Shown here: positions 1 through 64,000 of the stretch, in pieces
How the letters are laid out: each line of letters begins with the position of its first letter
Position numbering within the stretch: the stretch's first letter is position 1
Assembly (NCBI GenBank): GCA_008632985.1
Contig: QPGO01000148.1
Coordinates: forward strand, 62,001-126,000
DNA length: 64,000 nucleotides
Source: Psammoneis japonica
Taxonomy: Eukaryota
Direction: 5' to 3'
The notes under the pieces: generated by a model
The model's input: only the letters and a program-made list of their open reading frames with translations
Databases searched by the model: none
What the model was told of the DNA's origin: nothing
Position numbers and translations under genes: made by a program

Positions 1-1283
1 ATTCTTCCACTGTCGATGCAACAAGCCTCAATCACTCACCAATCTCATGCATTTGAGCAGAGACGAATTTGCACCATTCATTGTTGAAAACCAAAAGTCT
101 GCCCCTGATGCATTTGCAGGCTGCACAACTTCCCTGCAGACACAGCATGACATGGTCACAGTCATTGGATGGGCTTCCAAGAGCTGCGTTGGCTGCGTTT
201 TGAATGACCGCCCTGGCGATGCTAAGCTGGCCATGAGAGCATGCACTGCACTGGGAGGTGAGATTGACTTGGTCGCTGATGGGGTTGCCAAAGACTGCAC
301 TGTGATTGGTTTTGTCATTGATGGCAGTTGAAGAATCAGCTTCGTCGTCTTTGACAGCCAATGTGCTCTTTGGACCGGTGGCAGTCACTGCTGGGTTACG
401 TCAGCTGCGATCCATCAATCAAAGGACTGGGTTGGCACCAACAGGACACTCGACTCAGTCATCTTTGGCAGACACTCCACCCTTTCCTGCCTCTTCAAAG
501 AATCTCCACTCAACGCATTTGGCAAGATGAGCAAATCCAATGTTCTGAGCCACGGAGACAGACACTGGGCGAGGTGAAATCAAAGCAACATCTCCTCTGA
601 GATTGGAAAATGCACAGCAACATTCAAGCGCGCGAGTTGCTGGTGTCCTGGCTGGACAGAGAGCACGGAAGCATGGAACTTGTTCAACGAGCCACATGCA
701 GGATGTGGGCCATCTGAGAAAATCAAGACACAATCATCTCTGAAGATCCTCTGGCGACAGCAAAGCAAGGGCATCAGTTGGATTGCCAAGAGAGAGATTC
801 GGACCGTGGCAGCAAAACAATGCCCCATGGTGGGTGGTGATGTGTGTGTGGCTGGCCGCTGGCCGATGCGAAGAAACAGCGATCGCATCAGAAAACGTGT
901 CTCTCAATGCAGCCCCATGACAAACACAAATGTCTGTCATGTGCGTGTCAACAGAAAGCACGACATAGATTTGTTGCCTCACACAGACTTTTGGCGAAGT
1001 CGCAGGAGCAAACGCAGCAAACAAAAAAACAAATTGTGGCCATGGCGCTGAAGATTGTACAAGTGGCGGTGTTCCAAGTTTGGATTCGAGATGATTACTT
1101 TGATTGAACCCAGTGCCATTTAAATTGTGTCAAAACCAACTTCGCACTTGACGGACACGATTGCCTTCACGCGAAAATCCGAAAGACGCAAGCACGCACT
1201 GTGCCCGCTGTGCCACGCACTTTCTTCATCTCACAATCGCAGTTCTGGCAAGAGAGTGAAGTGTCGCATCAACAATGTCACCA

Positions 1284-2292
1284 TGTTGTCTTCTCTTGTC
1301 TTTGTGAACGTCGTGGTCAGCATTGGCCACCGTGACTTGATTGGAGTTATGATTCATCGCCAGAGCGCGTGCGATTGGCTTCGCGCCGGTCTTTGGTTCG
1401 GATGTTGCATGTTGCTTCAAGATCTCAACACAGTTGCCATCACGACATTCTCAGTGGTTCTCTGCATGGCTTGCGATGAGTGCATGAAACTCATGGACAC
1501 CTGGTTGCTCATCAAGCGGCAGAGCTTTCCGAGCGCCACTTTCAATTCGGTCTGGTCGTCCATCGTCGGGTCTCCCATCTGGAGCAAAGTCCATCTCTTC
1601 TTTGTCAAGCTCAAGTCATTCGCACTGAAGTGCATGGAGCTTGCTGTTTTCACATTGAAGGGAATCATCAAGCGTGTGGCTGGATGCGCGTTGCTTCTTT
1701 GTTCAAGCGTGCCGACAAGACAAGCGCCGCCGTCGTCTTGTTCAACGTCTGCCTGGCTTTCAAGAATTTCGATGTCAGCAGCCTCATGGGATTTCTCTTG
1801 CGTCTCATCCTGGGAGTGGCGCTGGCCTTTCTCATTCACGTGCATGCAACGGGATCGCATTTACCATCAACCGAGGAGGACCTGTCTGGCCATCGCGACG
1901 ACCATGTCAACAAGCCTTGGAAGGAGCCAACGTCCAAATTCAAGAAGGGACAGTGTGTGTGTCATCGCCATTCACACAAGACGTGGAGAGCAAAGATTTT
2001 AAGGGTCCATTTTGACGATGACCTTGACCCGCACTACGACGTGAAATTGGGCGATGCACGCGAGAAGCAGACCACCGAGGACCACCTTTCTGACAAGCTT
2101 GGCTCAGGTCACTTTCAGGTTTTTGTTGACATCTTTGACGACGATCCGGATTGCAGCTTGTTGCAAGGTGCTCAATGGGGGGAAGGGGACATCGTAAGTG
2201 CAATCTTGTGGCAATTGTTCCAACAAGATGTTCGACAGGGGAGGATTGCCGAGTGTCACATGTGGATGCGGTGTGACGAGTTTGCGTGTTGA
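1284..2292 (+). pseudogene. Degenerate gene: membrane segments plus a small SH3/Tudor-like module
   Basis: Overlapping ORFs 1127..2002 and 1480..2292. The segment KFKKGQCVCH..AKILRVHFDDDLDPHYDVKLGDAREKQT resembles a recurrent diatom motif (KVHxDDxLxPYYxIxLxDGREKQT) with Y replaced by C/H. Confidence 0.4.
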
Positions 2293-2940
2293 ATTCTTTG
2301 TTCAACTCGGGCTCTCTTTTTCCGAAAAAAAGGCCTTTGCTGTCAAGATCAGAGGGCGACCATCCATGTGCTTTTGAATGAGAGTTTGATTGATTGCATT
2401 GGGTCTTGAATTCAAGCTCGCATTGGACACACATTTAATTCGAGCTGATTCCGAAACATGTCATTGTTTCCGAACAGAGCATGTGAACGAGAACAAGAGA
2501 TTCACGCGGCACTCAAACTCAAATTCGCACCGGCATGAAGGTGGTGCCTTCTTTTTCGAAAGTGGAGGGGCGGCTGTTAAACAATCGAGAAAGGAAAGTT
2601 GAAGTCGAGGAAACCATTCAACACGAGAAACTCTTGCTCCCTCTGCAGGAGACGCTTTGCCACTCTAATTCAGTTGGGCAATCTGTTTTGGTTTCATTCA
2701 ATCAAGATGAGCAGAGTCTTGTAAAATAAAAAGATTGAACAAACAAGAAAATTTAATCAACACTTCTCTGTCTTGTCGCAAACCAGGTGAAAAGCACTGT
2801 TCATCGTTCGTGTCACAGCTTGCACTCGCAATCGATCGACACGCTGCTGCCGGCGGACTGGCATGGCACCCTTTAGACTAGCTGCGGATTTGTCTCTTGT
2901 TCAGTGCAGATTGACAGCAGCCACACTCTGCCAGCAGTCA

Positions 2941-3822
2941 TCAAGAACATGTGCCAACTAACTGTGCGGCATCTCTGGTTGCAGTCAGGCCAAGTAGATC
3001 CATTCCAGCTGCATGTCCCCTCAGATCGAAACCACAAGAGAGAAAAAGCCTCAACACCCGAAACATTTCGTGTGGAAGCTGGAAAGAATGCAGCTTGATT
3101 GTGAAACTCGAGGCACCAAGAAGGATGCTTTCAATGCACTTTGCACGAATCGCCTTGGAGGCGAGAATTGCATCAGTTTCTGGTTGATCCATTGCCCAGC
3201 GAGCAAGGTCGTGGGTCTTTTTTGTCACTGTTTTGGCCTGCTTTATGTCGTCTCTTTTGCTGCGGCAGGCCAACAGGGTGAAGATCCTTGAAAATTGTCG
3301 CCAAGCATGCCTCCTCCGCCTTCTTTTTTGATGCTTCCTGGAATGAGTGTGCACGGCAAATTCACTTGCTTTATTCTGCATCAAACAAGTCCGCCATGAG
3401 GAGACGTCTGTTTCCAAAGCACATTGGAGGGCCTCGCCCAACAATGCAGAAACATGCGAATGCCAAGAATGCAAAAGGCTCTCCTGACCAACAATGGCCG
3501 TGCTGGCCTTCCAATCAAAAAAGAAATCATCTCCTTCCTCGACGTTGTCGTCATGCTTCATGGCAAGTGAAAAGGCCAAGTGAATCAGATTCGAATGTCG
3601 TCGCTGAGCCACCGTGTGGAACAGCAGTTTACCATGCCAACGATCCGTCAACCAATTGAGGTTAGAGACATCGAAAGACATCAGAACTTTCTCTCGCGTT
3701 CCCATGCCAAGAGGCGCTTCGGGTCCCGCCAACTTGAGAGCTTCCTCCCTTCGACCGTCAACTTCTCCTTCAATCTCCTCCACACTTTTCCCAGACGCAA
3801 TGAGTCGCCCGATTTCCCCCAT
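2941..3822 (-). pseudogene. Degenerate protein-coding relic, function unknown
   Basis: Protein-like 293-aa ORF with no Tyr, inside the mutated block; no recognisable family. Confidence 0.3.
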
Positions 3823-4149
3823 GACACGATCCGTTGTGACTTTTGCACTCCCCTGACACGATCAAGGCGAGCCAGAAGTGGAGCGAAAACGTCCATCTTC
3901 CCTAGCTGCTCGGTGACAGGTCAAAAAGCAAACACAGTTGGCCAAAGGAAGGAGCCAAGGTGTGCTTCTGTTGCAAACAAATCAAACCTGCTTCAACCAT
4001 GTTCGCTACAAAATCCTTCAGTGGCTGAAAACGCAGCGACAACATCTGCCCGACCACACTCAATGATGGCAAACATCTCATCGCGGATCCAACCGATCAG
4101 CGCGGTTTCCATGATTTTATTGGCATTGCAAAGACACGTGGCCTTCCAC

Positions 4150-5400
4150 AACATCAGAAGCCACATGGCAGATCAACGCATCCCGAGCCGACGGCCGTGT
4201 CAAGTGAACAAAAAAAAACACGCTGTTTCAAAGGCCTCCACATCGGTTTCATTCGTGCAGTGTCCGAGCATTCACCCAAAAGCCAAAGACTTCGACAATG
4301 ACTCTGACAAAAACAGCAACCTGCATGCCACCATCCGTGGCCATAAAGCTCTTGAGGGTAAAAACAACCGACTCGGCAACATTGGGGAATCGCAAAGCGC
4401 ATCTGTGAACGGCCCGAATCAGCACATGTTTCGGCACAGACCATGCCCTTGGCTTCTGCCGTGGTGGAGTCCTGCTCTTGAGCAGTCTTGGCAACGTAGC
4501 GCTTGACCGTCGATGCGACATCAACAATGCAAAGGGCGACAATGTCCATGGCAACATCAAGGACCTTGCAATGACACATCTTGATGTCTTCCAATCATTC
4601 AAGAACAATGAGCTTGACATTGCTGTCATTCTTGCCATTCAACAAGTTTGCACAAGTGACGGCGGCAACCCGAATGGCAGTGGGTGCCGAAGAAAGCGAG
4701 ACTGGAGTCGTCCAAGCTGCCTCGCAGGACACGGCAGGACGTGCTGGAAAGCAACTGGAGACAAGACCCGGACAAATCGTGACTTCTGGGAAGGATCACG
4801 AAGACACACCATGCAAGTTAGTCCGGAAACAAGCAAGGTGAACCCATCTCCGTTCTTGCCAACGTCGTCCATGTTTTGGGCCAAGAACTGAACGGCCAAA
4901 TCCTCCGACTGATTGAAAACACGAGAAAAGCGCTTCTCCTCATGGCCATGTCTGTTTCGGCTTGGGAGGAATTCGTGCATGAGCTCTGGTGCATCGGGTG
5001 TCAAGTGCTCTCCAAAGAGCTTGTGAGCAACAAATGCGGCAAGCACCGCGTTCTCAACCTTGCAAAGAAAGCGCAGCATGCTGCCTCATGCGTGTTCATC
5101 CGGGTGATTCAACGTTGCACACCAAGAGGTGCCGGTGCTTGGGCACAACCTCCCAGCAAAGCATGCATGGCTTCTTCAATTGCTTGTCCTGCGAATTGAC
5201 ACAGAACCGAATCATGTGGTTGAGTTCGGAACTGAGCAACAAGCGACAGGAGAGAAGTTTTAAGCAGATTTATGAAGAGAAACAATCCTGACAAGCATGT
5301 GCTTATCCGGCCATCAACAAAGTGCCACAGCAACGAGAATGCAATGCTCACCTTTCCATCTCGGATGGCAGCTTGTGCGCCATCATGAATTTCTTCAAGC
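4150..5400 (-). pseudogene. Frameshifted coding relic, function unknown
   Basis: Chain of protein-like minus-strand ORF pieces (4639..5079, 4154..4594, 4249..4638) in different frames. Confidence 0.25.
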
Positions 5401-7312
5401 CTGCCACATCAACAAAGGCAGAGAAGGCGTCTGCGATTGCCGTAGCTCTGTCATGACTGCTGCCATCTGACAATGCCAACAAGGATAAAACAGCATGGCC
5501 ATGACGGCACTGCCCCGTGGTTGATGCAACACCAGCAAAACCTGTCGCTGGACGACAGCTCTTGGCACTTTCTGATGTACGGTGCGCACTTCGTGCATTG
5601 GTGAGACATGGCACTGTCGTGTGGTCATCAAACAGGTTGTGAATTTCAATCGCGCTAACTTGCCTGCAAGAAGTCATCATCCAGTCAGTGTGTGTTCAAA
5701 TTCATTCTTTCCTGAAGACTCCAAAAGACATTGTCATTGCCAGAGGTCCTCATCATTGGACAGCTCTATAAATTGCATCATGCATTTAAAACATTCACAT
5801 GTGGATGCACAAAAGAAAATGAAACAATGTGAGTTTCGGCTTCTGCCACCTCCTCTTTGTGAGTGTTGCGTGCCACTCTGCCTGCTGCGTGCAAAAGCTC
5901 ACACACATCAGGTCAGAGGAAAAGACCTGCAACTGTCATTTCTCTCCTTTTAAAACAGGCTTGTCAAAGTTTAGAGCCAAAGGCTCAGATTGTGGGGACC
6001 ATGGCGCGCTGCTTCACGGCACTCTTTTCTTTGATGCAAAGACAGCTTGTGCCCCCGAGAGCAAGTGATGGGCACGCCAAACCAACAAGACAAATTGTCC
6101 TCCAACCAAGCTCTCTGTTGCATGCTGCATGGACCCCAAAGTGCAGGAGCCACAAGGTCAAAAGTGCGCGGCTGCAAGATTGCACAAATGCCAGCTTTGT
6201 CATTGTGCAAAAGACAATGAGCAAAAATGCAACCCCGCGGTGACTGAAATGTCTCTTGTGCAGTCCACAAGCATGTGCTTGGGAGACAAAAGCCAGCCAT
6301 GCGCAACAAAGCCCAGCTCAAAAGCTTGGGTGCAGCGGGCAGTTTTGCTTGGTGGTCATTGAAGCACCTCCACACCACCAGGCTGAGTGACAAGAGAGAT
6401 GCTCCACAACTGCAAACAAAGCCCATCACCAAACAAGAGCATGTTTTGATTCAGCATTGACAGCTGCTTGCATCAAAGATGAGGGGCTTTCTCTGAGCTT
6501 CTTTGAGCAATCCATGGACATGGTCAAGCCCATTGAGCCCAGAACACCCTGCAGCTGACAAAGGAACTGAGAGAAGTGCAAAGAAACAGGAGGCACACAG
6601 AGTGATTGATGACAACAAGTCTCCTCTCTTGCACCTGCCACTTCAATGTTTCCAGCGGCATGTGGGGCTGCACACCTGTGCAGCACGCTTCCCCTGCTGT
6701 GCCACAAAGAAGAAGAAGAACTGCAGAGACATCTGCAGGACAATGAAGCAGCACACCCCTCTTGTCATGGCAGACAACAAGTGCGCCAAGTTGTGTGTGA
6801 ACAGTCAACCCATGATTGAGCTGTCAACAAAGAGCACGTGATGGTGCTCTCACTCAAATTGCTTGTGTGTCATCAAGCATCAAGGGAGTCCACACCATGG
6901 TTTGTCAAATCATTGCACAGGCTCCATTGAGAACAAACACCACCCAAAACAGCACATCCATAATTGGGGCCACAATGCCATGACACCAAAAAAGCCACAT
7001 TGCTTTTTTTCTGCACTCTTGGCAAGCACCTTGCTGCACCCATCATGGCAGATGACAAAGCACTGCTCGTGGTTTGCCTTGGTGTGAAGTGCCCACATTT
7101 GTGCTGTTCAAGTCAACCAGCTGCATGCAGGCCAACACCACAGCCATTGCACAAAACCAAGCCAGCCAGCAACACAAGAATGGGCCCCATTTGTGGCAGT
7201 TGAATGGCACACGCCAGCATGACAACAGCCAAGTGGACACACAGCACATTTTGAGTCAGCCAAACAGAAACAGATGGACCCACAAAGGCAGGGCACAACT
7301 GCTCTTGCTTGT

Positions 7313-7541
7313 TTGAGGAAAATGAAGGGTGAGGTGTTGACATTTTGGGCCATGCAGCACAGAGCATGAAGGTTGGCAACCCAAGAACTGCCATCCAAAG
7401 AAGCGCTGTTGATGGCACCACCAAGTTGAGGAGCAACCACACAGCCACAGCAGCCACACTTGATCCTCCTCAGCTTGAGGCAAATGAAGGGTGAGGTGTT
7501 GACATTTTGGGCCATGTGGCACAGCATGAAGGTTGACAACC
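7313..7541. repeat. Direct repeat, ~67 bp x2
   Basis: ttgagg(a/c)aaatgaagggtgaggtgttgacattttgggccatg...gcatgaaggttg(g/a)caacc at ~7313 and ~7475. Confidence 0.85.
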
Positions 7542-8093
7542 GATGGGCTCCAGCCCCAGGTGGGACTTTTTGTGACGTTGGGCCCGCAGAATTCTGCGTG
7601 CGAGCTCTGCAGCAAAATTGTCAAGCAATGGATGCACGAATGATCGCCAACAGAAAAAGAGGCAATTTTGCGAACGCATCTCCTCCTCCACACTTGAAGT
7701 GCATTCTTTACAGCAGAGAACTCCCAATTGCTCACCACGGAGTTGCTCGCCAAATGCTCACCATGACTTTTTCATCAAACGTTCTGTGTCATCATTTCCG
7801 TCACTTGCGTCACTTGCAAACTGCCACATCACCCGTTGGAGCCACTGATGTTCCCCCCCTTTTGTCAACAGACAAAGACTGACGCGAATGTGCCACAAAA
7901 GATGCAGAGCACACACTTGCGTTGTTGTTTGCATTGAAACGATGAGACGCCGACACCCCAAAGAGGCCATGCAATCCACACCCAAGAGGCCACACCATCC
8001 ATGCCATCCACACCCAAGTCTAAAAAAGATGCACAAGTGCCCAGGTTGTCCCATTGTGTTGCTGCAGCACAGCCAGAAAAAACAAGAAACGAC

Positions 8094-9530
8094 ATGAACA
8101 TTTCTCCCATGCTTTATCTGCCCGATTGGCTTGATCAACATGGGGCGGAAAACACGGCAGAAGATGAACTCAAGAAGCAAAGCAAGTCTCTACAATCCAT
8201 GAACTGGGTCACTGCTGGTTTGGAGGAAGAGATGCAAGCACAGGCTCCTTTGAACAGTGAGATTTGCCACGAGCGATTGAACGAGCACTGCAAGGAAGCA
8301 TTCAAGCAAAAGGCTGCAAAGCTTTTCCCCGAGGGTCCAGTGTTTGCACGTTGTGCTCAACTTGTGAGCGCTGTGAAGATTTTCTTGGAATGTGGGGAGC
8401 CAAAGGTGCGCATGTGCAAAAGACCATCCAGCACTTCTGTTCGCAACCCCAGCAAAGGAAAAAGAGCAAGCCTCAACCGTTTGGCGATGCATCTAACCAA
8501 TGCAACATTGCTCCATCGATGAAAGCCCAGTGCAAATGCCCTTTCCAAATCAAGCACAGCTTTGTTAAAAAAAAAATGAAGGACCGGTTCACTGGCAAGG
8601 TTCGGCCCAGCATTTTCCGCCAAGTGAAGATTGCAAATGCCGTGCATGAACATTCTTGTGAATTGAACACGGTGCACGAACGAATGGCAAAGCATGCCAG
8701 TGGATCCACCCAACCAAGCTTGGATGGACTTCAGAGTGCAGTTGATGATCTCCGAGACCAACCATGCATGAAGGCAGAAGAACTTCATTGTAAACTGCTG
8801 AAGCACCTGCCTTCGCATGTGGGTGCTGATGCCAAATTCACAGCCAACTTTCAAAGCCGCATTGCCAACTGGATGCTGTGCAATGATGAAGATGCCGAGG
8901 TGTCACCAGAAGACATGAAGCATCTCACATCAAAGATGCCCATGGCATCAGATGAATTGATTGTTTTGGACAGTTCTTTGACGAGGCTCAATCTCAGACA
9001 AATGCTGCAGAAGATCATGCAAAACAGTGGGTCGACCTGGGATGCACTGCAGTGTTCACAAGATCCAAAGACGCAACTCTTTGCGTTTGACTTCCATTTG
9101 AAATGCGATGACACAGGACGACCAGAAGCACTTTGCTGGATGACGGGGGAAATGCGGCACTGCTTGCTGCGGTGTGGCGATGTTCTGTTCCTGGATGGTC
9201 AGAAGCGACAGCACAATGGTCAAGGGTGGCCATGCATTGGACCCTGTGCAAAGGATTGCGAAATGAAGGTTGGATGCGTGGCGGAGTGTGCTTGCATGGA
9301 AGAAGCCCACAAGTGCTGCCGATGGATGCTTCTGTCCGCTGTCGACATGGAGCCACGTTGGAGTGTCGATTGCATCTGAGTGGTGTTTGCCAACCAACAC
9401 ATTGCTCAAGGTTTTGTTCACTTGCTAGAATTGGAATGTGAAAAGGACAAAGGCGACCACCACACACTTCTCAGGGGTGACCACCATCACTCTCTTAACG
9501 AGCTGCTCCCGTCAAACGAAGCATTTGGAC
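8094..9530 (+). pseudogene. Mutator-like (MULE) DDE transposase relic, frameshifted and 3'-truncated
   Basis: CPFQIK..HEHSC (N-terminal Zn-finger-like). LCWMT..LLRCGDVLFLDGQKRQHN..GWPCIGP..AEC..EE..CRWML..EPRW matches the MULE core (YGDVLFLD..YN..WPY) with Y->C/H. Frameshift near 8390, stop at 9377-9379. Confidence 0.8.
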
Positions 9531-9616
9531 CAGTGTGCACAACGATTCAGTGCCAGATGATGTGGCACCCCACGCTGTGTAAAGACACACAGTTCCCGTT
9601 TCCATTGATTCATCCT

Positions 9617-9998
9617 CTGTGGGAGGCACTGGAGCGTGGCAACATGGAGTGTGAGAGACAGCGCGATCGCACTTTTGACGTTGTGGGAGTGCGACAGCCA
9701 TGGAAATGTCATTGCCTGTTGCAACAAGCACAGCAGGAACAGCACAGGGTGTGGCAGTTGTCTGAATGGTGCTGACGGCGTGGTGACTGTGGGAGGCACT
9801 GCAGCATGGCAAAATGGAGCGTGAGAGAGTGGCATCGTGCTTTGACATTTTGGGAACACGATGGCCACAGAAACGTCATTGCCTGTTGAAACACACACAG
9901 CAGGAACAGTGCAGGGTGCGGTGGTTGCCTGAATGGCGCTGATGGCATTGGATTCATTGTGGCAACTGTGGGAGGTGCTGGAGCGTGCCAGAGACAGC
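9617..9998. repeat. Diverged tandem repeat, ~170-180 bp x2 plus a partial third
   Basis: Units begin ctgtgggagg at ~9617, ~9788 and ~9966 and share gtcattgcctgttg..cacagcaggaacag..ctgaatgg. Minus strand reads as a Pro/Thr-rich peptide repeat. Confidence 0.8.
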
Positions 9999-10779
9999 TT
10001 GAGTTGTGGCAAACAATTTTGTCGGTGGCTGGTCAAGGAGAGGCAAAGCACCTTCATCATCTCTTGAACCAGGTGCACCAGGAACAGCGTGGGGCATGGT
10101 GGTCACGGGAAAGGCAACCACGGCGTTTTCATTCATGACAGAAGCTGCGGCAGGCACTGGAGTGTGAGAAACAAAGTGTCAATGAACAAGCTCTAATTTT
10201 GGCAGTTGTGGGCATGCGAAGGCCACACAAACAACATCACCTGTTGTGCCAGAGGAATTGGCAAATGAACAAAGTGGTGGCGCATCAGGGGAAGGTGATG
10301 GAGACGAGTGTTTTGAAACCATCATGGTGGACTTATGTTGTTTTATTGGTGTTGACAGCGACTTGTCTTGACGCGTGCTTTTTCGTTGGTTTCGCGATCG
10401 CGGTGCTCGCGAACACTGCTAGAGCACGCGTAGTCTATTCAAGCAAAGACAAGTCTTGCATGTATGGTGCGGTTTATATTTTTATTCAAATCTGATAAAT
10501 CTGAATACATAATGCACTGAGACTGCGTCTGGCCGTGGGGAGTGGGGGGTGGGGAGGCAGGAGGGGTCGGTCGGGGACAAAATCCGAGAACCTGATGGCC
10601 GACAGACGTGGTGAGCACGTGGTGAATGAGCGAGCGAGATAGATGAGCGGGCGCGGGCCGATGGTTGTGTGACAGTCCGTCCGTGCACCTCCACCATTTG
10701 TAATCTGCTTTAAAATGAAGACTCTCTACTAGTTTTATCCCAATGACACGAATAGGATACAGTGCTGGTAGGGCAATTT

Positions 10780-11583
10780 CTACCTCCACGACAAGGAATC
10801 TGAAGAGTACGTACTTCTGCGCCCCAAAGGCCAACTCTTGGTGGCAAGTGTTTCGTCTCCAAAGTAGTCACCGACAAAGACCCAACCTAAACAAAATCGT
10901 GAGGCGTCTGACTCATCATCCCAATGTAGAAGTTTCCTCAGTCGATCAGGATTCTGAATCATTTGATTGGTTTCATCCTCCGTCTTATTGATGGTCTTGT
11001 CGTACACGCCGCCCGAGCTCCAATACGCGCCCAACCCGTGTGCGGTTGCCACGAGAAACATGTTTTGGACCGCCATGCTTACACTGGCAACTTCTTCGAT
11101 AAAGGGATTCTTCTTTTGTGCGTCGTGAACGATAATTGCAATAATGTGGGATGCCTTTGTGGCGTTCGTTCGCTTCTTGTCAAACTTTTTTTGTAAAAAC
11201 GGTTTTCCTGTAGCCGTACAGGCATCCTTGTAACTATCCGCCAGGAATTCACCCAATTGTTGCTTGCTCGAAAACGATTCAAACACGACAAATTCCCATG
11301 GTTGAGTGACATGGTGTGTCGGTGCCCATCTTGCTGCTTCCAACATTTGCTCAATCACTGCACGTTCCACAGCCTTGCCCGAGTATTGCTTGGGAAAGAT
11401 GGAGCGCCGCTGTAAAATGACATTTAATACTTGCTCGGGTGATGACAAGGTGGGTCTTCTTGCTTGTGATAAAGCTCGCTTTGCTTTTTTTCGCCTTTGC
11501 AGCAATAGAGCCGACGTTCCGGCAATGGCAACTACGACGACTGTCGCCAAAACACTTGAAGAGGGGTGATTTGAATTCGTCAT
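10780..11583 (-). CDS. Nitroreductase family protein (YdjA-like) with N-terminal membrane anchor
   Basis: 267-aa intact ORF with RRSI, EAARWAPTHHVTQPWEFVV and AVQNMFLVATAHGLGAYWSSG motifs of the FMN nitroreductase fold. Confidence 0.9.
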   Translation of the reverse strand: MTNSNHPSSSVLATVVVVAIAGTSALLLQRRKKAKRALSQARRPTLSSPEQVLNVILQRRSIFPKQYSGKAVERAVIEQMLEAARWAPTHHVTQPWEFVVFESFSSKQQLGEFLADSYKDACTATGKPFLQKKFDKKRTNATKASHIIAIIVHDAQKKNPFIEEVASVSMAVQNMFLVATAHGLGAYWSSGGVYDKTINKTEDETNQMIQNPDRLRKLLHWDDESDASRFCLGWVFVGDYFGDETLATKSWPLGRRSTYSSDSLSWR

Positions 11584-12787
11584 GTGGATTCCGCAAGGCT
11601 ACTTTCGGTATTCTGGCAGCAAAACTTAGAGCAAGAGAAACAAGAAAAGGCATGAACTGCAAGTATCGTCATATAGATTCGACAACAAGAAAAACAAGAC
11701 GGCCATTCAACAGCAGAGCATAGTATTGAAAAGCGAGAGAGAGAGGACTCTGAGCAAGGATGATCCGACATATCATGCATATTCCCTCCATAGAGAGGGC
11801 GCCCAAAGGAACAAGACCAATCCGCACAGAAATAAATGTTCTCTCTTAACTACTCAGCAAAACGAATATATCCTTTTTTTGCACGCCACGTTTTGTGGCA
11901 CAGTCGTTTTGACAGCTGAGAGCAGTATAAGGATATGCTCTACTAGAGCAGACTTGAGTATAAACATGAATGACCATGAGAGGAATGAAATCTTTTATGT
12001 TCCAATGGTTTCAGACGGCACTTCCTAACGCGGATAATCTTCATTGTCCTCTCGAATAATAATAAGAACGTCTCCTTTTGGATTTCAAGGCCACGAGTAA
12101 AACGTGCCTCCTCCATCATGTATAAGAATCGGAACCCAGTGCTATTTATTGGCATTCATTGACGTTTTCTTCTGTGCTGCACTCCTGAACAAGTCACAAT
12201 TTACCAAACCATATAACTTACTCTCGCTTACGGTTCTTTTCAGTTGCCTTGTGAGTTGTGGTGAATGCACAACATAAGGCTCTCTGAGTGTTTGTTGTTG
12301 CGCTGCAATAGAAAAGCGGCCATTCATCCTTCATCCATGCATCATGCCTTTTAGTTATTTTTCTGCTTGCGCTGTTTTCGTTTGAGGTTATGAGTTGTGA
12401 TTTTGAAGGGCGCGGGCCGACGGACGGATCGTTGAATGACGGATCGTTGAATATTTATAACCGTATTTGATACAATTTATCTAAAAAATTCTATTGCCCA
12501 ACGCTTTTGAGTCCCGTGGCGATCTTCATATCATTTTATTCAGCTTTGTAGCTATTGAGTCGTGTATTGTCGTCATTTTCGGCTCTCTCGCGCGCTCCAC
12601 GCTCTCGCGCCCTCCGGCGCTCCGGCCTCTTCAGAGACGTTCAATGTCTCTCATGTTGTGTGAATGGTGTTGTGAACGAGAAACAAACGTGGTGTGAATC
12701 AATCACCGCCTTGTCGGATGCTTCTTCTACTGAATTAGCATTGATTAAAATTGACATTTTATTCTCGTTGTGATTTGAGAATATCGA

Positions 12788-15700
12788 ATGGTGGTCGTTT
12801 TGGGTGCGGCGCTATTGGCTTATCGGTTGTCAAGAAACAACAAGAAGAACAACGAGGAGGACGGGGAAGAACAACAACAACAAGAAGAAGGATTTAAAGC
12901 ATCTGCTGAAGAGTATTTAGAACGAGCAGAAGCTCTCGGGAGAACATCGTCGGATTTTTTGGTTAGAACAGCTCTCAGTTGCACTCGTAGCGATACGACA
13001 AGTACGACGACTCGCGGTGAAGAAGCATCTAGTACGGTATCATCGCACGAGCGACCGTATTATTCACGAGTTCCTAGTCATCATCAACAACAAAAGCAAC
13101 AAGGAAAGAAAAAGAAAATCAGCAAAATGTCTTTTACGTCGGGGAACAACAAGTCACACGAGTCAAATGGGATTGTATGTAACGTAGCTGATGCTGCTGC
13201 TGCTTCACAAGGATCACCAATCACTGATTCGGTTATTCGTCAGGAATGGATTGACGCTGTGTTTGGACCGTCGTTTTTCCCTTCAAAGCTCGATTCGGAT
13301 TATTCTCCACCACGACAGGGAACGGGTCTATCCAATATTGCTCACTATGTCTCGTATGAGGCTCAAATCCCGCCGTGCTCTTCTTCAACAAAACACAGTG
13401 AGGATGGCCATAAAGTTGGTGTTACGCTATCCAAACTTGCATTGGGGATTTATGCGAAACACGTAGCTGCGGGATCAGAAGCACATGCTGCGGGTATCGA
13501 GGAGGGGTCCGTACTGGTGGATATCAACGGGATTGGAATGTTGGCGGAACCGTCCAAGCAAGCTTTGGAACGAATGTGGCAATACGAAGGAATCTCTAAC
13601 AATAGAGACGCAGACAGTGAAGCTGGCTTTCCGATCGTGTTTTTGAAACTCATCAAGAATGGTTCGCTTTATAATGTCGTACTGGCATCGAAGCCACCGT
13701 ATGGTATATCATGGGCATCGTGTGGAAACTTTGCCCTCGTGCAAAAATCCTATTCTCACGCCCTCGACGCCGGAGTTCGACGTGGATCTCTTCTTGCCTC
13801 CATCAATGAGAAATCCATGAGGGATTTCGACATTTCTGGCGCCGCTGCCCAGCTCAAGGAACTCTTTCAATCCGACCAACCCATTCGCATGAGTTTGGTT
13901 TATACTCCAGCGGCCGCTCGTGCTAGTCACTACGAGCGATCTCTGGCAGTATCCGACAGTAGTACGCCACGAAAGAAGCAATCGTCGTCGCCAAGAAAAC
14001 AGCCCATGGTATCGCAAGAAGGAGTCGAGGTTCGTGTTCACCCATTGGAATACAGTATTGGGGCCTTTTTGAATTCGTCCTTTCGAAACGAGGGACCTAC
14101 GACTTCTACAAGGCAAACCACCTATGCGCCATGCCCTGCTGTACAAGCAATCCAAATGTTTGAGAGATGGCCCGTCATTGACGATCTCGGGTACCTTGTC
14201 AGATTCTGTAACGTGTCGTTTAACCAAGACTTGTTCTTGTCCCAACACGTTTTGTTGGAACGGAAGGATCCGGCAGCTGCTCTTGTGCAATGGTTGTCTG
14301 GTACAAAGGACGCGCACCTACTCGTTGGGCCATTCTTGTTGCAATTTCTCGGTACTCTTTGTTTCTCCAAATCGATCAATGATCAAGATGACGAGCACAG
14401 TAAAGGACATGCCGTGGACGACGCGGCTGTCCGTGACGCTAACTTATTGACCCAGTGTCTGCTTGACGTGGTACGTTGTTGGTTGATTGGAGTCGATGTT
14501 TCAGAACGCGTGGCCGCTTTTTTGTAGTTTCGTGCAAAGGTCATTGTCTCACCGAAAAACACCCTCTTCTTTTTAGGCACGAGAAAACAACAGGTTTTGC
14601 CAAAGCTTTTACTTTTTGTTGCGGTCTTATATTGCGACGCTGGAAGAACAGCGGAAAACAATCGGAATGGAAAATACGTCTCGGGGTCTCTTGAGCGTTT
14701 TGCAGACTTTGGACGTACTCAAGTCTGCCGAGAAACAGCTAGTGGAGCAGTTGTCGGATGGTACCAGGGAGGAAACCAATTTGTTGGGAGACGAACTGCA
14801 GACAAAGTCAAATGTGAGCGATGATTCTGGTATGTCGGGTAGAAGCAGTCCGAAAAAGTTGAGCAGTGGCAAGAAAAAGAAATCGCGGCTACGTAGTTTG
14901 TACAGAAAATCCAGCAGCAAGCACCAAAAAGACGCAGATCGGGATGGGAACGAAAAGAAACGGACTAGTCCACAGAAAATTCTGCCCACTCGAGCAGAGT
15001 CGGCACAGTCTGTGCCACCTGCTCAGCTATTGGACAACATGAACAAATTTCTGAGCGAACTGGATGGCATTTGCGATTCGGTTGAACGTTCGCTTTTGAA
15101 GTCCGTCAGCAAGAAAATTACCGAATGGGCCCTGCAGCCGTGGTCATCTTCGAAGGAAACGACCTTGTCGAAGGTGACGGGAATTATGCGGGATGACTTG
15201 AAACGAGTTTCGGGCGTCTCTCCCAAAACGCCTGTGGCCAATCCGTTCAACTCTGGTGAAATGTTTGTTGGTTTGGATAGTAGCGATTCGTGGATTCTAC
15301 CCAGCGCCCATTTCCCGATGCTTCTTTCGTTCGTTGTGAAACAGAACGAATCTAATCCACCTGGGATGGACGCGGAACAAGAGAAATTGCCAGATGCTTC
15401 CTTGGAGGAGTGTTTGCATAGAACGCGTGTTGAGATTGTTGCAGGCTCCATGAAAGGGGAAGAAAAAGATCGCAACCATCAATGTGAACGTCGGTATTTT
15501 GTACAGGGTGCCGTGCGCGGTATAATGAAGGAGTCTGGTCGGAGGTACGTATCTAGTCGCTAACTTGAAAGCTTTAGATTCGCGATGTATGCACTAACAA
15601 TGCCATGAAATGAAATTATTCGCTCAGCGCCGGTGGCGACGGTGCAGGAACTCATTTATGGGAACGAGACAATGTTTTAACCTTTGATACGAGGTCGTTG

Positions 15701-17281
15701 CGGGGAGGAGCACCGAGCACTCTTGCCCTTCGCGTATCGTTGGTTGAGGTTGACAAAGACGGACAGGACCAAGTGGTGAAAACTGACGCCGATGGTAAAT
15801 TGCATTACTCCGCCGTTGTGGGATGGTGTTATGTCGACCTTAGGCCTATGTGGCGAAAACTAGAGAAATTGAAGCGCCAGAAAGGCAGTGGCTTTTCGAC
15901 TGTTACTTGCCATGCTCAGGTGTTGCCCTACGCCGATAATGAGATTGCGTTTGACCAACACGGGGAACTTATTCACGAACCTCTTCCAAAATCATCAGAG
16001 GTACGTTTCGGAAGCGGCTACTCGTTCTCAAGCTGAGAATCCATTTTTTCACCATTAGCTTATGTCGTACTACTTGTAGCGCATCGAACTGCATTTCCGA
16101 GTTACTACCGAGTGTTTAGAGTTCGATCATGGATCGAGCGGCTTTCTTTCTCCCAAGAGAATGCTCCTGTACAAACATGATGACGACTTGAGGCAGGAAT
16201 TGTTTGCAATTGAATTTATGAAGACTTGCGACAATATCCTCAAGGCTTCTGGTTTGGATATGAAACTTCTTACGTTTGAATGCATGCCTGTTGGATCGAA
16301 ACGAGGATTTATTGAATGGTTACCAGGTAGCGTCCCTTTGAGCGATATTTGTGCGCCGAGAAATACATCTCTGGGATCAGAAGACGACAACAGTCGGAGT
16401 AGCGACGGGCAGCAAGGGTCAGCAAATACATGTCTCGACGATGAAGCATCCATATCTGAGATTGCAAGAGCCGGACTGATGAAGTATCAATATTTCCGTG
16501 GTCCACAAACGGAACAGTCGCCGCGCGGGTCGTTCCTTAACAACCCAATTCAAGACTTTTTGCGAAATGCGGCATACGATTCAGAGGCGCCATACATGGT
16601 CCAAAAGGACGTTATGGACACTTATGTGAAGAGCTGCGCTGGATACTGCGTTATTACTTATTTGCTTGTAAGTTGTTTCACTTATTTTCCTCCCGCTGCC
16701 TTCGGTGCACGCAAAGCTCTCATGTTTCTTGTTCCTTTTCTCCAGGGCGTGGGTGACCGCCATTTGGATAACTTGCTAATGCATCAAACTGGTCACTTTT
16801 TCCATTGCGATTTCTCGTTTATCCTCGGGAACGATCCGAAAAAGTATTTGCCAATGAGGTACTGTGTATTGGACGTTTCTCAAAATCATGTTGATGTGCA
16901 GTAGTTCGCTCACTTTGAATGTCTTTGCATTATCTTTTCTCCAGGATTACCGAAGATATGATTCATGGCATGGGAGGCCGGGAAAGTGACAACTATGCAA
17001 TGTTCCTCTCGTTGGCCGGCGCTGCATTCATAGCTCTCCGACGACACGAGAATGTTCGTGTGATTCTTTCCTTGGCGAGGTTAATGGTTTCCTCAGATCT
17101 ACCTGACCTGTCAGTGAATCGCGATCCTTCCATAGTTGTGCTTTCCCTGCGAGACCGCCTCCGTTTAGACCTCAGCGACCATGAGGCCATTACGTTTATG
17201 GAAGAGCTTATTGAAAGCAGTATATCGTCGAAGATGTGGGCTGCAGTTGATGCGCTACACTCGCTTGGGAAGCGTTTCTAG
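12788..17281 (+). CDS. Vps34-like phosphatidylinositol 3-/4-kinase with N-terminal PDZ-like regions; 6 exons
   Basis: Introns 14471-14576, 15545-15627, 16001-16079, 16668-16745 and 16859-16944 are all GT..AG and join the frames. Catalytic motifs [31 protein letters not shown] and HCDFSFILG.DPK. PDZ-like motifs AHAAGIEEGSVLVDING and AGVRRGSLLASIN. Confidence 0.88.
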
Positions 17282-17413
17282 CAACAGTAGAACGCATTCT
17301 TTTAAATTCTGTACTAAGCGACGTCGATCTCTACTCTATTCTTCTCGCACAAAATTGCGCACGTGCGACACGACTTTATCAAATCATAATAGACAAGAGC
17401 GATGATTTTATCG

Positions 17414-18721
17414 TCACAGGGAAGCAAAGAAATCTCTTAGTCGGTGATCCTTGAGCGCCTTTGTAGAGTCGATGGAACAGAATCGTTTGGATTCAACCGA
17501 CTTTTGAAAAGCTGACATGATTTGCTGCTTTCCGTTTTTAGAAATGAAAAGGTTAGGTACCAACTTTGATTCATGTTGCAGTGACAAGTCCAGCAGAGTA
17601 TTCAACTGTTTTACTGACAAGCACTCCAACGGGAACTGCTGCAGTAGAGTATATCCCATATTCTTCTTGACATGTTTCTCAACAGCTTTTCTAGTTTGCG
17701 TCCGATCGAGACGTGATGTGGTAGGAATCAAGCCACTCAGTTTTGCCTCAACGGCGAGCATGTCATGATGCAGATCTTTAGAGGCAGACAAATTCTTGTT
17801 GTTGCCACTCCTCGACTGATCATTCTTAGCAAATTTGCAAATCCGAGCTGCTTCTGGCATTAGCTTGCAGAAGAAACTCGTCAGGTATCCGGCATCATCA
17901 TCATGCATGCTAAGAATTTGAACATCATCAAAGCGATCTTTCCACTTCTCAATTGATGAAACCATTTCATATCCTTGCTCCACAAAGCTGTCAAAGTAGG
18001 CGGAAAAGGAAGGTATGGCTCCTGCTCTTGACTCAGGCCATAATAAAAATCGTTTCTTCTTCTTTCCTCGTGAGCCATTTGGGTTATAGTATTCGTAATA
18101 CCACGAAGGCATCCATTCGTAGAAACGACGATATGTAAAGAGAATACGGACACGCCACTGTTGCCGGTCAACAATGGGCAAGAGGTGCTTCCAGAGGTAC
18201 TCGTCCTCTTGTTTTCCGAAACGAGAGAAGTTCTCATCTGATACGAATACATTACGACCTTGCTTGTAATGGTCTTTCAAAATCAATTCTAGCTCGTCCC
18301 ACCGCAATGAGCGTTCTTCTTTGTTTTCCATGATACATTGAAAGCACAATCCGTGAACGTCTACCAGTGTTTTTCGCCTGTATTCGCCCAAAAAGTAGAT
18401 ATTATCCTCCTTAAGAAGATTCAAATGTTCTCCAGCGTATGATTGAATCGTGGTCGAGCCCGTTTTCGGTGGCCCAACGTGAATAATGAGCAAAGGTCTG
18501 GGAGCGTCGTCATTCCTGGTTTTTCTCTTCACCGGCGTGGGCACACTTGTTCTTGTCGTCGCTTCAGAGTTGATGATGATTGACGACGTGGCGATGTTTC
18601 CTTCATTGTTGAAACACAACATCTCATTCAAGGACGTCCACAACGACCACGAGCACAAAAGGAAAATAGAGAGTAGTGCTACAGGTCGTCTCTTCATGCT
18701 GCTTTCCTCTGTTGAGTTCAT
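17414..18721 (-). CDS. Diatom-type sulfotransferase-like (P-loop) type II membrane protein
   Basis: IHVGPPKTGSTTIQ, VSDENFS and YRRFYEWMPSWY motifs, with an N-terminal TM helix. True start is probably 18721 or 18697; the ORF extension to 19126 lies in mutated DNA. Confidence 0.75.
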   Translation of the reverse strand: MNSTEESSMKRRPVALLSIFLLCSWSLWTSLNEMLCFNNEGNIATSSIIINSEATTRTSVPTPVKRKTRNDDAPRPLLIIHVGPPKTGSTTIQSYAGEHLNLLKEDNIYFLGEYRRKTLVDVHGLCFQCIMENKEERSLRWDELELILKDHYKQGRNVFVSDENFSRFGKQEDEYLWKHLLPIVDRQQWRVRILFTYRRFYEWMPSWYYEYYNPNGSRGKKKKRFLLWPESRAGAIPSFSAYFDSFVEQGYEMVSSIEKWKDRFDDVQILSMHDDDAGYLTSFFCKLMPEAARICKFAKNDQSRSGNNKNLSASKDLHHDMLAVEAKLSGLIPTTSRLDRTQTRKAVEKHVKKNMGYTLLQQFPLECLSVKQLNTLLDLSLQHESKLVPNLFISKNGKQQIMSAFQKSVESKRFCSIDSTKALKDHRLRDFFASL

Positions 18722-19789
18722 AGATGCGCCTTGTATTGACTCTGTCGATGTGTCAAATGATGAAATCGTGTGCTGATGTCTCATGTCTGATGTGCGGTCA
18801 TCGCATGAATGTCCCCAAAAAGACCACAACAATGTTGTCGTTCCGAAATGTCGCAATCGCATCATCACATAACGTGTTGCGTCGCACTGCACCGCGGCAT
18901 GATGTTCCCGCTGCACCATCCCATTTGGGCAATGGCACGGGGAGGGCAATCTTTTGATTGGTTCTGGTTCAACTTCTCTGCTGCAACAGCAAAGTTTCAA
19001 GAGTGGAGAGCATGCGCGTGCAGCACTGACAGCAATGCAGTGACAGCAATGGATGCCCTGCCTGCAGCCTGCAATGAGCAGCAATGGGTGGCAAAGAAAC
19101 AACTCCCCGCCTGGGCCAAAAAGCACTTTTCACTGGGCAGCACAGAGCAAAAACACAGCAGCTTCTGGCCACCACACATTCTCAAAAAATTGCAGACCCT
19201 TCTTTGTCAAAGACCCAGGCGGATTGGCCGCCTCCCAAAAAGGAGATCTGCCCTTCTTGCTGGGTGGAGGTGCGCAGCAGAGAGGGGGGCATCTCACCCA
19301 GGGGCTCTCAGCTCACAACAATTGCAGAGCACAAATGATGCTGGGTTTCTTCAGCAGGGGGCACAGATGCTGCACTGGAGCTCAGCACATTGGGGAGACT
19401 GCACAGCTGCTCGTGTGCTCCTGTGCTTTTGTCGCCCCACAGTGCTCGGAGGTCAACAAACGCTGCTTTTTCTTGGGCACAAGTGCACAAAAGAACAGCT
19501 GGTGCCAAGGCACAACAGCCAGAGCAATGATGTAAAAAGTGCTGTCTGAACAAACAAAGATGAGAGGTGCAAGCTTTCTTTGGCCACAAACAAACCAAGT
19601 GTGCCAACCACCAGCAGCGCTCGCAGCACGTGCCAAACGCTGCGCTGGCCGCACATGTTGATTGCTCGATGTGTTCATGTCTGCTCAGTGCACAAACCAT
19701 TGTCATGTGTGCTTTTGTTTCTGTGTGCTTTGTTCTTCAGCATCAAGTTTCTGCTTCTTGCCAAAATTGCCAATCACCTTGTGAGGCGA

Positions 19790-20075
19790 AAGTCAGCACA
19801 GGTCAACAAAAGTCAACACATGAGCAAACATGAGTCGACAAAAGTAAACACAAGTCAACATGAGTCAACTTGAGTCAACAAAAGTCAATGAGTCAACAAC
19901 AAGCAAAGAAACATCTGTGGACAAACTGACAGTCTTGCATCTTGCTGGGCCTCCTGTGACAAATGTCGCAGATGCAGACAGATTTGCACGGGCGCCACGC
20001 ACACTCAACTTGGCACAGTCAACATGAGTCAACAAAAACCAATCCAAGTCAACATGAGTTAACATGCTTGAGTGA
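19790..20075. repeat. Clusters of ~10-bp AGTCAAC(AAA/ATG) repeats
   Basis: gtcaacaaaagtcaacacatgagcaaacatgagtcgacaaaagtaaacacaagtcaacatgagtcaac... at ~19800-19900, again at ~20017-20065. Confidence 0.75.
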
Positions 20076-22113
20076 AAGCATTTGTGTTTGCTCATGACTT
20101 GATCAATCCAACACTTTTCATTGGCTCAATGGACGTCACCAATTTGTCTGTTGTTGAGATTTAAAAATCACACACACACAAGACTGTGTCAACAAAATTC
20201 ATGGACGGTGCTGCAAGAAAGATGCACCTGCTCCTTGAAAACTTGCCAGCATTGGTCTGTTGTGCCCAGCGTGCTTGAACAGTGCAGCTGGTGTCAAAGC
20301 AGCAGCAAGGTGGAGGACCGTCAACAAAAAGGTGCAGCATGCCAAGAGCTCTGAGACATGCTCAAAAATGACCCCAGCTCTGTAAAAGCAGAGTGTGCTT
20401 TGCCTGGCATGCTTGGCAGCTTTGTCTGGCTCTAACAAATGCCCCTTGCATGGGCCCACTTCCCAACATCAGCTGCCTGCCACTTGCAGCCAATGCATGT
20501 GTTTCTGCACATGTTCCTGTGCCAATGCCGCCTTTCTCAGAAGGTGTTTTGCTGGGTGGTCTCCACAACTCTTTTGGCCCCTTTTGCCATCAGGCATGCC
20601 CTCATGTCAGCTTGATGTGCAACAGTTTTCAGCGGACACAAATGGCGCCAATTCCTTGTGGCTTGCTTGCTTGTTGCCTCATTTGGCAATTTTTTGCATT
20701 TTTGGTGCATTTTTGCACAGGATCCAGCAAAAATGTTCCACAAGCCTCAGAAAGATCCTCCAATTGTCACAACATTTTCAATGCAAACAATTTCCATCCA
20801 TGCCCATCAGCCCCCAACAATTGGTTTTGCTCCTGCTGGCCACTCAAGTTGTTCATCTCATGTGGTGAAAGTGCTGTCCCTCCTGCTGCAGCACTTGCGA
20901 GTGTTTGTTTGGACAAACCATTGGCACATTGCTTGACCATGATCATCCATTTGCACTGGCATCCATTTGCTGCATGGATTGGCATCTCTGCACAGGCTTC
21001 AGCTTCAATTGTGTGTGAGAACAATGTCTCTTCTGATGCCCTTTGTGTCACATCACCAAGGCTTTCTGTGTCACACCCACAAGTCCTGAACACCCCCTTT
21101 TCTGCTTGCAAGCCTGCCAACCTCACTCTGCTCCAAGCAGAGAGCCATTTGCTTTTGTTCCAGTGTGCGCAAATGTGAAGCTCAGCCAGTCTTTGTTGAA
21201 AACAAGGCCCATCCTTGGAAGCAAGGACTTTCTCTCAGAGTTTGCACGGACTTTGAATCCCCTCCTTAACATGGCTGTCCTTTGCTGTGGCAGCTTGGGT
21301 GTTTTGCATCCTCTCCAAAAGAAAGCAACAACCTCGCAAGCTTCTGCCATGCCCCCAGTGGGGTGCACTGGAAGTGCAGGTTGGCCGGTGCCACTGTTGC
21401 TGGGAAAAAGGTGTGACAGCACACTCAAAACTGGGTTTGAGCTTTTTTGTGTGACATGGACCCATGGAATTCCATGGTTTGAGCTCTGCAGTTTGCATGT
21501 TTGGTGGTTTGTCTTCAACATCTGAACAATTGACCAAATTTGTAGCCAGCAGTTTTTGAAGATCTGCCTGCACTGAACAACTGCACAGATGAGGGTCTCT
21601 GCTGTGATCATGAAATCACAGCCATGCTTTGCCATGCTCTTGGGTGGTGTGTGGGAGATGACAAAGTGGAGCCCACTGCAAGAGCAACTTGATTAAAAGT
21701 GAGAGCTGGCAAGAAAACCAAGATGTCAAAGAGTGGGTTCATGATGTGGAGTGCAGACAACAGCAGTTTCTTGGCTTGCCAACGCCATGCTGTGCTGCTG
21801 CAGCTCACATTGTCATGGTGTCCCAAGTGAAAAGCTGGGGACAGCACTAGCAGATGATGGCCACACTGCCAACTTTGCACTTCCAGAGTTTAAAGACTTG
21901 GCAACTGGGGCTGCAATGGGGGTCCAGCTGTCTTTGGCTGCTGGGCAGCAAAGCTGTTTGTGGCAATGGCATGAGAGCAACATGGTTTTGAGCAAATTGG
22001 ATGACCCAGGACAAGATGCGTCAATGTCCCCAAACTGGGCACTGTCCCAACTCCCTGAAACTTGACACGGCAAACAGCTTGGGCTCTCCCTGTTCTCAGC
22101 TGCTGCAGTTCCT

Positions 22114-22672
22114 GCCATTTTGCCCATCAGCCATTTGGCTGACCTTCTGCTCAGCAACGCTTGTGATCAACTTGCCAACTTTGTCAGGGTGCTGTTCATT
22201 GATGGCAGCAAGCCTGCTGGGATTGGGGGGGGGGGAGATGGAAAAAAAATTGTTGCAAACAATGCAAGCAACTTCCAACAAAGCATGTGTTTGCCAGCCA
22301 TTTTGCCCAGCAGCCATTTTTTGCATGATCTTCTGTTCAGCAGCACTTGTGATCAACTTGCAAACTTTGCCAGGGTGCTGTTCATTGATGGCAGCAAGCC
22401 TGCTGGAATTGGGGGGGGGGGGGAGAGATGAAAAAAATTGCTGCAAACAATGCTGGCAACTTCCCAAAAAGCACGTGTTTGCCAGCCATTTTGCCCAGCA
22501 GCCATTTTTTGGCTGACCTTCTGTTCAGCAGCACTTGTGATCAACTTGCAAACTTTGCCAGGGTGCTGTTTGTTGATGGCAGTGAGCCCATTGGGATTGG
22601 ATGGGGGGGGGGGGGGGAGAAAGGAAAATTTTGTTGCAAACAATGCTGGCAACTTCCAAAAGAGCACTTGTT
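22114..22672. repeat. Tandem repeat, ~185 bp x3, with poly-G tracts
   Basis: Units start gccattttgccc at ~22114, ~22297 and ~22485; each carries a long G-run followed by an A-rich stretch. Confidence 0.9.
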
Positions 22673-22979
22673 TGTCACTCTGCAGAAGAGAAACAACAAA
22701 TCCAGATTGGTGCGGTGACCAAGGAACTCAGGGACATTCAGAAGATGTGGGAGGTTGCACGCCTGTTGAGATGAAGAGTCTCCAAGTGCTGGGTGTCTTG
22801 CAGGCTGTGTCACATCTGTTGCCCATCTTGGTTGCCATGACCATCATTGTTGGCCAAAAAGAGACCACAAATGACAGAGGATGCTGCAGCCAAATCAGGG
22901 TCTCTCATCAAGATGAGAGAGGGCAGGAGATGTCAGTGCAAAGCGCGCAGCAACACAAACACCAACAACACCCATGACC

Positions 22980-23390
22980 TCAAATGAACAATGTTTGCAG
23001 TTCAGTTGACAACATCTGCAATGTTTGTGACAAAATTGCACATTTTGGCAAGCAGCGAAGAACAGCGGCCCGGGGGTGCATTGTGACATGTGATGGCAAC
23101 AATCTGTGCAGTTGGCAAGAGTGGCATTCAAAGCTGGGGAGCACAGAGGCAATGGCAACAACACTGTTCATTTTTGAAGAATGGCACATGCAATCAGGGT
23201 GCATTGTGGCAACTGATGACCATGACATCCAAGCTGTTTTGCACTGCGACAAGCAGCCACAACAGCACCCACAACTTTCAAAATGGGCCTGGCTTCAAGG
23301 CCGCCCGCACAGAAAGGTCTTCAAACAAATGCCTTGCAAAGGCAAACTCAATTCAAAGCAACATCAGCATCCTGAATCTTTGCAATAAAT
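22980..23390 (+). pseudogene. Possible Mutator-type transposase fragment
   Basis: CNVC..NLCS..GSTEAMA..IF..GCIVATDD.DIQAVL..KGKL loosely resembles the CxxC...GSSxxME...IxxDxDS pattern of Mutator-like transposases; weak. Confidence 0.25.
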
Positions 23391-23853
23391 GAAGTGAACA
23401 CAGTGTCAGGTCAAGGTGTTGAATGACTCTCTTCCAGCCTCTCTCCAGAGGCTCTCTCCTTGTGGCAAAAACCAGCCAGTGTGTTGCTCTGCACGCCAGT
23501 CGGTCCTGACTCCGGCCGTTCTCTTTCTCCTTGCCTTGGATTGCATCCGAAAAATATGCGATGAATACAACGACTCTCTTTTGCCTCTCAATGTGTTGAA
23601 AAACGAGAAGGGAACGTTCCAGCGTTGGGCATGGCTTGCCTTTGGCAACCATTGTTGCCGACCACACGTACGCAATCGTCGTTCGCGTCTCATCGCGCGC
23701 TATCTTATCCCGCGGTTTTTTGCGTCGAAAACCCAAAACACGGATCAGCGCAATAAAACAAACAGCACAACACTCAATAACACAATAACACGCTACACGC
23801 TCACTCCAAAACACGAAACTGAACACAACGACAACCGAAGCAGAACACACAAT

Positions 23854-24905
23854 ATGGCTTCTCTGTTGAACGTGATGCTTGTCGGACGACAATATTCCGG
23901 AGACGTCCAAGTAGTACGGGATCTCATCGAAAACAGCGGTTCTGATGTGAACTTTTCGGATGACGACGGAAGAACTCCGCTTGCCGCCGCCGTTCACGGT
24001 CAAGATGTTCCAATGGTTCGCCTCTTGTTGGAAAATGGAGCACAAGTGAACGCTCAGGTGAGACTAGGGCTATTCATTGGAAAAGAGGGAGTCGACGACG
24101 CGCACGGGACGGCTCTCCACATGGCCGCCTATCTCGGAAATGAGCAAATTGTGGAGCTGCTCGTGTCTCGTGGTGCCGAGACGAGCGTCAATGCAAGAGA
24201 TAGGCATCTGTCGGGATGCCTATTTTTCCACATGCGCAAACGCCCTTGCATTATGCGAGTAAACTAGGTCACGTAGTGATTGCTGCCTTGCTCATCGGAA
24301 ACGGTGCGGACATGCACGCAACAGACGGTTTTGGCAGGACACCGCTTGTAGTCGCCATCGATCATCGACAAACAGCAATGGTGCGAGCCTTGCTGTTCCA
24401 TGGCGCTGATGTCAATTATCAAAAGAAAGAGAATGCGAAGACGCCATTGATTCATGCTTGCATTACGAAGGTTTTAGGCAGCATCAATGATGACATTAGC
24501 GATGACTACAGCAGCGACGAGGACATTTCTCTCGAATTTCCTAGGCTCCTCTTGGAGGCGGGCGCCAATGCGTCACAGCCAGGACCAGCGGGCTACACAC
24601 CACTGCATCATGCTAGTTTTCAAGAAGACAATGAACACCTTGTGTATCTCTTGCTGCAACACAATGCCAATCTGTACGCAAAAGACATAATCTCGAGAAC
24701 TCCTCTGGACTGGGCTGTCTCACTCGGAAGAAAGACTATGGCGTCAATTCTTGTGACTCATCATTGCCGCGATCTTGAAGTCCTGTCGAATATGCCGACA
24801 GCTCTGTGGCCCCATGTCCTGGCCAGGACGGCCAATTCCACGTCACCGGTAGACGTCATGTACAAATTGATCAAGGACAAGCCACATCTTGTCATTCGTG
24901 ACTAG
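23854..24905 (+). CDS. Ankyrin-repeat protein with one frameshift at ~24223-24228
   Basis: Repeated GRTPL, GTALHMAA, QTPLHYA and GYTPLHHA ankyrin motifs across ORFs 23416..24267 and 24216..24905; ATG at 23854. Confidence 0.85.
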
Positions 24906-25561
24906 AATAGGCCCTCTAGTAGAAGCCGGAAATGACAATATGGTACTAGAGGGATCGATGGTTCGGCTATATAATAAGAGCGAGGAGAGTCATCCATCCA
25001 GGTTAACATAGAATTTGTTTGTTTACTTCAATAAAGGAAACTATCCCAACCCTTATTCCTGAGCGTGAAGCTACCGGTAGAATGTGAACGAAGAACTCTA
25101 GGCCCTATACTTATCAAGATGACGACTTTGTTTCAGTAACTCAAGGATGACTACATTATCAAATGAAGTCTGCTTGCCAAACTACTGTATCAAAGGGAAG
25201 TCTTTTCTGCAACAAAAACATGGGATAACGTACCTCTTTTCTAGATTCTGCAGATTTGAAACCCCGTCACCAAACACACGGCTATAAGCGAAAAAAAAAC
25301 ATCGGTCTTGCATCCGACCTTGGGAGGTGGAATGCCTTCATCTCTCCCATGCGGTATGCGCTACTCTGTGTAATAGTGGCAAAGGTTGGATTCTTCGCCT
25401 TGATTCGCTTGGAAAACAGATGGAATAATTTTGAATCGTTGAAAACTCATCTCTTATTGCTGTGTCAGCTACGTTAGACTTATGCGATGTATAGGTTGAC
25501 TGAAGGAAAAGCTGTACCTGGGAGAAGATAATCCTTTTTCAACAATGCAAAGTCAATCTCT

Positions 25562-27197
25562 TCAAGCCGATTCTTGCATGATGATTGCAACAAGGAGAAC
25601 CATCATTATAGCAAAAAGCCCAATAAGTGCAAAAGCCCCGACTTTGCCATCATATGTGCATCCATGGTTTTCCTCTGGCTGGTGGATAATTACTTCTCGA
25701 TGTTGCCGCTTACTCCAGAAGATGCAGATAATGATGGCAATCAAAAGGAGTAGCGCATTCACGGTGGCCATCAAACCACCTATGCTAATGCTGGTGCCGC
25801 CAGCATAGGAGGAGTCTTCTTCGATGCCCACCTCGCTTGAAAGAGCCACAAAGGTAAGAGACTGCGACAAGAAGGCAAGCACGTGACAGATCCGGATGCA
25901 TCCCAAAACAATACTCTTCTTGGCAATTGAATCATTATTGCAGAGAATCAGCACGAAAGCAAGTACCATTGCGAGGCCCGTTGAGACCGCCGCGAGCACA
26001 CCAAAACCACGAGCTATGCGAATGGCAAAATCGAAGCACTCTTCTTTGATAGATTTTGTCCATGCTGTGCAACTTCCAAAATCCTCGTAACCAAACAGAC
26101 CAAACGTAGAAAAGTAACAACCCACGTCCTCGAGCATTCTTCTGCTGTAAAAGTAAGTGTCAGTTGCAAATCTGCAAGAAGCAATTGATGCCACTGCCAG
26201 GACGAATGTAAAAAGTGACAACAAAAAGAATATCCATCTGATAGTTGCAGCAAAGAAAGGAAATTGGTAAGATTTCAGTAGTCTAGTAGCTCTCCTAGCT
26301 AGAGGCAACCTCAACAACAACAATGCCAATTGGAATGACGTACTTCTTGGTATCTCCTTCCTTCCAGAAGATGATAAAGCTACCAGTAAAGAGGAGGAAT
26401 ACATTCACGCCGGCCAAAATGCCAGCGAGGCCAATGCCTGGATGCTCGGTTGCGTCGTACACACTGCTTGCAAAGATCACAAACACAAGAGGCTGCGACA
26501 CGACGGCAACCACATACAGGATCTGAATATATCTCCAGAGTTTGTTCTTGTCAGCAACCGATGAATTGTCATTCCTACCAACAAGAATCAGCACAAGAAC
26601 AAGAACCATGGCGAGGCCCGTCGTCACGGCGGCAAGCACGCCAAAAGCACGAGCCATAATCATGGCAGTGTCGAAGTACTCGCTCTTGAGAGTATCTGTC
26701 CATGTTGTACAGTCACCCAACTTATCGTACCCAAATAGACCAACGTCGTCGCAATTTTCATTGTTCCAGTCGTTGGCGTTGCCATCGTATGGGTCGTGTC
26801 CTTTGCACTCGTTGGCTATGAACTTGCACAACGCAATGGATAGTACCGCCAGGACGAACGTAATGACTGAAAAGCCAAGGAGGAGAATACCACTGTGGCA
26901 TATAATGAGTGCAATCACCAAGAAGGCAAGAAATTGGTAAGATTTCCATACAGTATACGCTAGCACAGAGTCGAAAGGCAACAACGGAAAAACATCAACA
27001 TACTTTTCCTTGATCACCTCATTGCATCGTTCGTCGTCGTCATCCTCGCAGCCATGGGCATCATCTTCGTCCGCCGCAGCAGGATATGTTTCGGGTTGAG
27101 GCATCATGGCTTCCGTGTCATTTGCCTCTTCATCCTGCGTTGTAGTCGTATTTCTGACCACGACTGCAACAGCCGAGTGTTTGTCTCGTTCGTTCAT
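25562..27197 (-). CDS. Multi-pass membrane protein with two tandem claudin-like modules; 2 exons
   Basis: Two homologous units (TFVLAV.SIA.C.F..GLFGY...G.CT.W..FD.A...AR.FGVLAAV.TGLAMVL). A 61-nt GT..AG intron (26343-26283) joins the two ORFs in frame (GDTKK|LLKSYQF). Confidence 0.75.
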
Positions 27198-27589
27198 TTC
27201 GCCTTCTGTTGTTGTTGTTTGCGTGCTTCACTTGGAGGATCATTCATTGGTAAAGAGTTGGTAGTAGAAACGTTGTAACGTTGTGTCTACGGATTGCAGA
27301 ATGTATCGAGGAGTACTGTTAGCTGCAATGTGTTTTTGTGGAGTCTTGGGACTCGGGACTCTCAAGGGGAGGAGCGATGCAAGATGCATGACACACAAGA
27401 GTTCGGGTCGGCGACGAGAACGGGAGTTGCTGGCCAGCAGAGAGAATCACATGCGTGCCATTCTTCATGGTGTAGCTGCAGCAACTCCTCCGAAGCAAGG
27501 GACCACAAACGTTGGTTTCATCACTTTTCCTTTGTTCGACATGACAGCAAACCAGGTTTCTCATCAACCACGTAATTTTTACGTGCTGG

Positions 27590-30500
27590 AATGACGAATC
27601 ATCCTCACTCGATGTCAAAGCGGGGCGTGGGGGGAGTCGTTTTTTCCCCGATGATCCTGCCACAGTCTGAACTGCAACGATGATGCAGCGGGGAACCGCC
27701 ACGGGGGTGCCGTCTTTTTTCCAAGAAGCGCCCCGCTTGATCCAGTTCCATCTCGGCACGGGTGTCCACGCCACCTTGGCACCGAGTCAGTCGTGCTGCT
27801 TCTTTGGAAGCCGCCATTCCTCCTGAACCGCCTCAAATCACCACCAAATCATAATCACACCCATGATCCGCCGATGGTCCATCTGCCAGCATAGTCACCC
27901 CCTCTGATGACACATCCTTTGCATCGCACGGCGCCACAAATGACCGACACCAGTCAAGAGTTGCATCGTGTCCTCCGAGACAGCCCTCAATGTCAGCTTC
28001 ATCGGGCTCGGTTGTGGCAATCTTGCTGAACCAGACAAACGGACAGCTGGTGTGATCATGGGCACTCTGATCCATCAGTTTTTCGTGAAAAGCCCCATCT
28101 GCCAACCATGCTCAAAACGAGGCACGATCATTGCAGGTGTGCTGAACTGTGCTTTGATTTTTGTTGGAAAAAGAATCGCCAAGGAGCTGAGCACAAATGA
28201 ACACCTGCGGCAGAAACCGCCTGATGGCAGAGCAAAGAAATTGAACACAAGCTCAACTGGTTGTTTGATTCTGAAGCCTGTTTCACTTGTGTGCTTGCTG
28301 CAGGAGTTCCATCCCGCAACATGCAGGACCTCGGGCGATGCCATGGTGGTTGTTGCTCTTTGTGGTTCTTGCGGCCTGGAGTCTGGAGTCAGAGCAAATG
28401 TGAATGAAGAGCCAAAAGCTGACAAAAGAAGTGTGAGTTTGTCCATCTCTGTCATGGACAGAACACAAGTCAAAAATCATGCATGCAAAATTTCAAAAGT
28501 TGCTTTTAAATTTAACAGGGCTTGAATGCAATGAATGTCTTGTTGGAGGCAGTTTGGTTCCAAGTGCCAACGATGGCAATGACAAGAGGTGGCACGATGT
28601 CATCCCCCGCAAGCTGTGGTGCAATTGTGCAATGTGTGCCTCAACACACTCTTGAGATGGCTGATTGGATTTCAATGAAACCACAGCAAATGAAAGCCTG
28701 AGAATCTCTTGCAAAGAGCGAATGACAATTTGGAGGACGTTCCTGTTCCACACTGAAATGATGCTGAATGCTTGCAAACGTCCAATGCAGCAGCAGTGAG
28801 AGCCAGCCAGTGCACTTTTGAGTGCACTGCAATGCATTTGCTCCATCAGAGAAGGGCCAGCCTCTGCTTTCTTTGTTTGATTGCATGCTGAACGCCTGCA
28901 GACGTTGTGGACCAAGACGGTGTGCTTGACACCCCAAAGGGCAGGCTTTTTCGTGAAGGTTGTAAGGTGGTTCAGACCACTTGAGTTGCTCATTGAGCAC
29001 AGGTTTAACACTCCTGTGGGTCGCCGGCCCATTGTGTCGGCCATGTTCTCCACATCCCACACAGCGTTTGATGACCCATTTGTTTCGTTTGCAATTGTGG
29101 CCGTCTCGCTGAGTTGTGCTTTGTAACTCACACTCATTTTCAGATTTTGATTGCCATTTTAACAGATGACATGAATGGAGATGTCAAACAAGGGGAATCT
29201 GCACATTTGCAGTTGCATGTCTGCATTTGCTCTGGACATCTACGGTGATGTTTTATTGGCGTGCCTCTTACGGCGATTGGAGTCAGCTAAAGTTGATGCA
29301 AGAAGACATTGCATGGGATTGATGGCATTCCTCAAGCTCCTCCAAGGATTTGTCATTGCAGAAGTGCAGCAACCTGCAAGCTTCAGCAGCAGACGTTGCT
29401 CCTGAGCAACCAGCACGTCTCTTGCCCCTGGTGGTTGCTTCACTTGACTTGTTCCAAGGGAAACATCTGTCTCACAACACTCCTTGGCGGTTGCTCTTTT
29501 TGAAACTCAAGAGGTGTTCACAAATGCTGCGCAATCGCTTGGTTGCAATTTGCAGCATGTGACAAGTGGTTCTGCGTTGCGAGTGGTTGACCCGAGTGCG
29601 TTCTCCAAGGCATGACCATCACCACAAGCATTTTCACGGCCACCACCACCAACCCATCACTGCATGTGCCAATCAAGGATTTGAGCAACCAAGTTTCTGA
29701 AATTGCACATCCAATTTCAATGCCACAGCAAGAGAGGACACGGAGTGTGCCACATTCCTCGCACCTGTGCACGCAAATGCCGCCCAAATGCTGCATTGCA
29801 ACTTACATCCAACGGTGATTCTCACTTTTGTGGAGGTCTCAAGTTTGCTCCAAGACACAACAGAGAACCCCACTGTAACCCCACCTGCCGCACATGTCCC
29901 CTTCAAGCAGCGGGGAAACTGCGTTCCATGCCCATGACCACTTGTGTGCAATGAGCAACCAGATCCCCCAATGTCAAGAGCCGCGTTCGGCATTTTTATC
30001 AAGGCAAGACGGCGGCTGCAACTCCACTCACATTTGCCAAAAGGATGTTTTCTGCATCACAAAATCAACCCTGGGAAAGGCGTCTGCCGCCAGCCTTTTG
30101 CTGATTTTGAACCACAGTGGCACAAAAATGAGGACTGCTCCATGCAGGTCAGGTGAACACTCCATGCCAACAGTTGGTTTCATCAATGTAAGTTCCGCGT
30201 GCAAAGGATCATAAACAACCACCGCCTCTTGCCTGTTGCTCCTTGTCGATTAAAACATTTGTTGCATGCATCTGCCATGAGGACGAACCACGAAACAAGC
30301 ATTGCGCACTGAGATGCAACAACACCTCTCTGGCAATGGCATGGAATCACCCATGATTTGCAACATCAAGGTGCACAGAGAGACATTCAATCAACCTGGC
30401 AGCTGCCTTTCGGCTGTGTCCTGCTTGAGAAAGTGACCAGACACCCAAGACCAGGGAACCAGGGGCGACACTTTTGTTCCCTCAGATCCATGTCATGAGT

Positions 30501-31120
30501 GCAAAGCTCTTGTGCAGCGCAGCAGCTCAGGGGCCTCAGATGCACTGGCTGGGGGGAACAAGCCATTGTGAGATGTCTCCAGTGTGCAAGATGGCCGCCT
30601 GCTTTCTGGCTTTTGTTGGCCTCTCTTTGCTCAAGGCAACAAAGCAGGGGGGGCTGAAAGCAGAACTGAGAGATTGTCCAAGATCTCTGGCCCATCAGCT
30701 CAAAAGGCACCTCCAGCAGCAGTTGCAGTGCAGGCACACTGTGAAAGAGACCCGCTCCAAAGCAATGTTCTCCTCAGCCAAGTCTGGACAAGGGAATGCC
30801 TGTGAGCAAGTTTTTGGAATGTCCAATGGCTGGGCATGCATCTGTCCTTTTTGAAGCCCAGGGGATCATCGCAAAAAGCACTGGTGCTGATTGTTGTGTG
30901 CTGCTGTGCTGTGTGCTGCCTCTGCACGCCTTTGTGCACACACCCATTCCTGCATCGCACACAGGCCAACGAGAGGCCAGAGGCACGATGTTGATCCTCA
31001 TGCACCACATCTCTGTCAAAAGGGTGAACACGCCGCAGCACCGCGGTTTGGGACGATCGACAAGTGCGCGGTCGTCCGCCTGCTCTCTCTCAGTCCGCGC
31101 ATCGTCATCGCGTGTCCGCA
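27590..31120. other. TpA-depleted hypermutated block 3
   Basis: TA scarce from ~27.6 kb to 31120, then an abrupt return (catactgtagtctatac). Confidence 0.88.
27765..28450 (-). pseudogene. 5' fragment of a glutaredoxin-thioredoxin reductase (TGR/TrxR-like) gene
   Basis: Minus strand reads CPFVW..EGCLGGHDAT (Grx-like C-terminus), then HGCDYDLVVI*GGSGGMAASKEAAR/LGAKVA, matching the TrxR FAD motif YDYDLxVIGGGSGG..AxKEAA. GGA->TGA stop, frameshift, then truncation. Confidence 0.8.
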
Positions 31121-31204
31121 CATACTGTAGTCTATACTTGGGTATCAATGCCAATGTTAGCGACAAAACATACAGCGACAATAATAGGGGCCCTAACAAC
31201 GAGA

Positions 31205-31984
31205 ATGAAGAGCTGCTACTCGGAAATCGAATCCTTCATGAATTCGTTAGTTACAGACAGTAGCGGCGTCAGCAGTGTTTCGTCCTATTTTCATCCAAAG
31301 GGCGTTCACTTGGAGCCTGCCGCAGACGATGATTCCAAAGTTATTGTTCGCAACAAACCCAGCAAATTCCTTCCTCCTATTGACGATGACTGGACTATCG
31401 AATGTATTTGGTTGTTGGACTTGACTACGGCTTCTGCTGTTTTGAATTCTCGAGAATACACTATTGCTATGGTTTTGCTGAAACCAGAAGAAGAGTGGAA
31501 GATTATTTCAGCGATGGCCTGCAATCAGGACTCCTCTGAGGAAACTACTTCTGATGCCTCGGACAGCACCGTTATCCAACAAATCGTTGAACAGGGAGCT
31601 ATGCCTTACATATCTGCTAATCGAGCTTCCAATGGAGAAGCCATGGCTGACGTATTTCATCCAGTCTCACGACTCACATATGTCGGGCTGAATAACAGCA
31701 TTATGGTACATACACAGTCTGAGTTTTGCGACATGGTATCCAACAGATGGATCACTACGCCCTATGCAGGATTTGTTCATCTCAAAAGTGACCCTCGTGT
31801 GTTAGCATCGGATCAAGTACTGGCGGTAACTGTGTTGTCACCCCGACACGCAATTGTAAAGTTGAAGGTAGGCTTTCCTCCCCTTTTATTCACGGATGTA
31901 TTGATGCTATGCAAGATGAATGGCAAGTGGTGGATTGTAAGCAAGTCTTCTACCAATGTTCCTTTCATGGTAGATGAAAAGTAG
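31205..31984 (+). CDS. Putative lumazine-binding / NTF2-like (SnoaL-like) tandem-domain protein
   Basis: Intact ORF. FHP...WKIISA and ADVFHPVSRL...AIVKLKVG..FTDVLML.K..GKWWIVSK resemble two Lumazine_bd_2-type domains. Confidence 0.7.
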   Translation: MKSCYSEIESFMNSLVTDSSGVSSVSSYFHPKGVHLEPAADDDSKVIVRNKPSKFLPPIDDDWTIECIWLLDLTTASAVLNSREYTIAMVLLKPEEEWKIISAMACNQDSSEETTSDASDSTVIQQIVEQGAMPYISANRASNGEAMADVFHPVSRLTYVGLNNSIMVHTQSEFCDMVSNRWITTPYAGFVHLKSDPRVLASDQVLAVTVLSPRHAIVKLKVGFPPLLFTDVLMLCKMNGKWWIVSKSSTNVPFMVDEK

Positions 31985-32619
31985 TGGGGACTGATATCGA
32001 AAATAAGCTACTCTGATAGATCTAGAGAAAGCCGGGGGGCAGAAGTCAGTTTACGAATGCCTAATTTCAGGATGACTCTCTCTACTAGTAGAATAAGTAA
32101 GCAAGCTAGATAACGCCGGTAAGGATCGTCATCCAGGTAATTAAGGCTTTACCGTAGAAAGAGACTGCTCATTCTATAGAGTGAGAGACAGAGAGAGAGA
32201 GTAGCAAGAAGGTAGGAAAACCTAGGCATCGTCCGCAACCACTGCGACAATGTGTCCCAAGACGAATCAGTATTCCACTGACCTGAACGGTTGTTTCGTC
32301 CGATCCAGTTATTTGGATCCGATTTCCGGCCAGTAAGTCATCATATTGGTCTTCGTTTACCCTTGGAGAAGCATAAATGTCCTGTAACAGACTGCCACTT
32401 TTAATTTATTTGTCTCAATAAGGCATCGCTTCCAAATCCATTTCCCAGATGATTTCTGTACGGTGGACCAAGAGGTGAGAGGCGCAGAAGAGCAAGTGAA
32501 ATGCAGCCAATCGTTAAGAACATAATTTTTCTCACTACTTTTTTCTGACTGGCAAAATGGCAAAACAGCCCGCCAGGCAGTGCCAGAAAGAGCAACAATG
32601 CAGGGCACCCATGAAATAA

Positions 32620-32900
32620 GTGCCAGAATCCTACAATTTTTCCCATTGCTATTAATGCAACCTGCTTAGCTACACGTAGCTAGAGAGTTTTATTAATTGG
32701 CTGCGGGATAGTGAGGGGGCTTACAGCGAATCAATCCTTGCGATTGGTCCAAAACTCAACGAATCCGCGTGCCAGAATCCTACAAATTTCTCTTTTACGA
32801 TTAATGCAACATGCTTAGCTACAAGTAGAGAGTTAGCGAGCAAGTACGGGAAAGCGAGACGGTATTAGATGGCAAATCAATCCAGGCGATTGGCAAAAAT
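32620..32900. repeat. Diverged tandem duplication, ~150 bp x2
   Basis: gtgccagaatcctacaa...attaatgcaac.tgcttagctac..gtag and aatcaatcc..gcgattgg each occur twice (units at ~32620 and ~32769). Confidence 0.75.
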
Positions 32901-35525
32901 GCTCTGTTTGAAAGCCATGCATCGTCATCCTCACACATGTGGCGCAAGAAGCATCATCTACCGCGTACATCCACATTTCGCCCATCATTTTATCTTCTCG
33001 ACAATGTGCCGTTCGCCTTTTTCACCAGTTCTTGCACTCCTGACTTTAACATCGCTCCCGACAGCGCCTCCTGCTACTCAGAGCCCGACTGGACCACCCA
33101 CACCACAACCAGCTGGACCTCCAAATAAGTGTCGACCTCTAACTCCGATTCCAACGCTTCCGCCTGCATTGCCTCCGACAGTTCCTCCAACGTATCCATG
33201 TGTAGAGTCCACGATCCATCCATTTCTAGAGTCCAAGAATTGACGGGAGATGACTTTGACAGGTGCTATAACAAAAACGACAAGAGCGCTGAGTTTTCAG
33301 CTAGACTAGCTCTAGAGAGCCTCTTCAAGGATTCTCTGCATCTTATTCTACCATTCGTCTGTGACAGTGTACGCTACGGTACATGCGAATGCTTCACGCG
33401 CGTGGGCTACCACATTCAGTGGAGGTTGAACGAGACTCTAGAGAGCAGGGCTACAGTGCAAAGCTTTTGGAATGTGCGGAACACTTCCACCGACTCTTTG
33501 GCGTTCTTGGAGCCATCGGGAAGCGTGGCTTTGGTCTTTACTGCAGATTTGGCTTTGGTCTTTATTGCAGATGCAACGTTGAACACACGTCCAATGTGAC
33601 TGACGTCCCAGATGGCAGTTGATTTCCACTTTCCGCTCTTCAATCGCCCTGTTCCAAAAGTCGACACCTTGCAAAAGTCTTTCATTTCAGCATGCTCTGC
33701 AAACATTTTGCAACCATGACAAGCGCATTCTGGCCTCTTGCTCATCAAGAAGCTCACTTGCAGAATGGACTCTGTTGCCAACCAGCCTGTCCAGAGTCTC
33801 ACTGTGCCACACCCTCCAAGCAACTCTTGGCCTTGGATTGATGGTCCTGCGAACAATCATCTAAAGCCGCCATTTGATCTTGCACAAAATGAAGTGCAAA
33901 GATGCCCCATTTGCATGTGCTGTCTTCCGCTTTGACCAAAGCCTGCACAACATTGTTCTTTTTGCCAAGAACTTCAATGCAGTCCTGGGTTTGACATGGG
34001 CTGTGGTGCTCGAAGAAGAGAAACAGTGCTGGGAACAACAATGCCCTGGAAATTTCTCGGAAAAGCTTTGGTGTTGAAAAATCTGGCAAAGCTCATGGAG
34101 CTTCATTGCTGAGATGTCAATGTTGCCAGAACTCAGCTGCACCTTTCTGGGTCCAAGGATGGAATCATTGGCAACACGAATGGTGTCAACCTTTGTCTAA
34201 AAGACACATCAACTTTGTCACCTTTCTTTTCCTTCATGGTCATCATGGTTCTCTGGGAAGCAACAATGTGCATTTGCATGCGTCACGCTCCAATTCACTG
34301 GGGGCCAGGCTTGGAACATTTGAGGGTGTGGTGCACAGCCCAATGCGCTCCTGAAATCAATCATGCACCCTGCAGGCATTCAAGAACCGCAGCACCTGTG
34401 GCCAAGAAGTTGTTCAGACAAGGAATCAAGCAACAATGCATGAGGTTTTCACAAAAATCAATCAGGAAACAAAATGTCACCATGTCAGTCATGAGCTCTT
34501 CTTCATGCCATCCCTTTTTGGCTCAACTGAGCTTCCTTTCCAGCTGCCAAGAACATTTCATTCTTCAAGTCACTCCCTTGAGATCATGACTCTCATAAAA
34601 AAAAAAGTTCTGGAGATGGTCATGTGGTCACAGCATGTTTTGTTGAAACTCATTCCACCCTCACAAGGCGCATGTCTTGTTGTCACTGAAAAACTGATTT
34701 GACGCTCAAGAATCAGCTTTGGCACAGGTTTTCTCCCACAAAAGAAAACTGATGGAAGAGCACATTGTGAAAAGGCTGCAAATCTCTGGAGTTGAGCACA
34801 CCACCACCACCAAAACAACTTGCATGCCTTCACTTGCTGCGCTGATTCACAAGGCTCCCATGTTTCATGCCAATGATTCAGCACATGACAACCCGTTTCC
34901 CACATGGCAGCTGGATCACAGTTCCTTCTAGAGAGAAGATGCATCTAAATCAGAAAGCAATGATTCTTCAACCACCTTCAACAGCTGACTGATTGATGTG
35001 ACATTGCGGCACTGCACCGCTTTTTGCGGTTGTTGCAAGTGTGCCCTCCAGGACACGGCGCAATGTTGCACAGCTGCAATCAACTTCAAAGGCTTGCTTT
35101 CACAAGCTTCCCCCCAAGGACATGGCCATGCAGCCCATTCAAGCAAAGAGGCAAACAACTTTCTGAAGACACCATCATCCCACACGTCATTTGTGAGCAG
35201 CCTCAGACTCAGGTTTTGTTTGGACAGATTCAAAATGTCTTCAATGCTTGAGACAGAAGAAGAAGCAGCAGCAAGAAGAATGCTTGTGCTGCCAAAACAC
35301 AAAAGTTTTGTGGTGTGTGCACTCCAAAGCCTTTTCTTGTGATGGTCATGACTTTCTGCAACAATTTGCAAGCGGCCCCAGAGGGTTCTCACACAAAAGA
35401 ATCATGCAGTCGGTCAGCAGCATCAGAGAATGCAAAATGATTGTAAAGCTGCTCAGCACTTTGGCGGCATGCTCATCATGGCTCATGGCTGTGTTGTGTT
35501 GGCAATGGTTTTGTCTGGACCTCAA

Positions 35526-35617
35526 ACCTTGCAAAAGAAGCGTTGGACCTTGCAAAAGAAGCATTGGACCTCACGAAAGAAGTGTTGGACCTCGTGAAAA
35601 AAGTGTTGGACCTCATG
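35526..35617. repeat. 21-bp tandem repeat, ~4.4 copies
   Basis: accttgcaaaagaagcgttgg / accttgcaaaagaagcattgg / acctcacgaaagaagtgttgg / acctcgtgaaaaaagtgttgg / acctcatg. Confidence 0.85.
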
Positions 35618-35699
35618 GCTTGCTCGCATGCAGCCTGGAGCAGCACACCAGCAGACACCGCAGAACGAACACCATGACAAGCACCATTGGATGCAATGC

Positions 35700-38600
35700 A
35701 TCTCAGGATGACACAGCACTGGTCTCCACTGGCCCACTTTGAGGAGATGGTTCACAATGCACTGAATCATCAGTGGTTGAAAATGGACCAGTGGAGACCA
35801 CAAGCGCTGAGGAAAACACAATGTGTTGACACAGATGGCTTTGGATGCAATGGTGATGGCAAAGAGTGCTCAGGAGATGAAGATGGTGATGACTCTCATT
35901 CTAAGAAAAGATTTGAGACAACTGCTAACTTGACTGCAGAGGCACTCAGAAAAGCCAGAAAAACCAACGCTGTGTTGGCTGAAAAGAAAAAGAAGCAACA
36001 GATTCACGTCGTCCTCATTGCAGTGCACCTTGCACTCATGGCACCACTTGTCAGGAGCCCAGCGCACCTCAAGAGAACAACATTGTTGGTGGAGGAGACT
36101 GTGTCAATGACAATGAGCCTGTGCGTGACATGGATGCAACAGAGCCTCCTGCGCCTGAGGACAATGCCACCTCTGTCAAAAGAAATGATGACGTTGTTCA
36201 TGCCGAGATGAAACAAGCACCGCAACCAAGTCACCAAGCAAGGATGGGCCAAAACCCATCAGTGCGGTAGATGACAACACCAACCAAGACACAAACCAAG
36301 AAAGTTTGTCAAGAGAACAGCCAGAGAAAAAAATGTTCACAAAATGCTTTGCACGTGAGAAGTTTGGAAGCTTGTCAGCCCCAGTGCAGAAGGTTCAGGA
36401 GAAAAAGGCACGAGCTGCCCAAGAGAAAACCAAAGCTCTGCCATTGCACCTCCTGCACCTGTTGCTCTTGATTCCAGTGGGGCTTCTTTTTGTCCTGACA
36501 TGATTCAAGGAGAAAATGTGGCTGAAGCATCAGCATCTGTTGCCAGCTACAAGTCGGTGGTGCAAAAGGTCAAGGAAACAGGGGACAGCCACCTGGACAT
36601 GTTTTGGATCAACGCAAAGGAAAAAAAAGGGAGACATTCATGTGTCAGGCAGGGTTCAACTTCCCAGCAAGGACAACACCAAGCCAGCATCTGTCAGCTG
36701 CTGTGTGATTGTCAAGAACAATGTCAGGAATCTTTTTGCACTTCTGAAACAAAAAGATGACAGAGAACTCGAATCCATGATGGATGTCCATGCAGAACTC
36801 AAGTCAGTTTTTGAAACCATTGTGTGTTCCAAACTTTCAAGGCATCACATGGGCTGGCAAACTTGTCAAGCGCAAGTGTGCGTTTGAAGATCCAGCTGTT
36901 CTTGGTGAAGACTCTTCCCATTTTAAGGTGGTTTACAATGCCAAGCATCCTGTTCCATCACAAGAAGTGCACAGCAAGGGTGGAAAGCACTTTGACAGGA
37001 TTTTGGGTGCAGGTGCATCTGCTCTTGAGAACTTCATCATCAAGCAAAAGCGCGTGGGTCCCTGCTGAATTTGCACTTGCAATCCTCAACCCAATGGGTC
37101 TCTGATGAGTTGGTGCAAGCTTGAAATGCAGGTGGACAGTTCCAAGCATCTTTGCAGGCCTGATTTGGTCAAGAGAGTTGTCAATTCCAAGACGCAAAAG
37201 TTGGAAATTGCATCAGTCAGTGCCATTTGTCACAAGCAAGTTTCCCAGGAGATGGCTTTGGACAAATCAACGCATCACATGACGCAGCTCTCTCTCATTT
37301 GTCCTTCAGGTGGAGCTGTGGCAGTGGTGGTGGAATGCTGCAATGCCCCCGCGACATTGACTCTGAGGCTGCTGCTTCCATTCCTCAGTTGCAACGTGTG
37401 CCCAATGAGAGAGCCTTTCTCAGTGGACTCTTGGCGCAAATTGGAAACTGGGATCCTGACATCTCAGTTGGACACAATGCATGGGGATGCAACATGGAGA
37501 TTGTCTTGTCTTGTTGTGTTGAGTTAAAAGTCCCCACGTGGAGCAAGATTGGAAGACATTGCAGGATGCAGCTTCTGCATTGGCCATCATTTTCCAAGAC
37601 CAAGGATTGGTTCACAGCTCATGCGGTGGCAAGGCAACTGCTTTGTGACACCCATTGGAGCACTCAGGAATTGCTTTGTGAGACAACATGCTTGCTCACC
37701 AACCTGGCGGCTTTGCAACTCAAGATGGATCACCAGGAGATTTGAGCAGTTGACGTCCCACAGCAGTGTTCCTCGTCCAAACACATTTTCTGCCTTGCCA
37801 CTCCCACCTTGTTCAATGCCCAGCTGGTGCAACAGCTTTTCTTCAAGCAGCAGATTCTGCCTCTCACCAAACAGCTGACCAACATTGCTGGCAACTTGTG
37901 GTCACACACAATCAGAGGACGGCATGCGGAGCACAATGAGCATTTGTTGCCACATGAGTTTCATGGACTCAAGTTCATTGCTCCAGAAAAGAAGAAGAAA
38001 TTCAAGCAGGATGCAACGTTGAAGAAGGCCAAACGCAGCGGTGGTCTGGTGTTGGAACCGAAGAAGGAGCTTTGTAATTCATTTGTTCTCTTTTGTTGGA
38101 TTTGAGCAGCCTCCACCCCTCCATCATTCAGAAATGCAACTTGTGCTTCACCACCATGGATTGGTCCAAGCACACAAATGGCGATGGCTTGTTGTCACCT
38201 CCGGTTCCGGATGACAGCTTGGATCAAGGGGTTCTTCCTTGGGTTGCAACGACTCTTGTTGAGTGCCAACATTGTGTCAAGAATGTGCTCAAGCAAGAAG
38301 AAAATGCAGAGATGAAGCAAGAGGCAAGGCATTGTTGTTTTGAATGCAAGGCATTGTTGTTTTGAATGTTGCATGATTTGCCTGTCCTTTTGACAATCTC
38401 TTGTGATTGCATTTTCTGTTTCTGCAGCTGAACATCCATCAGCAAGCTCTCAAGTTGACTGCCAATTCCATGTGCAGATGCCTTGGCTTTTCTAATTCTC
38501 ACCTTCATGCTGAGCCAATTGCCGCACTGGTCACAGCCATGGGACGTGAAACGATTCAGCACACGGTGGATGTCGCACAAAACATGGTTGGTCTCAAGCT

Positions 38601-39900
38601 GATTTGCGGCAACACCGACAGCATTGTGATCAATGCTTGGATCATGGATGCCATTGGGCAAGGTCCACATGCTTGGAGAGAAGGTCAAGAGGGAGGCAAA
38701 CAAACTCTGTCCAAGCATTGAGTTGGAGATTGATGGCATGCTCCTTGAGAAGAAGCAGTGTGCAGCTGTTGCTGCAATGCAAAATCCCAAAGGAGAGCCT
38801 CAGCATGGCACAGAGAAGAAGGGACTTGATTTGGTGCAAAGGGACTGGTGCATTCAGTCAAAGGACATGGGGCCTTTTGCGTTGGATCAGATCCTCTCAG
38901 ACAAAGACAGCAAAGAAGTCGTAAAGAAAATTCATGTTCATCTTTTAGGTGCAGCTGCAAAAGTGAGGAATGGTGAGCCACCACCAAAAAGCACAAGATC
39001 ACCAAGGGACAGAGCAAGCATCCAAATGATTGACCCAACGTCACAAATCTCACCCTTGCGTCATTGTTGCCAAGGCAATGTCAAAGAACAACCAACCTGT
39101 CAATGCAGGAGACCACATTCCCTTTGTCATCATGGCTGCAAACAAAGATTCGTTGTCAGACCAGCCCACAACAAAGACCTTGGCTGCTGAACAAGCACGT
39201 CACCCTGAAGAAATCAAGCGCAGCAACAGGGCCCTTAAACCAGACTTTGAATGGCATGTTGCCCAGATTCTCCTTCCTGTCACTTGCCACTGTGAGCCTG
39301 TTGCCGGGACCTTGCAAAGCATTCTTGCAGAGAAACAAGGGTTGGACTCAACCAAATGTTCAAGTGTCATCCACTCTGGTGGAACCAAAGTGGATGACAA
39401 GGATCTTGTGGATTACACCCCAGTGTCCTGTCTGCCAGATGAGGAGCAATTCAAGAATGTTGAGAAGCTTTTGCTCACCTGCTTGGCTTGCAACGTGAAG
39501 AGCGAGTTTCCAGGAGTGTTTTTTGCCTCCAAAAGACGTTTTGGGATTGTGCTGTGTGAACCACAATTGTCCTCACCCTGAGTTTTGGGGTTGACCCAGT
39601 CATGCTGGTTGTTTCCATGTTGGTCCATTGTTGCATGAGACAGTGCTGCAAGGGGTCCTGCTGTCTTGTCACCTGCCAGCTCTCCGTTGTTGGTGCACAT
39701 TGCATGAGTCAAGGTTGCGCAGCCTCCATGTGCCCTGTGTGCAGCAGTGAGCGTGCAATGCACATCCAGCTCAAGCACCTTGATGCTCTGTTGATGTTGA
39801 TCATTTTTGTGACAAACTTGAGCAAAAGAAGTTGATCATTTTTGTGACAAACTTGAGCAAAAGAAGTCAGGCACAAAGAGTCCACCCTCCTGGTGATGTT
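35700..39900 (+). pseudogene. POLA1: DNA polymerase alpha catalytic subunit pseudogene, near full length, with intron
   Basis: Collinear motifs: VDTDGFGC.GDG; SCCVIVKN..RNLF; KRKCAFE; SWCKLE; DPDISVGHN; LPLTKQLTNIAGNLW; SGGLVLEPKK; SLHPSIIQKCNLCFTT; ALKLTANSMC.CLGF; ICGNTDS; KGLDLVQRDWC; GDHIPFVI; ARHPEE; C-terminal Cys clusters. Many frameshifts and stops. Intron 38324-38427. Confidence 0.95.
39796..39865. repeat. Perfect 35-bp tandem duplication
   Basis: gttgatcatttttgtgacaaacttgagcaaaagaa x2. Confidence 0.9.
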
Positions 39901-41389
39901 CCACAGTCCATTGCAACTTTCCCATGAAACGACGCTGCAGAGCATCAATTTCAATGCCTCCTGCAACTCAAAGCAAGCTCTTGAGACTCTGTCCTTGTTT
40001 GTTTTGCCTTTCTCAATCACAAGGCCAGAACAGGTCTCAGTGCTGGACAATCCCAGCAGAAAACAGTCGTTGTCAATTCATGCAAATGAGACAACATGCG
40101 CAAAGCCAGCTGGGGCCAGTGCAATTGCAGCTTGTTGCGTTCAGAGTGCTGGCACAATCTCTCTGCAACAATTGGTTTTAATCTTGAGCATGTTGTGACT
40201 GGCAGAATTTTCTTGGCGGGATGTGGAGAACAGGCAAACGGGGCTTGTCAAAACAAATCATCTAGAGCCGCTTCTGGCAAGTGCATTTCATTGCCAAAGA
40301 AAAGCTTGGGGCTCAAAAGAGAAACTTGACTCAAGGCCTCTTTCCTCCCTGGCTGCTCTTAGAGAGCAGTGGCAGCAGCAACAGTGTGACACGCCAAGCA
40401 GTGCCTTTGTTTGGTTTGGCAATGTGGAACTTCTTGGCAATGTCATGGTGCACATCCAACCATGGCCGTTGGATCATAAACCATTGACCAACAACATCCT
40501 GTTTGACTTTGCCACACTCAAGGATTTGATTTTGGAGATTCAAGCGTCAGCGGAATCCAACAAGAGCAACAACAATGTAGACAAAAGACCCGGTTTGCAC
40601 CGCGGACGAGCTGCGCAGCCTTGCGGTTAACTGGCTCATGCAACAATTGGAGGGTGTCCTGCAAAAGATTCTTTTGGAGTTTGTGTTTGCTCCAGAAAGT
40701 GGAGCTGAGAGTGCCAGGTGACAAGTGCTAAAGGAGCATCAACAACAGCTTGCAAAGAATCTTGTTCCATGCTGAAGGAGCACACCACAAGTGCCAGAAA
40801 CAAGACATTGCAAGACCAAGAAGGCTCCTTCTCAAGATTTGAAAGATCTTGTGCCAAAAGAACATTTAGACCAACTGGAACACGTGTCAAAGAAACAGCT
40901 GGATTGAGTGGCAGACATTGATGCTGCACAGCCTGGGCACCTCCCATCAGCAGTGCTTTGGCAGGCGCCCACCGCCAAATTGTTGGGGTCACTCAGACAG
41001 ACTGGTTGTCTTTCCTCCCACGGCAGCCTTGTCCTTTGACTGTTGTTTGCTTTCAAAAGGAACACTGTCACCTTTTAATGTGCTCCTTTGAGAGCTTGGG
41101 AGCAGGACACCCAAACATTCTCCTTGACTTTCAAAGCATCATGCTGTGCTGGGAAGGTGGCTCAGATCATCATCAGGCAGTTGCTCACCTCCTGAGACAT
41201 TTTGCCTTTTCCCCATGGTGTCTGGAGCACTCTAGAAAGTTGTTCTTTGGAGATGTGGTCTGCCACTTGCACATGTGTTGGTGGAGTGATTGTCACCCAC
41301 CAAGCATGCAAACTGTGATGGAGACAGACATGTTTGATTTTTGTTTGAGTGGGACACCCGTTGCATCTGACAACCAACGACTTGGAACT

Positions 41390-43090
41390 TCACACACACT
41401 GCATCTGACAACTGACCCAATTCACCGTGTGATTTGGATCAGGACACAAGGAACATCCTGGACTCTTGACATCTTGCTCACCCACACTCACACCCAGGTT
41501 AAAAGCTCCTCCACAAGTTTTGAGCTCTCTTCCACCAATGTTCTGGATGAAGAACAATTTTGGCATCTGAAACAGCATTGTCTTGTGTTTTTCATGTGGA
41601 GCACAAGCCTGATTTTGAACAAATGTGACAAAGCCATTTGCTGATTCTTGAATTGCCATCATCGTGCATTCCTTCCAAATGCAAGCCTGAATTCATGCTT
41701 TTGTGACAAAGGTCTTCAAGGAGTCATGGATGATTTGGTTCAAGCTCAAAGTGGTTTCATGAACAGCCTTGGTCTTCAAAGAGAACTCATGGAACTTGCA
41801 AGTGTCAGAAAATGTCTGGATGGCAATCATTGCAGCAGGTGCGTGCTCTTGAAGCATTTCTTGGAAACAGCCAGACAAATCAATTTTGTGCTCAATGGAC
41901 AAGTCAAAGGAGGACTGGTGGCAGACAGAGCTCAAGGCTTTCAGAGCCTCAACTGGCATGTTGTCCGCAGGCATGCAGCTTCAAATGACATTGTGAAGAA
42001 GGGTGGAGCTGCAGCCCTTGTGTTCAACAGACACACAATGAATGCTTGACCTGATTTGAGCTTCAATGGGCATGCTCATGGGTGTGGTGTTGCAGAGGAT
42101 GTTTTGGAGGTGGACAAAGGAGTCGACATGGCTTTCAATTGTCACTGAAATTGTGGTCGTAGCCAAAGCACTGCAAAGCATGTCATGACTTGCTTTCACA
42201 GCAATTGACACACCTTGCGCCATCACGTCAAAGACAGCCAAAAGCGGGCTGGCAAAGTGACCAGCGCTCATGGCACCGGCAGCAATGCCAAGAAGGGAGA
42301 TGACAGCAAGATTCTTCATGAAGGCAATCATGGTGATGACTTTGCCATGCCACTTTCCTGTTCAAAGAAAAGATTGTGAGAGAATTGAAAGCAGAAATTG
42401 AGGTGTCCAGCCATCGGGAGGAAGCATCAATGTCAAGTGCCAGACATGCAGAATTCCATGTGAAACGCTCCAAAAACAAGAATTGCCTGCATCGATTGTG
42501 TCGCCAGAGAGAGGGGAAGATGTTGTTGTCACCATTTGCAATGTTCAATGTTGGGCTGGACATGAGGTGTGATTCTCCTGAAAAGAACAGGGCTGCAGAG
42601 CAACGGCAGGTTTTGGTGTTTGTGGCCAAAGCGCTGCAAAGCATGTCATGACTTGCTTTCACAGCAATTGACACACCTTGTGCCATCACGTCAAAGACAG
42701 CCAAAAGCGGGCTGGCAAAGTGACCAGCACTCATGGCACCGGCAGCAATGCCAAGGGAGATGGCAGCAAGATTCTTCATGAAGGCAATCATGGTGATGAC
42801 TTTGCCATGCCACTTTCCTGTTCAAAGAAAAGATTGTGAGAGAATTGAAAGCAGAAATTGAGGCGTCCAGCCATTGGGAGGAAGCATCAATGTCAAGTGC
42901 CAGACATGCAGAATTCCATGTGAAACGCTCCAAAAACAAGAATTGCCTGCATCGATTGTGTCGCCAGAGAGAGGGGAAGATGTTGTTGTCACCATTTACA
43001 ATGTTCAATGTTGGGCTGGACATGAGGTGTGATTCTCCTAAAAAGAACAGGGACTGCAGAGCAACGGCGGGTTTTTGTGTTTGTTTTCAG
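41390..43090 (-). pseudogene. Degenerate membrane-protein gene relic
   Basis: Protein-like minus-strand pieces (AFMKNLAVISLLGIAAGAMSAG..., EALKALSSVC...) broken by frameshifts; no Tyr. Confidence 0.3.
42162..43085. repeat. Near-identical tandem duplication, ~460 bp x2
   Basis: Units start gccaaagc at 42162 and 42625; about 10 substitutions and 2 small indels by eye. Confidence 0.95.
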
Positions 43091-44724
43091 CCAATGTTGT
43101 GATGAGATTGGTGGGAGATTTGGAAGTGACAGTGATTTGGCCAGTGCTTTCTTTAGCCATGCAACACAATGAGAGATCACATTCCACGTGTTTGTTTGCT
43201 CAAACCAATTGACACTTCTCTGTGTTGCCCATTGCAGCCACAGCGCTTCTTTTGTTTCTGGCCCATTCTGAATTCATGCAGTGCACTGCAGTCAACAAAA
43301 TGACCGGCATTTCATGGCAGGTTCCCTGCATCACACTTCTGCAAAACTGCACGGGAATGGACTCTAAAACTTTGGGCTGGAGATGATGTCAAAGCAAAAC
43401 CAAGTTTAAAAATCATTGTCAACCACTGCATCACATGTGGCATCATCATGCAGAAATCATGGAATGATGAGTCAACCAACAAATGACACAGCTGCTTGCT
43501 CTAGATCATGTGTCAAACAAGCCACTGCCTTTTGTTTTGTCCTTCATGAGGGACCCTCATGTCCCTCTTGATGCAGTGCCATGACATTGTGGTTTTGTGC
43601 AGCAATGGTGCTGTCTTGGTCCTTCAACAATGGTTGGCTTCTTTTGCGCCAGTCATGGGGACATGGCTTGCTTTGGCAATGGAGCTTGGCAAGAACTTTG
43701 CAAATCTTTAACATTGGAAAAGCATGTTTCATGCAACCAAGGTTCTTCTCAATGTCACGTGTGCAGTGCACTTGCACTTGCATCAAGTTGTGGAGCTGTG
43801 CTTTTTTGCGCACTTTCTGAACACCAGCCTTGTGCAACTTGTTCTTGTTGTTGGATGCGCATGGCAAAAGAGCATGTTTCTCAAGCCCCAAGTCAGTCTG
43901 GCAGTCTCTTCCTGTCCCACCCAAGCTGAATGAGTTTTGCTGGCAGTGGTGATGCCATCATTGTGTTTCATCATTGGTGTTTCCTGCTGATGCAAGTGGA
44001 GACAAACCAAGTTTGTTTCCTCATTTTTGCCTGGTGCAAATGGCAAAGTCAAACAGTCATCTGTTTGGAGATGCCTCATGTGGTTTGTCACCATTGGTTG
44101 TTGCAGCCACACTGACCCAACAGACATGATGAACTTGGCTGTTCCATGCAAATGCATGACTCTCGCCCCTCTTTCCCACAAGAGAGACAAGCTGTTGTGG
44201 CGTCCCAATTCACCATGGCTTGTGGGCAAGGAATCAGATGTGTTGGAGTCACAGGATGAGCTGTGTTTTCTGAATCTGTTGATGCCCCTTTTTGCAGCAA
44301 GAGATCTTTGTGCATGCAAACAGCTGCAGCACAATCTCATTTGTTTGAATCAACAATTTCCTCAAAAATTCTTCATTTCATTGAATTGTCAATCTTGTGT
44401 GGAAAGAGCAATCAAGGTTTTGCCAACAAGTTGCATTGAAAGTGAACATTGCAAAATGACTCTTGCTTGTTGGTTTCACAGGAAGGCGGTGGCACAACAG
44501 TTTCCATTCCCTCCACACAACATGTTGAATTTCCAGACATGGGATCACACAGAGCGCCTTCGCAGGCCCACCAATCAGGTGCACCATCCACACCGCACTT
44601 GCTTTGGATTCATGGCTTCTGCATGGCATGGACCTTTTCATGCAGACAAAGCAACTGATTCATTCAACAGAGGTGCAGCTGTCAGAGTTAAAGTTGTGGG
44701 CAATGCGGTCACTGGTGAAATGAC

Positions 44725-45700
44725 AGGAGGCAATGTCAGGATGGCAGGAAATGATGTTGGGACCAGAGTCGGCAAGTCTGAGACCCCCAATCAACAGATG
44801 ACAGTTGCAGGTCTTGGACCACCCTTGCTCCCAAGGTCCTGGCAGAGGTGTGGCAAAAGCATTCACAGTGGGCACTGACTGTGCCATTTCTTGTAAATGC
44901 AAATGGAGAGCCTCTTCATCCTCTTGGCTGTTTCCTCACACTTGGCAGGCAATGTCAGGATGGCAGGAGCTGGTGTTGGGACCAGAGTTGGTGAGCGAGT
45001 CTAGTGTCAACAGCCAATGCTGGATCACCACCACTGCCATGAGACCCCCGATCAACAAATGACAATTTTGGGTCTTGGGCATGCCCAAGAAGGTCCTGGG
45101 GGAGTTGCGACAAAAGCAGCCATGGTGGGTGCCACTGGCCCTGCTTCTTGCAAACAAAAATGGAATCTCTTCATTCTCTCAGCTGTTTCCTCCCACTTTT
45201 GAATTTGGAAAACAGGAGGCAATGTCAGGACGGTGGGAGCTGGTGTTGGAACCGGAGTCAGTGAGTGAGTCTGGTGTGTCAACAGTCAATGCCAGATCAC
45301 CACCACTGCCATGAGACCCCCCATTGACAAACAATGATTTTGGGCCTTAGACCACCCTTGTTTCCTGAGGTCCTGGAGGAGGTGGGGCAAAAGCAGCCAT
45401 GGTGGGTGCTGCCAGTGCAGCTTCTTTGTTGTGAATGAAAATGGAATCTCTTCATCCTCTTGGTTGTTTCCTCCCACTTTCGAACTTGGCAGGAGGCAAC
45501 ATCAGGAGGGTGGGAGCTGGTGCCGGCATGCCACAAGTTCCCCAATCAACAGATGACAGTTGCAGGTCCTGGGCCACCCTTGTGATTCCCAAGTCCTGGT
45601 GATGCACAGCAAAAGCAGCTGTGGTGAGTGCGCCGGTGCCACTTGTTGCAAACGAAGACAGAGCCTCTTCATCCTCTTGGCTGTTTTTCCCCAATTGATG
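44725..45700. repeat. Diverged tandem repeat, ~220-275 bp x4 (coding relic)
   Basis: aggcaatgtcagga...gagaccccc..tcaaca.atgaca...tctcttcatcctcttgg recurs at ~44727, 44945, 45215 and 45490. Minus strand reads LLIGGLMAVVVI plus TPVPTPAPT units. Confidence 0.85.
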
Positions 45701-46897
45701 AGCTCCAGGATGTGGGCTTGCATTGTCCTGGCTGTCAGAATTGTGCTGCTGGTTTGCAGCTCCAGGAGATGTCATCTCTTCAACCCTTGCATTGGAAGCA
45801 TTGCTTGGAGCCATCTCAACTCACGACGTGTTCCAGCCCCAGGTGACACACAAAACGACACAACCCATTTTGAACACACATGTCTCTTGTGTGTGAAGCA
45901 TTTGAATGTAAAACACTCAGGCAGATGGGCTTTTGCAGGTGTCTAGAGCATGAAGATCTAAGTGGTTCTTTTGTTGGCATTCAATTCCTCGTGGGACATG
46001 CACTGTGAACTCCCTCTGCAGACTCAATGCTGATTGTGCGACAGCACATTGGATGCATGTTTTTGGCAGCAGGTGGAACATGACCCACCAGAGGCTCCTG
46101 AGGAAAAGTCATTTAATTTGACATTCAAGTGATGGCAACACTTTTGTTGAAAATCATCCACTGTGTTGTGGCTCATTTGTCGCAATGAAAAACACAGATG
46201 ACACAAAAACAATGACATTGCAACACTGACGCAAGTCTTTTTGGTGTTGCAAAACATTCAATTTTGGACAAGTCTACACTTTTGGTCGTGAAAGTTTGTT
46301 TGCAAGTGAGAGACCACACAAAACTTGTGCAAATGTTGTTTTTGTGCACGATTTGGGTCACGTGCAGCTGGAACACGTCTCCCTCTTTGTCAAAGAACAC
46401 CAAGGCTTCTTTTCGTTCTCAATGACGTCGATGAGAAGCATGCAGGGGTCATTCAAAACACAAAGCAATCCACATCTTGAGAACTTGCTGAGCGTTGGCA
46501 CCGATGTCATTCTTGTCTGGCAAATGCAACCATGACTCGCGCTTTTCCATTGGAGATTCGCGGTGAATTCTTCTTGGGCGATCTTTTCCATGAGTGCAAC
46601 AACCCAATCTGCAAGATTTCTGCTGTCTCACACAGTCCATCTGTAAGAACACACAAGAGCTCTGGAAGGCACTGTTGGCCATGTAAAGGCGATGCATCAC
46701 CCATGGTGCAGAGAAGTGTCACCGGTCACCTGCACCATCACAGAAGCAATCTACTGTCAATGAGCCATGTGCACTGGTGCAAAAATCACGTAGAATTTTT
46801 ACATAGAAAACATCATAAAAATCAGGGTTTGGGCCGATTTTTTTCTCGTGCTTCTGCGTGCCGTGCTTCTCGGCTCCTCCGACGCCTCAAGGAATCG

Positions 46898-49112
46898 CAC
46901 CCCTGTGGCAGGGGAGAATGTGGTGATGTCATGGTTGCGTGGCAGTTTGCATCTTGTTCATTGTATTTTCACATAAATGTCCTCACATTTATTTGTGCAT
47001 TTGTGCACAAATGCTGACAGCAGCAGGAAAAATCCTGAACCACATTCTCCCCTAAAACTCTAGCCACCAAAAACCGAGGGGTCGGAAGCGCACTTTTGGG
47101 AGCTCTTTTTCTCCGCACAAAAAACACGCGTTTCGTCAACTCGACCATGACGACCTCCCATCTTCATCCCCCACACCACCTGACGTGTCCCCGCCTGCCA
47201 TGTCTGATGCGGCAGTCCCTCCTGTGTTGGCCGGCACCGTTGCACCCGCTGTCGTTGCCCAAACACAGCCGATTTGCCATCCGGAGGATTTGGGCTTCTG
47301 TTCGCCGGATCCTGTGCCTGAAACACAAACACAGCGCCGTGATTGGTCTGCTCCTGTCATTGTGTCCCCGGAGAAACTGGATTCTCGTTCACATCGCCGT
47401 GTCATGGAAGGCACTGATGAGCCTTCTCTCAAACGGTCTGGGGTGCAGCTCCGAAACCAGGTCAAAAAACAAAAGCAACAAACCGACGTCAAGGTTCAGT
47501 GGGCATGGCAGAGGAGCATCTATGACAGGAGGCATGGTGACAACCTTTCTCAGGATGATTGTTCCCAAGCAGAACCTTGTCTATCTGGAGGTGATTGAGA
47601 CTCACCCAGAGCCCAGCGGAACCAATCGGAGCCAACAACAAGTGTCAAGATGAACCGCAGCAACATGTGAAGGAGGACGCAGCTGATGGAGTGCAGGCAG
47701 AGAAGGTGCCGGCATGCAAAGTGGCAGCATGGCTGTCGACAAGGCACCAGTTTTGAAGGTCTAACAGTGACAAACACAGTGAGTGTTTGCCAAAAGCATG
47801 TTGCTGCCTGCCTCCATTTTAGCAACATGCAAAAACAGCATGTTGTGCGTCACATGTAGAATTCAAACGGCGAGAGTGGCCTCTTATGGAATTGTACACA
47901 ATGACCTAGTCCTGGAAAACAGAGCAGTGTCCAAGTCACATGCACCATTTGAAACCTTGCCAAGTCGCCTGCAAACAAATGCCAATTCGCTGACCTCTCC
48001 AACTTGAAACTAAAAAACTGTGAAAGCATGCCTGCCATCTGATTGTTGTCAGGTTTCTAATTTACAGAGAGCTGCACAATGTGTCTGCATGTTCTAAAGA
48101 TTAGACTGCACTCGAGAGCTAACCAAGAGGCACCATTCATGTCCATTGATGTGTTGTCCATCAGCAGGTCGTGGTTGCGTGGGTTTCCTGGTCCGCCGTC
48201 ATCCGTCATCCATTGTGTTCCTTCCAAAGCAAAAACAACAACAGCATCAACAGCAACTGTGGCAGCAAGGGCAGGATTGACAGTGTCGGGCATGCTGGGG
48301 GGCCGAAACGCAGGTGCGGCGTTGGAATTCGTGACAGCATCTGTGGGAGGCAGTGGGGCGAGAATGAAAGAAGTGTGAGTTACAAGCATTTCGTTGTGGA
48401 CGTCATTGGCAAAAGACAACAACAGCATCAACAGCACCTGCGGCAGCAAGGGCAGGAGTGACAGTGTCGGGCATGCTGGGGGGCCGAAACGCAGGCACGG
48501 CGTTGGAATTCGTGATGGCATCTGTGGGAGGCGGTGGGGCGAGAATGAAAGAAGTGTGAGTTGTTGGCATTTCATTGTGGACGTCATTGGCAAAATGCAA
48601 TGACAGCATCAACAGTGCCTGCGGCAGCAAGGGCAGGAGCAACAGTGTCGGGCATGCCAGGGGCCCGAAACGCAGGCACGGCGTTGGAATTCGTGACAGC
48701 ATCTGTGGGAGGCGGTGGAGCGTGCAAACAACAGTGTGAGTTTGCAGCATCTTATTTTGTACGCATCACACCCACGAGAACCGGAACAATGACATTGCCT
48801 GTTGCATCAGTGTCATTGGCAACGGTGTCAGTGGGATCGGCGTCCTGGGAAGGCGATGGGGAAGAACCACGAGGCATCATCATGGTCGAGTCGACGAAAC
48901 GCGTGTTTTTTGTGCGGAGAAAAAGAGCTCCCGAAAGTGCGCTTCCGACCCCTCGGTTTTTGGTGGTTAGAGTTTTAGGGGAGCTGTGGAATAGGAATTT
49001 TTACTTAAGGAATATACACATTCGTGTGGATATTAACATTAAAACTCAACGCACGGCGAAGCCGTGCGCGCACAACCACGCACACACACACAGCTCCCCT
49101 ACCACAGGGGTG
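46898..49112. mobile_element. Non-autonomous MULE-like DNA transposon, 2215 bp, composite TIRs, 9-bp TSD
   Basis: TSD aaggaatcg at 46889-46897 and 49113-49121. Termini cacccctgtgg...ccacaggggtg. A ~105-bp inner inverted repeat at 47047-47150 and ~48880-48983 has 3 mismatches by eye. Confidence 0.92.
48233..48742. repeat. Tandem repeat, ~182 bp x~2.8, inside the MULE-like element
   Basis: acagcatcaacag...ggcagcaagggcagga...ccgaaacgcagg...gcgttggaattcgtga..gcatctgtgggaggc occurs three times. Confidence 0.9.
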
Positions 49113-50015
49113 AAGGAATCGTTTTCCCCCCTGAAACCATTGACACTTTACATGATGACTTTTACATAAGTAACACGATTCTGTGCATGAACACTTCAAA
49201 ATTCCATTTTCAGAAATTCGATCAACGCTTCACTACGGTCCCACTACGGTGAACATTTTCCAATGATGGAATTTTGACGAGCGGTGGACATCGTCGTGTT
49301 CGTCATCAAAAAGTAAGTACGCAAAGTGTCAACCATTATTATTATGACTGAAATCGATTCCTACCTTGAGGTCGTGGCCAATTTTTCGCAAAGCACGGGA
49401 AAAGCACGACGACCAAGATATTCTACGTGAATTTTTACGTGAGTTTTGTACCAGAAATCGGCCCAAACCCTGTTTTTCGGGACTCATAACCCCTGCACAT
49501 GGCTTATGATCTATGCGGATCACAGACGCGCTCGTTTTGAAAATTTGATGAAGGCACGCTCGCGGTACAAAATGCACGTTGGTGTCACGTACAATGATCC
49601 TCGAAACGCACAGACGGATAGACACCTTCAACAGAAGAAAAATATTCGCGTTTCAAAGCGCCGCCATGACACAACATCTGCAACGCCGTCACGTTCGTCT
49701 TACTTGATCATCTATTCTAAGAGATAGAGCACATTGTAACATTCTCTAGGATTACTTTGTTGTCCATCTCATTGTGGCAGTGCAAAAGCGGTCGTGGACG
49801 CCAAAATAAAGAACAAAAAGTTTGGTGGCGTTTTTGGAGTGAACCCCTTTTCGTACGCGTGCAACTTTCGTGAGACAGACTCGTAAGAAAAACGCGAGCA
49901 AAAGATACGAGGTACAGTACATTCCAGACAAGGCAAAGCACAAAGAGCAGCTCTTGTATTTATCAACGAAACGATTAAAAAGTACGAGCTTGTAAAAGAC
50001 CCTCTAGGAGAGAAG

Positions 50016-51872
50016 ATGGAGGACCAGAACCAGAACAAGAAAGAAGAGGAGGTGATGACGAGCAAGAAATCAGCTCCAAAGAAAGTCAAGAAATCTAGCA
50101 AAAGCAGCGCTGCTGGCAAAAAGAGCAAAGAAGTCTCGAGTGAGAATGTAGCTGCATCATCCGATGGCAAGGCGCAAGGACGCAAGAAAAAGCCAAAGAA
50201 AAAATCACCTTCGAGTCCAACAAACAGCGATGCTAAGGACCATGGCTATGTCGGCCAAGCTGGATGTACAGTGGAGGAGCAAGACGAATGGATCAAGGCG
50301 AAAGCAAAGGCGACTTCGACAGTTAAGAAGGATGGTGCAGGAAAGTCGGTACCATCAAATGCTAGCAACTTAGATCATGTCGGTGAAGTTGGATGTACCG
50401 TGGAGGAGCAAGATGAATGGATCAAGGCGAAAGCCAAAAAGGATAGCACAGTCAAGTCAGTACCATCAAAAGATGGCAACTCTGCTGGTGTCAGTGAAGT
50501 AGGATGCACAGTGGAGGAGCAAGATGAATGGGTGAAGGCGAAAGCTAAAAAGGATAGCACAGTCAAGTCGGTACCATCAATTGCAGGCAACTCCGCTAAT
50601 GCCAGCGAAGTAGGATGCACAGCGGAGGAGAAAGATGAATGGGTAAAGGCGAAAACTAAAAAGGCTAGTACCATGAAGTCGGTATCACTGGCCAAAGCAA
50701 GAAAGCAAGGCTCAGGCTCCAATGACTCAGACACGGATGTAGAGCCCGTGCCCAAAACTGCTCTGCGACGAAATGAGGAGGGGTCACAACCTGGGGCCGT
50801 ACCGGTTCCAGGGATTGGGGCCGCAGCCGGCGGCAATGAAGAAAGAGACTCCTTTGATGAACAACAAGACAACCTCGAACAAGCCGATGCACAGCAAAGT
50901 ACGGTAAATCCCGAAATGACCGATCAACAAGGCGACGTGCATCTCATTAATGCCGTCCTCGTAAATGACGAGGAGGATGCCAAGACAAGCGATGTTCCTG
51001 TTGCTGAGGCTACGAAACTGGAATTGCCTAAAGACCGCAAACGGCTTTACTGTCTCTTGGGATTCGGCGCCGGGATAATCATCGTTGTTGTGATTGTGGT
51101 GGTAGTGGTGGTTGTAACTGGGAATAGTGGAAATGGTGGTGACGCAGAACCTGAAAACTTTGAGGATTTGACTGTCGTCACACAATTGGACGACTCTCCA
51201 GAAGAAACGGGCTGGAGTTTGGTATGCGGTTCACGCGTCGTCAACAGCATTCCTCCCTCCACTTATGCCGGTCTGAACCGCAGGCTATTGACCATCAACA
51301 CAGAGGTCGGTTTGCAAGAGGATTGTGAGTTCACGATCATCGATTCTGCAGGGAACGGAATCACGGATGGATTCTTCCAGATCTTTCAAGGATTTAATAT
51401 GAAAGATCCGAATCTCCTTTTAGCCGAGGGGAGCGGTAATTTCACGGATTCTGCTTCTGTTCCTATTTTTGTCGAAACACCCCTTGACACGAGTTCTCCC
51501 ACCTCAACGCCCTATCCAACAATGTCTCCAGCGCCCACGGGTTCGCATGGAACAAGCACGCTCGTGGTTGAAATCCAATTGGACCAGTTCCCTGCCGAGA
51601 CGGGATGGAGTTTGATATGCAACGGAGATACTCTCGCCGACTTTTCTCCCAGAAGTTTTGCCACCCGGGCACAGCTCATTTCACAAGAGTTTGTCCTAGA
51701 TGTCGGTGTGGAATGTACCTTTTTGATTACCGATGAATTTGGCGATGGCATATGCTGCAGCGCCGGTAGCGGATTCTTCCGACTGACCAAAGGAGTTAAT
51801 GGAACTGCAATTGCGGAGGGCGGCGAGTATAGCTTTGAGCAGAAAGAGAACTTTACGATGACGGCCGCTTGA
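50016..51872 (+). CDS. Type II membrane protein: cytosolic repeats, TM helix, two extracellular beta-rich domains
   Basis: 618-aa intact ORF with 4x GCT(V/A)EE(Q/K)DEW(I/V)KAK repeats, a PGAV motif, a poly-Val TM helix and two LDxxPxETGWSL...FxIxDxxG(N/D)GI units. Confidence 0.85.
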   Translation: MEDQNQNKKEEEVMTSKKSAPKKVKKSSKSSAAGKKSKEVSSENVAASSDGKAQGRKKKPKKKSPSSPTNSDAKDHGYVGQAGCTVEEQDEWIKAKAKATSTVKKDGAGKSVPSNASNLDHVGEVGCTVEEQDEWIKAKAKKDSTVKSVPSKDGNSAGVSEVGCTVEEQDEWVKAKAKKDSTVKSVPSIAGNSANASEVGCTAEEKDEWVKAKTKKASTMKSVSLAKARKQGSGSNDSDTDVEPVPKTALRRNEEGSQPGAVPVPGIGAAAGGNEERDSFDEQQDNLEQADAQQSTVNPEMTDQQGDVHLINAVLVNDEEDAKTSDVPVAEATKLELPKDRKRLYCLLGFGAGIIIVVVIVVVVVVVTGNSGNGGDAEPENFEDLTVVTQLDDSPEETGWSLVCGSRVVNSIPPSTYAGLNRRLLTINTEVGLQEDCEFTIIDSAGNGITDGFFQIFQGFNMKDPNLLLAEGSGNFTDSASVPIFVETPLDTSSPTSTPYPTMSPAPTGSHGTSTLVVEIQLDQFPAETGWSLICNGDTLADFSPRSFATRAQLISQEFVLDVGVECTFLITDEFGDGICCSAGSGFFRLTKGVNGTAIAEGGEYSFEQKENFTMTAA

Positions 51873-52457
51873 ATGCCACGTTGCACGCCGCACGCTTGGT
51901 GTTCTGTTTGTTTCTGTTGACTGGGTGATATCACCAGGTTTCTTACACACGAAGACTGTTGAGTGGTTGGTTAAGTTTACAGGCCAGTTGCCTGTTGTAT
52001 TTTTGCGACTGCATCTATTTTAACAGGGTGATAGTCTTATTCATAGTCGAGCCCAACATTTTTCTGGAATAGTCTGCTGAAGTTGAAGTTGCTATTTTTG
52101 AGCACCAACGATCTAGCTATAGAAGGTACTCAGAACATGGCGATACCGACAACGCCGATCTTTTCTCCGAATTCTTTTCCTCCTGCTGCTGTGATGATTC
52201 TGTGTGCCTCTCACTTGTCAGCTGCGATAACCGGTGGAAAAGACCCTCGTACAATGAGCGAGACGTAGAGCGTATCTCTCTACGGTATATTGAAATAATA
52301 GTATGAGGCTCTAATTATCATTCTTATCCAATGTTGCTTGATCAAAGTTCGATTCATAGGTCTCTAAGCGACGTCATTGCTCCAATCTGCCATTGTCAAT
52401 GCGCCGGTGTGTAAATGCGTATGTGTTGGAAGAGGCTAACTAACCATCGATGGATGA

Positions 52458-53381
52458 TCAAAGGGAAATGTCACCGGGGTGATACATATCAATATCCTCT
52501 TCCAAAGTGAGACTAATGACTTCTTCCTCTTCGTCTGAGGGACAAAAGTTAAAGTCTTCTGCGAAAACACAAGAGGAAAGTACGAATACGTAATGGTTAG
52601 GTTCGAGGCAAATGGTCCACAAGATATATTAACTCAGTTTGCATAGCGTACCATCAAATCCTTTGAGCATCTCGTTGACTTGTCTGTCGAGTTCTTCATC
52701 TTGGCGCTTCCGGTGTTGGCGTTGCTTCTCGAGGACTCGCTCGTATTCAGCCTGTTCAAAGGCCTCGACAGCTTCTTGGTCTCGCCTGATTTGCTCAACA
52801 ATGGAGAAGTCTTCTTCCTCGTCCATTTCGTGTTTCCACAACCGCCCGGCGGGGAATTCGACATCCGGCACATCGTCTTCCAAAAGCTTTGACAAGTTTG
52901 GCTTAGCTGGTGTCAATGAAGGCTTTGTCTTTTGACTCTGTCGACGGAACTGCTGCGTTTCACTCGGGAGCGAGAAGCTGACGACTCGTTTGGGCGGGGG
53001 AGCACCAGTACTCTTACGCTTTATGGAAGATTTTCCCGTCGCTTTTGGCAAAACAAAGGAAGTAGAGGCTTGACGAGGAGTTTGATGCTTCTTAGGAGAC
53101 TGCTTCACCGCCGACTTCTGATGGAGGTCCTTTCTGGCTATTGATACGGAGCCTTGACCAGCTTTCCGATTCGAGATATCGCCGAGTGCTCTCCTTTTGG
53201 TGCTGGTTGATCTGGCAGGAGTTTTTTCGACCACGGACGCATCAAAGTTCGATCCCTGTTTCTGTTGTTGCTTCCCACCAAACTGTCGCATCGTCAAGTC
53301 GTTCTCGTTGGAGCTGGAGCTCCGGTTTATCTGAGACAACGGCGCTCGTCTCGTCGTCGACGACGTCCCACGATGAAGCAT
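52458..53381 (-). CDS. Disordered D-box protein, securin-like; 2 exons
   Basis: RRAPLSQIN and RRALGDISN (RxxLxxxxN), basic N-half, acidic C-half with VPDVEFPAG. Intron 52651-52559 (GT..AG) adds an acidic tail ending at TGA 52458. Confidence 0.7.
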
Positions 53382-53896
53382 CTTACGAACTGTAGACTAG
53401 AGCTACTTATCAGCAAGTGAGTGGGTTGGTATCGCTGCGGTGTGCTCAGGGCTGAGTGTTGCGTTGTTGTGTCGGTACAGTATCGCCGTCTTTGTCGATG
53501 TTTTGTTCTGATTTTGCTGTTCTGTGTCCTGCCACTTTTTAAAAGCAACGGTCTTCGCAAGCCGGTAAGAGACGTTATATATAAGAGATTATTTGAACAT
53601 ATATACTTGTATAACTAATTTTCGTGACGTGTCAAGTTGAAGCAGTGTATCTTTTTTGGAATTTTGACTGAGGCGCGCGCGGGTTCTCGTGTCAGAAATT
53701 CTGAACAACAGCTGGTGCGGTGTTCACGACAACCAACTGCACAAGCGACAGAGCGTTTGTTCGGTTCTCTCTCTGTACTAGTTAGTAGAGCATTGCTTCC
53801 AATCTTTTTCCTACTACTGAACGCGGTGAATGTTTTCTAGCTTTTCAAAGCGTACATTCGGCTATCTGCTACCCCGCTATCCATGCCTGTTGCTAA

Positions 53897-54932
53897 ATGC
53901 TAAATAAAGAGAAACAAAAGATGAGGTGCTTCCAACACAAGGCATTCGTCGTGGTCTCAATGCTACTTGCTCGCCATCTGCCTCAGATTATGCAGGCAGA
54001 AGCGGCATTCGTCCCCACGAGACGATCTTCATCTCATGGCCAGCGTCGGAGAGTCACAAGAAGCCTCTTTCAACATCACGTCCATCAAAGCTTTCATTCG
54101 AAAAAACTATATATTTGCCCTCTGTCGTCGAAGACTTCCTCCGATGACCCTGATTGCAAGCCAGATGCGCACGATGAAAACGCTATGAAAAACAAGAGTC
54201 AAGAGAAAAATAATGAAATAACTGCCTTTGCAGGTGTCGGCGAGTACGATCCATCTGGGAAGTTACCTGGGGAGAGGAAGGAAGTCAACGTTGGTGACCC
54301 ACAAATCAAAGTGAAAGACAAGGAAAAGTCTGTCACGGCTATTCTAAAAGAATTAGCTGCTATTCAGCAACAGGGTCCTCAAAAATATTGCATCCTTGGG
54401 ACACGACACTGCTCTTACTTGCATCAACAGATTATTGAATTGCTGTGAGTATTCGAGATGCTCCTTTGTCTCTCTGTTTCCACCCTTTCATCAATCTCAT
54501 CATGGTTGTCGCTTTCTCGCCTTGTTTGCCAATGCCACAAACCTACAATACTAAAATTTGTCTAGAGCGTACGCTTTGGTTCTATCGGGAAATCATGTTT
54601 ATACTTCTGGAGCAGGTGGGACGCACGCGGCAACGATTCGAGGTGCGCTTCGAGCTGGAAACGAAGAACTCTTGACAGTCGTGATTCCCCAGTCACTGAC
54701 GAAGCAACCCAAGGAATCGCAAGAGTTGTTGAGCAAAGTAACGAATCTTGTCGCCATGCCTCAAAACGATGAAATGTCTCTGGATATTGCTTCACGCATA
54801 TGCAATTCCTATCTACTGAGTCAAGCCGACCAATTGATCTCGTTTGCCTTTCACGAAAGTTCGACTGTTATCGAAGCCTCCAAGGAAGCAAAGAAGCTTG
54901 ATATGCTTGTGACGACGCTGTACTTGGATTAG
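53897..54932 (+). CDS. Plastid-targeted DprA/Smf-like Rossmann-fold protein (cyanobacterial type); 2 exons
   Basis: Signal peptide plus AEAAF and a Ser/Arg-rich transit peptide. ELAAIQQ.G..ILGTRH..HQQIIELL|AYALVLSGNH..TSGAGGT..LLTVVIPQSL..FAFHES. Intron 54445-54565. Start could be 53921. Confidence 0.85.
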
Positions 54933-55859
54933 GATTGGCTTTGGCTATTTGTAAGCTACTCCATTCGATGCGAGATAATTCGAATGCAAAGATAACTGTT
55001 TTAAGATCATCTAAGAACTTACTGCCACGTTGTGTCTTCAAGGCGACACTCCCTCCAAACAAGTAGTACAGAGGCGAGGCTCGCAGTCTGTGGTGGAGGA
55101 ATAAGGAGTGACGGTCCGCTGTACAATAGAGAAGTAATGTGGTGGTACCGTGAAGTTTTTGTCGCGAAGGTGCATATGCGGTTAGAAAACACAGCCTTCC
55201 GGAAGTGTCTTGCAGCTATTCTTCGTTTCGTGCTTTGCCGGGATGGAGGAATCATTTTGGCTATCGATTGTACAGCAGAAATGGTAGTCGTAATGATAGG
55301 AAAAACGAAGAAACTTGAGACTAGGAAATGCAAGTGATGTGGTATTTGATATTTTCCGTTGCGTGATTGTAGGACGGTAATATTGTTTCCTCGACAGGAA
55401 AAAAATGTGATTTGGTCTAAAGAGTAAGTACCTTGTAAGTAACTGCCTTGTGATTCTACTTTGAAAATGTTTCTTATCGTATCAACTCAAAGAAACTCTG
55501 TCAAGCAGCCATACGAAGGACTATCACAATGATAAATTATGGGCGGGTGGACCTTAGCCTTATCCGTTATGTTGTTAAATGCCGATGACGTCTCCAACAT
55601 GCCGTTGAAATTTGAAATGTGCGCGTCGACGACAGAACATCAACATTCAACATGCCGAAAGAAGATCGCATCGCATTGCTTTTCAGTTGCTGTGTTGCTA
55701 TTGGAACAATAACAAAATCAGATCGATACGTTGGTGTTGTTACTGTATCACTTTTCATTGTTTCGGCAAACCTGTTGCGAGTCTCTTTGATCTGAAACAG
55801 CCTAAAACAAACTTACGAGGTGACGAGAAACGAACAAACATACCGATTGATATTCAACC

Positions 55860-58682
55860 ATGGACGCCTCATCCATTGCAAGTAGCGCTGCTGCTCACAA
55901 CAATGACGACGCCTCCTCTTGCGTTATGGACTCTGTCGCTTCATCGACGTTTTCCAATTTCAGTAATTGGAGCTCTGCATTGGCTGGCAAGTTGTCGTGG
56001 TTACGAACTTCTTCTGATCATAACAATTGCAACGATGCTTTATCGATTGCATCGTCCGTGTTTCGAGAAAAGCAGGGAGATTTACGACTCTGTCTGAACG
56101 GTAAGGACGAACAAGTGAACTTATGGGAACTACGAGAGTACGCCTTGACTCGTGGTGGACTCTTATCGACCGCCACTCGTCGTCGTGCGTGGCCCAAACT
56201 CATGGGGATTCATCAAGACGTGCTGAGGCAAGCGGCGCTTTTGTCTGGTACGAGCAATAAGAAACAGCACCTGGAGGTATCGGCACGTGATCTCAAGCAA
56301 CTCGAACAAGATCTACGAGAGCGTGTCGAATGGAATATCGAGAATCAGGTGCATATGGCTCGAAAGCAACAGGCTCAAGACGATGCAATGGAGGACATGC
56401 AGCAGTACGAAGTTTCGTCTACCAAACGGGTTACGTTTGCAAGCACCCCACCCAAACTACAAGGATGCAACTCGGAAGAGTCCAGTGACACTCCTCCAGT
56501 CAGCTCCATCACGACCATGAGCACGAGCCCTAATGACGAGCAACCCCCGTCTTCTCCGGGAACTCTTGCGACCCTTGACGAGCAAGACGAGCTCACTACT
56601 CCGATGAGCGCTTCTCTTCCGAAAAAGAAGAAAATCAAGATTGCCTTGTCTCCCCATGAACAAGCCATCTTGCGTAATCTTGTAGTTTCCGTATTACGGA
56701 CTCCACCACCTCTCGAGAAAGAATCTTCGTCTGCGAATCAAGATGGTTACTCTTACTATTCTGGACTGCACAACCTTGCAGCATTGCTCCTGATCAATCT
56801 CGAGTCACCCTCCCTCACGTCCTTGATTCTCAACAAGCTTGCATGCTTTCATTTACACGATGCCATGATGGATGCGGCGTCTCTCAACCAGGTCGTTCAG
56901 GTTTCGTTCTGTTCCTTGTTGCATGAACTGGATCAAGACTTGTACGACCATGTCATTGTCCAGTCCAAGGTGATTGATCTGTCCTTTGTTACTAGTTGGG
57001 TCAAGACATGGTTTATCCAAGACGTCAATGAGGATCTAAGGCTTGCAAGTCGGCTTGTGGACGTTTGCTTGGCGAGTCATGCACTCATGCCCATGTACGT
57101 AATTAGCAATGAATCTCGTACAGTACGATGTTGGAATCACGTCGTACACTCATCTTGCTTCTCTGTCTACGTATCTTTTAGCTATATGGCTGTGGCAGTC
57201 ATGACACTACCAGAAAATCGTGAAGCAATCCTAAGCACATCGTTTGACGACGCCAAGTCAATGGTTGGGATGCTGCAAGACTTGCCTATGAATATGGATC
57301 ACCTCGACGATCCAGCAGAGGCATGGGAAGACGTGATCGATACTGCAGTATCGTACATGTGAGCAATACTATTTGTATCTTGTATGAACTTTTGCAAGCA
57401 TTGTCAAGGTGTCGTCTAACGAAATCAATTTTGTTTCTGTTTTCATAGTCGCCAGATTCCTCCGCCTGACCTGAAGGAACTCATCCTAGTACAAGAGGCC
57501 ACCAACGGACTGCAGATCAAGCACCTTCTTTCCACTACGGCAATGCTCAATGCTCCACCCTCGTGGGCAATTTCTTCAAAGGCACCCACCGATTGGGCTC
57601 TTTTGCAACAAGCCAAGCAATTGAGAATGAAAAGTAAGACGAATACCTTTCTACCTGCGATTCTTCGGCAGCAACAAGACGGTGGCAAGGGCGACGAAGC
57701 CACAAAGGAAGACGACAATGAAGCAAGCGACGATTCGTCTTGCGTTGGGGATATTAAAGCTATTCAGGAGAGCTTTCCTTCTGCTGCGGTGGCGTCTGGA
57801 TTGGGTGTATCCAACAAGTCCAAGCGAACGTTCTCTCTCAGATCTGTTATTGGGCTTCTTGCGGTTCTCGTATTTGTCATTGTCTTCGTATCGCTGTCGA
57901 TTGGCAGAGCTGGTAGTAGTCAATCGGTGGTTCAAGAAACAGCCACTCCTATTGTCATGAATTCTAAGGCAGAGAGGAAGATCCCAACAAAGAAACGTGA
58001 GCCTCCAGTAGTTAATCCGAAGCCAGAAGAAAAGAAGACACCGAAAGAGGAAATGGGGAATAAGGACGAATCAAAGACGAAGAAGGCGGAGCCATCACTC
58101 CAGACAGAGAAGGAAGAGATCAAGCCTGCAGATGCCAAGCGTCAAGCAAGCGCAGTTGCGGTGAAGCCATCCAGTGCTTTGCTAGTGAAGAAGCCGGCTG
58201 TCTTGAAGAAACAAAAGCTTCCAGAAAAGAAAAAGGAGGAGGTGAAGGTCGACTCAACGCCTCCGAAAAAGAAAGCTCCTGTTCCGTTTGTGTCCGCGGT
58301 GATTTCCAAAACAGTAGACCCCGTCAAGGTTGACCCACCGCCTCCTGCGAGGGAACCTACTGTTCCGTTTGTGTCTAGGGTAATGGCCAAGGCGGTGGAC
58401 TCGGTGACGGTCGATCCAACTCCTCCCGCGAAGGAACCTTCCGTTCCATTTGTTTCTATGGTCTTCCCACCTATGGATGAAACCAAAAATGCCCAAGTCG
58501 ACACCAAGTCAACCCAAGGCATTATTCCGTCTCTCATGTCAAAGTTGGGACACGGAGTTAGGAAGATCAGACTTGTATTTACCAAGAATCGGGATGAAAC
58601 GGGTACATCGCACAATAAGAGCTTGTTTGGAAAGCTTGCCTCATTCTTGGGAAGGGCAAAGTCGAAAGAGACCAAGCAGTAA
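55860..58682 (+). CDS. TBC1D20/Gyp8-like Rab-GAP-fold protein with TM helix and Lys/Pro-rich tail; 3 exons
   Basis: NLWELREYALTRGGLL..RRRAWPKLMG, YYSGLHN, SWVKTWF and RLVDVCLASHALMP motifs. Introns 57095-57181 and 57359-57448 keep frame. Confidence 0.82.
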
Positions 58683-58750
58683 TTAATTATCTAGATGACA
58701 ATGTGACGCGATACACGAATGATATGTAATGGTGAAACGCAAAATACGTA

Positions 58751-61429
58751 TTAGTGGTCTACCGTGAACGAATATGCGGAGCCGGATGCATTGCCATTGG
58801 CATCCGTCCAAACTGCGCCAGATGCAACAACTCTTCCGTCAGCCGACAAGGACACAGACCATCCAAGAACATCAAGTTCAGCCTCGCCATTTAAAGCATC
58901 ACCAACTTGTTTCCATTCGTTTGTGGTCATGTCGAACTGATAGATTCGAACTTGACCAGCATTGGTGAATCCATTCGAGTTGTGCCCCCTACTTCCAACA
59001 GCCACGACCCTTCCATCTCTACTCAACGATACTGAGTAACCAAATTCGTCACCAGGCTGTTGTGTTTGCAGAGCTTGACCGTGTTGACTCCATTTCGATG
59101 TGGAACGGTCGTGGACGTAAATAAAAACACTCTGATCATTTTCATTTTCTGCAACGTTGCTCACGGCCATGATCAAACCACTGTCGTCAAGAGAAACAGA
59201 TGTCCCAAAATGACCATTAACGAATTTACCATTGATTGGATCACCCAATGGATCCCATCTTGCGGACGAAGAATTGTATTCAAACACAGAAACATCACCC
59301 ACGTCTCTGCCACCGGAATCATGTAAACGTGCTCCAATGCCAACAATGGTCCCCGATTGACTCAAGGAAACAGAGCAACCAAACTGTTCATCTGTAGCTC
59401 GACCAATCAGCATCTGTCCGAGTTGGTTCCAAGATGCCTGGCTACGATCGTATTGAAATAGTCGCACCGAACCGGAATTTGCACCAATTTCAGTGGTGTC
59501 ATACCATGCTCCCACGGCAAGAACATCTCCCGCGTCCGACAGAGAAACGGAATAACCCAATCCACCACCAGCGTGTTGTCCGTTAATGTCGTTGCCGAGT
59601 TGCTCCCACCGATCCAAGGCAGAGTTGTATTCAAATACTCGAACTTGACCTGCGTCCTTTTCACCACTATCATTGTGAGTCGCTCCAACCGCTAGAACTG
59701 TTCCGTCGCCATTGAGTGATACGGACTCGCCAAACTTATCACCGTCGGCTTGTCCAACCAACTCTTGGCCTATGGAAGACCATTGCCGAGTATTTTGATT
59801 GTATTGGTGTACGATAGCATAACCTGGCTTGATACTTTGAGGAGCTCCTGCTGCCATGACGGTTCCGTGAGGAGCTCCTACTGCCATGACGGTTCCGTCG
59901 CGCGACAAGGAAACGGATTCGCCAAAATTATCGTTTTCAGCATGGCCGTGCAAGGCTTGACCCAAGGACTGCCAATCGGCTGGAATCACTGTAACGATGT
60001 CGCTGACTGCAACCAAATTTTCAAAAATACTGTTTCCGGCATTCACCCCCGCCGACTGAAGGTCATCCACGTATTGCGATCTCCTAGCTGATGCCTTGAA
60101 GGGCTCGGTCACCAAAACTCTCATGGACACATCATCACTGCTTTGGTCGGAGGCATACGTAACTTTTTGGTTGTACATCACCTGTAGAGAAAAGTCGGCG
60201 CCACTATATCCATCTTGGACAACACGGGTGTTGGTCACCTCCAGGGTTGTCTCTACATTTTGTATATTCGTACCTTGTAAATTCCGTAGCAGTGGACTGA
60301 GGCCACGACGTTGACGTGTGTTGTAGAAATCCTCAACGAAGCTTTTGGTTACTTTGATCCACAAGTCGGTTTCTTCTTCATCAAACTCTGTCGTTACACC
60401 GAACAAACTCATGACCAATCCGCTCGCTTCTTTGGTATCTGAGCTATTTCCGCCGCCAGACGATAGTCCGATAGCAACACCCACAATAGCTGCAATGGCC
60501 ACAATAACCGCGATTCCCACAAGAATGAAGCACTTTCGATGATGATTCCACCTCGCACCTCCGCCATTATGGTTGACTTGCGGTTTATCATTATTTGCAT
60601 CCGTCACAACAACATCAGCCACCTCGGCATGTCGAAACAGTGCAAGTTCTTGGTGTATCTGGGCCATTTGTTCTTCCCAATCGGCAGCCGGATCGGCAAG
60701 ATGCGCTTCAATGAGCACATCATCATCATCAGGGTCATCATTCGAGGGCTGCCGCTGCTGCTGCGGTGTCATTTGACCTGAAACATTGTCAGCGTTACGT
60801 CCACGCTGAACTTCTTCTCCTTCTGGACCGACGGCAACCGCCCCAGCCGCGACTGCAACCGAGTCACATGCGCTGTATGCGTCAAATGAATCCATCAAGC
60901 TTTGTTGTAGTAGTTGATGATGACGATTTGCATCATACTGATGTGGCTTCATCATCTTACTGCCAGAATAAGCAGCTGCCTTCTCGTCGTATGCTGATTC
61001 TAGAACGCCTTCAGCCTTTTGTGTCTCTTTTGTTTGACTGTACTTGGAGGTTCCGATTGTACCGCGAACGCCATGCCTTTCCCACATGGGTTCATCGTCG
61101 TGATGGATGGATGGCTTCGCGATCTTATTGCTTGAACTCTTCTTCATGCCTGTTCCATCACTCGCGGTTGACACGGCGAGCGGATCCATCAAGCCTTCTT
61201 GTTGTACTAGTTCACGACGAGTGGCAGCATGCTCGGGGTTCATCGAAGACGTATCCTCCTCATCGTAGTACACCGATTCTTGAAACCCTTGGAGTTCTTG
61301 TGAAGCTTGTGCTTGATTGTACTTTACGTTGCCGATTGTACTACGAACGCCACACCTATCGTACATGTCGTCGTCTTCGTCATGATGGTTGGAGGTCTTT
61401 GACGTCTTGTCGCTGGAACGGTTCATCAT
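58751..61429 (-). CDS. Type II membrane protein with FG-GAP-like beta-propeller
   Basis: TM helix followed by ~7 repeats of (F/L)GxSVSLSxDGxxxAVGA...GxVRxFxY...WxQxG. Likely start MMNRSS at 61429. Confidence 0.88.
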   Translation of the reverse strand: MMNRSSDKTSKTSNHHDEDDDMYDRCGVRSTIGNVKYNQAQASQELQGFQESVYYDEEDTSSMNPEHAATRRELVQQEGLMDPLAVSTASDGTGMKKSSSNKIAKPSIHHDDEPMWERHGVRGTIGTSKYSQTKETQKAEGVLESAYDEKAAAYSGSKMMKPHQYDANRHHQLLQQSLMDSFDAYSACDSVAVAAGAVAVGPEGEEVQRGRNADNVSGQMTPQQQRQPSNDDPDDDDVLIEAHLADPAADWEEQMAQIHQELALFRHAEVADVVVTDANNDKPQVNHNGGGARWNHHRKCFILVGIAVIVAIAAIVGVAIGLSSGGGNSSDTKEASGLVMSLFGVTTEFDEEETDLWIKVTKSFVEDFYNTRQRRGLSPLLRNLQGTNIQNVETTLEVTNTRVVQDGYSGADFSLQVMYNQKVTYASDQSSDDVSMRVLVTEPFKASARRSQYVDDLQSAGVNAGNSIFENLVAVSDIVTVIPADWQSLGQALHGHAENDNFGESVSLSRDGTVMAVGAPHGTVMAAGAPQSIKPGYAIVHQYNQNTRQWSSIGQELVGQADGDKFGESVSLNGDGTVLAVGATHNDSGEKDAGQVRVFEYNSALDRWEQLGNDINGQHAGGGLGYSVSLSDAGDVLAVGAWYDTTEIGANSGSVRLFQYDRSQASWNQLGQMLIGRATDEQFGCSVSLSQSGTIVGIGARLHDSGGRDVGDVSVFEYNSSSARWDPLGDPINGKFVNGHFGTSVSLDDSGLIMAVSNVAENENDQSVFIYVHDRSTSKWSQHGQALQTQQPGDEFGYSVSLSRDGRVVAVGSRGHNSNGFTNAGQVRIYQFDMTTNEWKQVGDALNGEAELDVLGWSVSLSADGRVVASGAVWTDANGNASGSAYSFTVDH

Positions 61430-61945
61430 TATGTTGTAGCAGATACATGCACATGCATCAGATGTAATATGCAATGCTTTACGATTTGTGAGAGTAATAA
61501 TACTGAGACGTAGACTCGTTCTCAGTTTTTTGCGACACTCAGTCACATCGTGACTGCTTTGCGCGAAACATATGGCCTCCCTGATTGACCCTATGATTTT
61601 TATGTGCGTATGATTGACCGTCGCGTTTTTTGTTTTGCCTTCTCATATTTCTCTGCGCGCGATCTCTATCATAATAGGGTTATTTTATCCTGTGAAAGAC
61701 GGGCATGCAATCAACGCAACAGTTGATGTCATCTTCCGACAACAGGTTCGGATAGCCTATCCTTGTGCATCAACGCATTGTATGACGATATCATTGACAT
61801 CGTCAATGTGACAAGCAGAGTCCATTTGCCCATTTTCACAATGAAAAAACAAAAATTTTGTCTTTCTGTTTTCGTCGCGCCCCCAAAATTTTTTCAATTT
61901 TTTCAAAAATTTTCAATTTTTTTAGGTGAATTACATATACCTTTA

Positions 61946-62239
61946 TTAATAGCTATGAGTTAGCCGGGGTAGGGCTAGTTGGTCTCGCACGTTTGGGTTC
62001 GATGCAGCCGTGCAACTAGCCATACCCTGCAGGAAGAGCTGTTGGTGGCGCGCGAGCAGAAGCAACAAAGCAAAGAACACGGCGTGGGTCAAAATGTTGT
62101 AAAATGACGCAACAACAAGCAGCGAGAAGAAACCCAACTTGACCCATGAATACAGCGCATACATATTGTCCAACCACTTCAATAGTATCTCGTATTCCCA
62201 GCTTGTAGATGAGGGGACGGCGTTCGCGTTTCTCGCCAT
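61946..62239 (-). CDS. Small hypothetical membrane protein
   Basis: 97-aa ATG-initiated ORF with two hydrophobic segments; no family recognised. Confidence 0.3.
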   Translation of the reverse strand: MARNANAVPSSTSWEYEILLKWLDNMYALYSWVKLGFFSLLVVASFYNILTHAVFFALLLLLARHQQLFLQGMASCTAASNPNVRDQLALPRLTHSY

Positions 62240-62722
62240 GGTGTTGTTGTGCGTTATCGTGTTGTTTGCGCGCGAAGACCACGGGATCTATTTATCCGAT
62301 AATAACTCTGTTTTGGTAATAGTAGATGTTTTACTGTATTCAATCTGAAAATATTTTGAGAAGCGCTTCGGGGCGACCTTGTTCGCACCGTTAAATAGAA
62401 ATTTTTTTTATCCAGATTCCAGAGTTCTTTCGGGGTGTTCTGTCAGACTTTTGAGTTGGTATATACATATATTAGAGGCCTTAGCAAAATCAATGATATG
62501 TAATAGCCTCAGAGACCAACATAAATTTATGTTCCATGTAGACCACGTAGATTGTGTACCGGCGGAAAATCCACGGCATGTCAATCACTCAGTAGTAATT
62601 CTACGTATATCCTACTTACACCTCACACACGTACACACACCTACACAGTCTAATAACCGCGCACACGTGCGCGAGATCATTTCAAATTGTTCAGAGGACG
62701 AACAACCGACAACGAGAACGAG

Positions 62723-63847
62723 GATGAAGAAGAGAACGATTTCCGATATGGGTGACTTTGTGTGGGAGTTGCAACGCACTAACGCGACCCTCTTTTCCGT
62801 CAAGAATTTTCGAATTACCGACTTTTGCTTCACACTGCGGTGGCCGTGGCCGTGTTGAGAGAATTCGGAACCATTTTGGATGAAGACTTGCAATCGGCCA
62901 CGTAACTCATCTTATTGGGGGCTGCGCGGAGAAGTCAGAATCAAAGGAGCTCTTGACGGTCTGGTGAATAATGGCGAAATTACAGAAGGACTCTGTCAAG
63001 GAAGGAGTGGTTTGGTTACATAATATGATAAGGCGGCTAGAAGGACACATGATATTGTATTCACCAACTACCAGTGGTCGTAGAACCCAGTTTGGGATGA
63101 ATTCACAGACAGCAACGAGACAAGACGTCTGAACAGCTTCTTACCGACGATGGCTTATTTTGAAAGAGAAAAACCCGAGTTTGAGCCATTCAAACAAAGT
63201 TATACTGGTGGCACGGTCCATTTCCCTGTGTTGCTGCCAATCACGGCTGTCCGGAAAACCAAACTTGCCGGCGAAAGCGAAGCGCCTGAGGGAAGATCAA
63301 GCGCAGACGATTGGAATCGCTCTGGCGGTGCCGTCGTTGTGTACAAGTCAATTTTCGCGACGTTCTAGACGAACTCCCTGTCTTCGATGATACGCTGGGT
63401 GAGGTTCTATTCCTTTTTCGATGCTCGTAGAAAAAGGAGATATTCAGGGCTGCTACCACATACTTGATACGGCAGTACTGGAACTGTTGTTGGCGATTAC
63501 AAAGGCGAGTAGGATACTGCGTTTCTTGAGGATCCGTCTACAGGTAGCGACAGGAATGCGATGGATGAGTTTTCTTCAAAAGCCACAACAGAATATACGC
63601 AGTTGTACCTTAATAATGAGATGGGAACCACCGAGCGCCGAGGTCTCCGACACAGATCGTGAAGCGCCAGTTGCCGTTGCGGAAGAGTTGAGTAAACTTT
63701 ATAGGGATAAAATGGATTTCATTGGAAGCTCAATTGGTGCGATCAATACTGTATGGGGGCTGGGCGGAAATTTCCAGTTTATGCAAAATGCTCTCGGTAC
63801 AATCTTGGACGATATTGAGAAGATTCGAAACGCCTTCAAATTTTCGG
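62723..63847 (+). pseudogene. Disrupted coding sequence, possibly an MCTP/PRT_C-like fragment; may continue past the window
   Basis: Protein-like pieces in several frames. MQNALGTILDDIEKIRNAF resembles the PRT_C motif QNxLGxxxxxxExxxNxF and is followed by a GTAAG donor at 63848. Confidence 0.35.
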
Positions 63848-64000
63848 TAAGTTAAGATTGAATTGATCTGAGGCATCCAGCGAGTAAAGTTGTTCTCATT
63901 AAATGTTATTGCTGAGATTGTAGGATCCGATCAAGTCTTCGATTTTGCTTCTTGCCTTGTTTGCGCTATCTTTGTTTTTGGCTCTGGTGCCCACGAGAGC

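Follow-up and report, generated by a model that had tools for sequence, protein, structure and literature searches.

Directional loss of TA dinucleotides at a TA-pyrimidine motif in bounded domains of the Psammoneis japonica genome

Large domains of the Psammoneis japonica genome have lost nearly all of their TA dinucleotides by change from T:A to C:G, and it is very likely that a domain-targeted A:T>G:C mutator acts in this genome. The change strikes TA sites independently of one another, runs in one direction, stops at sharp domain edges and follows a motif of about TA-Y that is weaker with A at +2. The window, which is the whole 64-kb stretch of DNA analysed here, was segmented into blocks and islands with a two-state dinucleotide HMM. 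The first block, with edges at exactly 1-10330, adjoins a gene island with a TA observed/expected ratio (o/e) of 0.56 and continues for 20 kb or more beyond the upstream end of the window, where TA o/e is 0.00-0.21 in 40 of 40 bins of L033 and L034. TA-erased blocks make up 49% of 200 kb sampled in 20 other stretches of the genome. The features of the window are as follows.

1..10330, no strand: TA-erased block, from the HMM and counts (56 TA, o/e 0.088; CG o/e 0.60)
935..2901, no strand: mutated version of a segment that occurs in several copies, function unknown; references are the TA-rich copies L061-L064
2969..4072, minus strand: mutated RING-finger/ankyrin gene piece; TA-rich copy in L065, 82% identical
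7542..7715, no strand: very high-copy short repeat, MITE-like, from summed contig depth; loose ends at 7542 and 7715
8264..9379, plus strand: decayed MULE-type transposase frame; Atlas features 0.92-0.95 to MULE/ZSWIM RNaseH-like clusters
9617..10548, no strand: repeat adjoining the transposase, units of about 170-179 nt; TA-rich copy in L015
10331..18884, no strand: island of genes (among them nitroreductase and PI3/4-kinase-like) in which TA is at a normal level; forms part of the control
18885..23493, no strand: second TA-erased block, 12 TA, from the HMM
27897..31030, no strand: third TA-erased block, 16 TA, from the HMM
33566..48749, no strand: fourth TA-erased block, 74 TA, from the HMM
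35833..39833, plus strand: DNA polymerase alpha pseudogene, intron retained; references are two intact copies, C286 and C59 (96% alike)

Summed contig depth in bins 7201-8000 reaches 23,782-37,513, compared with about 60 for single-copy DNA. The transposase frame has no Pfam match, and no RNA datasets containing block 1..10330 are listed. The block edge near 10330 falls within the homology of the repeat at 9617..10548.

A preliminary description of this DNA held that the surviving TAs are mainly YTAR or half-protected sites and that GTAC, ATAT, GTAT and ATAC are very rare, and a count of all NTAN tetramers bears this out. The 56 survivors in block 1..10330 comprise 24 YTAR sites (TTAA 10, CTAA/TTAG 11, CTAG 3), 30 half-protected sites (ATAA/TTAT 12, GTAA/TTAC 10, CTAC/GTAG 6, ATAG/CTAT 2) and 2 RTAY sites (GTAC 2, ATAT 0, ATAC/GTAT 0), whereas uniform depletion of the island spectrum predicts 8.4, 28.6 and 19.0, respectively, and is contradicted (chi2 44.2, p 2.6e-10). 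In raw counts, half-protected sites slightly exceed YTAR sites. Retention of RTAY, half-protected and YTAR sites is 0.013, 0.13 and 0.36 in this block, 0.009, 0.10 and 0.35 in the four window blocks pooled, and 0.008, 0.065 and 0.29 in the 98,036 bases of block sequence found in 20 further genome stretches of 10 kb each. The predicted order of retention therefore holds at all three scales, while the equality also predicted for YTAY and RTAR is no test, as the two are reverse complements. RTAY sites are the most vulnerable, as proposed, but YTAR sites are not spared on both strands: 65-70% of them are lost, so that TAR is slower without being immune. A strict two-class rule in which TAY is attacked and TAR is safe was rejected, since a model with four rates describes the composition better (NLL 23.9 versus 44.3).

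The direction of change was established by aligning mutated copies to unmutated TA-rich paralogues. Against its TA-rich copies, block 1..10330 had 92 ancestral TAs, which became TG in 37 cases and CA in 38, with 11 kept and 6 otherwise changed; those kept are 1/24 RTAY, 4/53 half-protected and 6/15 YTAR. The Pol alpha pseudogene had 154, giving 60 TG and 72 CA with 9 kept. Together, 207 of 246 ancestral TAs became TG (97) or CA (110), 20 were kept and 19 became something else. The pseudogene keeps its intron and sister copies took different strands at the same TA, indicating that the change was made in DNA, after duplication. Neighbouring converted sites share a strand in 374 of 742 pairs, against 373.6 expected, which leaves no strand runs. 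Strand coordination of the changes was also sought at 10-2000 nt and was absent.

These alignments bear directly on RNA or cDNA editing of an ADAR-like kind before insertion, selection against stop codons, and sequencing or assembly artefact, a group of explanations that is extremely improbable. ADAR-like enzymes change A to G in a 5'-U context, as given by Mettrop et al. (10.64898/2026.01.13.699255), and blocks show a deficit of the stop-like TAA and TAG. However, the ADAR-type trait of one edited strand per copy is absent, since a single intron-bearing copy carries the 60 TG and 72 CA changes, with the strands equally affected, and the targets include a DNA-transposon remnant as well as that pseudogene. 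Selection against stops is at odds with the retention of TAA and TAG, which are the best kept in blocks though depleted, while TAT and TAC are the least. An artefact is opposed by the presence of mutated and unmutated copies side by side in one assembly, and contigs of run X1, possibly the assembly's own sample, also contain the TA-poor sequence, from which they depart by 0-4 differences across 295-829 bases. Strand symmetry and the retained intron thus refute all three as the main cause.

Comparison among copies also places the change in time and space. In three young copies, TA is changed at 38/93, 40/87 and 45/84 sites and CG at 7, 16 and 6 of about 110; TA loss runs ahead of CG loss. This lead of TA change in young copies is at most an indirect sign that the process is ongoing. 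C>T is nearly invisible at CA (9/1602, compared with 101/2376 at CC and CT), as expected if newly made TAs are erased again. Block edges sit inside homology, at different places in each copy, and copies on one contig that are 92-96% identical differ in state. The pairs L061/L062 and L063/L064 are largely unmutated, and some pairs may be allelic.

A larger alignment set comprised 14 of 27 alignments (five were dropped by TA thresholds and eight for identity below 79%) plus four of Pol alpha. At asymmetric sites, the changed A is the one before a pyrimidine in 153 cases and the other in 52; the corresponding counts are 31 and 14 in block 1..10330 and 52 and 17 in the Pol alpha pseudogene. Across 434 sites, hazard by +1 base is 1 for A, 3.2 (2.2-5.0) for C, 1.1 (0.7-1.7) for G and 3.2 (2.3-4.8) for T, and A at +2 cuts the hazard roughly in half. 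In block composition, protection by +2 A is seen in all four +1 classes, with retention of 0.72 for TAAA versus 0.19-0.30 and of 0.44 for TAGA versus 0.11-0.15. By composition the TAG and TAA hazards are 0.91 and 0.35, a gap that the alignments lack. A rule on the base 5' of T alone was rejected, as the model on the +1 base outperforms the -2 model (AIC 376 versus 422); a smaller -2 effect persists alongside +1. T at -1 is required more than 20-fold: outside TA, A>G is found at 56/1833 AAN (3.1%), 71/1646 CAN (4.3%) and 38/1561 GAN (2.4%). The earlier proposal of a strand-symmetric process with its rate set by the base 3' of A is upheld, but the attack on A that it assumes would look the same in sequence as an attack on T, since A>G in TAY and T>C in RTA alter the base pair identically. 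A single enzyme for A in TA and C in TC finds no support: TCG is favoured among CG sites (135/413 versus 17-20%), but TCC and TCT show no excess over the remaining CC and CT contexts.

The context bias could instead be physical, in that purine stacking 3' of A (TAA, TAG, TAAA) would hold the A in the helix and any base-flipping mutator or repair would favour TAY. In that case the motif would say little about the enzyme family. The protection by +2 A across all +1 classes suits this idea, as does a mild skew of VAY over VAR, which is 4.6% versus 2.3% outside TA and 3.9% versus 2.6% between intact copies. It leaves both the stringent need for T at -1 and the domain limits unexplained, and we consider it rather unlikely. 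A physical bias is compatible with a deaminase and weakens only the inference of a TadA-type enzyme.

Whether a DNA adenine deaminase confined to marked chromatin domains causes the TA loss is, in our estimate, evenly balanced. The mutator would be restricted to domains of repeats, duplicated genes and dead genes, where it would change TA steps of chromosomal DNA from T:A to C:G singly and on either strand, acting for long enough to leave TA nearly absent. A zinc-dependent TadA/ADAT-like deaminase that recognises a preceding T and a following pyrimidine would convert A to hypoxanthine, and the inosine would evade repair and then be copied as G. Recruitment may occur via silenced chromatin. The effect could be defence against mobile DNA, because TAY is the tyrosine codon and both it and TA-rich signals are destroyed. 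The CG>TG decay in the same blocks would be a separate, slower process. Strand runs might be expected from a single-strand deaminase; none are seen among the neighbour pairs.

The flanks favoured in TadA/ADAT-type deamination, T at -1 with C or T at +1, are also those favoured here. The wild-type TadA site in tRNA is UACG; a matching favour for TACG is absent, as TACG is kept at 13/85 sites, versus 5/75 for TACC and 4/123 for TACT, counts that are pseudo-replicated because sites recur across copies. Making adenine editors required the evolution of TadA. Such derived editors (ABE7.10, ABE8e, hpABE5.20) make A>G changes in DNA with TAY as the top motif, as here, and MAR as the poorest (PMC10879117); AC and AT rank above AA and AG (10.1101/2025.05.14.653640). 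In contrast to the process described here, they are engineered and guided and also favour CAT, GAC and GAT, which in these blocks change at 3-5%, compared with >80% for TAY. The suggested link to a TadA-type enzyme is tentative: it gains from the TAY match and loses from the missing TACG favour, a strictness for TA far above that of the editors and the presence of a Pol iota-like gene in the genome.

The genome encodes several deaminases, for which a role on DNA would be hypothetical. A TadA-like gene has HAE, PCxxC and Asp at the D108-equivalent position, and an ADAT2 gene has HAE, PCxxC spanning an intron and Asn. Further deaminase-family matches are two ADAT1/ADAR-type domains and one APOBEC-like protein. 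The first of these kinds are housekeeping tRNA enzymes, and the substrate of APOBECs is C.

The same changes could arise without base damage if a Y-family polymerase of low fidelity, either Pol iota-like or an altered form of Pol eta, copied patches in these domains and inserted G opposite template T in 5'-RTA. A Pol iota-like gene lies at C22:252628-253293 (best PDB match; E 2e-26 to human Pol iota, against 2e-14 to kappa and 1e-12 to eta), and the genome contains four further Y-family loci. Opposite T, Pol iota inserts G with 3-10 times the efficiency of A (PMC3979402), and Pol eta makes WA>WG changes (PMC11507097), with T 5' of A among its hot contexts. Close to converted TAs, at distances of up to 5 nt, non-TA A>G is also slightly raised (95/1511 versus 186/3821, p 0.04). 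However, several observations weigh against a polymerase. The WA rule of Pol eta needs an AA hotspot, and AA lies under CA; same-strand clusters are absent even within 15 nt (138/267 pairs versus 135.4 expected); and a nearby deaminated C is unnecessary, since 51/61 non-YTAR sites more than 100 nt from a mutated CG are converted. A weak trend with distance to mutated CG (kept 5/88 within 5 nt, 10/61 beyond 100 nt) is confounded with copy age. Literature searches found no paper assigning Pol iota a TA-only context, and its occurrence in other diatoms (PMC8595933) makes its presence here nothing special. A polymerase origin is therefore judged unlikely.

An enzyme could also mark either base of the TA step in silenced DNA, for instance by thymine oxidation of the TET/JBP type or by adenine modification, and the mark would then miscode, with the context being that of the writer and read as 5'-RTA. 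Oxidised T can pair with G. Such a mark suits the strand symmetry, site independence, sharp edges and chronic action equally with a deaminase, and has a counterpart in the slower 5mC-type decay of CG within these blocks. Nevertheless, no Tet_JBP profile match is found in the genome at E 0.1, which is no proof of absence; we know of no TA-specific DNA mark writer; and the +1 preference matching TadA-derived editors would be coincidence. A modified base is likewise an improbable source.

The deaminase reading invites comparison with known genome defences. Repeat-induced point mutation (RIP) of ascomycetes changes CA to TA via a cytosine methyltransferase homologue, following homology. Both processes consist of transitions that are tied to repeats, restricted to a dinucleotide and symmetric between the strands, and both ruin mobile DNA. 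RIP, however, runs in the reverse direction, as TA is lost here and C>T at CA is rare, and it follows the extent of homology and affects paired copies, unlike the edges described above.

A closer likeness is found in Bigelowiella natans, where integrated NCLDV and virophage DNA undergoes TpA hypermutation (Mettrop et al., bioRxiv 10.64898/2026.01.13.699255). According to that report, mutation-accumulation lines show TA-only transitions at a rate raised about 1000-fold, for which an A-deaminase is proposed; an ADAT2-like enzyme is the authors' proposal, put forward without demonstration. Both systems show T/A>C/G changes at TA alone, affecting the two strands, within delimited regions, with TA-poor, CA+TG-rich clusters in the genome. 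Bigelowiella, another lineage, is described with two viral regions in mid-process (NCLDV-region TA o/e 0.45, 124 clusters); here the process is near saturation (o/e about 0.05), covers about half of the sampled DNA and shows added CG decay and a measured +1/+2 context. Its described targets are foreign DNA, whereas those here are DNA-transposon remnants and host-gene duplicates, with genes spared and none shown to be viral. The words 'diatom', 'trinucleotide', 'flanking' and 'context' are absent from the main text, and its Fig. 2B and Table S2 may show flanks. Searches of a limited library found no diatom report of TA hypermutation. No 1-kb window with TA o/e <0.15 occurs in 27 metagenome loci of at least 4 kb (from 80 drawn by chaperonin bait; 303,720 bases, some redundant, gene-dense), a sample uninformative on range.

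TA-only hypermutation has one prior report, without an enzyme. Tentatively, and with somewhat more doubt than confidence, SAR-group algae may carry a natural adenine base editor, chromatin-recruited and with a TA-Y(-not A) motif, that rewrote about half of this genome as the A>G counterpart of RIP and APOBEC defence. To our knowledge, adenine deamination across chromosomal DNA is not an established activity of any natural enzyme. The direction-resolved motif fingerprint (TAC and TAT about 3 times TAG and TAA, protective +2 A, non-TA >20 times lower, no strand runs) is similar to that of engineered adenine base editors, provides a standard for any candidate enzyme and narrows the search. The Bigelowiella mutation list, with 230 TA transitions, can be compared with this motif to ask whether two lineages share one machine. 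In practice, the loss of TAA/TAG stops and tyrosine codons leaves long false frames in dead DNA and disturbs repeat dating and annotation. The transposase frame at 8264..9379 is rich in Cys and His, the expected outcome of Tyr-codon conversion.

Along the window (G000:C149:62001-126000, from a eukaryotic assembly of 91 Mb), the observed/expected ratio of TA jumps abruptly between ∼0.05 and ∼0.55. A two-state HMM divides the window into four islands, which hold its recognizable, intact-looking genes, and four TA-poor blocks.

TA-poor blocks of the window (two-state HMM) and a feature of the first
1-10330, TA-poor block
within 1-10330, MULE-type transposase remnant and adjoining repeat
18885-23493, TA-poor block
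27897-31030, TA-poor block
33566-48749, TA-poor block

Block 1-10330 extends at least 20 kb upstream beyond the window start and is a mosaic of dead sequence, comprising a multicopy-segment copy, a RING/ankyrin gene piece, a very high-copy short repeat, and the MULE-type remnant. Summed over contigs, the depth of the MITE-like short repeat at 7542-7715 exceeds that of single-copy DNA several hundredfold. Because TAA and TAG have been lost, dead DNA in the blocks generally carries open frames that are very long and rich in Cys/His, and these can mislead gene prediction; a long frame of this composition (1244 aa) lies upstream of the window at L034:3159-6893 on the reverse strand.

The TA sites that survive in the blocks follow a context pattern that is real and genome-wide. 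The 56 TA of block 1-10330 consist of 24 YTAR sites (A before a purine on both strands), 30 half-protected sites (on one strand), and 2 RTAY sites (on neither), in agreement with the surplus of YTAR and rarity of RTAY that the preliminary description reported by eye. With the islands as reference and every context normalized by its own N[TC][AG]N total, uniform loss across NTAN contexts would give 8.4, 28.6, and 19.0, from which the data depart strongly (χ2 44.2, p 2.6e-10). The predicted order of retention, RTAY below half-protected below YTAR, is seen in block 1-10330 (0.013, 0.13, and 0.36), in the four blocks pooled (0.009, 0.10, and 0.35), and in the blocks of 20 stretches of 10 kb picked blind from other contigs (0.008, 0.065, and 0.29), a non-random sample of mostly large contigs in which 19 of 20 stretches contain block sequence (98,036 of 200,000 bases). 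Independent survival of each strand, set by the base 3′ of the A (+1), closely fits all ten tetramer pairs, with per-strand values of 0.88 for TAA, 0.40 for TAG, 0.17 for TAC, and 0.10 for TAT; its NLL of 23.9 compares with 44.3 under a purine/pyrimidine rule and 115.9 under uniform loss.

Unmutated paralogues were compared because survivor counts are silent on which strand was hit. Within block 1-10330, 92 ancestral TA, defined by TA-rich copies (L061, L064, L065, and L015), became 37 TG and 38 CA, with 11 kept and 6 other. A Pol alpha pseudogene in the fourth block is 84-85% like two intact copies that are themselves 96% alike; its 154 TA became 60 TG and 72 CA, with 9 kept. The intact copies (L002 and L028, on G000:C286 and C59) are alleles or recent duplicates. 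At asymmetric sites the A before a pyrimidine changed more often in block 1-10330 (31 vs 14, p 0.016), which confirms the +1 pyrimidine rule there, in the pseudogene (52 vs 17, p 3e-5), and in a set of ten alignments (153 vs 52) with a single derived copy per reference, four references related to one another, and 480 sites, 434 of them ending TA, TG, or CA. Among competing-hazard models, the +1 base gives an AIC of 376, the base preceding T 422, and no context 424. Relative to TAA, hazards in the ten alignments are 3.2 for TAC (bootstrap 2.2-5.0), 3.2 for TAT (2.3-4.8), and 1.1 for TAG (0.7-1.7). Composition instead places TAG well above TAA (0.91 vs 0.35), a figure that may be distorted by re-created TA sites. 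An A at +2 cuts the rate about twofold in the alignments (p 0.001), as is also visible in composition, and the −2 base has a smaller effect. The +1 and +2 bias may partly reflect base stacking and not reading by an enzyme; the TadA inference would then weaken and the rest would stand unchanged.

The change is specific to TA: with unchanged flanks, A>G occurs at 139/167 TAC and 137/160 TAT, compared with 2-4% outside TA (AAN 56/1833, CAN 71/1646, GAN 38/1561). Non-TA A>G favors a +1 pyrimidine (97/2123 vs 68/2917), a bias shared in part by intact copies (66/1712 vs 58/2226). The TA change is made in DNA after duplication, because the Pol alpha pseudogene retains an intron and sister copies have different strands changed at the same TA. 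Against five close relatives, strand choice in the window copy matches at just 10/26 to 17/28 sites; agreement is higher with its nearest copy, L054 (22/29), and with L056 (14/21). Processivity is absent, since neighboring conversions share a strand at the expected number (374/742, expected 373.6).

Because A>G in TAY reads as T>C in RTA when viewed from the opposite strand, two T-side routes stay in play, and the proposal of strand-symmetric attack on A in TA(C/T) is borne out in its pyrimidine rule, with A a candidate for the attacked base. A Y-family polymerase acting on the T side is improbable: a Pol iota-like gene is present (L112, G000:C22:252628-253293, reverse strand) and human Pol iota favors G opposite T (PMC3979402, PMC3031609), but same-strand clusters are absent, as is the AA hotspot given by Pol eta (PMC11507097). 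Four further Y-family loci resemble, by eye, Rev1, kappa, and two eta. A modification of T or A that miscodes is similarly improbable; a Tet_JBP search of the genome at E 0.1 gave no match.

TA loss outpaces CG decay. Three young copies have changed 38/93, 40/87, and 45/84 TA but 7, 16, and 6 of about 110 CG, and block 1-10330 keeps 93/140 CG and 11/92 TA. CG decay prefers TCG about twofold (135/413 vs 17-20% in other NCG), without a corresponding TC bias at non-CG sites in the block alignments; none of the 24 TCGA sites of the Pol alpha pseudogene is kept. TA is erased chronically. Hardly any C>T change is seen at CA (9/1602, against 101/2376 at CC and CT), as expected if every new TA is re-erased.

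These observations define, with little room for doubt, a T:A>C:G mutator that is distributive, strand-symmetric, and confined to domains, with a motif of about TA-Y-(not A). A DNA adenine deaminase is the favored chemistry, held at roughly even odds, because the change is almost purely transitional, the sites are independent, and the motif resembles that of TadA-derived adenine base editors, which act best on TAY and worst on MAR (PMC10879117; see also 10.1101/2025.05.14.653640). Against it, these editors also favor CAT, GAC, and GAT, unlike the mutator here, and the UACG-like site is not preferred (TACG kept 13/85, TACC 5/75, TACT 4/123, sites repeated across copies). The suggested TadA-like enzyme is a fair lead, short of a result; the mutator resembles an adenine base editor in its motif and is a candidate for the TadA family.

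The genome encodes TadA-like, ADAT2, two ADAT1/ADAR-type, and APOBEC-like deaminases, candidates by presence alone. The single-copy APOBEC/AID-like zinc deaminase frame (L083:1057-2016, reverse strand, G000:C2:247035-247991; HAE ... PCxxC) matches SNAD4 (E 1e-12) and, best in PDB, APOBEC3F (E 2e-7), and likely has an upstream exon, as it lacks a start codon. The ADAT1/ADAR-type genes are separate (L197-L200; G000:C40:112674-113392 and C79:344558-345390); one may be the tRNA enzyme, with the second an unexplained candidate. A 491-aa frame fusing a deaminase domain to a 2OG-Fe(II) oxygenase (L048, G000:C79:88506-88676 region, reverse strand) probably serves nucleoside metabolism.

RIP is characterized by its direction of change and its tracking of homology. 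The mutator behaves like an inverse RIP and differs in both. In Bigelowiella natans, 230/231 mutations in two integrated viral regions are TA-restricted transitions, for which an ADAT2-like enzyme was proposed without demonstration, as reported by Mettrop et al. (10.64898/2026.01.13.699255). Its main text contains none of the words 'diatom', 'trinucleotide', 'flanking', and 'context', and its motif figure and supplementary mutation list could affect how new the flank bias is. A literature search for diatom or repeat-targeted reports of such mutation returned none besides this study.

TA erasure is domain-limited. In the three young copies the final ∼350 bases of homology retain nearly all TA, even ATAT and GTAT; the position of the edge within the repeat at 9692-10548 varies among four copies; and copies on contig C49 are 92-96% alike yet unlike in TA state. 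Together with the targets and CG decay, such edges suggest recruitment via silenced chromatin and a possible role in defence. An artefact is unlikely because a single assembly contains both TA-poor and TA-rich copies and because the TA-poor sequence recurs, at 0-4 differences across 295-829 bases, in contigs of run X1, which may be the sample behind the assembly. At the block end, 10331-10440 is CG-rich and retains both CG and TA, yet repeat homology extends to 10548.

Follow-up and report, generated by a model that had tools for sequence, protein, structure and literature searches.

A POLA1-type pseudogene and its surroundings

The window, the whole 64-kb stretch of DNA analysed here, contains an unprocessed, full-length pseudogene of the catalytic subunit of DNA polymerase alpha (POLA1), which lies in one of four TA-poor blocks separated by blocks of normal TA content (Table 1). 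Frame fragments of the pseudogene match PF03104 (4.4e-06) and, on five fragments, PF00136 (best 4.7e-17, with four above the 23-bit cutoff at 62.4, 39.5, 37.6, and 25.6 bits), and the exonuclease and polymerase domains of family B are present in canonical order. The Pol-alpha C-terminal zinc finger (PF08996) scores 25.0 bits in the decayed copy against a cutoff of 25.7, a value compatible with family membership yet short of the curated threshold. According to tblastn, the pseudogene is colinear with 15 full-length orthologues from residue ~56 to residue ~1538, its N-terminal match covering residues 56-110 of P0035 (E 2.5e-4) and its C-terminal reach extending to residue 1538 of 1586 in P0068. 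The codon map comprises 966 codons with four in-frame TGA stops (37066, 37743, 39031, and 39592) and 10 frame changes. A working member of the family is recognized by an intact frame and YGDTDS, and besides its stops and frame changes this copy reads ICGNTDS at polymerase motif C, where Tyr>Cys corresponds to TAY>TGC and Asp>Asn to C/GAC>C/AAC (the slash marking the codon boundary). The altered Asp is catalytic, and with its loss the copy cannot be active.

The pseudogene retains an intron that begins with GCAAGG, ends with TTTCTGCAG, and contains a 22-nt tandem duplication. The protein alignment is contiguous across this gap (P0068 residue 1040 on both sides), and five genomic loci from metagenomes (L015, L016, L040, L052, and L053) show gaps of 65-107 nt at the same residue. 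Because an ancestral intron is kept at its orthologous position, the copy is a duplicated, unprocessed pseudogene and not a retrocopy. If the donor was originally GTAAGG, its present form GCAAGG would itself be a TA>CA change. The polymerase nests among diatoms in a quick tree, and an idea involving hydroxymethyluracil in a dinoflagellate genome was dropped on this ground. The locus is confirmed to be a dead, unprocessed duplicate of a host-type POLA1.

Two fragment searches of the protein collection recovered no parent protein (best identities 58% and 51%), and the parent DNA was absent among 80 metagenome POLA1 loci (best match 76% over 139 nt). Relatives of the RabGAP ORF of the window in the same collection reach merely 36-40%, which suggests that the organism is poorly represented there. 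A second POLA1 copy, ~86-87% alike, occurs in the same sample as the window, and the segment downstream of the pseudogene, in which no Pfam match was found, likewise aligns with a second copy (56 differences over 460 nt and 70 over 531 nt). The comparison at the nucleotide level envisaged in the initial annotation was thereby accomplished in part: of the 16 differences listed (from 40 of 825 rows), 4 pair a TA in the second copy with a TG in the window, and none of the 16 shows the reverse. Of 448 differences between the window and this copy, 368 (82%) are transitions.

Table 1. Features of the window, with positions counted from its first nucleotide.
Feature	Position	Strand	Basis or remark
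TA-poor block 1 (open at window start)	1..10190		edge near 10194
Mutator-like (ZSWIM/MULE-type) transposase relic, in block 1	8261..9379	+	homologue search
TA-normal gene block (nitroreductase, PI3/PI4-kinase, others)	10194..18484		dinucleotide profile
TA-poor block 2	18490..23550		TA o/e 0.06, CG 0.26, TG/CA 1.83; edges 18484/18667 and 23386/23555
TA-poor block 3	27585..31120		TA o/e 0.10, CG 0.48
Further TA-normal blocks	23555-27580, 31123-33452, 48968-64000		dinucleotide profile
TA-poor block 4, contains pseudogene	33455..48985		dinucleotide profile
POLA1-type pseudogene, unprocessed	35810..39861	+	Pfam fragments, tblastn
Retained intron, 101 nt	38324..38424	+	gap at conserved diatom POLA1 intron site
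Polymerase motif C	38602..38622	+	ICGNTDS; orthologues IYGDTDS
Segment downstream of pseudogene with ~87%-alike second copy	39878..40916		X2 contigs 13 and 14; X1 record 7
Tandem repeats of ~270 nt, families D11-D17	44700..45710		copies differ, CA versus TG, at the same dinucleotide
High-copy element, 107-nt inverted terminal arms	47047..48983		right end coincides with end of block 4

Substitution spectrum of the pseudogene

The initial annotation had listed eight conserved Tyr codons as altered through their TA dinucleotide. All eight read as listed (36877 TGT, 38034 CGC, 38073 TGT, 38114 CAC, 38135 TGC, 38473 TGC, 38605 TGC, and 38759 TGT), and their ancestral state is borne out by the orthologues: of the 15 full-length POLA1 proteins of diatom type, 13 or more have Tyr in each of these columns. 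Across 21 conserved Tyr columns, two are kept (36934 TAC and 39414 TAC), while 10 have become Cys, six His, one Arg (CGC), one a stop (39031 TGA, adjoining a frame change and of unsure placement), and one Phe (39123 TTT); 17 of the 19 changed columns were altered via TA>TG, TA>CA, or both. The annotated absence of Phe and stop codons among the products consequently applies to the eight sites and not to the 21-column sample. The identity of the products is also less informative than had been claimed. His and Cys are the sole non-synonymous transitions of a Tyr codon, so that any transition-biased decay favours both, and the lack of Asn, Asp, and Ser is explained by transition bias alone. What is diagnostic is the rate of change (90% versus 18%) and not the nature of the product.

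This rate excess is strongly supported. At codon positions 1-2, ancestral TA changed in 19 of 21 cases. The eleven remaining dinucleotide types together changed in 66 of 365 (Fisher p = 8.4e-12), and AA, AT, and TT alone in 20 of 100 (p = 1.4e-9), which gives TA a rate about five times that of any other dinucleotide and in agreement with the claim that TA sites are more mutated than other A/T sites. The Cys, His, and Arg residues are absent from the functional orthologues. Steps across codon boundaries follow the same pattern, with T/A steps giving Met/Ile>Val and C/G steps giving Asp/Glu>Asn/Lys; T precedes first-position A>G in 8 of 10 cases and C precedes first-position G>A in 11 of 18. The CpG decay proposed alongside TA change is likewise evident: among 36 columns with conserved Arg, 13 still encode it, and in the 23 that changed, Gln, Cys, His, or Trp is found 21 times. 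The Asp>Asn change in GDTDS (read as GGC/AAC) fits it as well. Non-TA sites have also changed (77 of 730). The direction of change can be read in the pseudogene because the ancestral residues are known. The reading of the locus as a Pol alpha pseudogene with a TA-dominated mutation spectrum is therefore supported, its substitutions being mainly TA>TG/CA and CG>TG/CA.

Plain neutral decay of a pseudogene, driven by CpG methylation and a bias towards transitions without any process specific to TA, would account for the preponderance of His and Cys and for the high proportion of transitions among the differences to the second copy. It does not predict the gap between TA and either AA, AT, and TT or the remaining dinucleotides, nor a TA observed/expected ratio (o/e) of 0.05 over 12 kb when non-coding DNA of the gene blocks stands at 0.76. 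On its own, this explanation is refuted by the TA rate excess and the domain-restricted loss of TA, and we give it next to no credence.

TA-poor blocks and the elements they contain

The signal described for the pseudogene is present, but it is not specific to the gene; it belongs to the 15.5-kb TA-poor block around it and to three others. Together, these four sharply bounded blocks make up ~53% of the window, with TA o/e of ~0.05-0.1, lowered CG (o/e 0.23-0.48 in most of them), and TG/CA of ~1.7. In block 4, TA o/e is 0.05-0.06 and CG o/e 0.23-0.33 over 33481-46000, rising to 0.18 and 0.65, respectively, over 46001-49000, and TG and CA reach 1.5-1.84. Block edges are less than 100-200 nt wide in a 500-nt profile combined with TA positions. 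Those of block 4, at TA positions 33452/33539 and 48968, each span less than ~100 nt, and at the edge of block 3 there is zero TA between 30251 and 31123 and dense TA beyond. TA-normal blocks have TA o/e of 0.56-0.76 and CG of 0.86-1.07, and the value of 0.76 for gene-block DNA outside ORFs of at least 100 aa comes from 4934 nt. GC content is the same in both block types (0.47-0.51). Per kb, TA falls by 36.9 and CG by 30.0 (66.9 lost), against a rise of 68.4 in TG+CA. In block 1, TA and CG o/e are 0.11 and 0.76 over 1-5500 and 0.06 and 0.42 over 5501-10050. The low TA with a CG of 0.76 in the first of these portions indicates that the TA and CpG processes are separable, and a single cause for both is unsupported.

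The surviving TA sites are not a random subset. RTAY has 6 occurrences left in TA-poor blocks versus 387 in normal blocks, and YTAR has 80 versus 194 (p = 2e-27); likewise, TAG survives better than TAY in TA-poor DNA. The preference for TAY (equivalent to RTA on the other strand) rests on which TAs survive, and the Tyr codons lend it no support (3 Cys and 2 His after a pyrimidine, 7 Cys and 4 His after a purine). Such TA depletion is not widespread among POLA1 loci: of 1501 1-kb windows surrounding the 80 from metagenomes, none falls below a TA o/e of 0.1, whereas 48 of 127 do so here.

All six ORFs with Pfam matches above cutoff sit in TA-normal blocks. For the PI3/PI4-kinase ORF among these, the ESM Atlas gave the family only, without useful lineage information. 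Outside the pseudogene, none of 135 ORFs of at least 90 aa in TA-poor blocks scored above a Pfam cutoff (seven were sub-threshold), and no viral proteins were found among the same 135 ORFs by Pfam, with nothing usable from the 13 rescanned at E<=10. Rfam had no matches in the window. One of these ORFs is nevertheless a relic of a Mutator-like transposase with 421 homologues at E<=1e-3 (best 1.1e-71, 40% identity), the best of which, P0123, matches PF21056 at 28.1 bits (cutoff 27.2). The relic contains no Tyr in 372 aa, whereas the homologue median is 3.4%; at nine columns with Tyr in at least 40% of homologues it has four Cys, three His, one Arg, and one Phe. In other organisms, 4 of 150 homologues have less than 1% Tyr and are not clearly Cys/His-rich. 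The relic is an independent replicate, in an unrelated gene, of the Tyr-to-Cys/His pattern. Annotation of transposons and pseudogenes will fail in such blocks, as an ORF with so many homologues among 135 that miss the Pfam cutoff demonstrates.

Repeated DNA within the TA-poor blocks records the same changes. Two-base differences between repeat copies, pooled over the TA-poor blocks, are CA<->TG in 43 of 123 cases, compared with 3 of 52 in genic repeats (p = 2.4e-5), which points to change in place after local duplication. The inverted terminal arms of the element at the right end of block 4 are 96% complementary, its summed contig depth is 4000-8400 compared with ~60 for single-copy DNA (roughly 100 copies), and dense TA begins directly after its right arm. 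No target-site duplication was recognised by eye at this element.

Conceivably, a modified base at TpA could have been systematically miscalled within the blocks during sequencing or assembly. It should be noted that X1 is the only run containing the stretch, with no RNA run listed for it, that its library type is not on record, and that its contigs tile 30001-45851 with 0-5 differences per piece of 1-4.6 kb, an agreement that is not independent if X1 is the source data of the window assembly. These contigs do reproduce the block in another pipeline, the frame changes, TGA stops, and changes at non-TA sites are present as well, and a miscall would not read a single palindromic site consistently as TG in one copy of a repeat but as CA in the next. 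We consider such an artefact extremely improbable. Coverage by X2 contigs is limited to portions of the gene blocks and leaves out the TA-poor DNA, which is no evidence of silence.

A RIP-like burst, in which duplicated DNA is recognised and its TA and CG sites are mutated in a single episode or a handful of them and not by chronic decay, would suit the targets (a gene duplicate with a second copy, a transposase relic, and an element of ~100 copies), the block edges as sharp as element ends (one of them at an inverted-repeat terminus), and the advance of TA loss over CG loss. Such a burst might occur in the sexual phase, perhaps via the RID-related DNMT4, which is described as widespread in diatoms and of unknown function in the part of the source available (PMC9998398). 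We nonetheless regard this explanation as unlikely. Parts of the TA-poor DNA are single-copy at a likeness of at least 85% (e.g., 33.3-35.3 and 43.3-45.3 kb, depth ~61-83), TA persists in the second POLA1 copy at sites where the window copy has lost it, and the changes at non-TA sites fit age better than a single burst. Fungal RIP, moreover, creates TpA instead of destroying it, and the target in the chlorarachniophyte Bigelowiella natans is single-copy in the accessible part of the preprint discussed below.

Candidate process and comparison with known systems

The reading that we prefer, at a probability of roughly 0.8, is that near-saturated TpA-specific A:T>G:C change and CpG decay have affected non-genic domains of a diatom-lineage genome, including a duplicate of the host POLA1. 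This DNA-level duplicate lies in a sharply bounded, transposon-bearing, non-genic domain. In such domains, a TpA-specific process favouring 5'-TAY-3' (5'-RTA-3' on the other strand) has turned TA into TG or CA and CpG decay has turned CG into TG or CA, both approaching saturation. The data themselves show the pseudogene, the direction and context of the changes, their confinement to domains, and their recurrence in an unrelated gene. The slower loss of CpG would be explained by ordinary deamination of 5-methylcytosine in these domains, if they are silenced. By analogy, the TA process may be of the same kind as the targeted hypermutation of B. natans, and would most likely be adenine deamination (A>I, read as G) by a candidate enzyme acting on silent, repeated, or foreign-marked DNA.

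Since TA is self-complementary, A>G and T>C are indistinguishable in these data, and TA>CA and TA>TG are not separable by strand. This leaves room for a thymine route, in which a TET/JBP-type dioxygenase would oxidise the T of TpA at its methyl group, first to 5-hydroxymethyl- and then to 5-formyl-uracil, with mispairing to G producing T>C. Enzymes of this class might also contribute to the loss of CpG by acting on 5-methylcytosine. Hydroxymethyluracil in dinoflagellates is enriched at TpA and TpC, telomere repeats carry base J at TpA, and 5-formyluracil mispairs with G; both targets here are 5-methylpyrimidine-purine steps and are lost together in most blocks. The portion 1-5500, however, lost TA without much loss of CG, the titles and abstract openings of the literature listed concern hydroxymethyluracil in dinoflagellates or other topics and not in diatoms, and the sole direct study of TpA hypermutation, in its accessible part, favours a deaminase, without proof. 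We judge the thymine route to be quite unlikely.

The closest parallel to the preferred TpA-specific process comes from B. natans, in which the accessible part of a preprint (Mettrop et al., bioRxiv 10.64898/2026.01.13.699255) reports TpA>TpG/CpA mutation ~1000-fold above background in silent integrated viral DNA, an ADAT2-like candidate enzyme, and integrated NCLDV and virophage DNA as targets, with mutations seen directly in mutation-accumulation lines. As described there, change is exclusively A:T>G:C at TpA, giving TpG/CpA, and the same direction is inferred here from conserved residues. Discrete regions were found there as window clusters with little TpA and abundant CpA+TpG, in line with the present match between TpA loss and CpA+TpG gain, and transposon-type domains are enriched among TpA-poor coding sequences, another likeness to the window. 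The two cases also differ. The host there is a chlorarachniophyte, and the lineage here is diatom-like. Depletion in B. natans is modest (Rho_TpA 0.45 in the NCLDV region, cluster cut-off 0.43; 10.64898/2026.01.13.699255), whereas here it is near-complete (o/e 0.05) and extends over about half of the window; the targets there are viral, and here the process has struck the duplicate of a host gene, the relic of a Mutator-like transposase, and an element of high copy number. The part of the preprint available reports neither a CpG component nor a flanking preference, in contrast to the CpG loss and TAY preference of the window, and its mutation data are direct, whereas the evidence here is historical only.

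Other systems resemble the window in part. Like RIP, the process would involve dinucleotide-specific transitions in repeated or duplicated DNA, gene destruction, sharp edges, and a skewed dinucleotide profile. Fungal RIP, as described in the accessible part of the source, is C>T at CpA, creating TpA and lowering GC (PMC2621366), whereas here TpA is destroyed (o/e 0.05-0.1), CpA is in excess, and GC stays the same, so that the RIP signature is lacking. CpG decay of methylated DNA, as in vertebrates and diatom TEs, shares the CG>TG/CA change, the TG/CA excess, and the Arg>Cys/His/Gln/Trp changes of the pseudogene, but it leaves TA untouched and, at 30.0 of 66.9 per kb, falls short of half the rise in TG/CA. 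APOBEC and ADAR similarly produce deaminase-type, context-dependent clusters of transitions in unwanted nucleic acid. APOBEC, however, gives C>T, and ADAR acts on double-stranded RNA with a preferred 3' G, whereas here TAG outlasts TAY. An RNA intermediate is made unlikely by the kept intron and by non-coding flanks that are affected just as uniformly.

To our knowledge, hardly any genome defence that works by targeted mutagenesis of nuclear DNA is known outside fungi (RIP) and the animal deaminases. The 2026 chlorarachniophyte preprint was the only report of TpA-specific hypermutation found in the literature searched, and nothing was found there for diatoms. The present data suggest that a TpA process operates in a second, ecologically dominant algal lineage, where it is saturated over about half of a 64-kb stretch, and that its targets include duplicates of host genes and transposons, whether in addition to viruses or in their place. 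We tentatively propose, at slightly less than even odds, that the diatom lineage possesses a RIP-like defence by TpA editing of DNA, probably through TAY-preferring adenine deamination, which would erase nearly every TA in silent, repeated, or duplicated domains, duplicates of essential genes included, faster than CpG decay proceeds. The TAY/RTA flanking preference, the rate ordering relative to CpG decay, and the edges at element ends go beyond the available part of the preprint. Tyr-free, Cys/His-rich ORFs and the long stop-poor frames of TA-poor blocks, which arise because only TGA stops survive, are artefacts of the process. If the proposal is true, then taken with the Bigelowiella case it would mean that TpA editing is widespread as a force across the SAR supergroup, one that shapes genome composition and hides transposons and pseudogenes from annotation.

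Decay of a DNA polymerase alpha gene at TA and CG

Pfam searches on frame fragments identify the pseudogene (Table) as a decayed family-B polymerase, with matches to PF03104 (4.4e-06) and, in five fragments, to PF00136 (best 4.7e-17); the Pol-alpha zinc finger PF08996 scores 25.0 bits in a fragment, against a cutoff of 25.7. A fragment search against proteins yielded 106 hits (E<=1e-5). Every named protein in the 49-58% identity tier is from a diatom or the bolidophyte Triparma, and frogs form the next tier (37-39%). Colinear tblastn matches of 15 full-length orthologues extend from residue ~56 at about 35810 to residue ~1538 at about 39861, and the codon map comprises 966 codons with four in-frame stops, all TGA, and ten frame changes.

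Columns were considered conserved where at least 13 of the 15 orthologues agree and at least eight tblastn maps agree on the codon (514 columns). Two of the 21 conserved Tyr columns are kept, with the remainder reading Cys (10), His (6), Arg (1; CGC, both bases changed), stop (1; a TGA adjoining a frame change) and Phe (1). All eight Tyr sites that the initial annotation described as altered through TA fall within these columns, with the codons it gave, which confirms that observation. Since His and Cys are the sole non-synonymous transitions of Tyr, the evidence lies in the rate of change and not in its products. When the rate test is restricted to residues with fixed first two codon bases, ancestral TA is changed in 19/21 columns, as compared with 66/365 for eleven other dinucleotides (p = 8.4e-12); individual counts include AA 9/54, AT 8/31, TT 3/15, TG 1/28, and GC 0/23. 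The effect of the neighbouring codon on first-position changes matches expectation: a T precedes 8/10 A>G changes (Met/Ile>Val, Thr>Ala), and a C precedes 11/18 G>A changes (Asp>Asn, Glu>Lys). Arg is kept in 13 of 36 columns, and 21 of the 23 changes yield Gln, Cys, His, or Trp. The orthologue columns and the excess at TA support the earlier reading of a Pol alpha pseudogene with a TA/CpG mutation spectrum.

The transposase-like ORF, located in another TA-poor block, is an independent replicate of this pattern. It has 421 homologues (best 1.1e-71), the best of which scores above cutoff for the RNaseH-like domain of ZSWIM/Mutator-type transposases. Relative to 22 homologues, its 372 residues include no Tyr (median 3.4%), 7.3% Cys (median 2.5), and 4.0% His (median 2.5). 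At nine columns with Tyr in at least 40% of homologues, the ORF reads Cys four times, His three times, and Arg and Phe once each.

Sharply bounded TA-poor blocks

The TA o/e of the whole window is 0.33 and its distribution is bimodal, with block state changing over ~100-200 nt; for example, 30251-31123 is without TA and TA is dense from there on. All six ORFs with a Pfam match above cutoff lie inside TA-normal blocks. TA-normal DNA outside ORFs of at least 100 aa (4934 nt) keeps a TA o/e of 0.76, so TA loss is not the neutral state of this genome. The combined deficit of TA (36.9 per kb) and CG (30.0) in TA-poor DNA is 66.9 per kb, the TG+CA surplus is 68.4 per kb, and GC is equal in the two block types. 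CG loss lags TA loss, as seen at 1-5500 (TA 0.11, CG 0.76) and in the deepest blocks (TA 0.05-0.06, CG 0.23-0.26).

Features of the window
Feature	Position	Description
TA-poor blocks	1-10190, 18490-23550, 27585-31120, 33455-48985	TA o/e 0.05-0.18, CG o/e 0.23-0.76, TG/CA o/e 1.5-1.9
TA-normal blocks	four remaining blocks	TA o/e 0.56-0.76, CG o/e 0.86-1.07, TG/CA o/e about 1.1-1.3
Pol alpha pseudogene	35810-39861 (+)	
Interruption in pseudogene	38324-38424	101 nt
Downstream stretch	39878-40916	directly downstream of pseudogene
Transposase-like ORF	8261-9379	
Successive long ORFs	14577-17281 (+)	four, 14-50 nt apart
Edge-crossing open frame	17414-19129 (-)	571 aa
Long tandem repeat	22130-22680	~188 nt, three copies
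Short tandem repeat	35525-35615	~five units, roughly 21 nt
Inverted-repeat element	within 46000-49340; arms 47047-47153, 48877-48983	107-nt arms, 96% complementary, CG-rich

Surviving TAs are unevenly distributed among contexts: RTAY numbers 6 in TA-poor versus 387 in normal blocks and YTAR 80 versus 194 (p = 2e-27), with mixed contexts intermediate (86 versus 676). With both strands pooled, survival is 0.05 for TAT, 0.07 for TAC, 0.15 for TAG, and 0.26 for TAA. This bias therefore gives a one-strand motif of TAY if the A is hit, or RTA if the T is hit. The apparent TAY/RTA preference rests on surviving TAs, the Tyr codons being too few to serve as independent confirmation.

TGA is the sole stop left in TA-poor blocks, resulting in long spurious ORFs in all six frames (135 of at least 90 aa within about 30 kb), and gene finders would over-call there. 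The edge-crossing frame, which runs from TA-normal into TA-poor DNA at ~18.5 kb, is either a real gene abutting the edge or a frame lengthened by the lack of stops. The four successive ORFs, one with a PI3/PI4-kinase domain (3.3e-29), look like a single large kinase gene with very short predicted introns.

Repeat copies inside TA-poor blocks show CA versus TG in 43/123 two-base differences, as compared with 3/52 for genic repeats (p = 2.4e-5), counts that are not fully independent as some pairs have a reference copy in common. This excess marks the separate decay of one ancestral palindromic step after local duplication. The short tandem repeat, with CG, CA, or TG at one dinucleotide among copies, seems to display this decay in miniature. 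Each copy of the long tandem repeat has an 11-15 G run followed by an A-rich stretch.

Summed contig depth over the inverted-repeat element is 4000-8400, versus ~60 in single-copy DNA. The terminus of this roughly 100-copy element coincides with one TA-poor block edge, which favours sequence-defined units rather than spreading chromatin. The sparse TAs in its arms are CTAA and CTAG, i.e., the best-surviving contexts. In several contigs, ~2.2-2.5 kb of the interval from roughly 46.8 to 49.1 kb is skipped, suggesting a nested insertion there.

As an outside control, 80 metagenomic POLA1 loci (810 kb) were scanned in 1501 windows of 1 kb, none of which has a TA o/e <0.1, versus 48/127 in this window. 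Of the control windows, 13 fall at 0.1-0.2; every one of these is GC-rich (0.56-0.74), and 12 show CG excess (o/e 1.3-1.9). It should be noted that this control shows only that the TA-poor state is not general, repeats being under-sampled in metagenome contigs.

Origin of the pseudogene

The protein alignment is unbroken across the interruption, and five genomic metagenome POLA1 loci of relatives (L015, L016, L040, L052, and L053) are interrupted at the same residue by gaps of 65-107 nt. The interruption begins with GCAAGG, which may be a former GTAAGG donor altered via TA>CA, and ends with TTTCTGCAG. The pseudogene is thus an unprocessed duplicate. A quick ML tree was built from 18 rows, namely the 15 orthologues, two frog sequences, and the window copy; it left out the other 89 fragment-search proteins, which are mostly partial and include two further frog proteins. 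The window copy nests among the diatoms, grouping with Seminavis plus three unnamed sequences at an SH-aLRT of 95, on a branch so long (1.61) that its exact position is unsure.

The stretch 30001-45851 is tiled by contigs from a single public sample, each piece showing 0-5 differences, and the same sample contains a second copy ~86-87% alike over 35.9-40.9 kb (58 differences/446 nt; 144/1068 nt). Context was tallied for the 16 differences listed for 35920-36394: four have TA in the second copy versus TG in the window, four CG in the second copy versus CA or TG in the window, three CG in the window versus TG or CA in the second copy, and five are other changes, while none of the 16 has TA on the window side. 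A ~87%-alike second copy of the downstream stretch is also present in the sample, so that a neighbouring gene or UTR may have been copied along with the polymerase gene; no family match was found for this stretch. At 34597-35091 and 30518-32020, the window and the contigs of the run show fixed single-base differences (e.g., 34721 G>A, 34722 G>A, 34724 A>G), which reflect either strain variation or errors of assembly.

Relation to known systems

Our literature search yielded one direct precedent, from Bigelowiella natans. As described in that preprint (bioRxiv 10.64898/2026.01.13.699255), two silent integrated viral regions in mutation-accumulation lines mutate ~1000-fold above the remaining genome, almost exclusively by TpA>TpG/CpA; window clusters elsewhere in the genome are poor in TpA and rich in CpA+TpG, and an ADAT2-like adenine deaminase is the proposed agent. 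Searches of the diatom literature on TpA, hypermutation, RIP/DNMT4, or hydroxymethyluracil found no comparable report. Diatom DNMT4 is kin of fungal RID, and its function is given as not known (PMC9998398).

At the level of sequence comparison, the direction and context of the changes, their restriction to domains, change in place, and occurrence in two independent genes can be regarded as established. The process would be targeted editing as in B. natans, with adenine deamination as its most likely chemistry, and would be directed at DNA that carries a mark of being silent, repeated, or duplicated; a separate, slower 5mC-type CpG decay would act in the same domains. The data support describing the finding as the domain-wide and near-saturating erasure of TpA in the genome of a diatom-lineage organism, a variant of a phenomenon reported so far in that single preprint.
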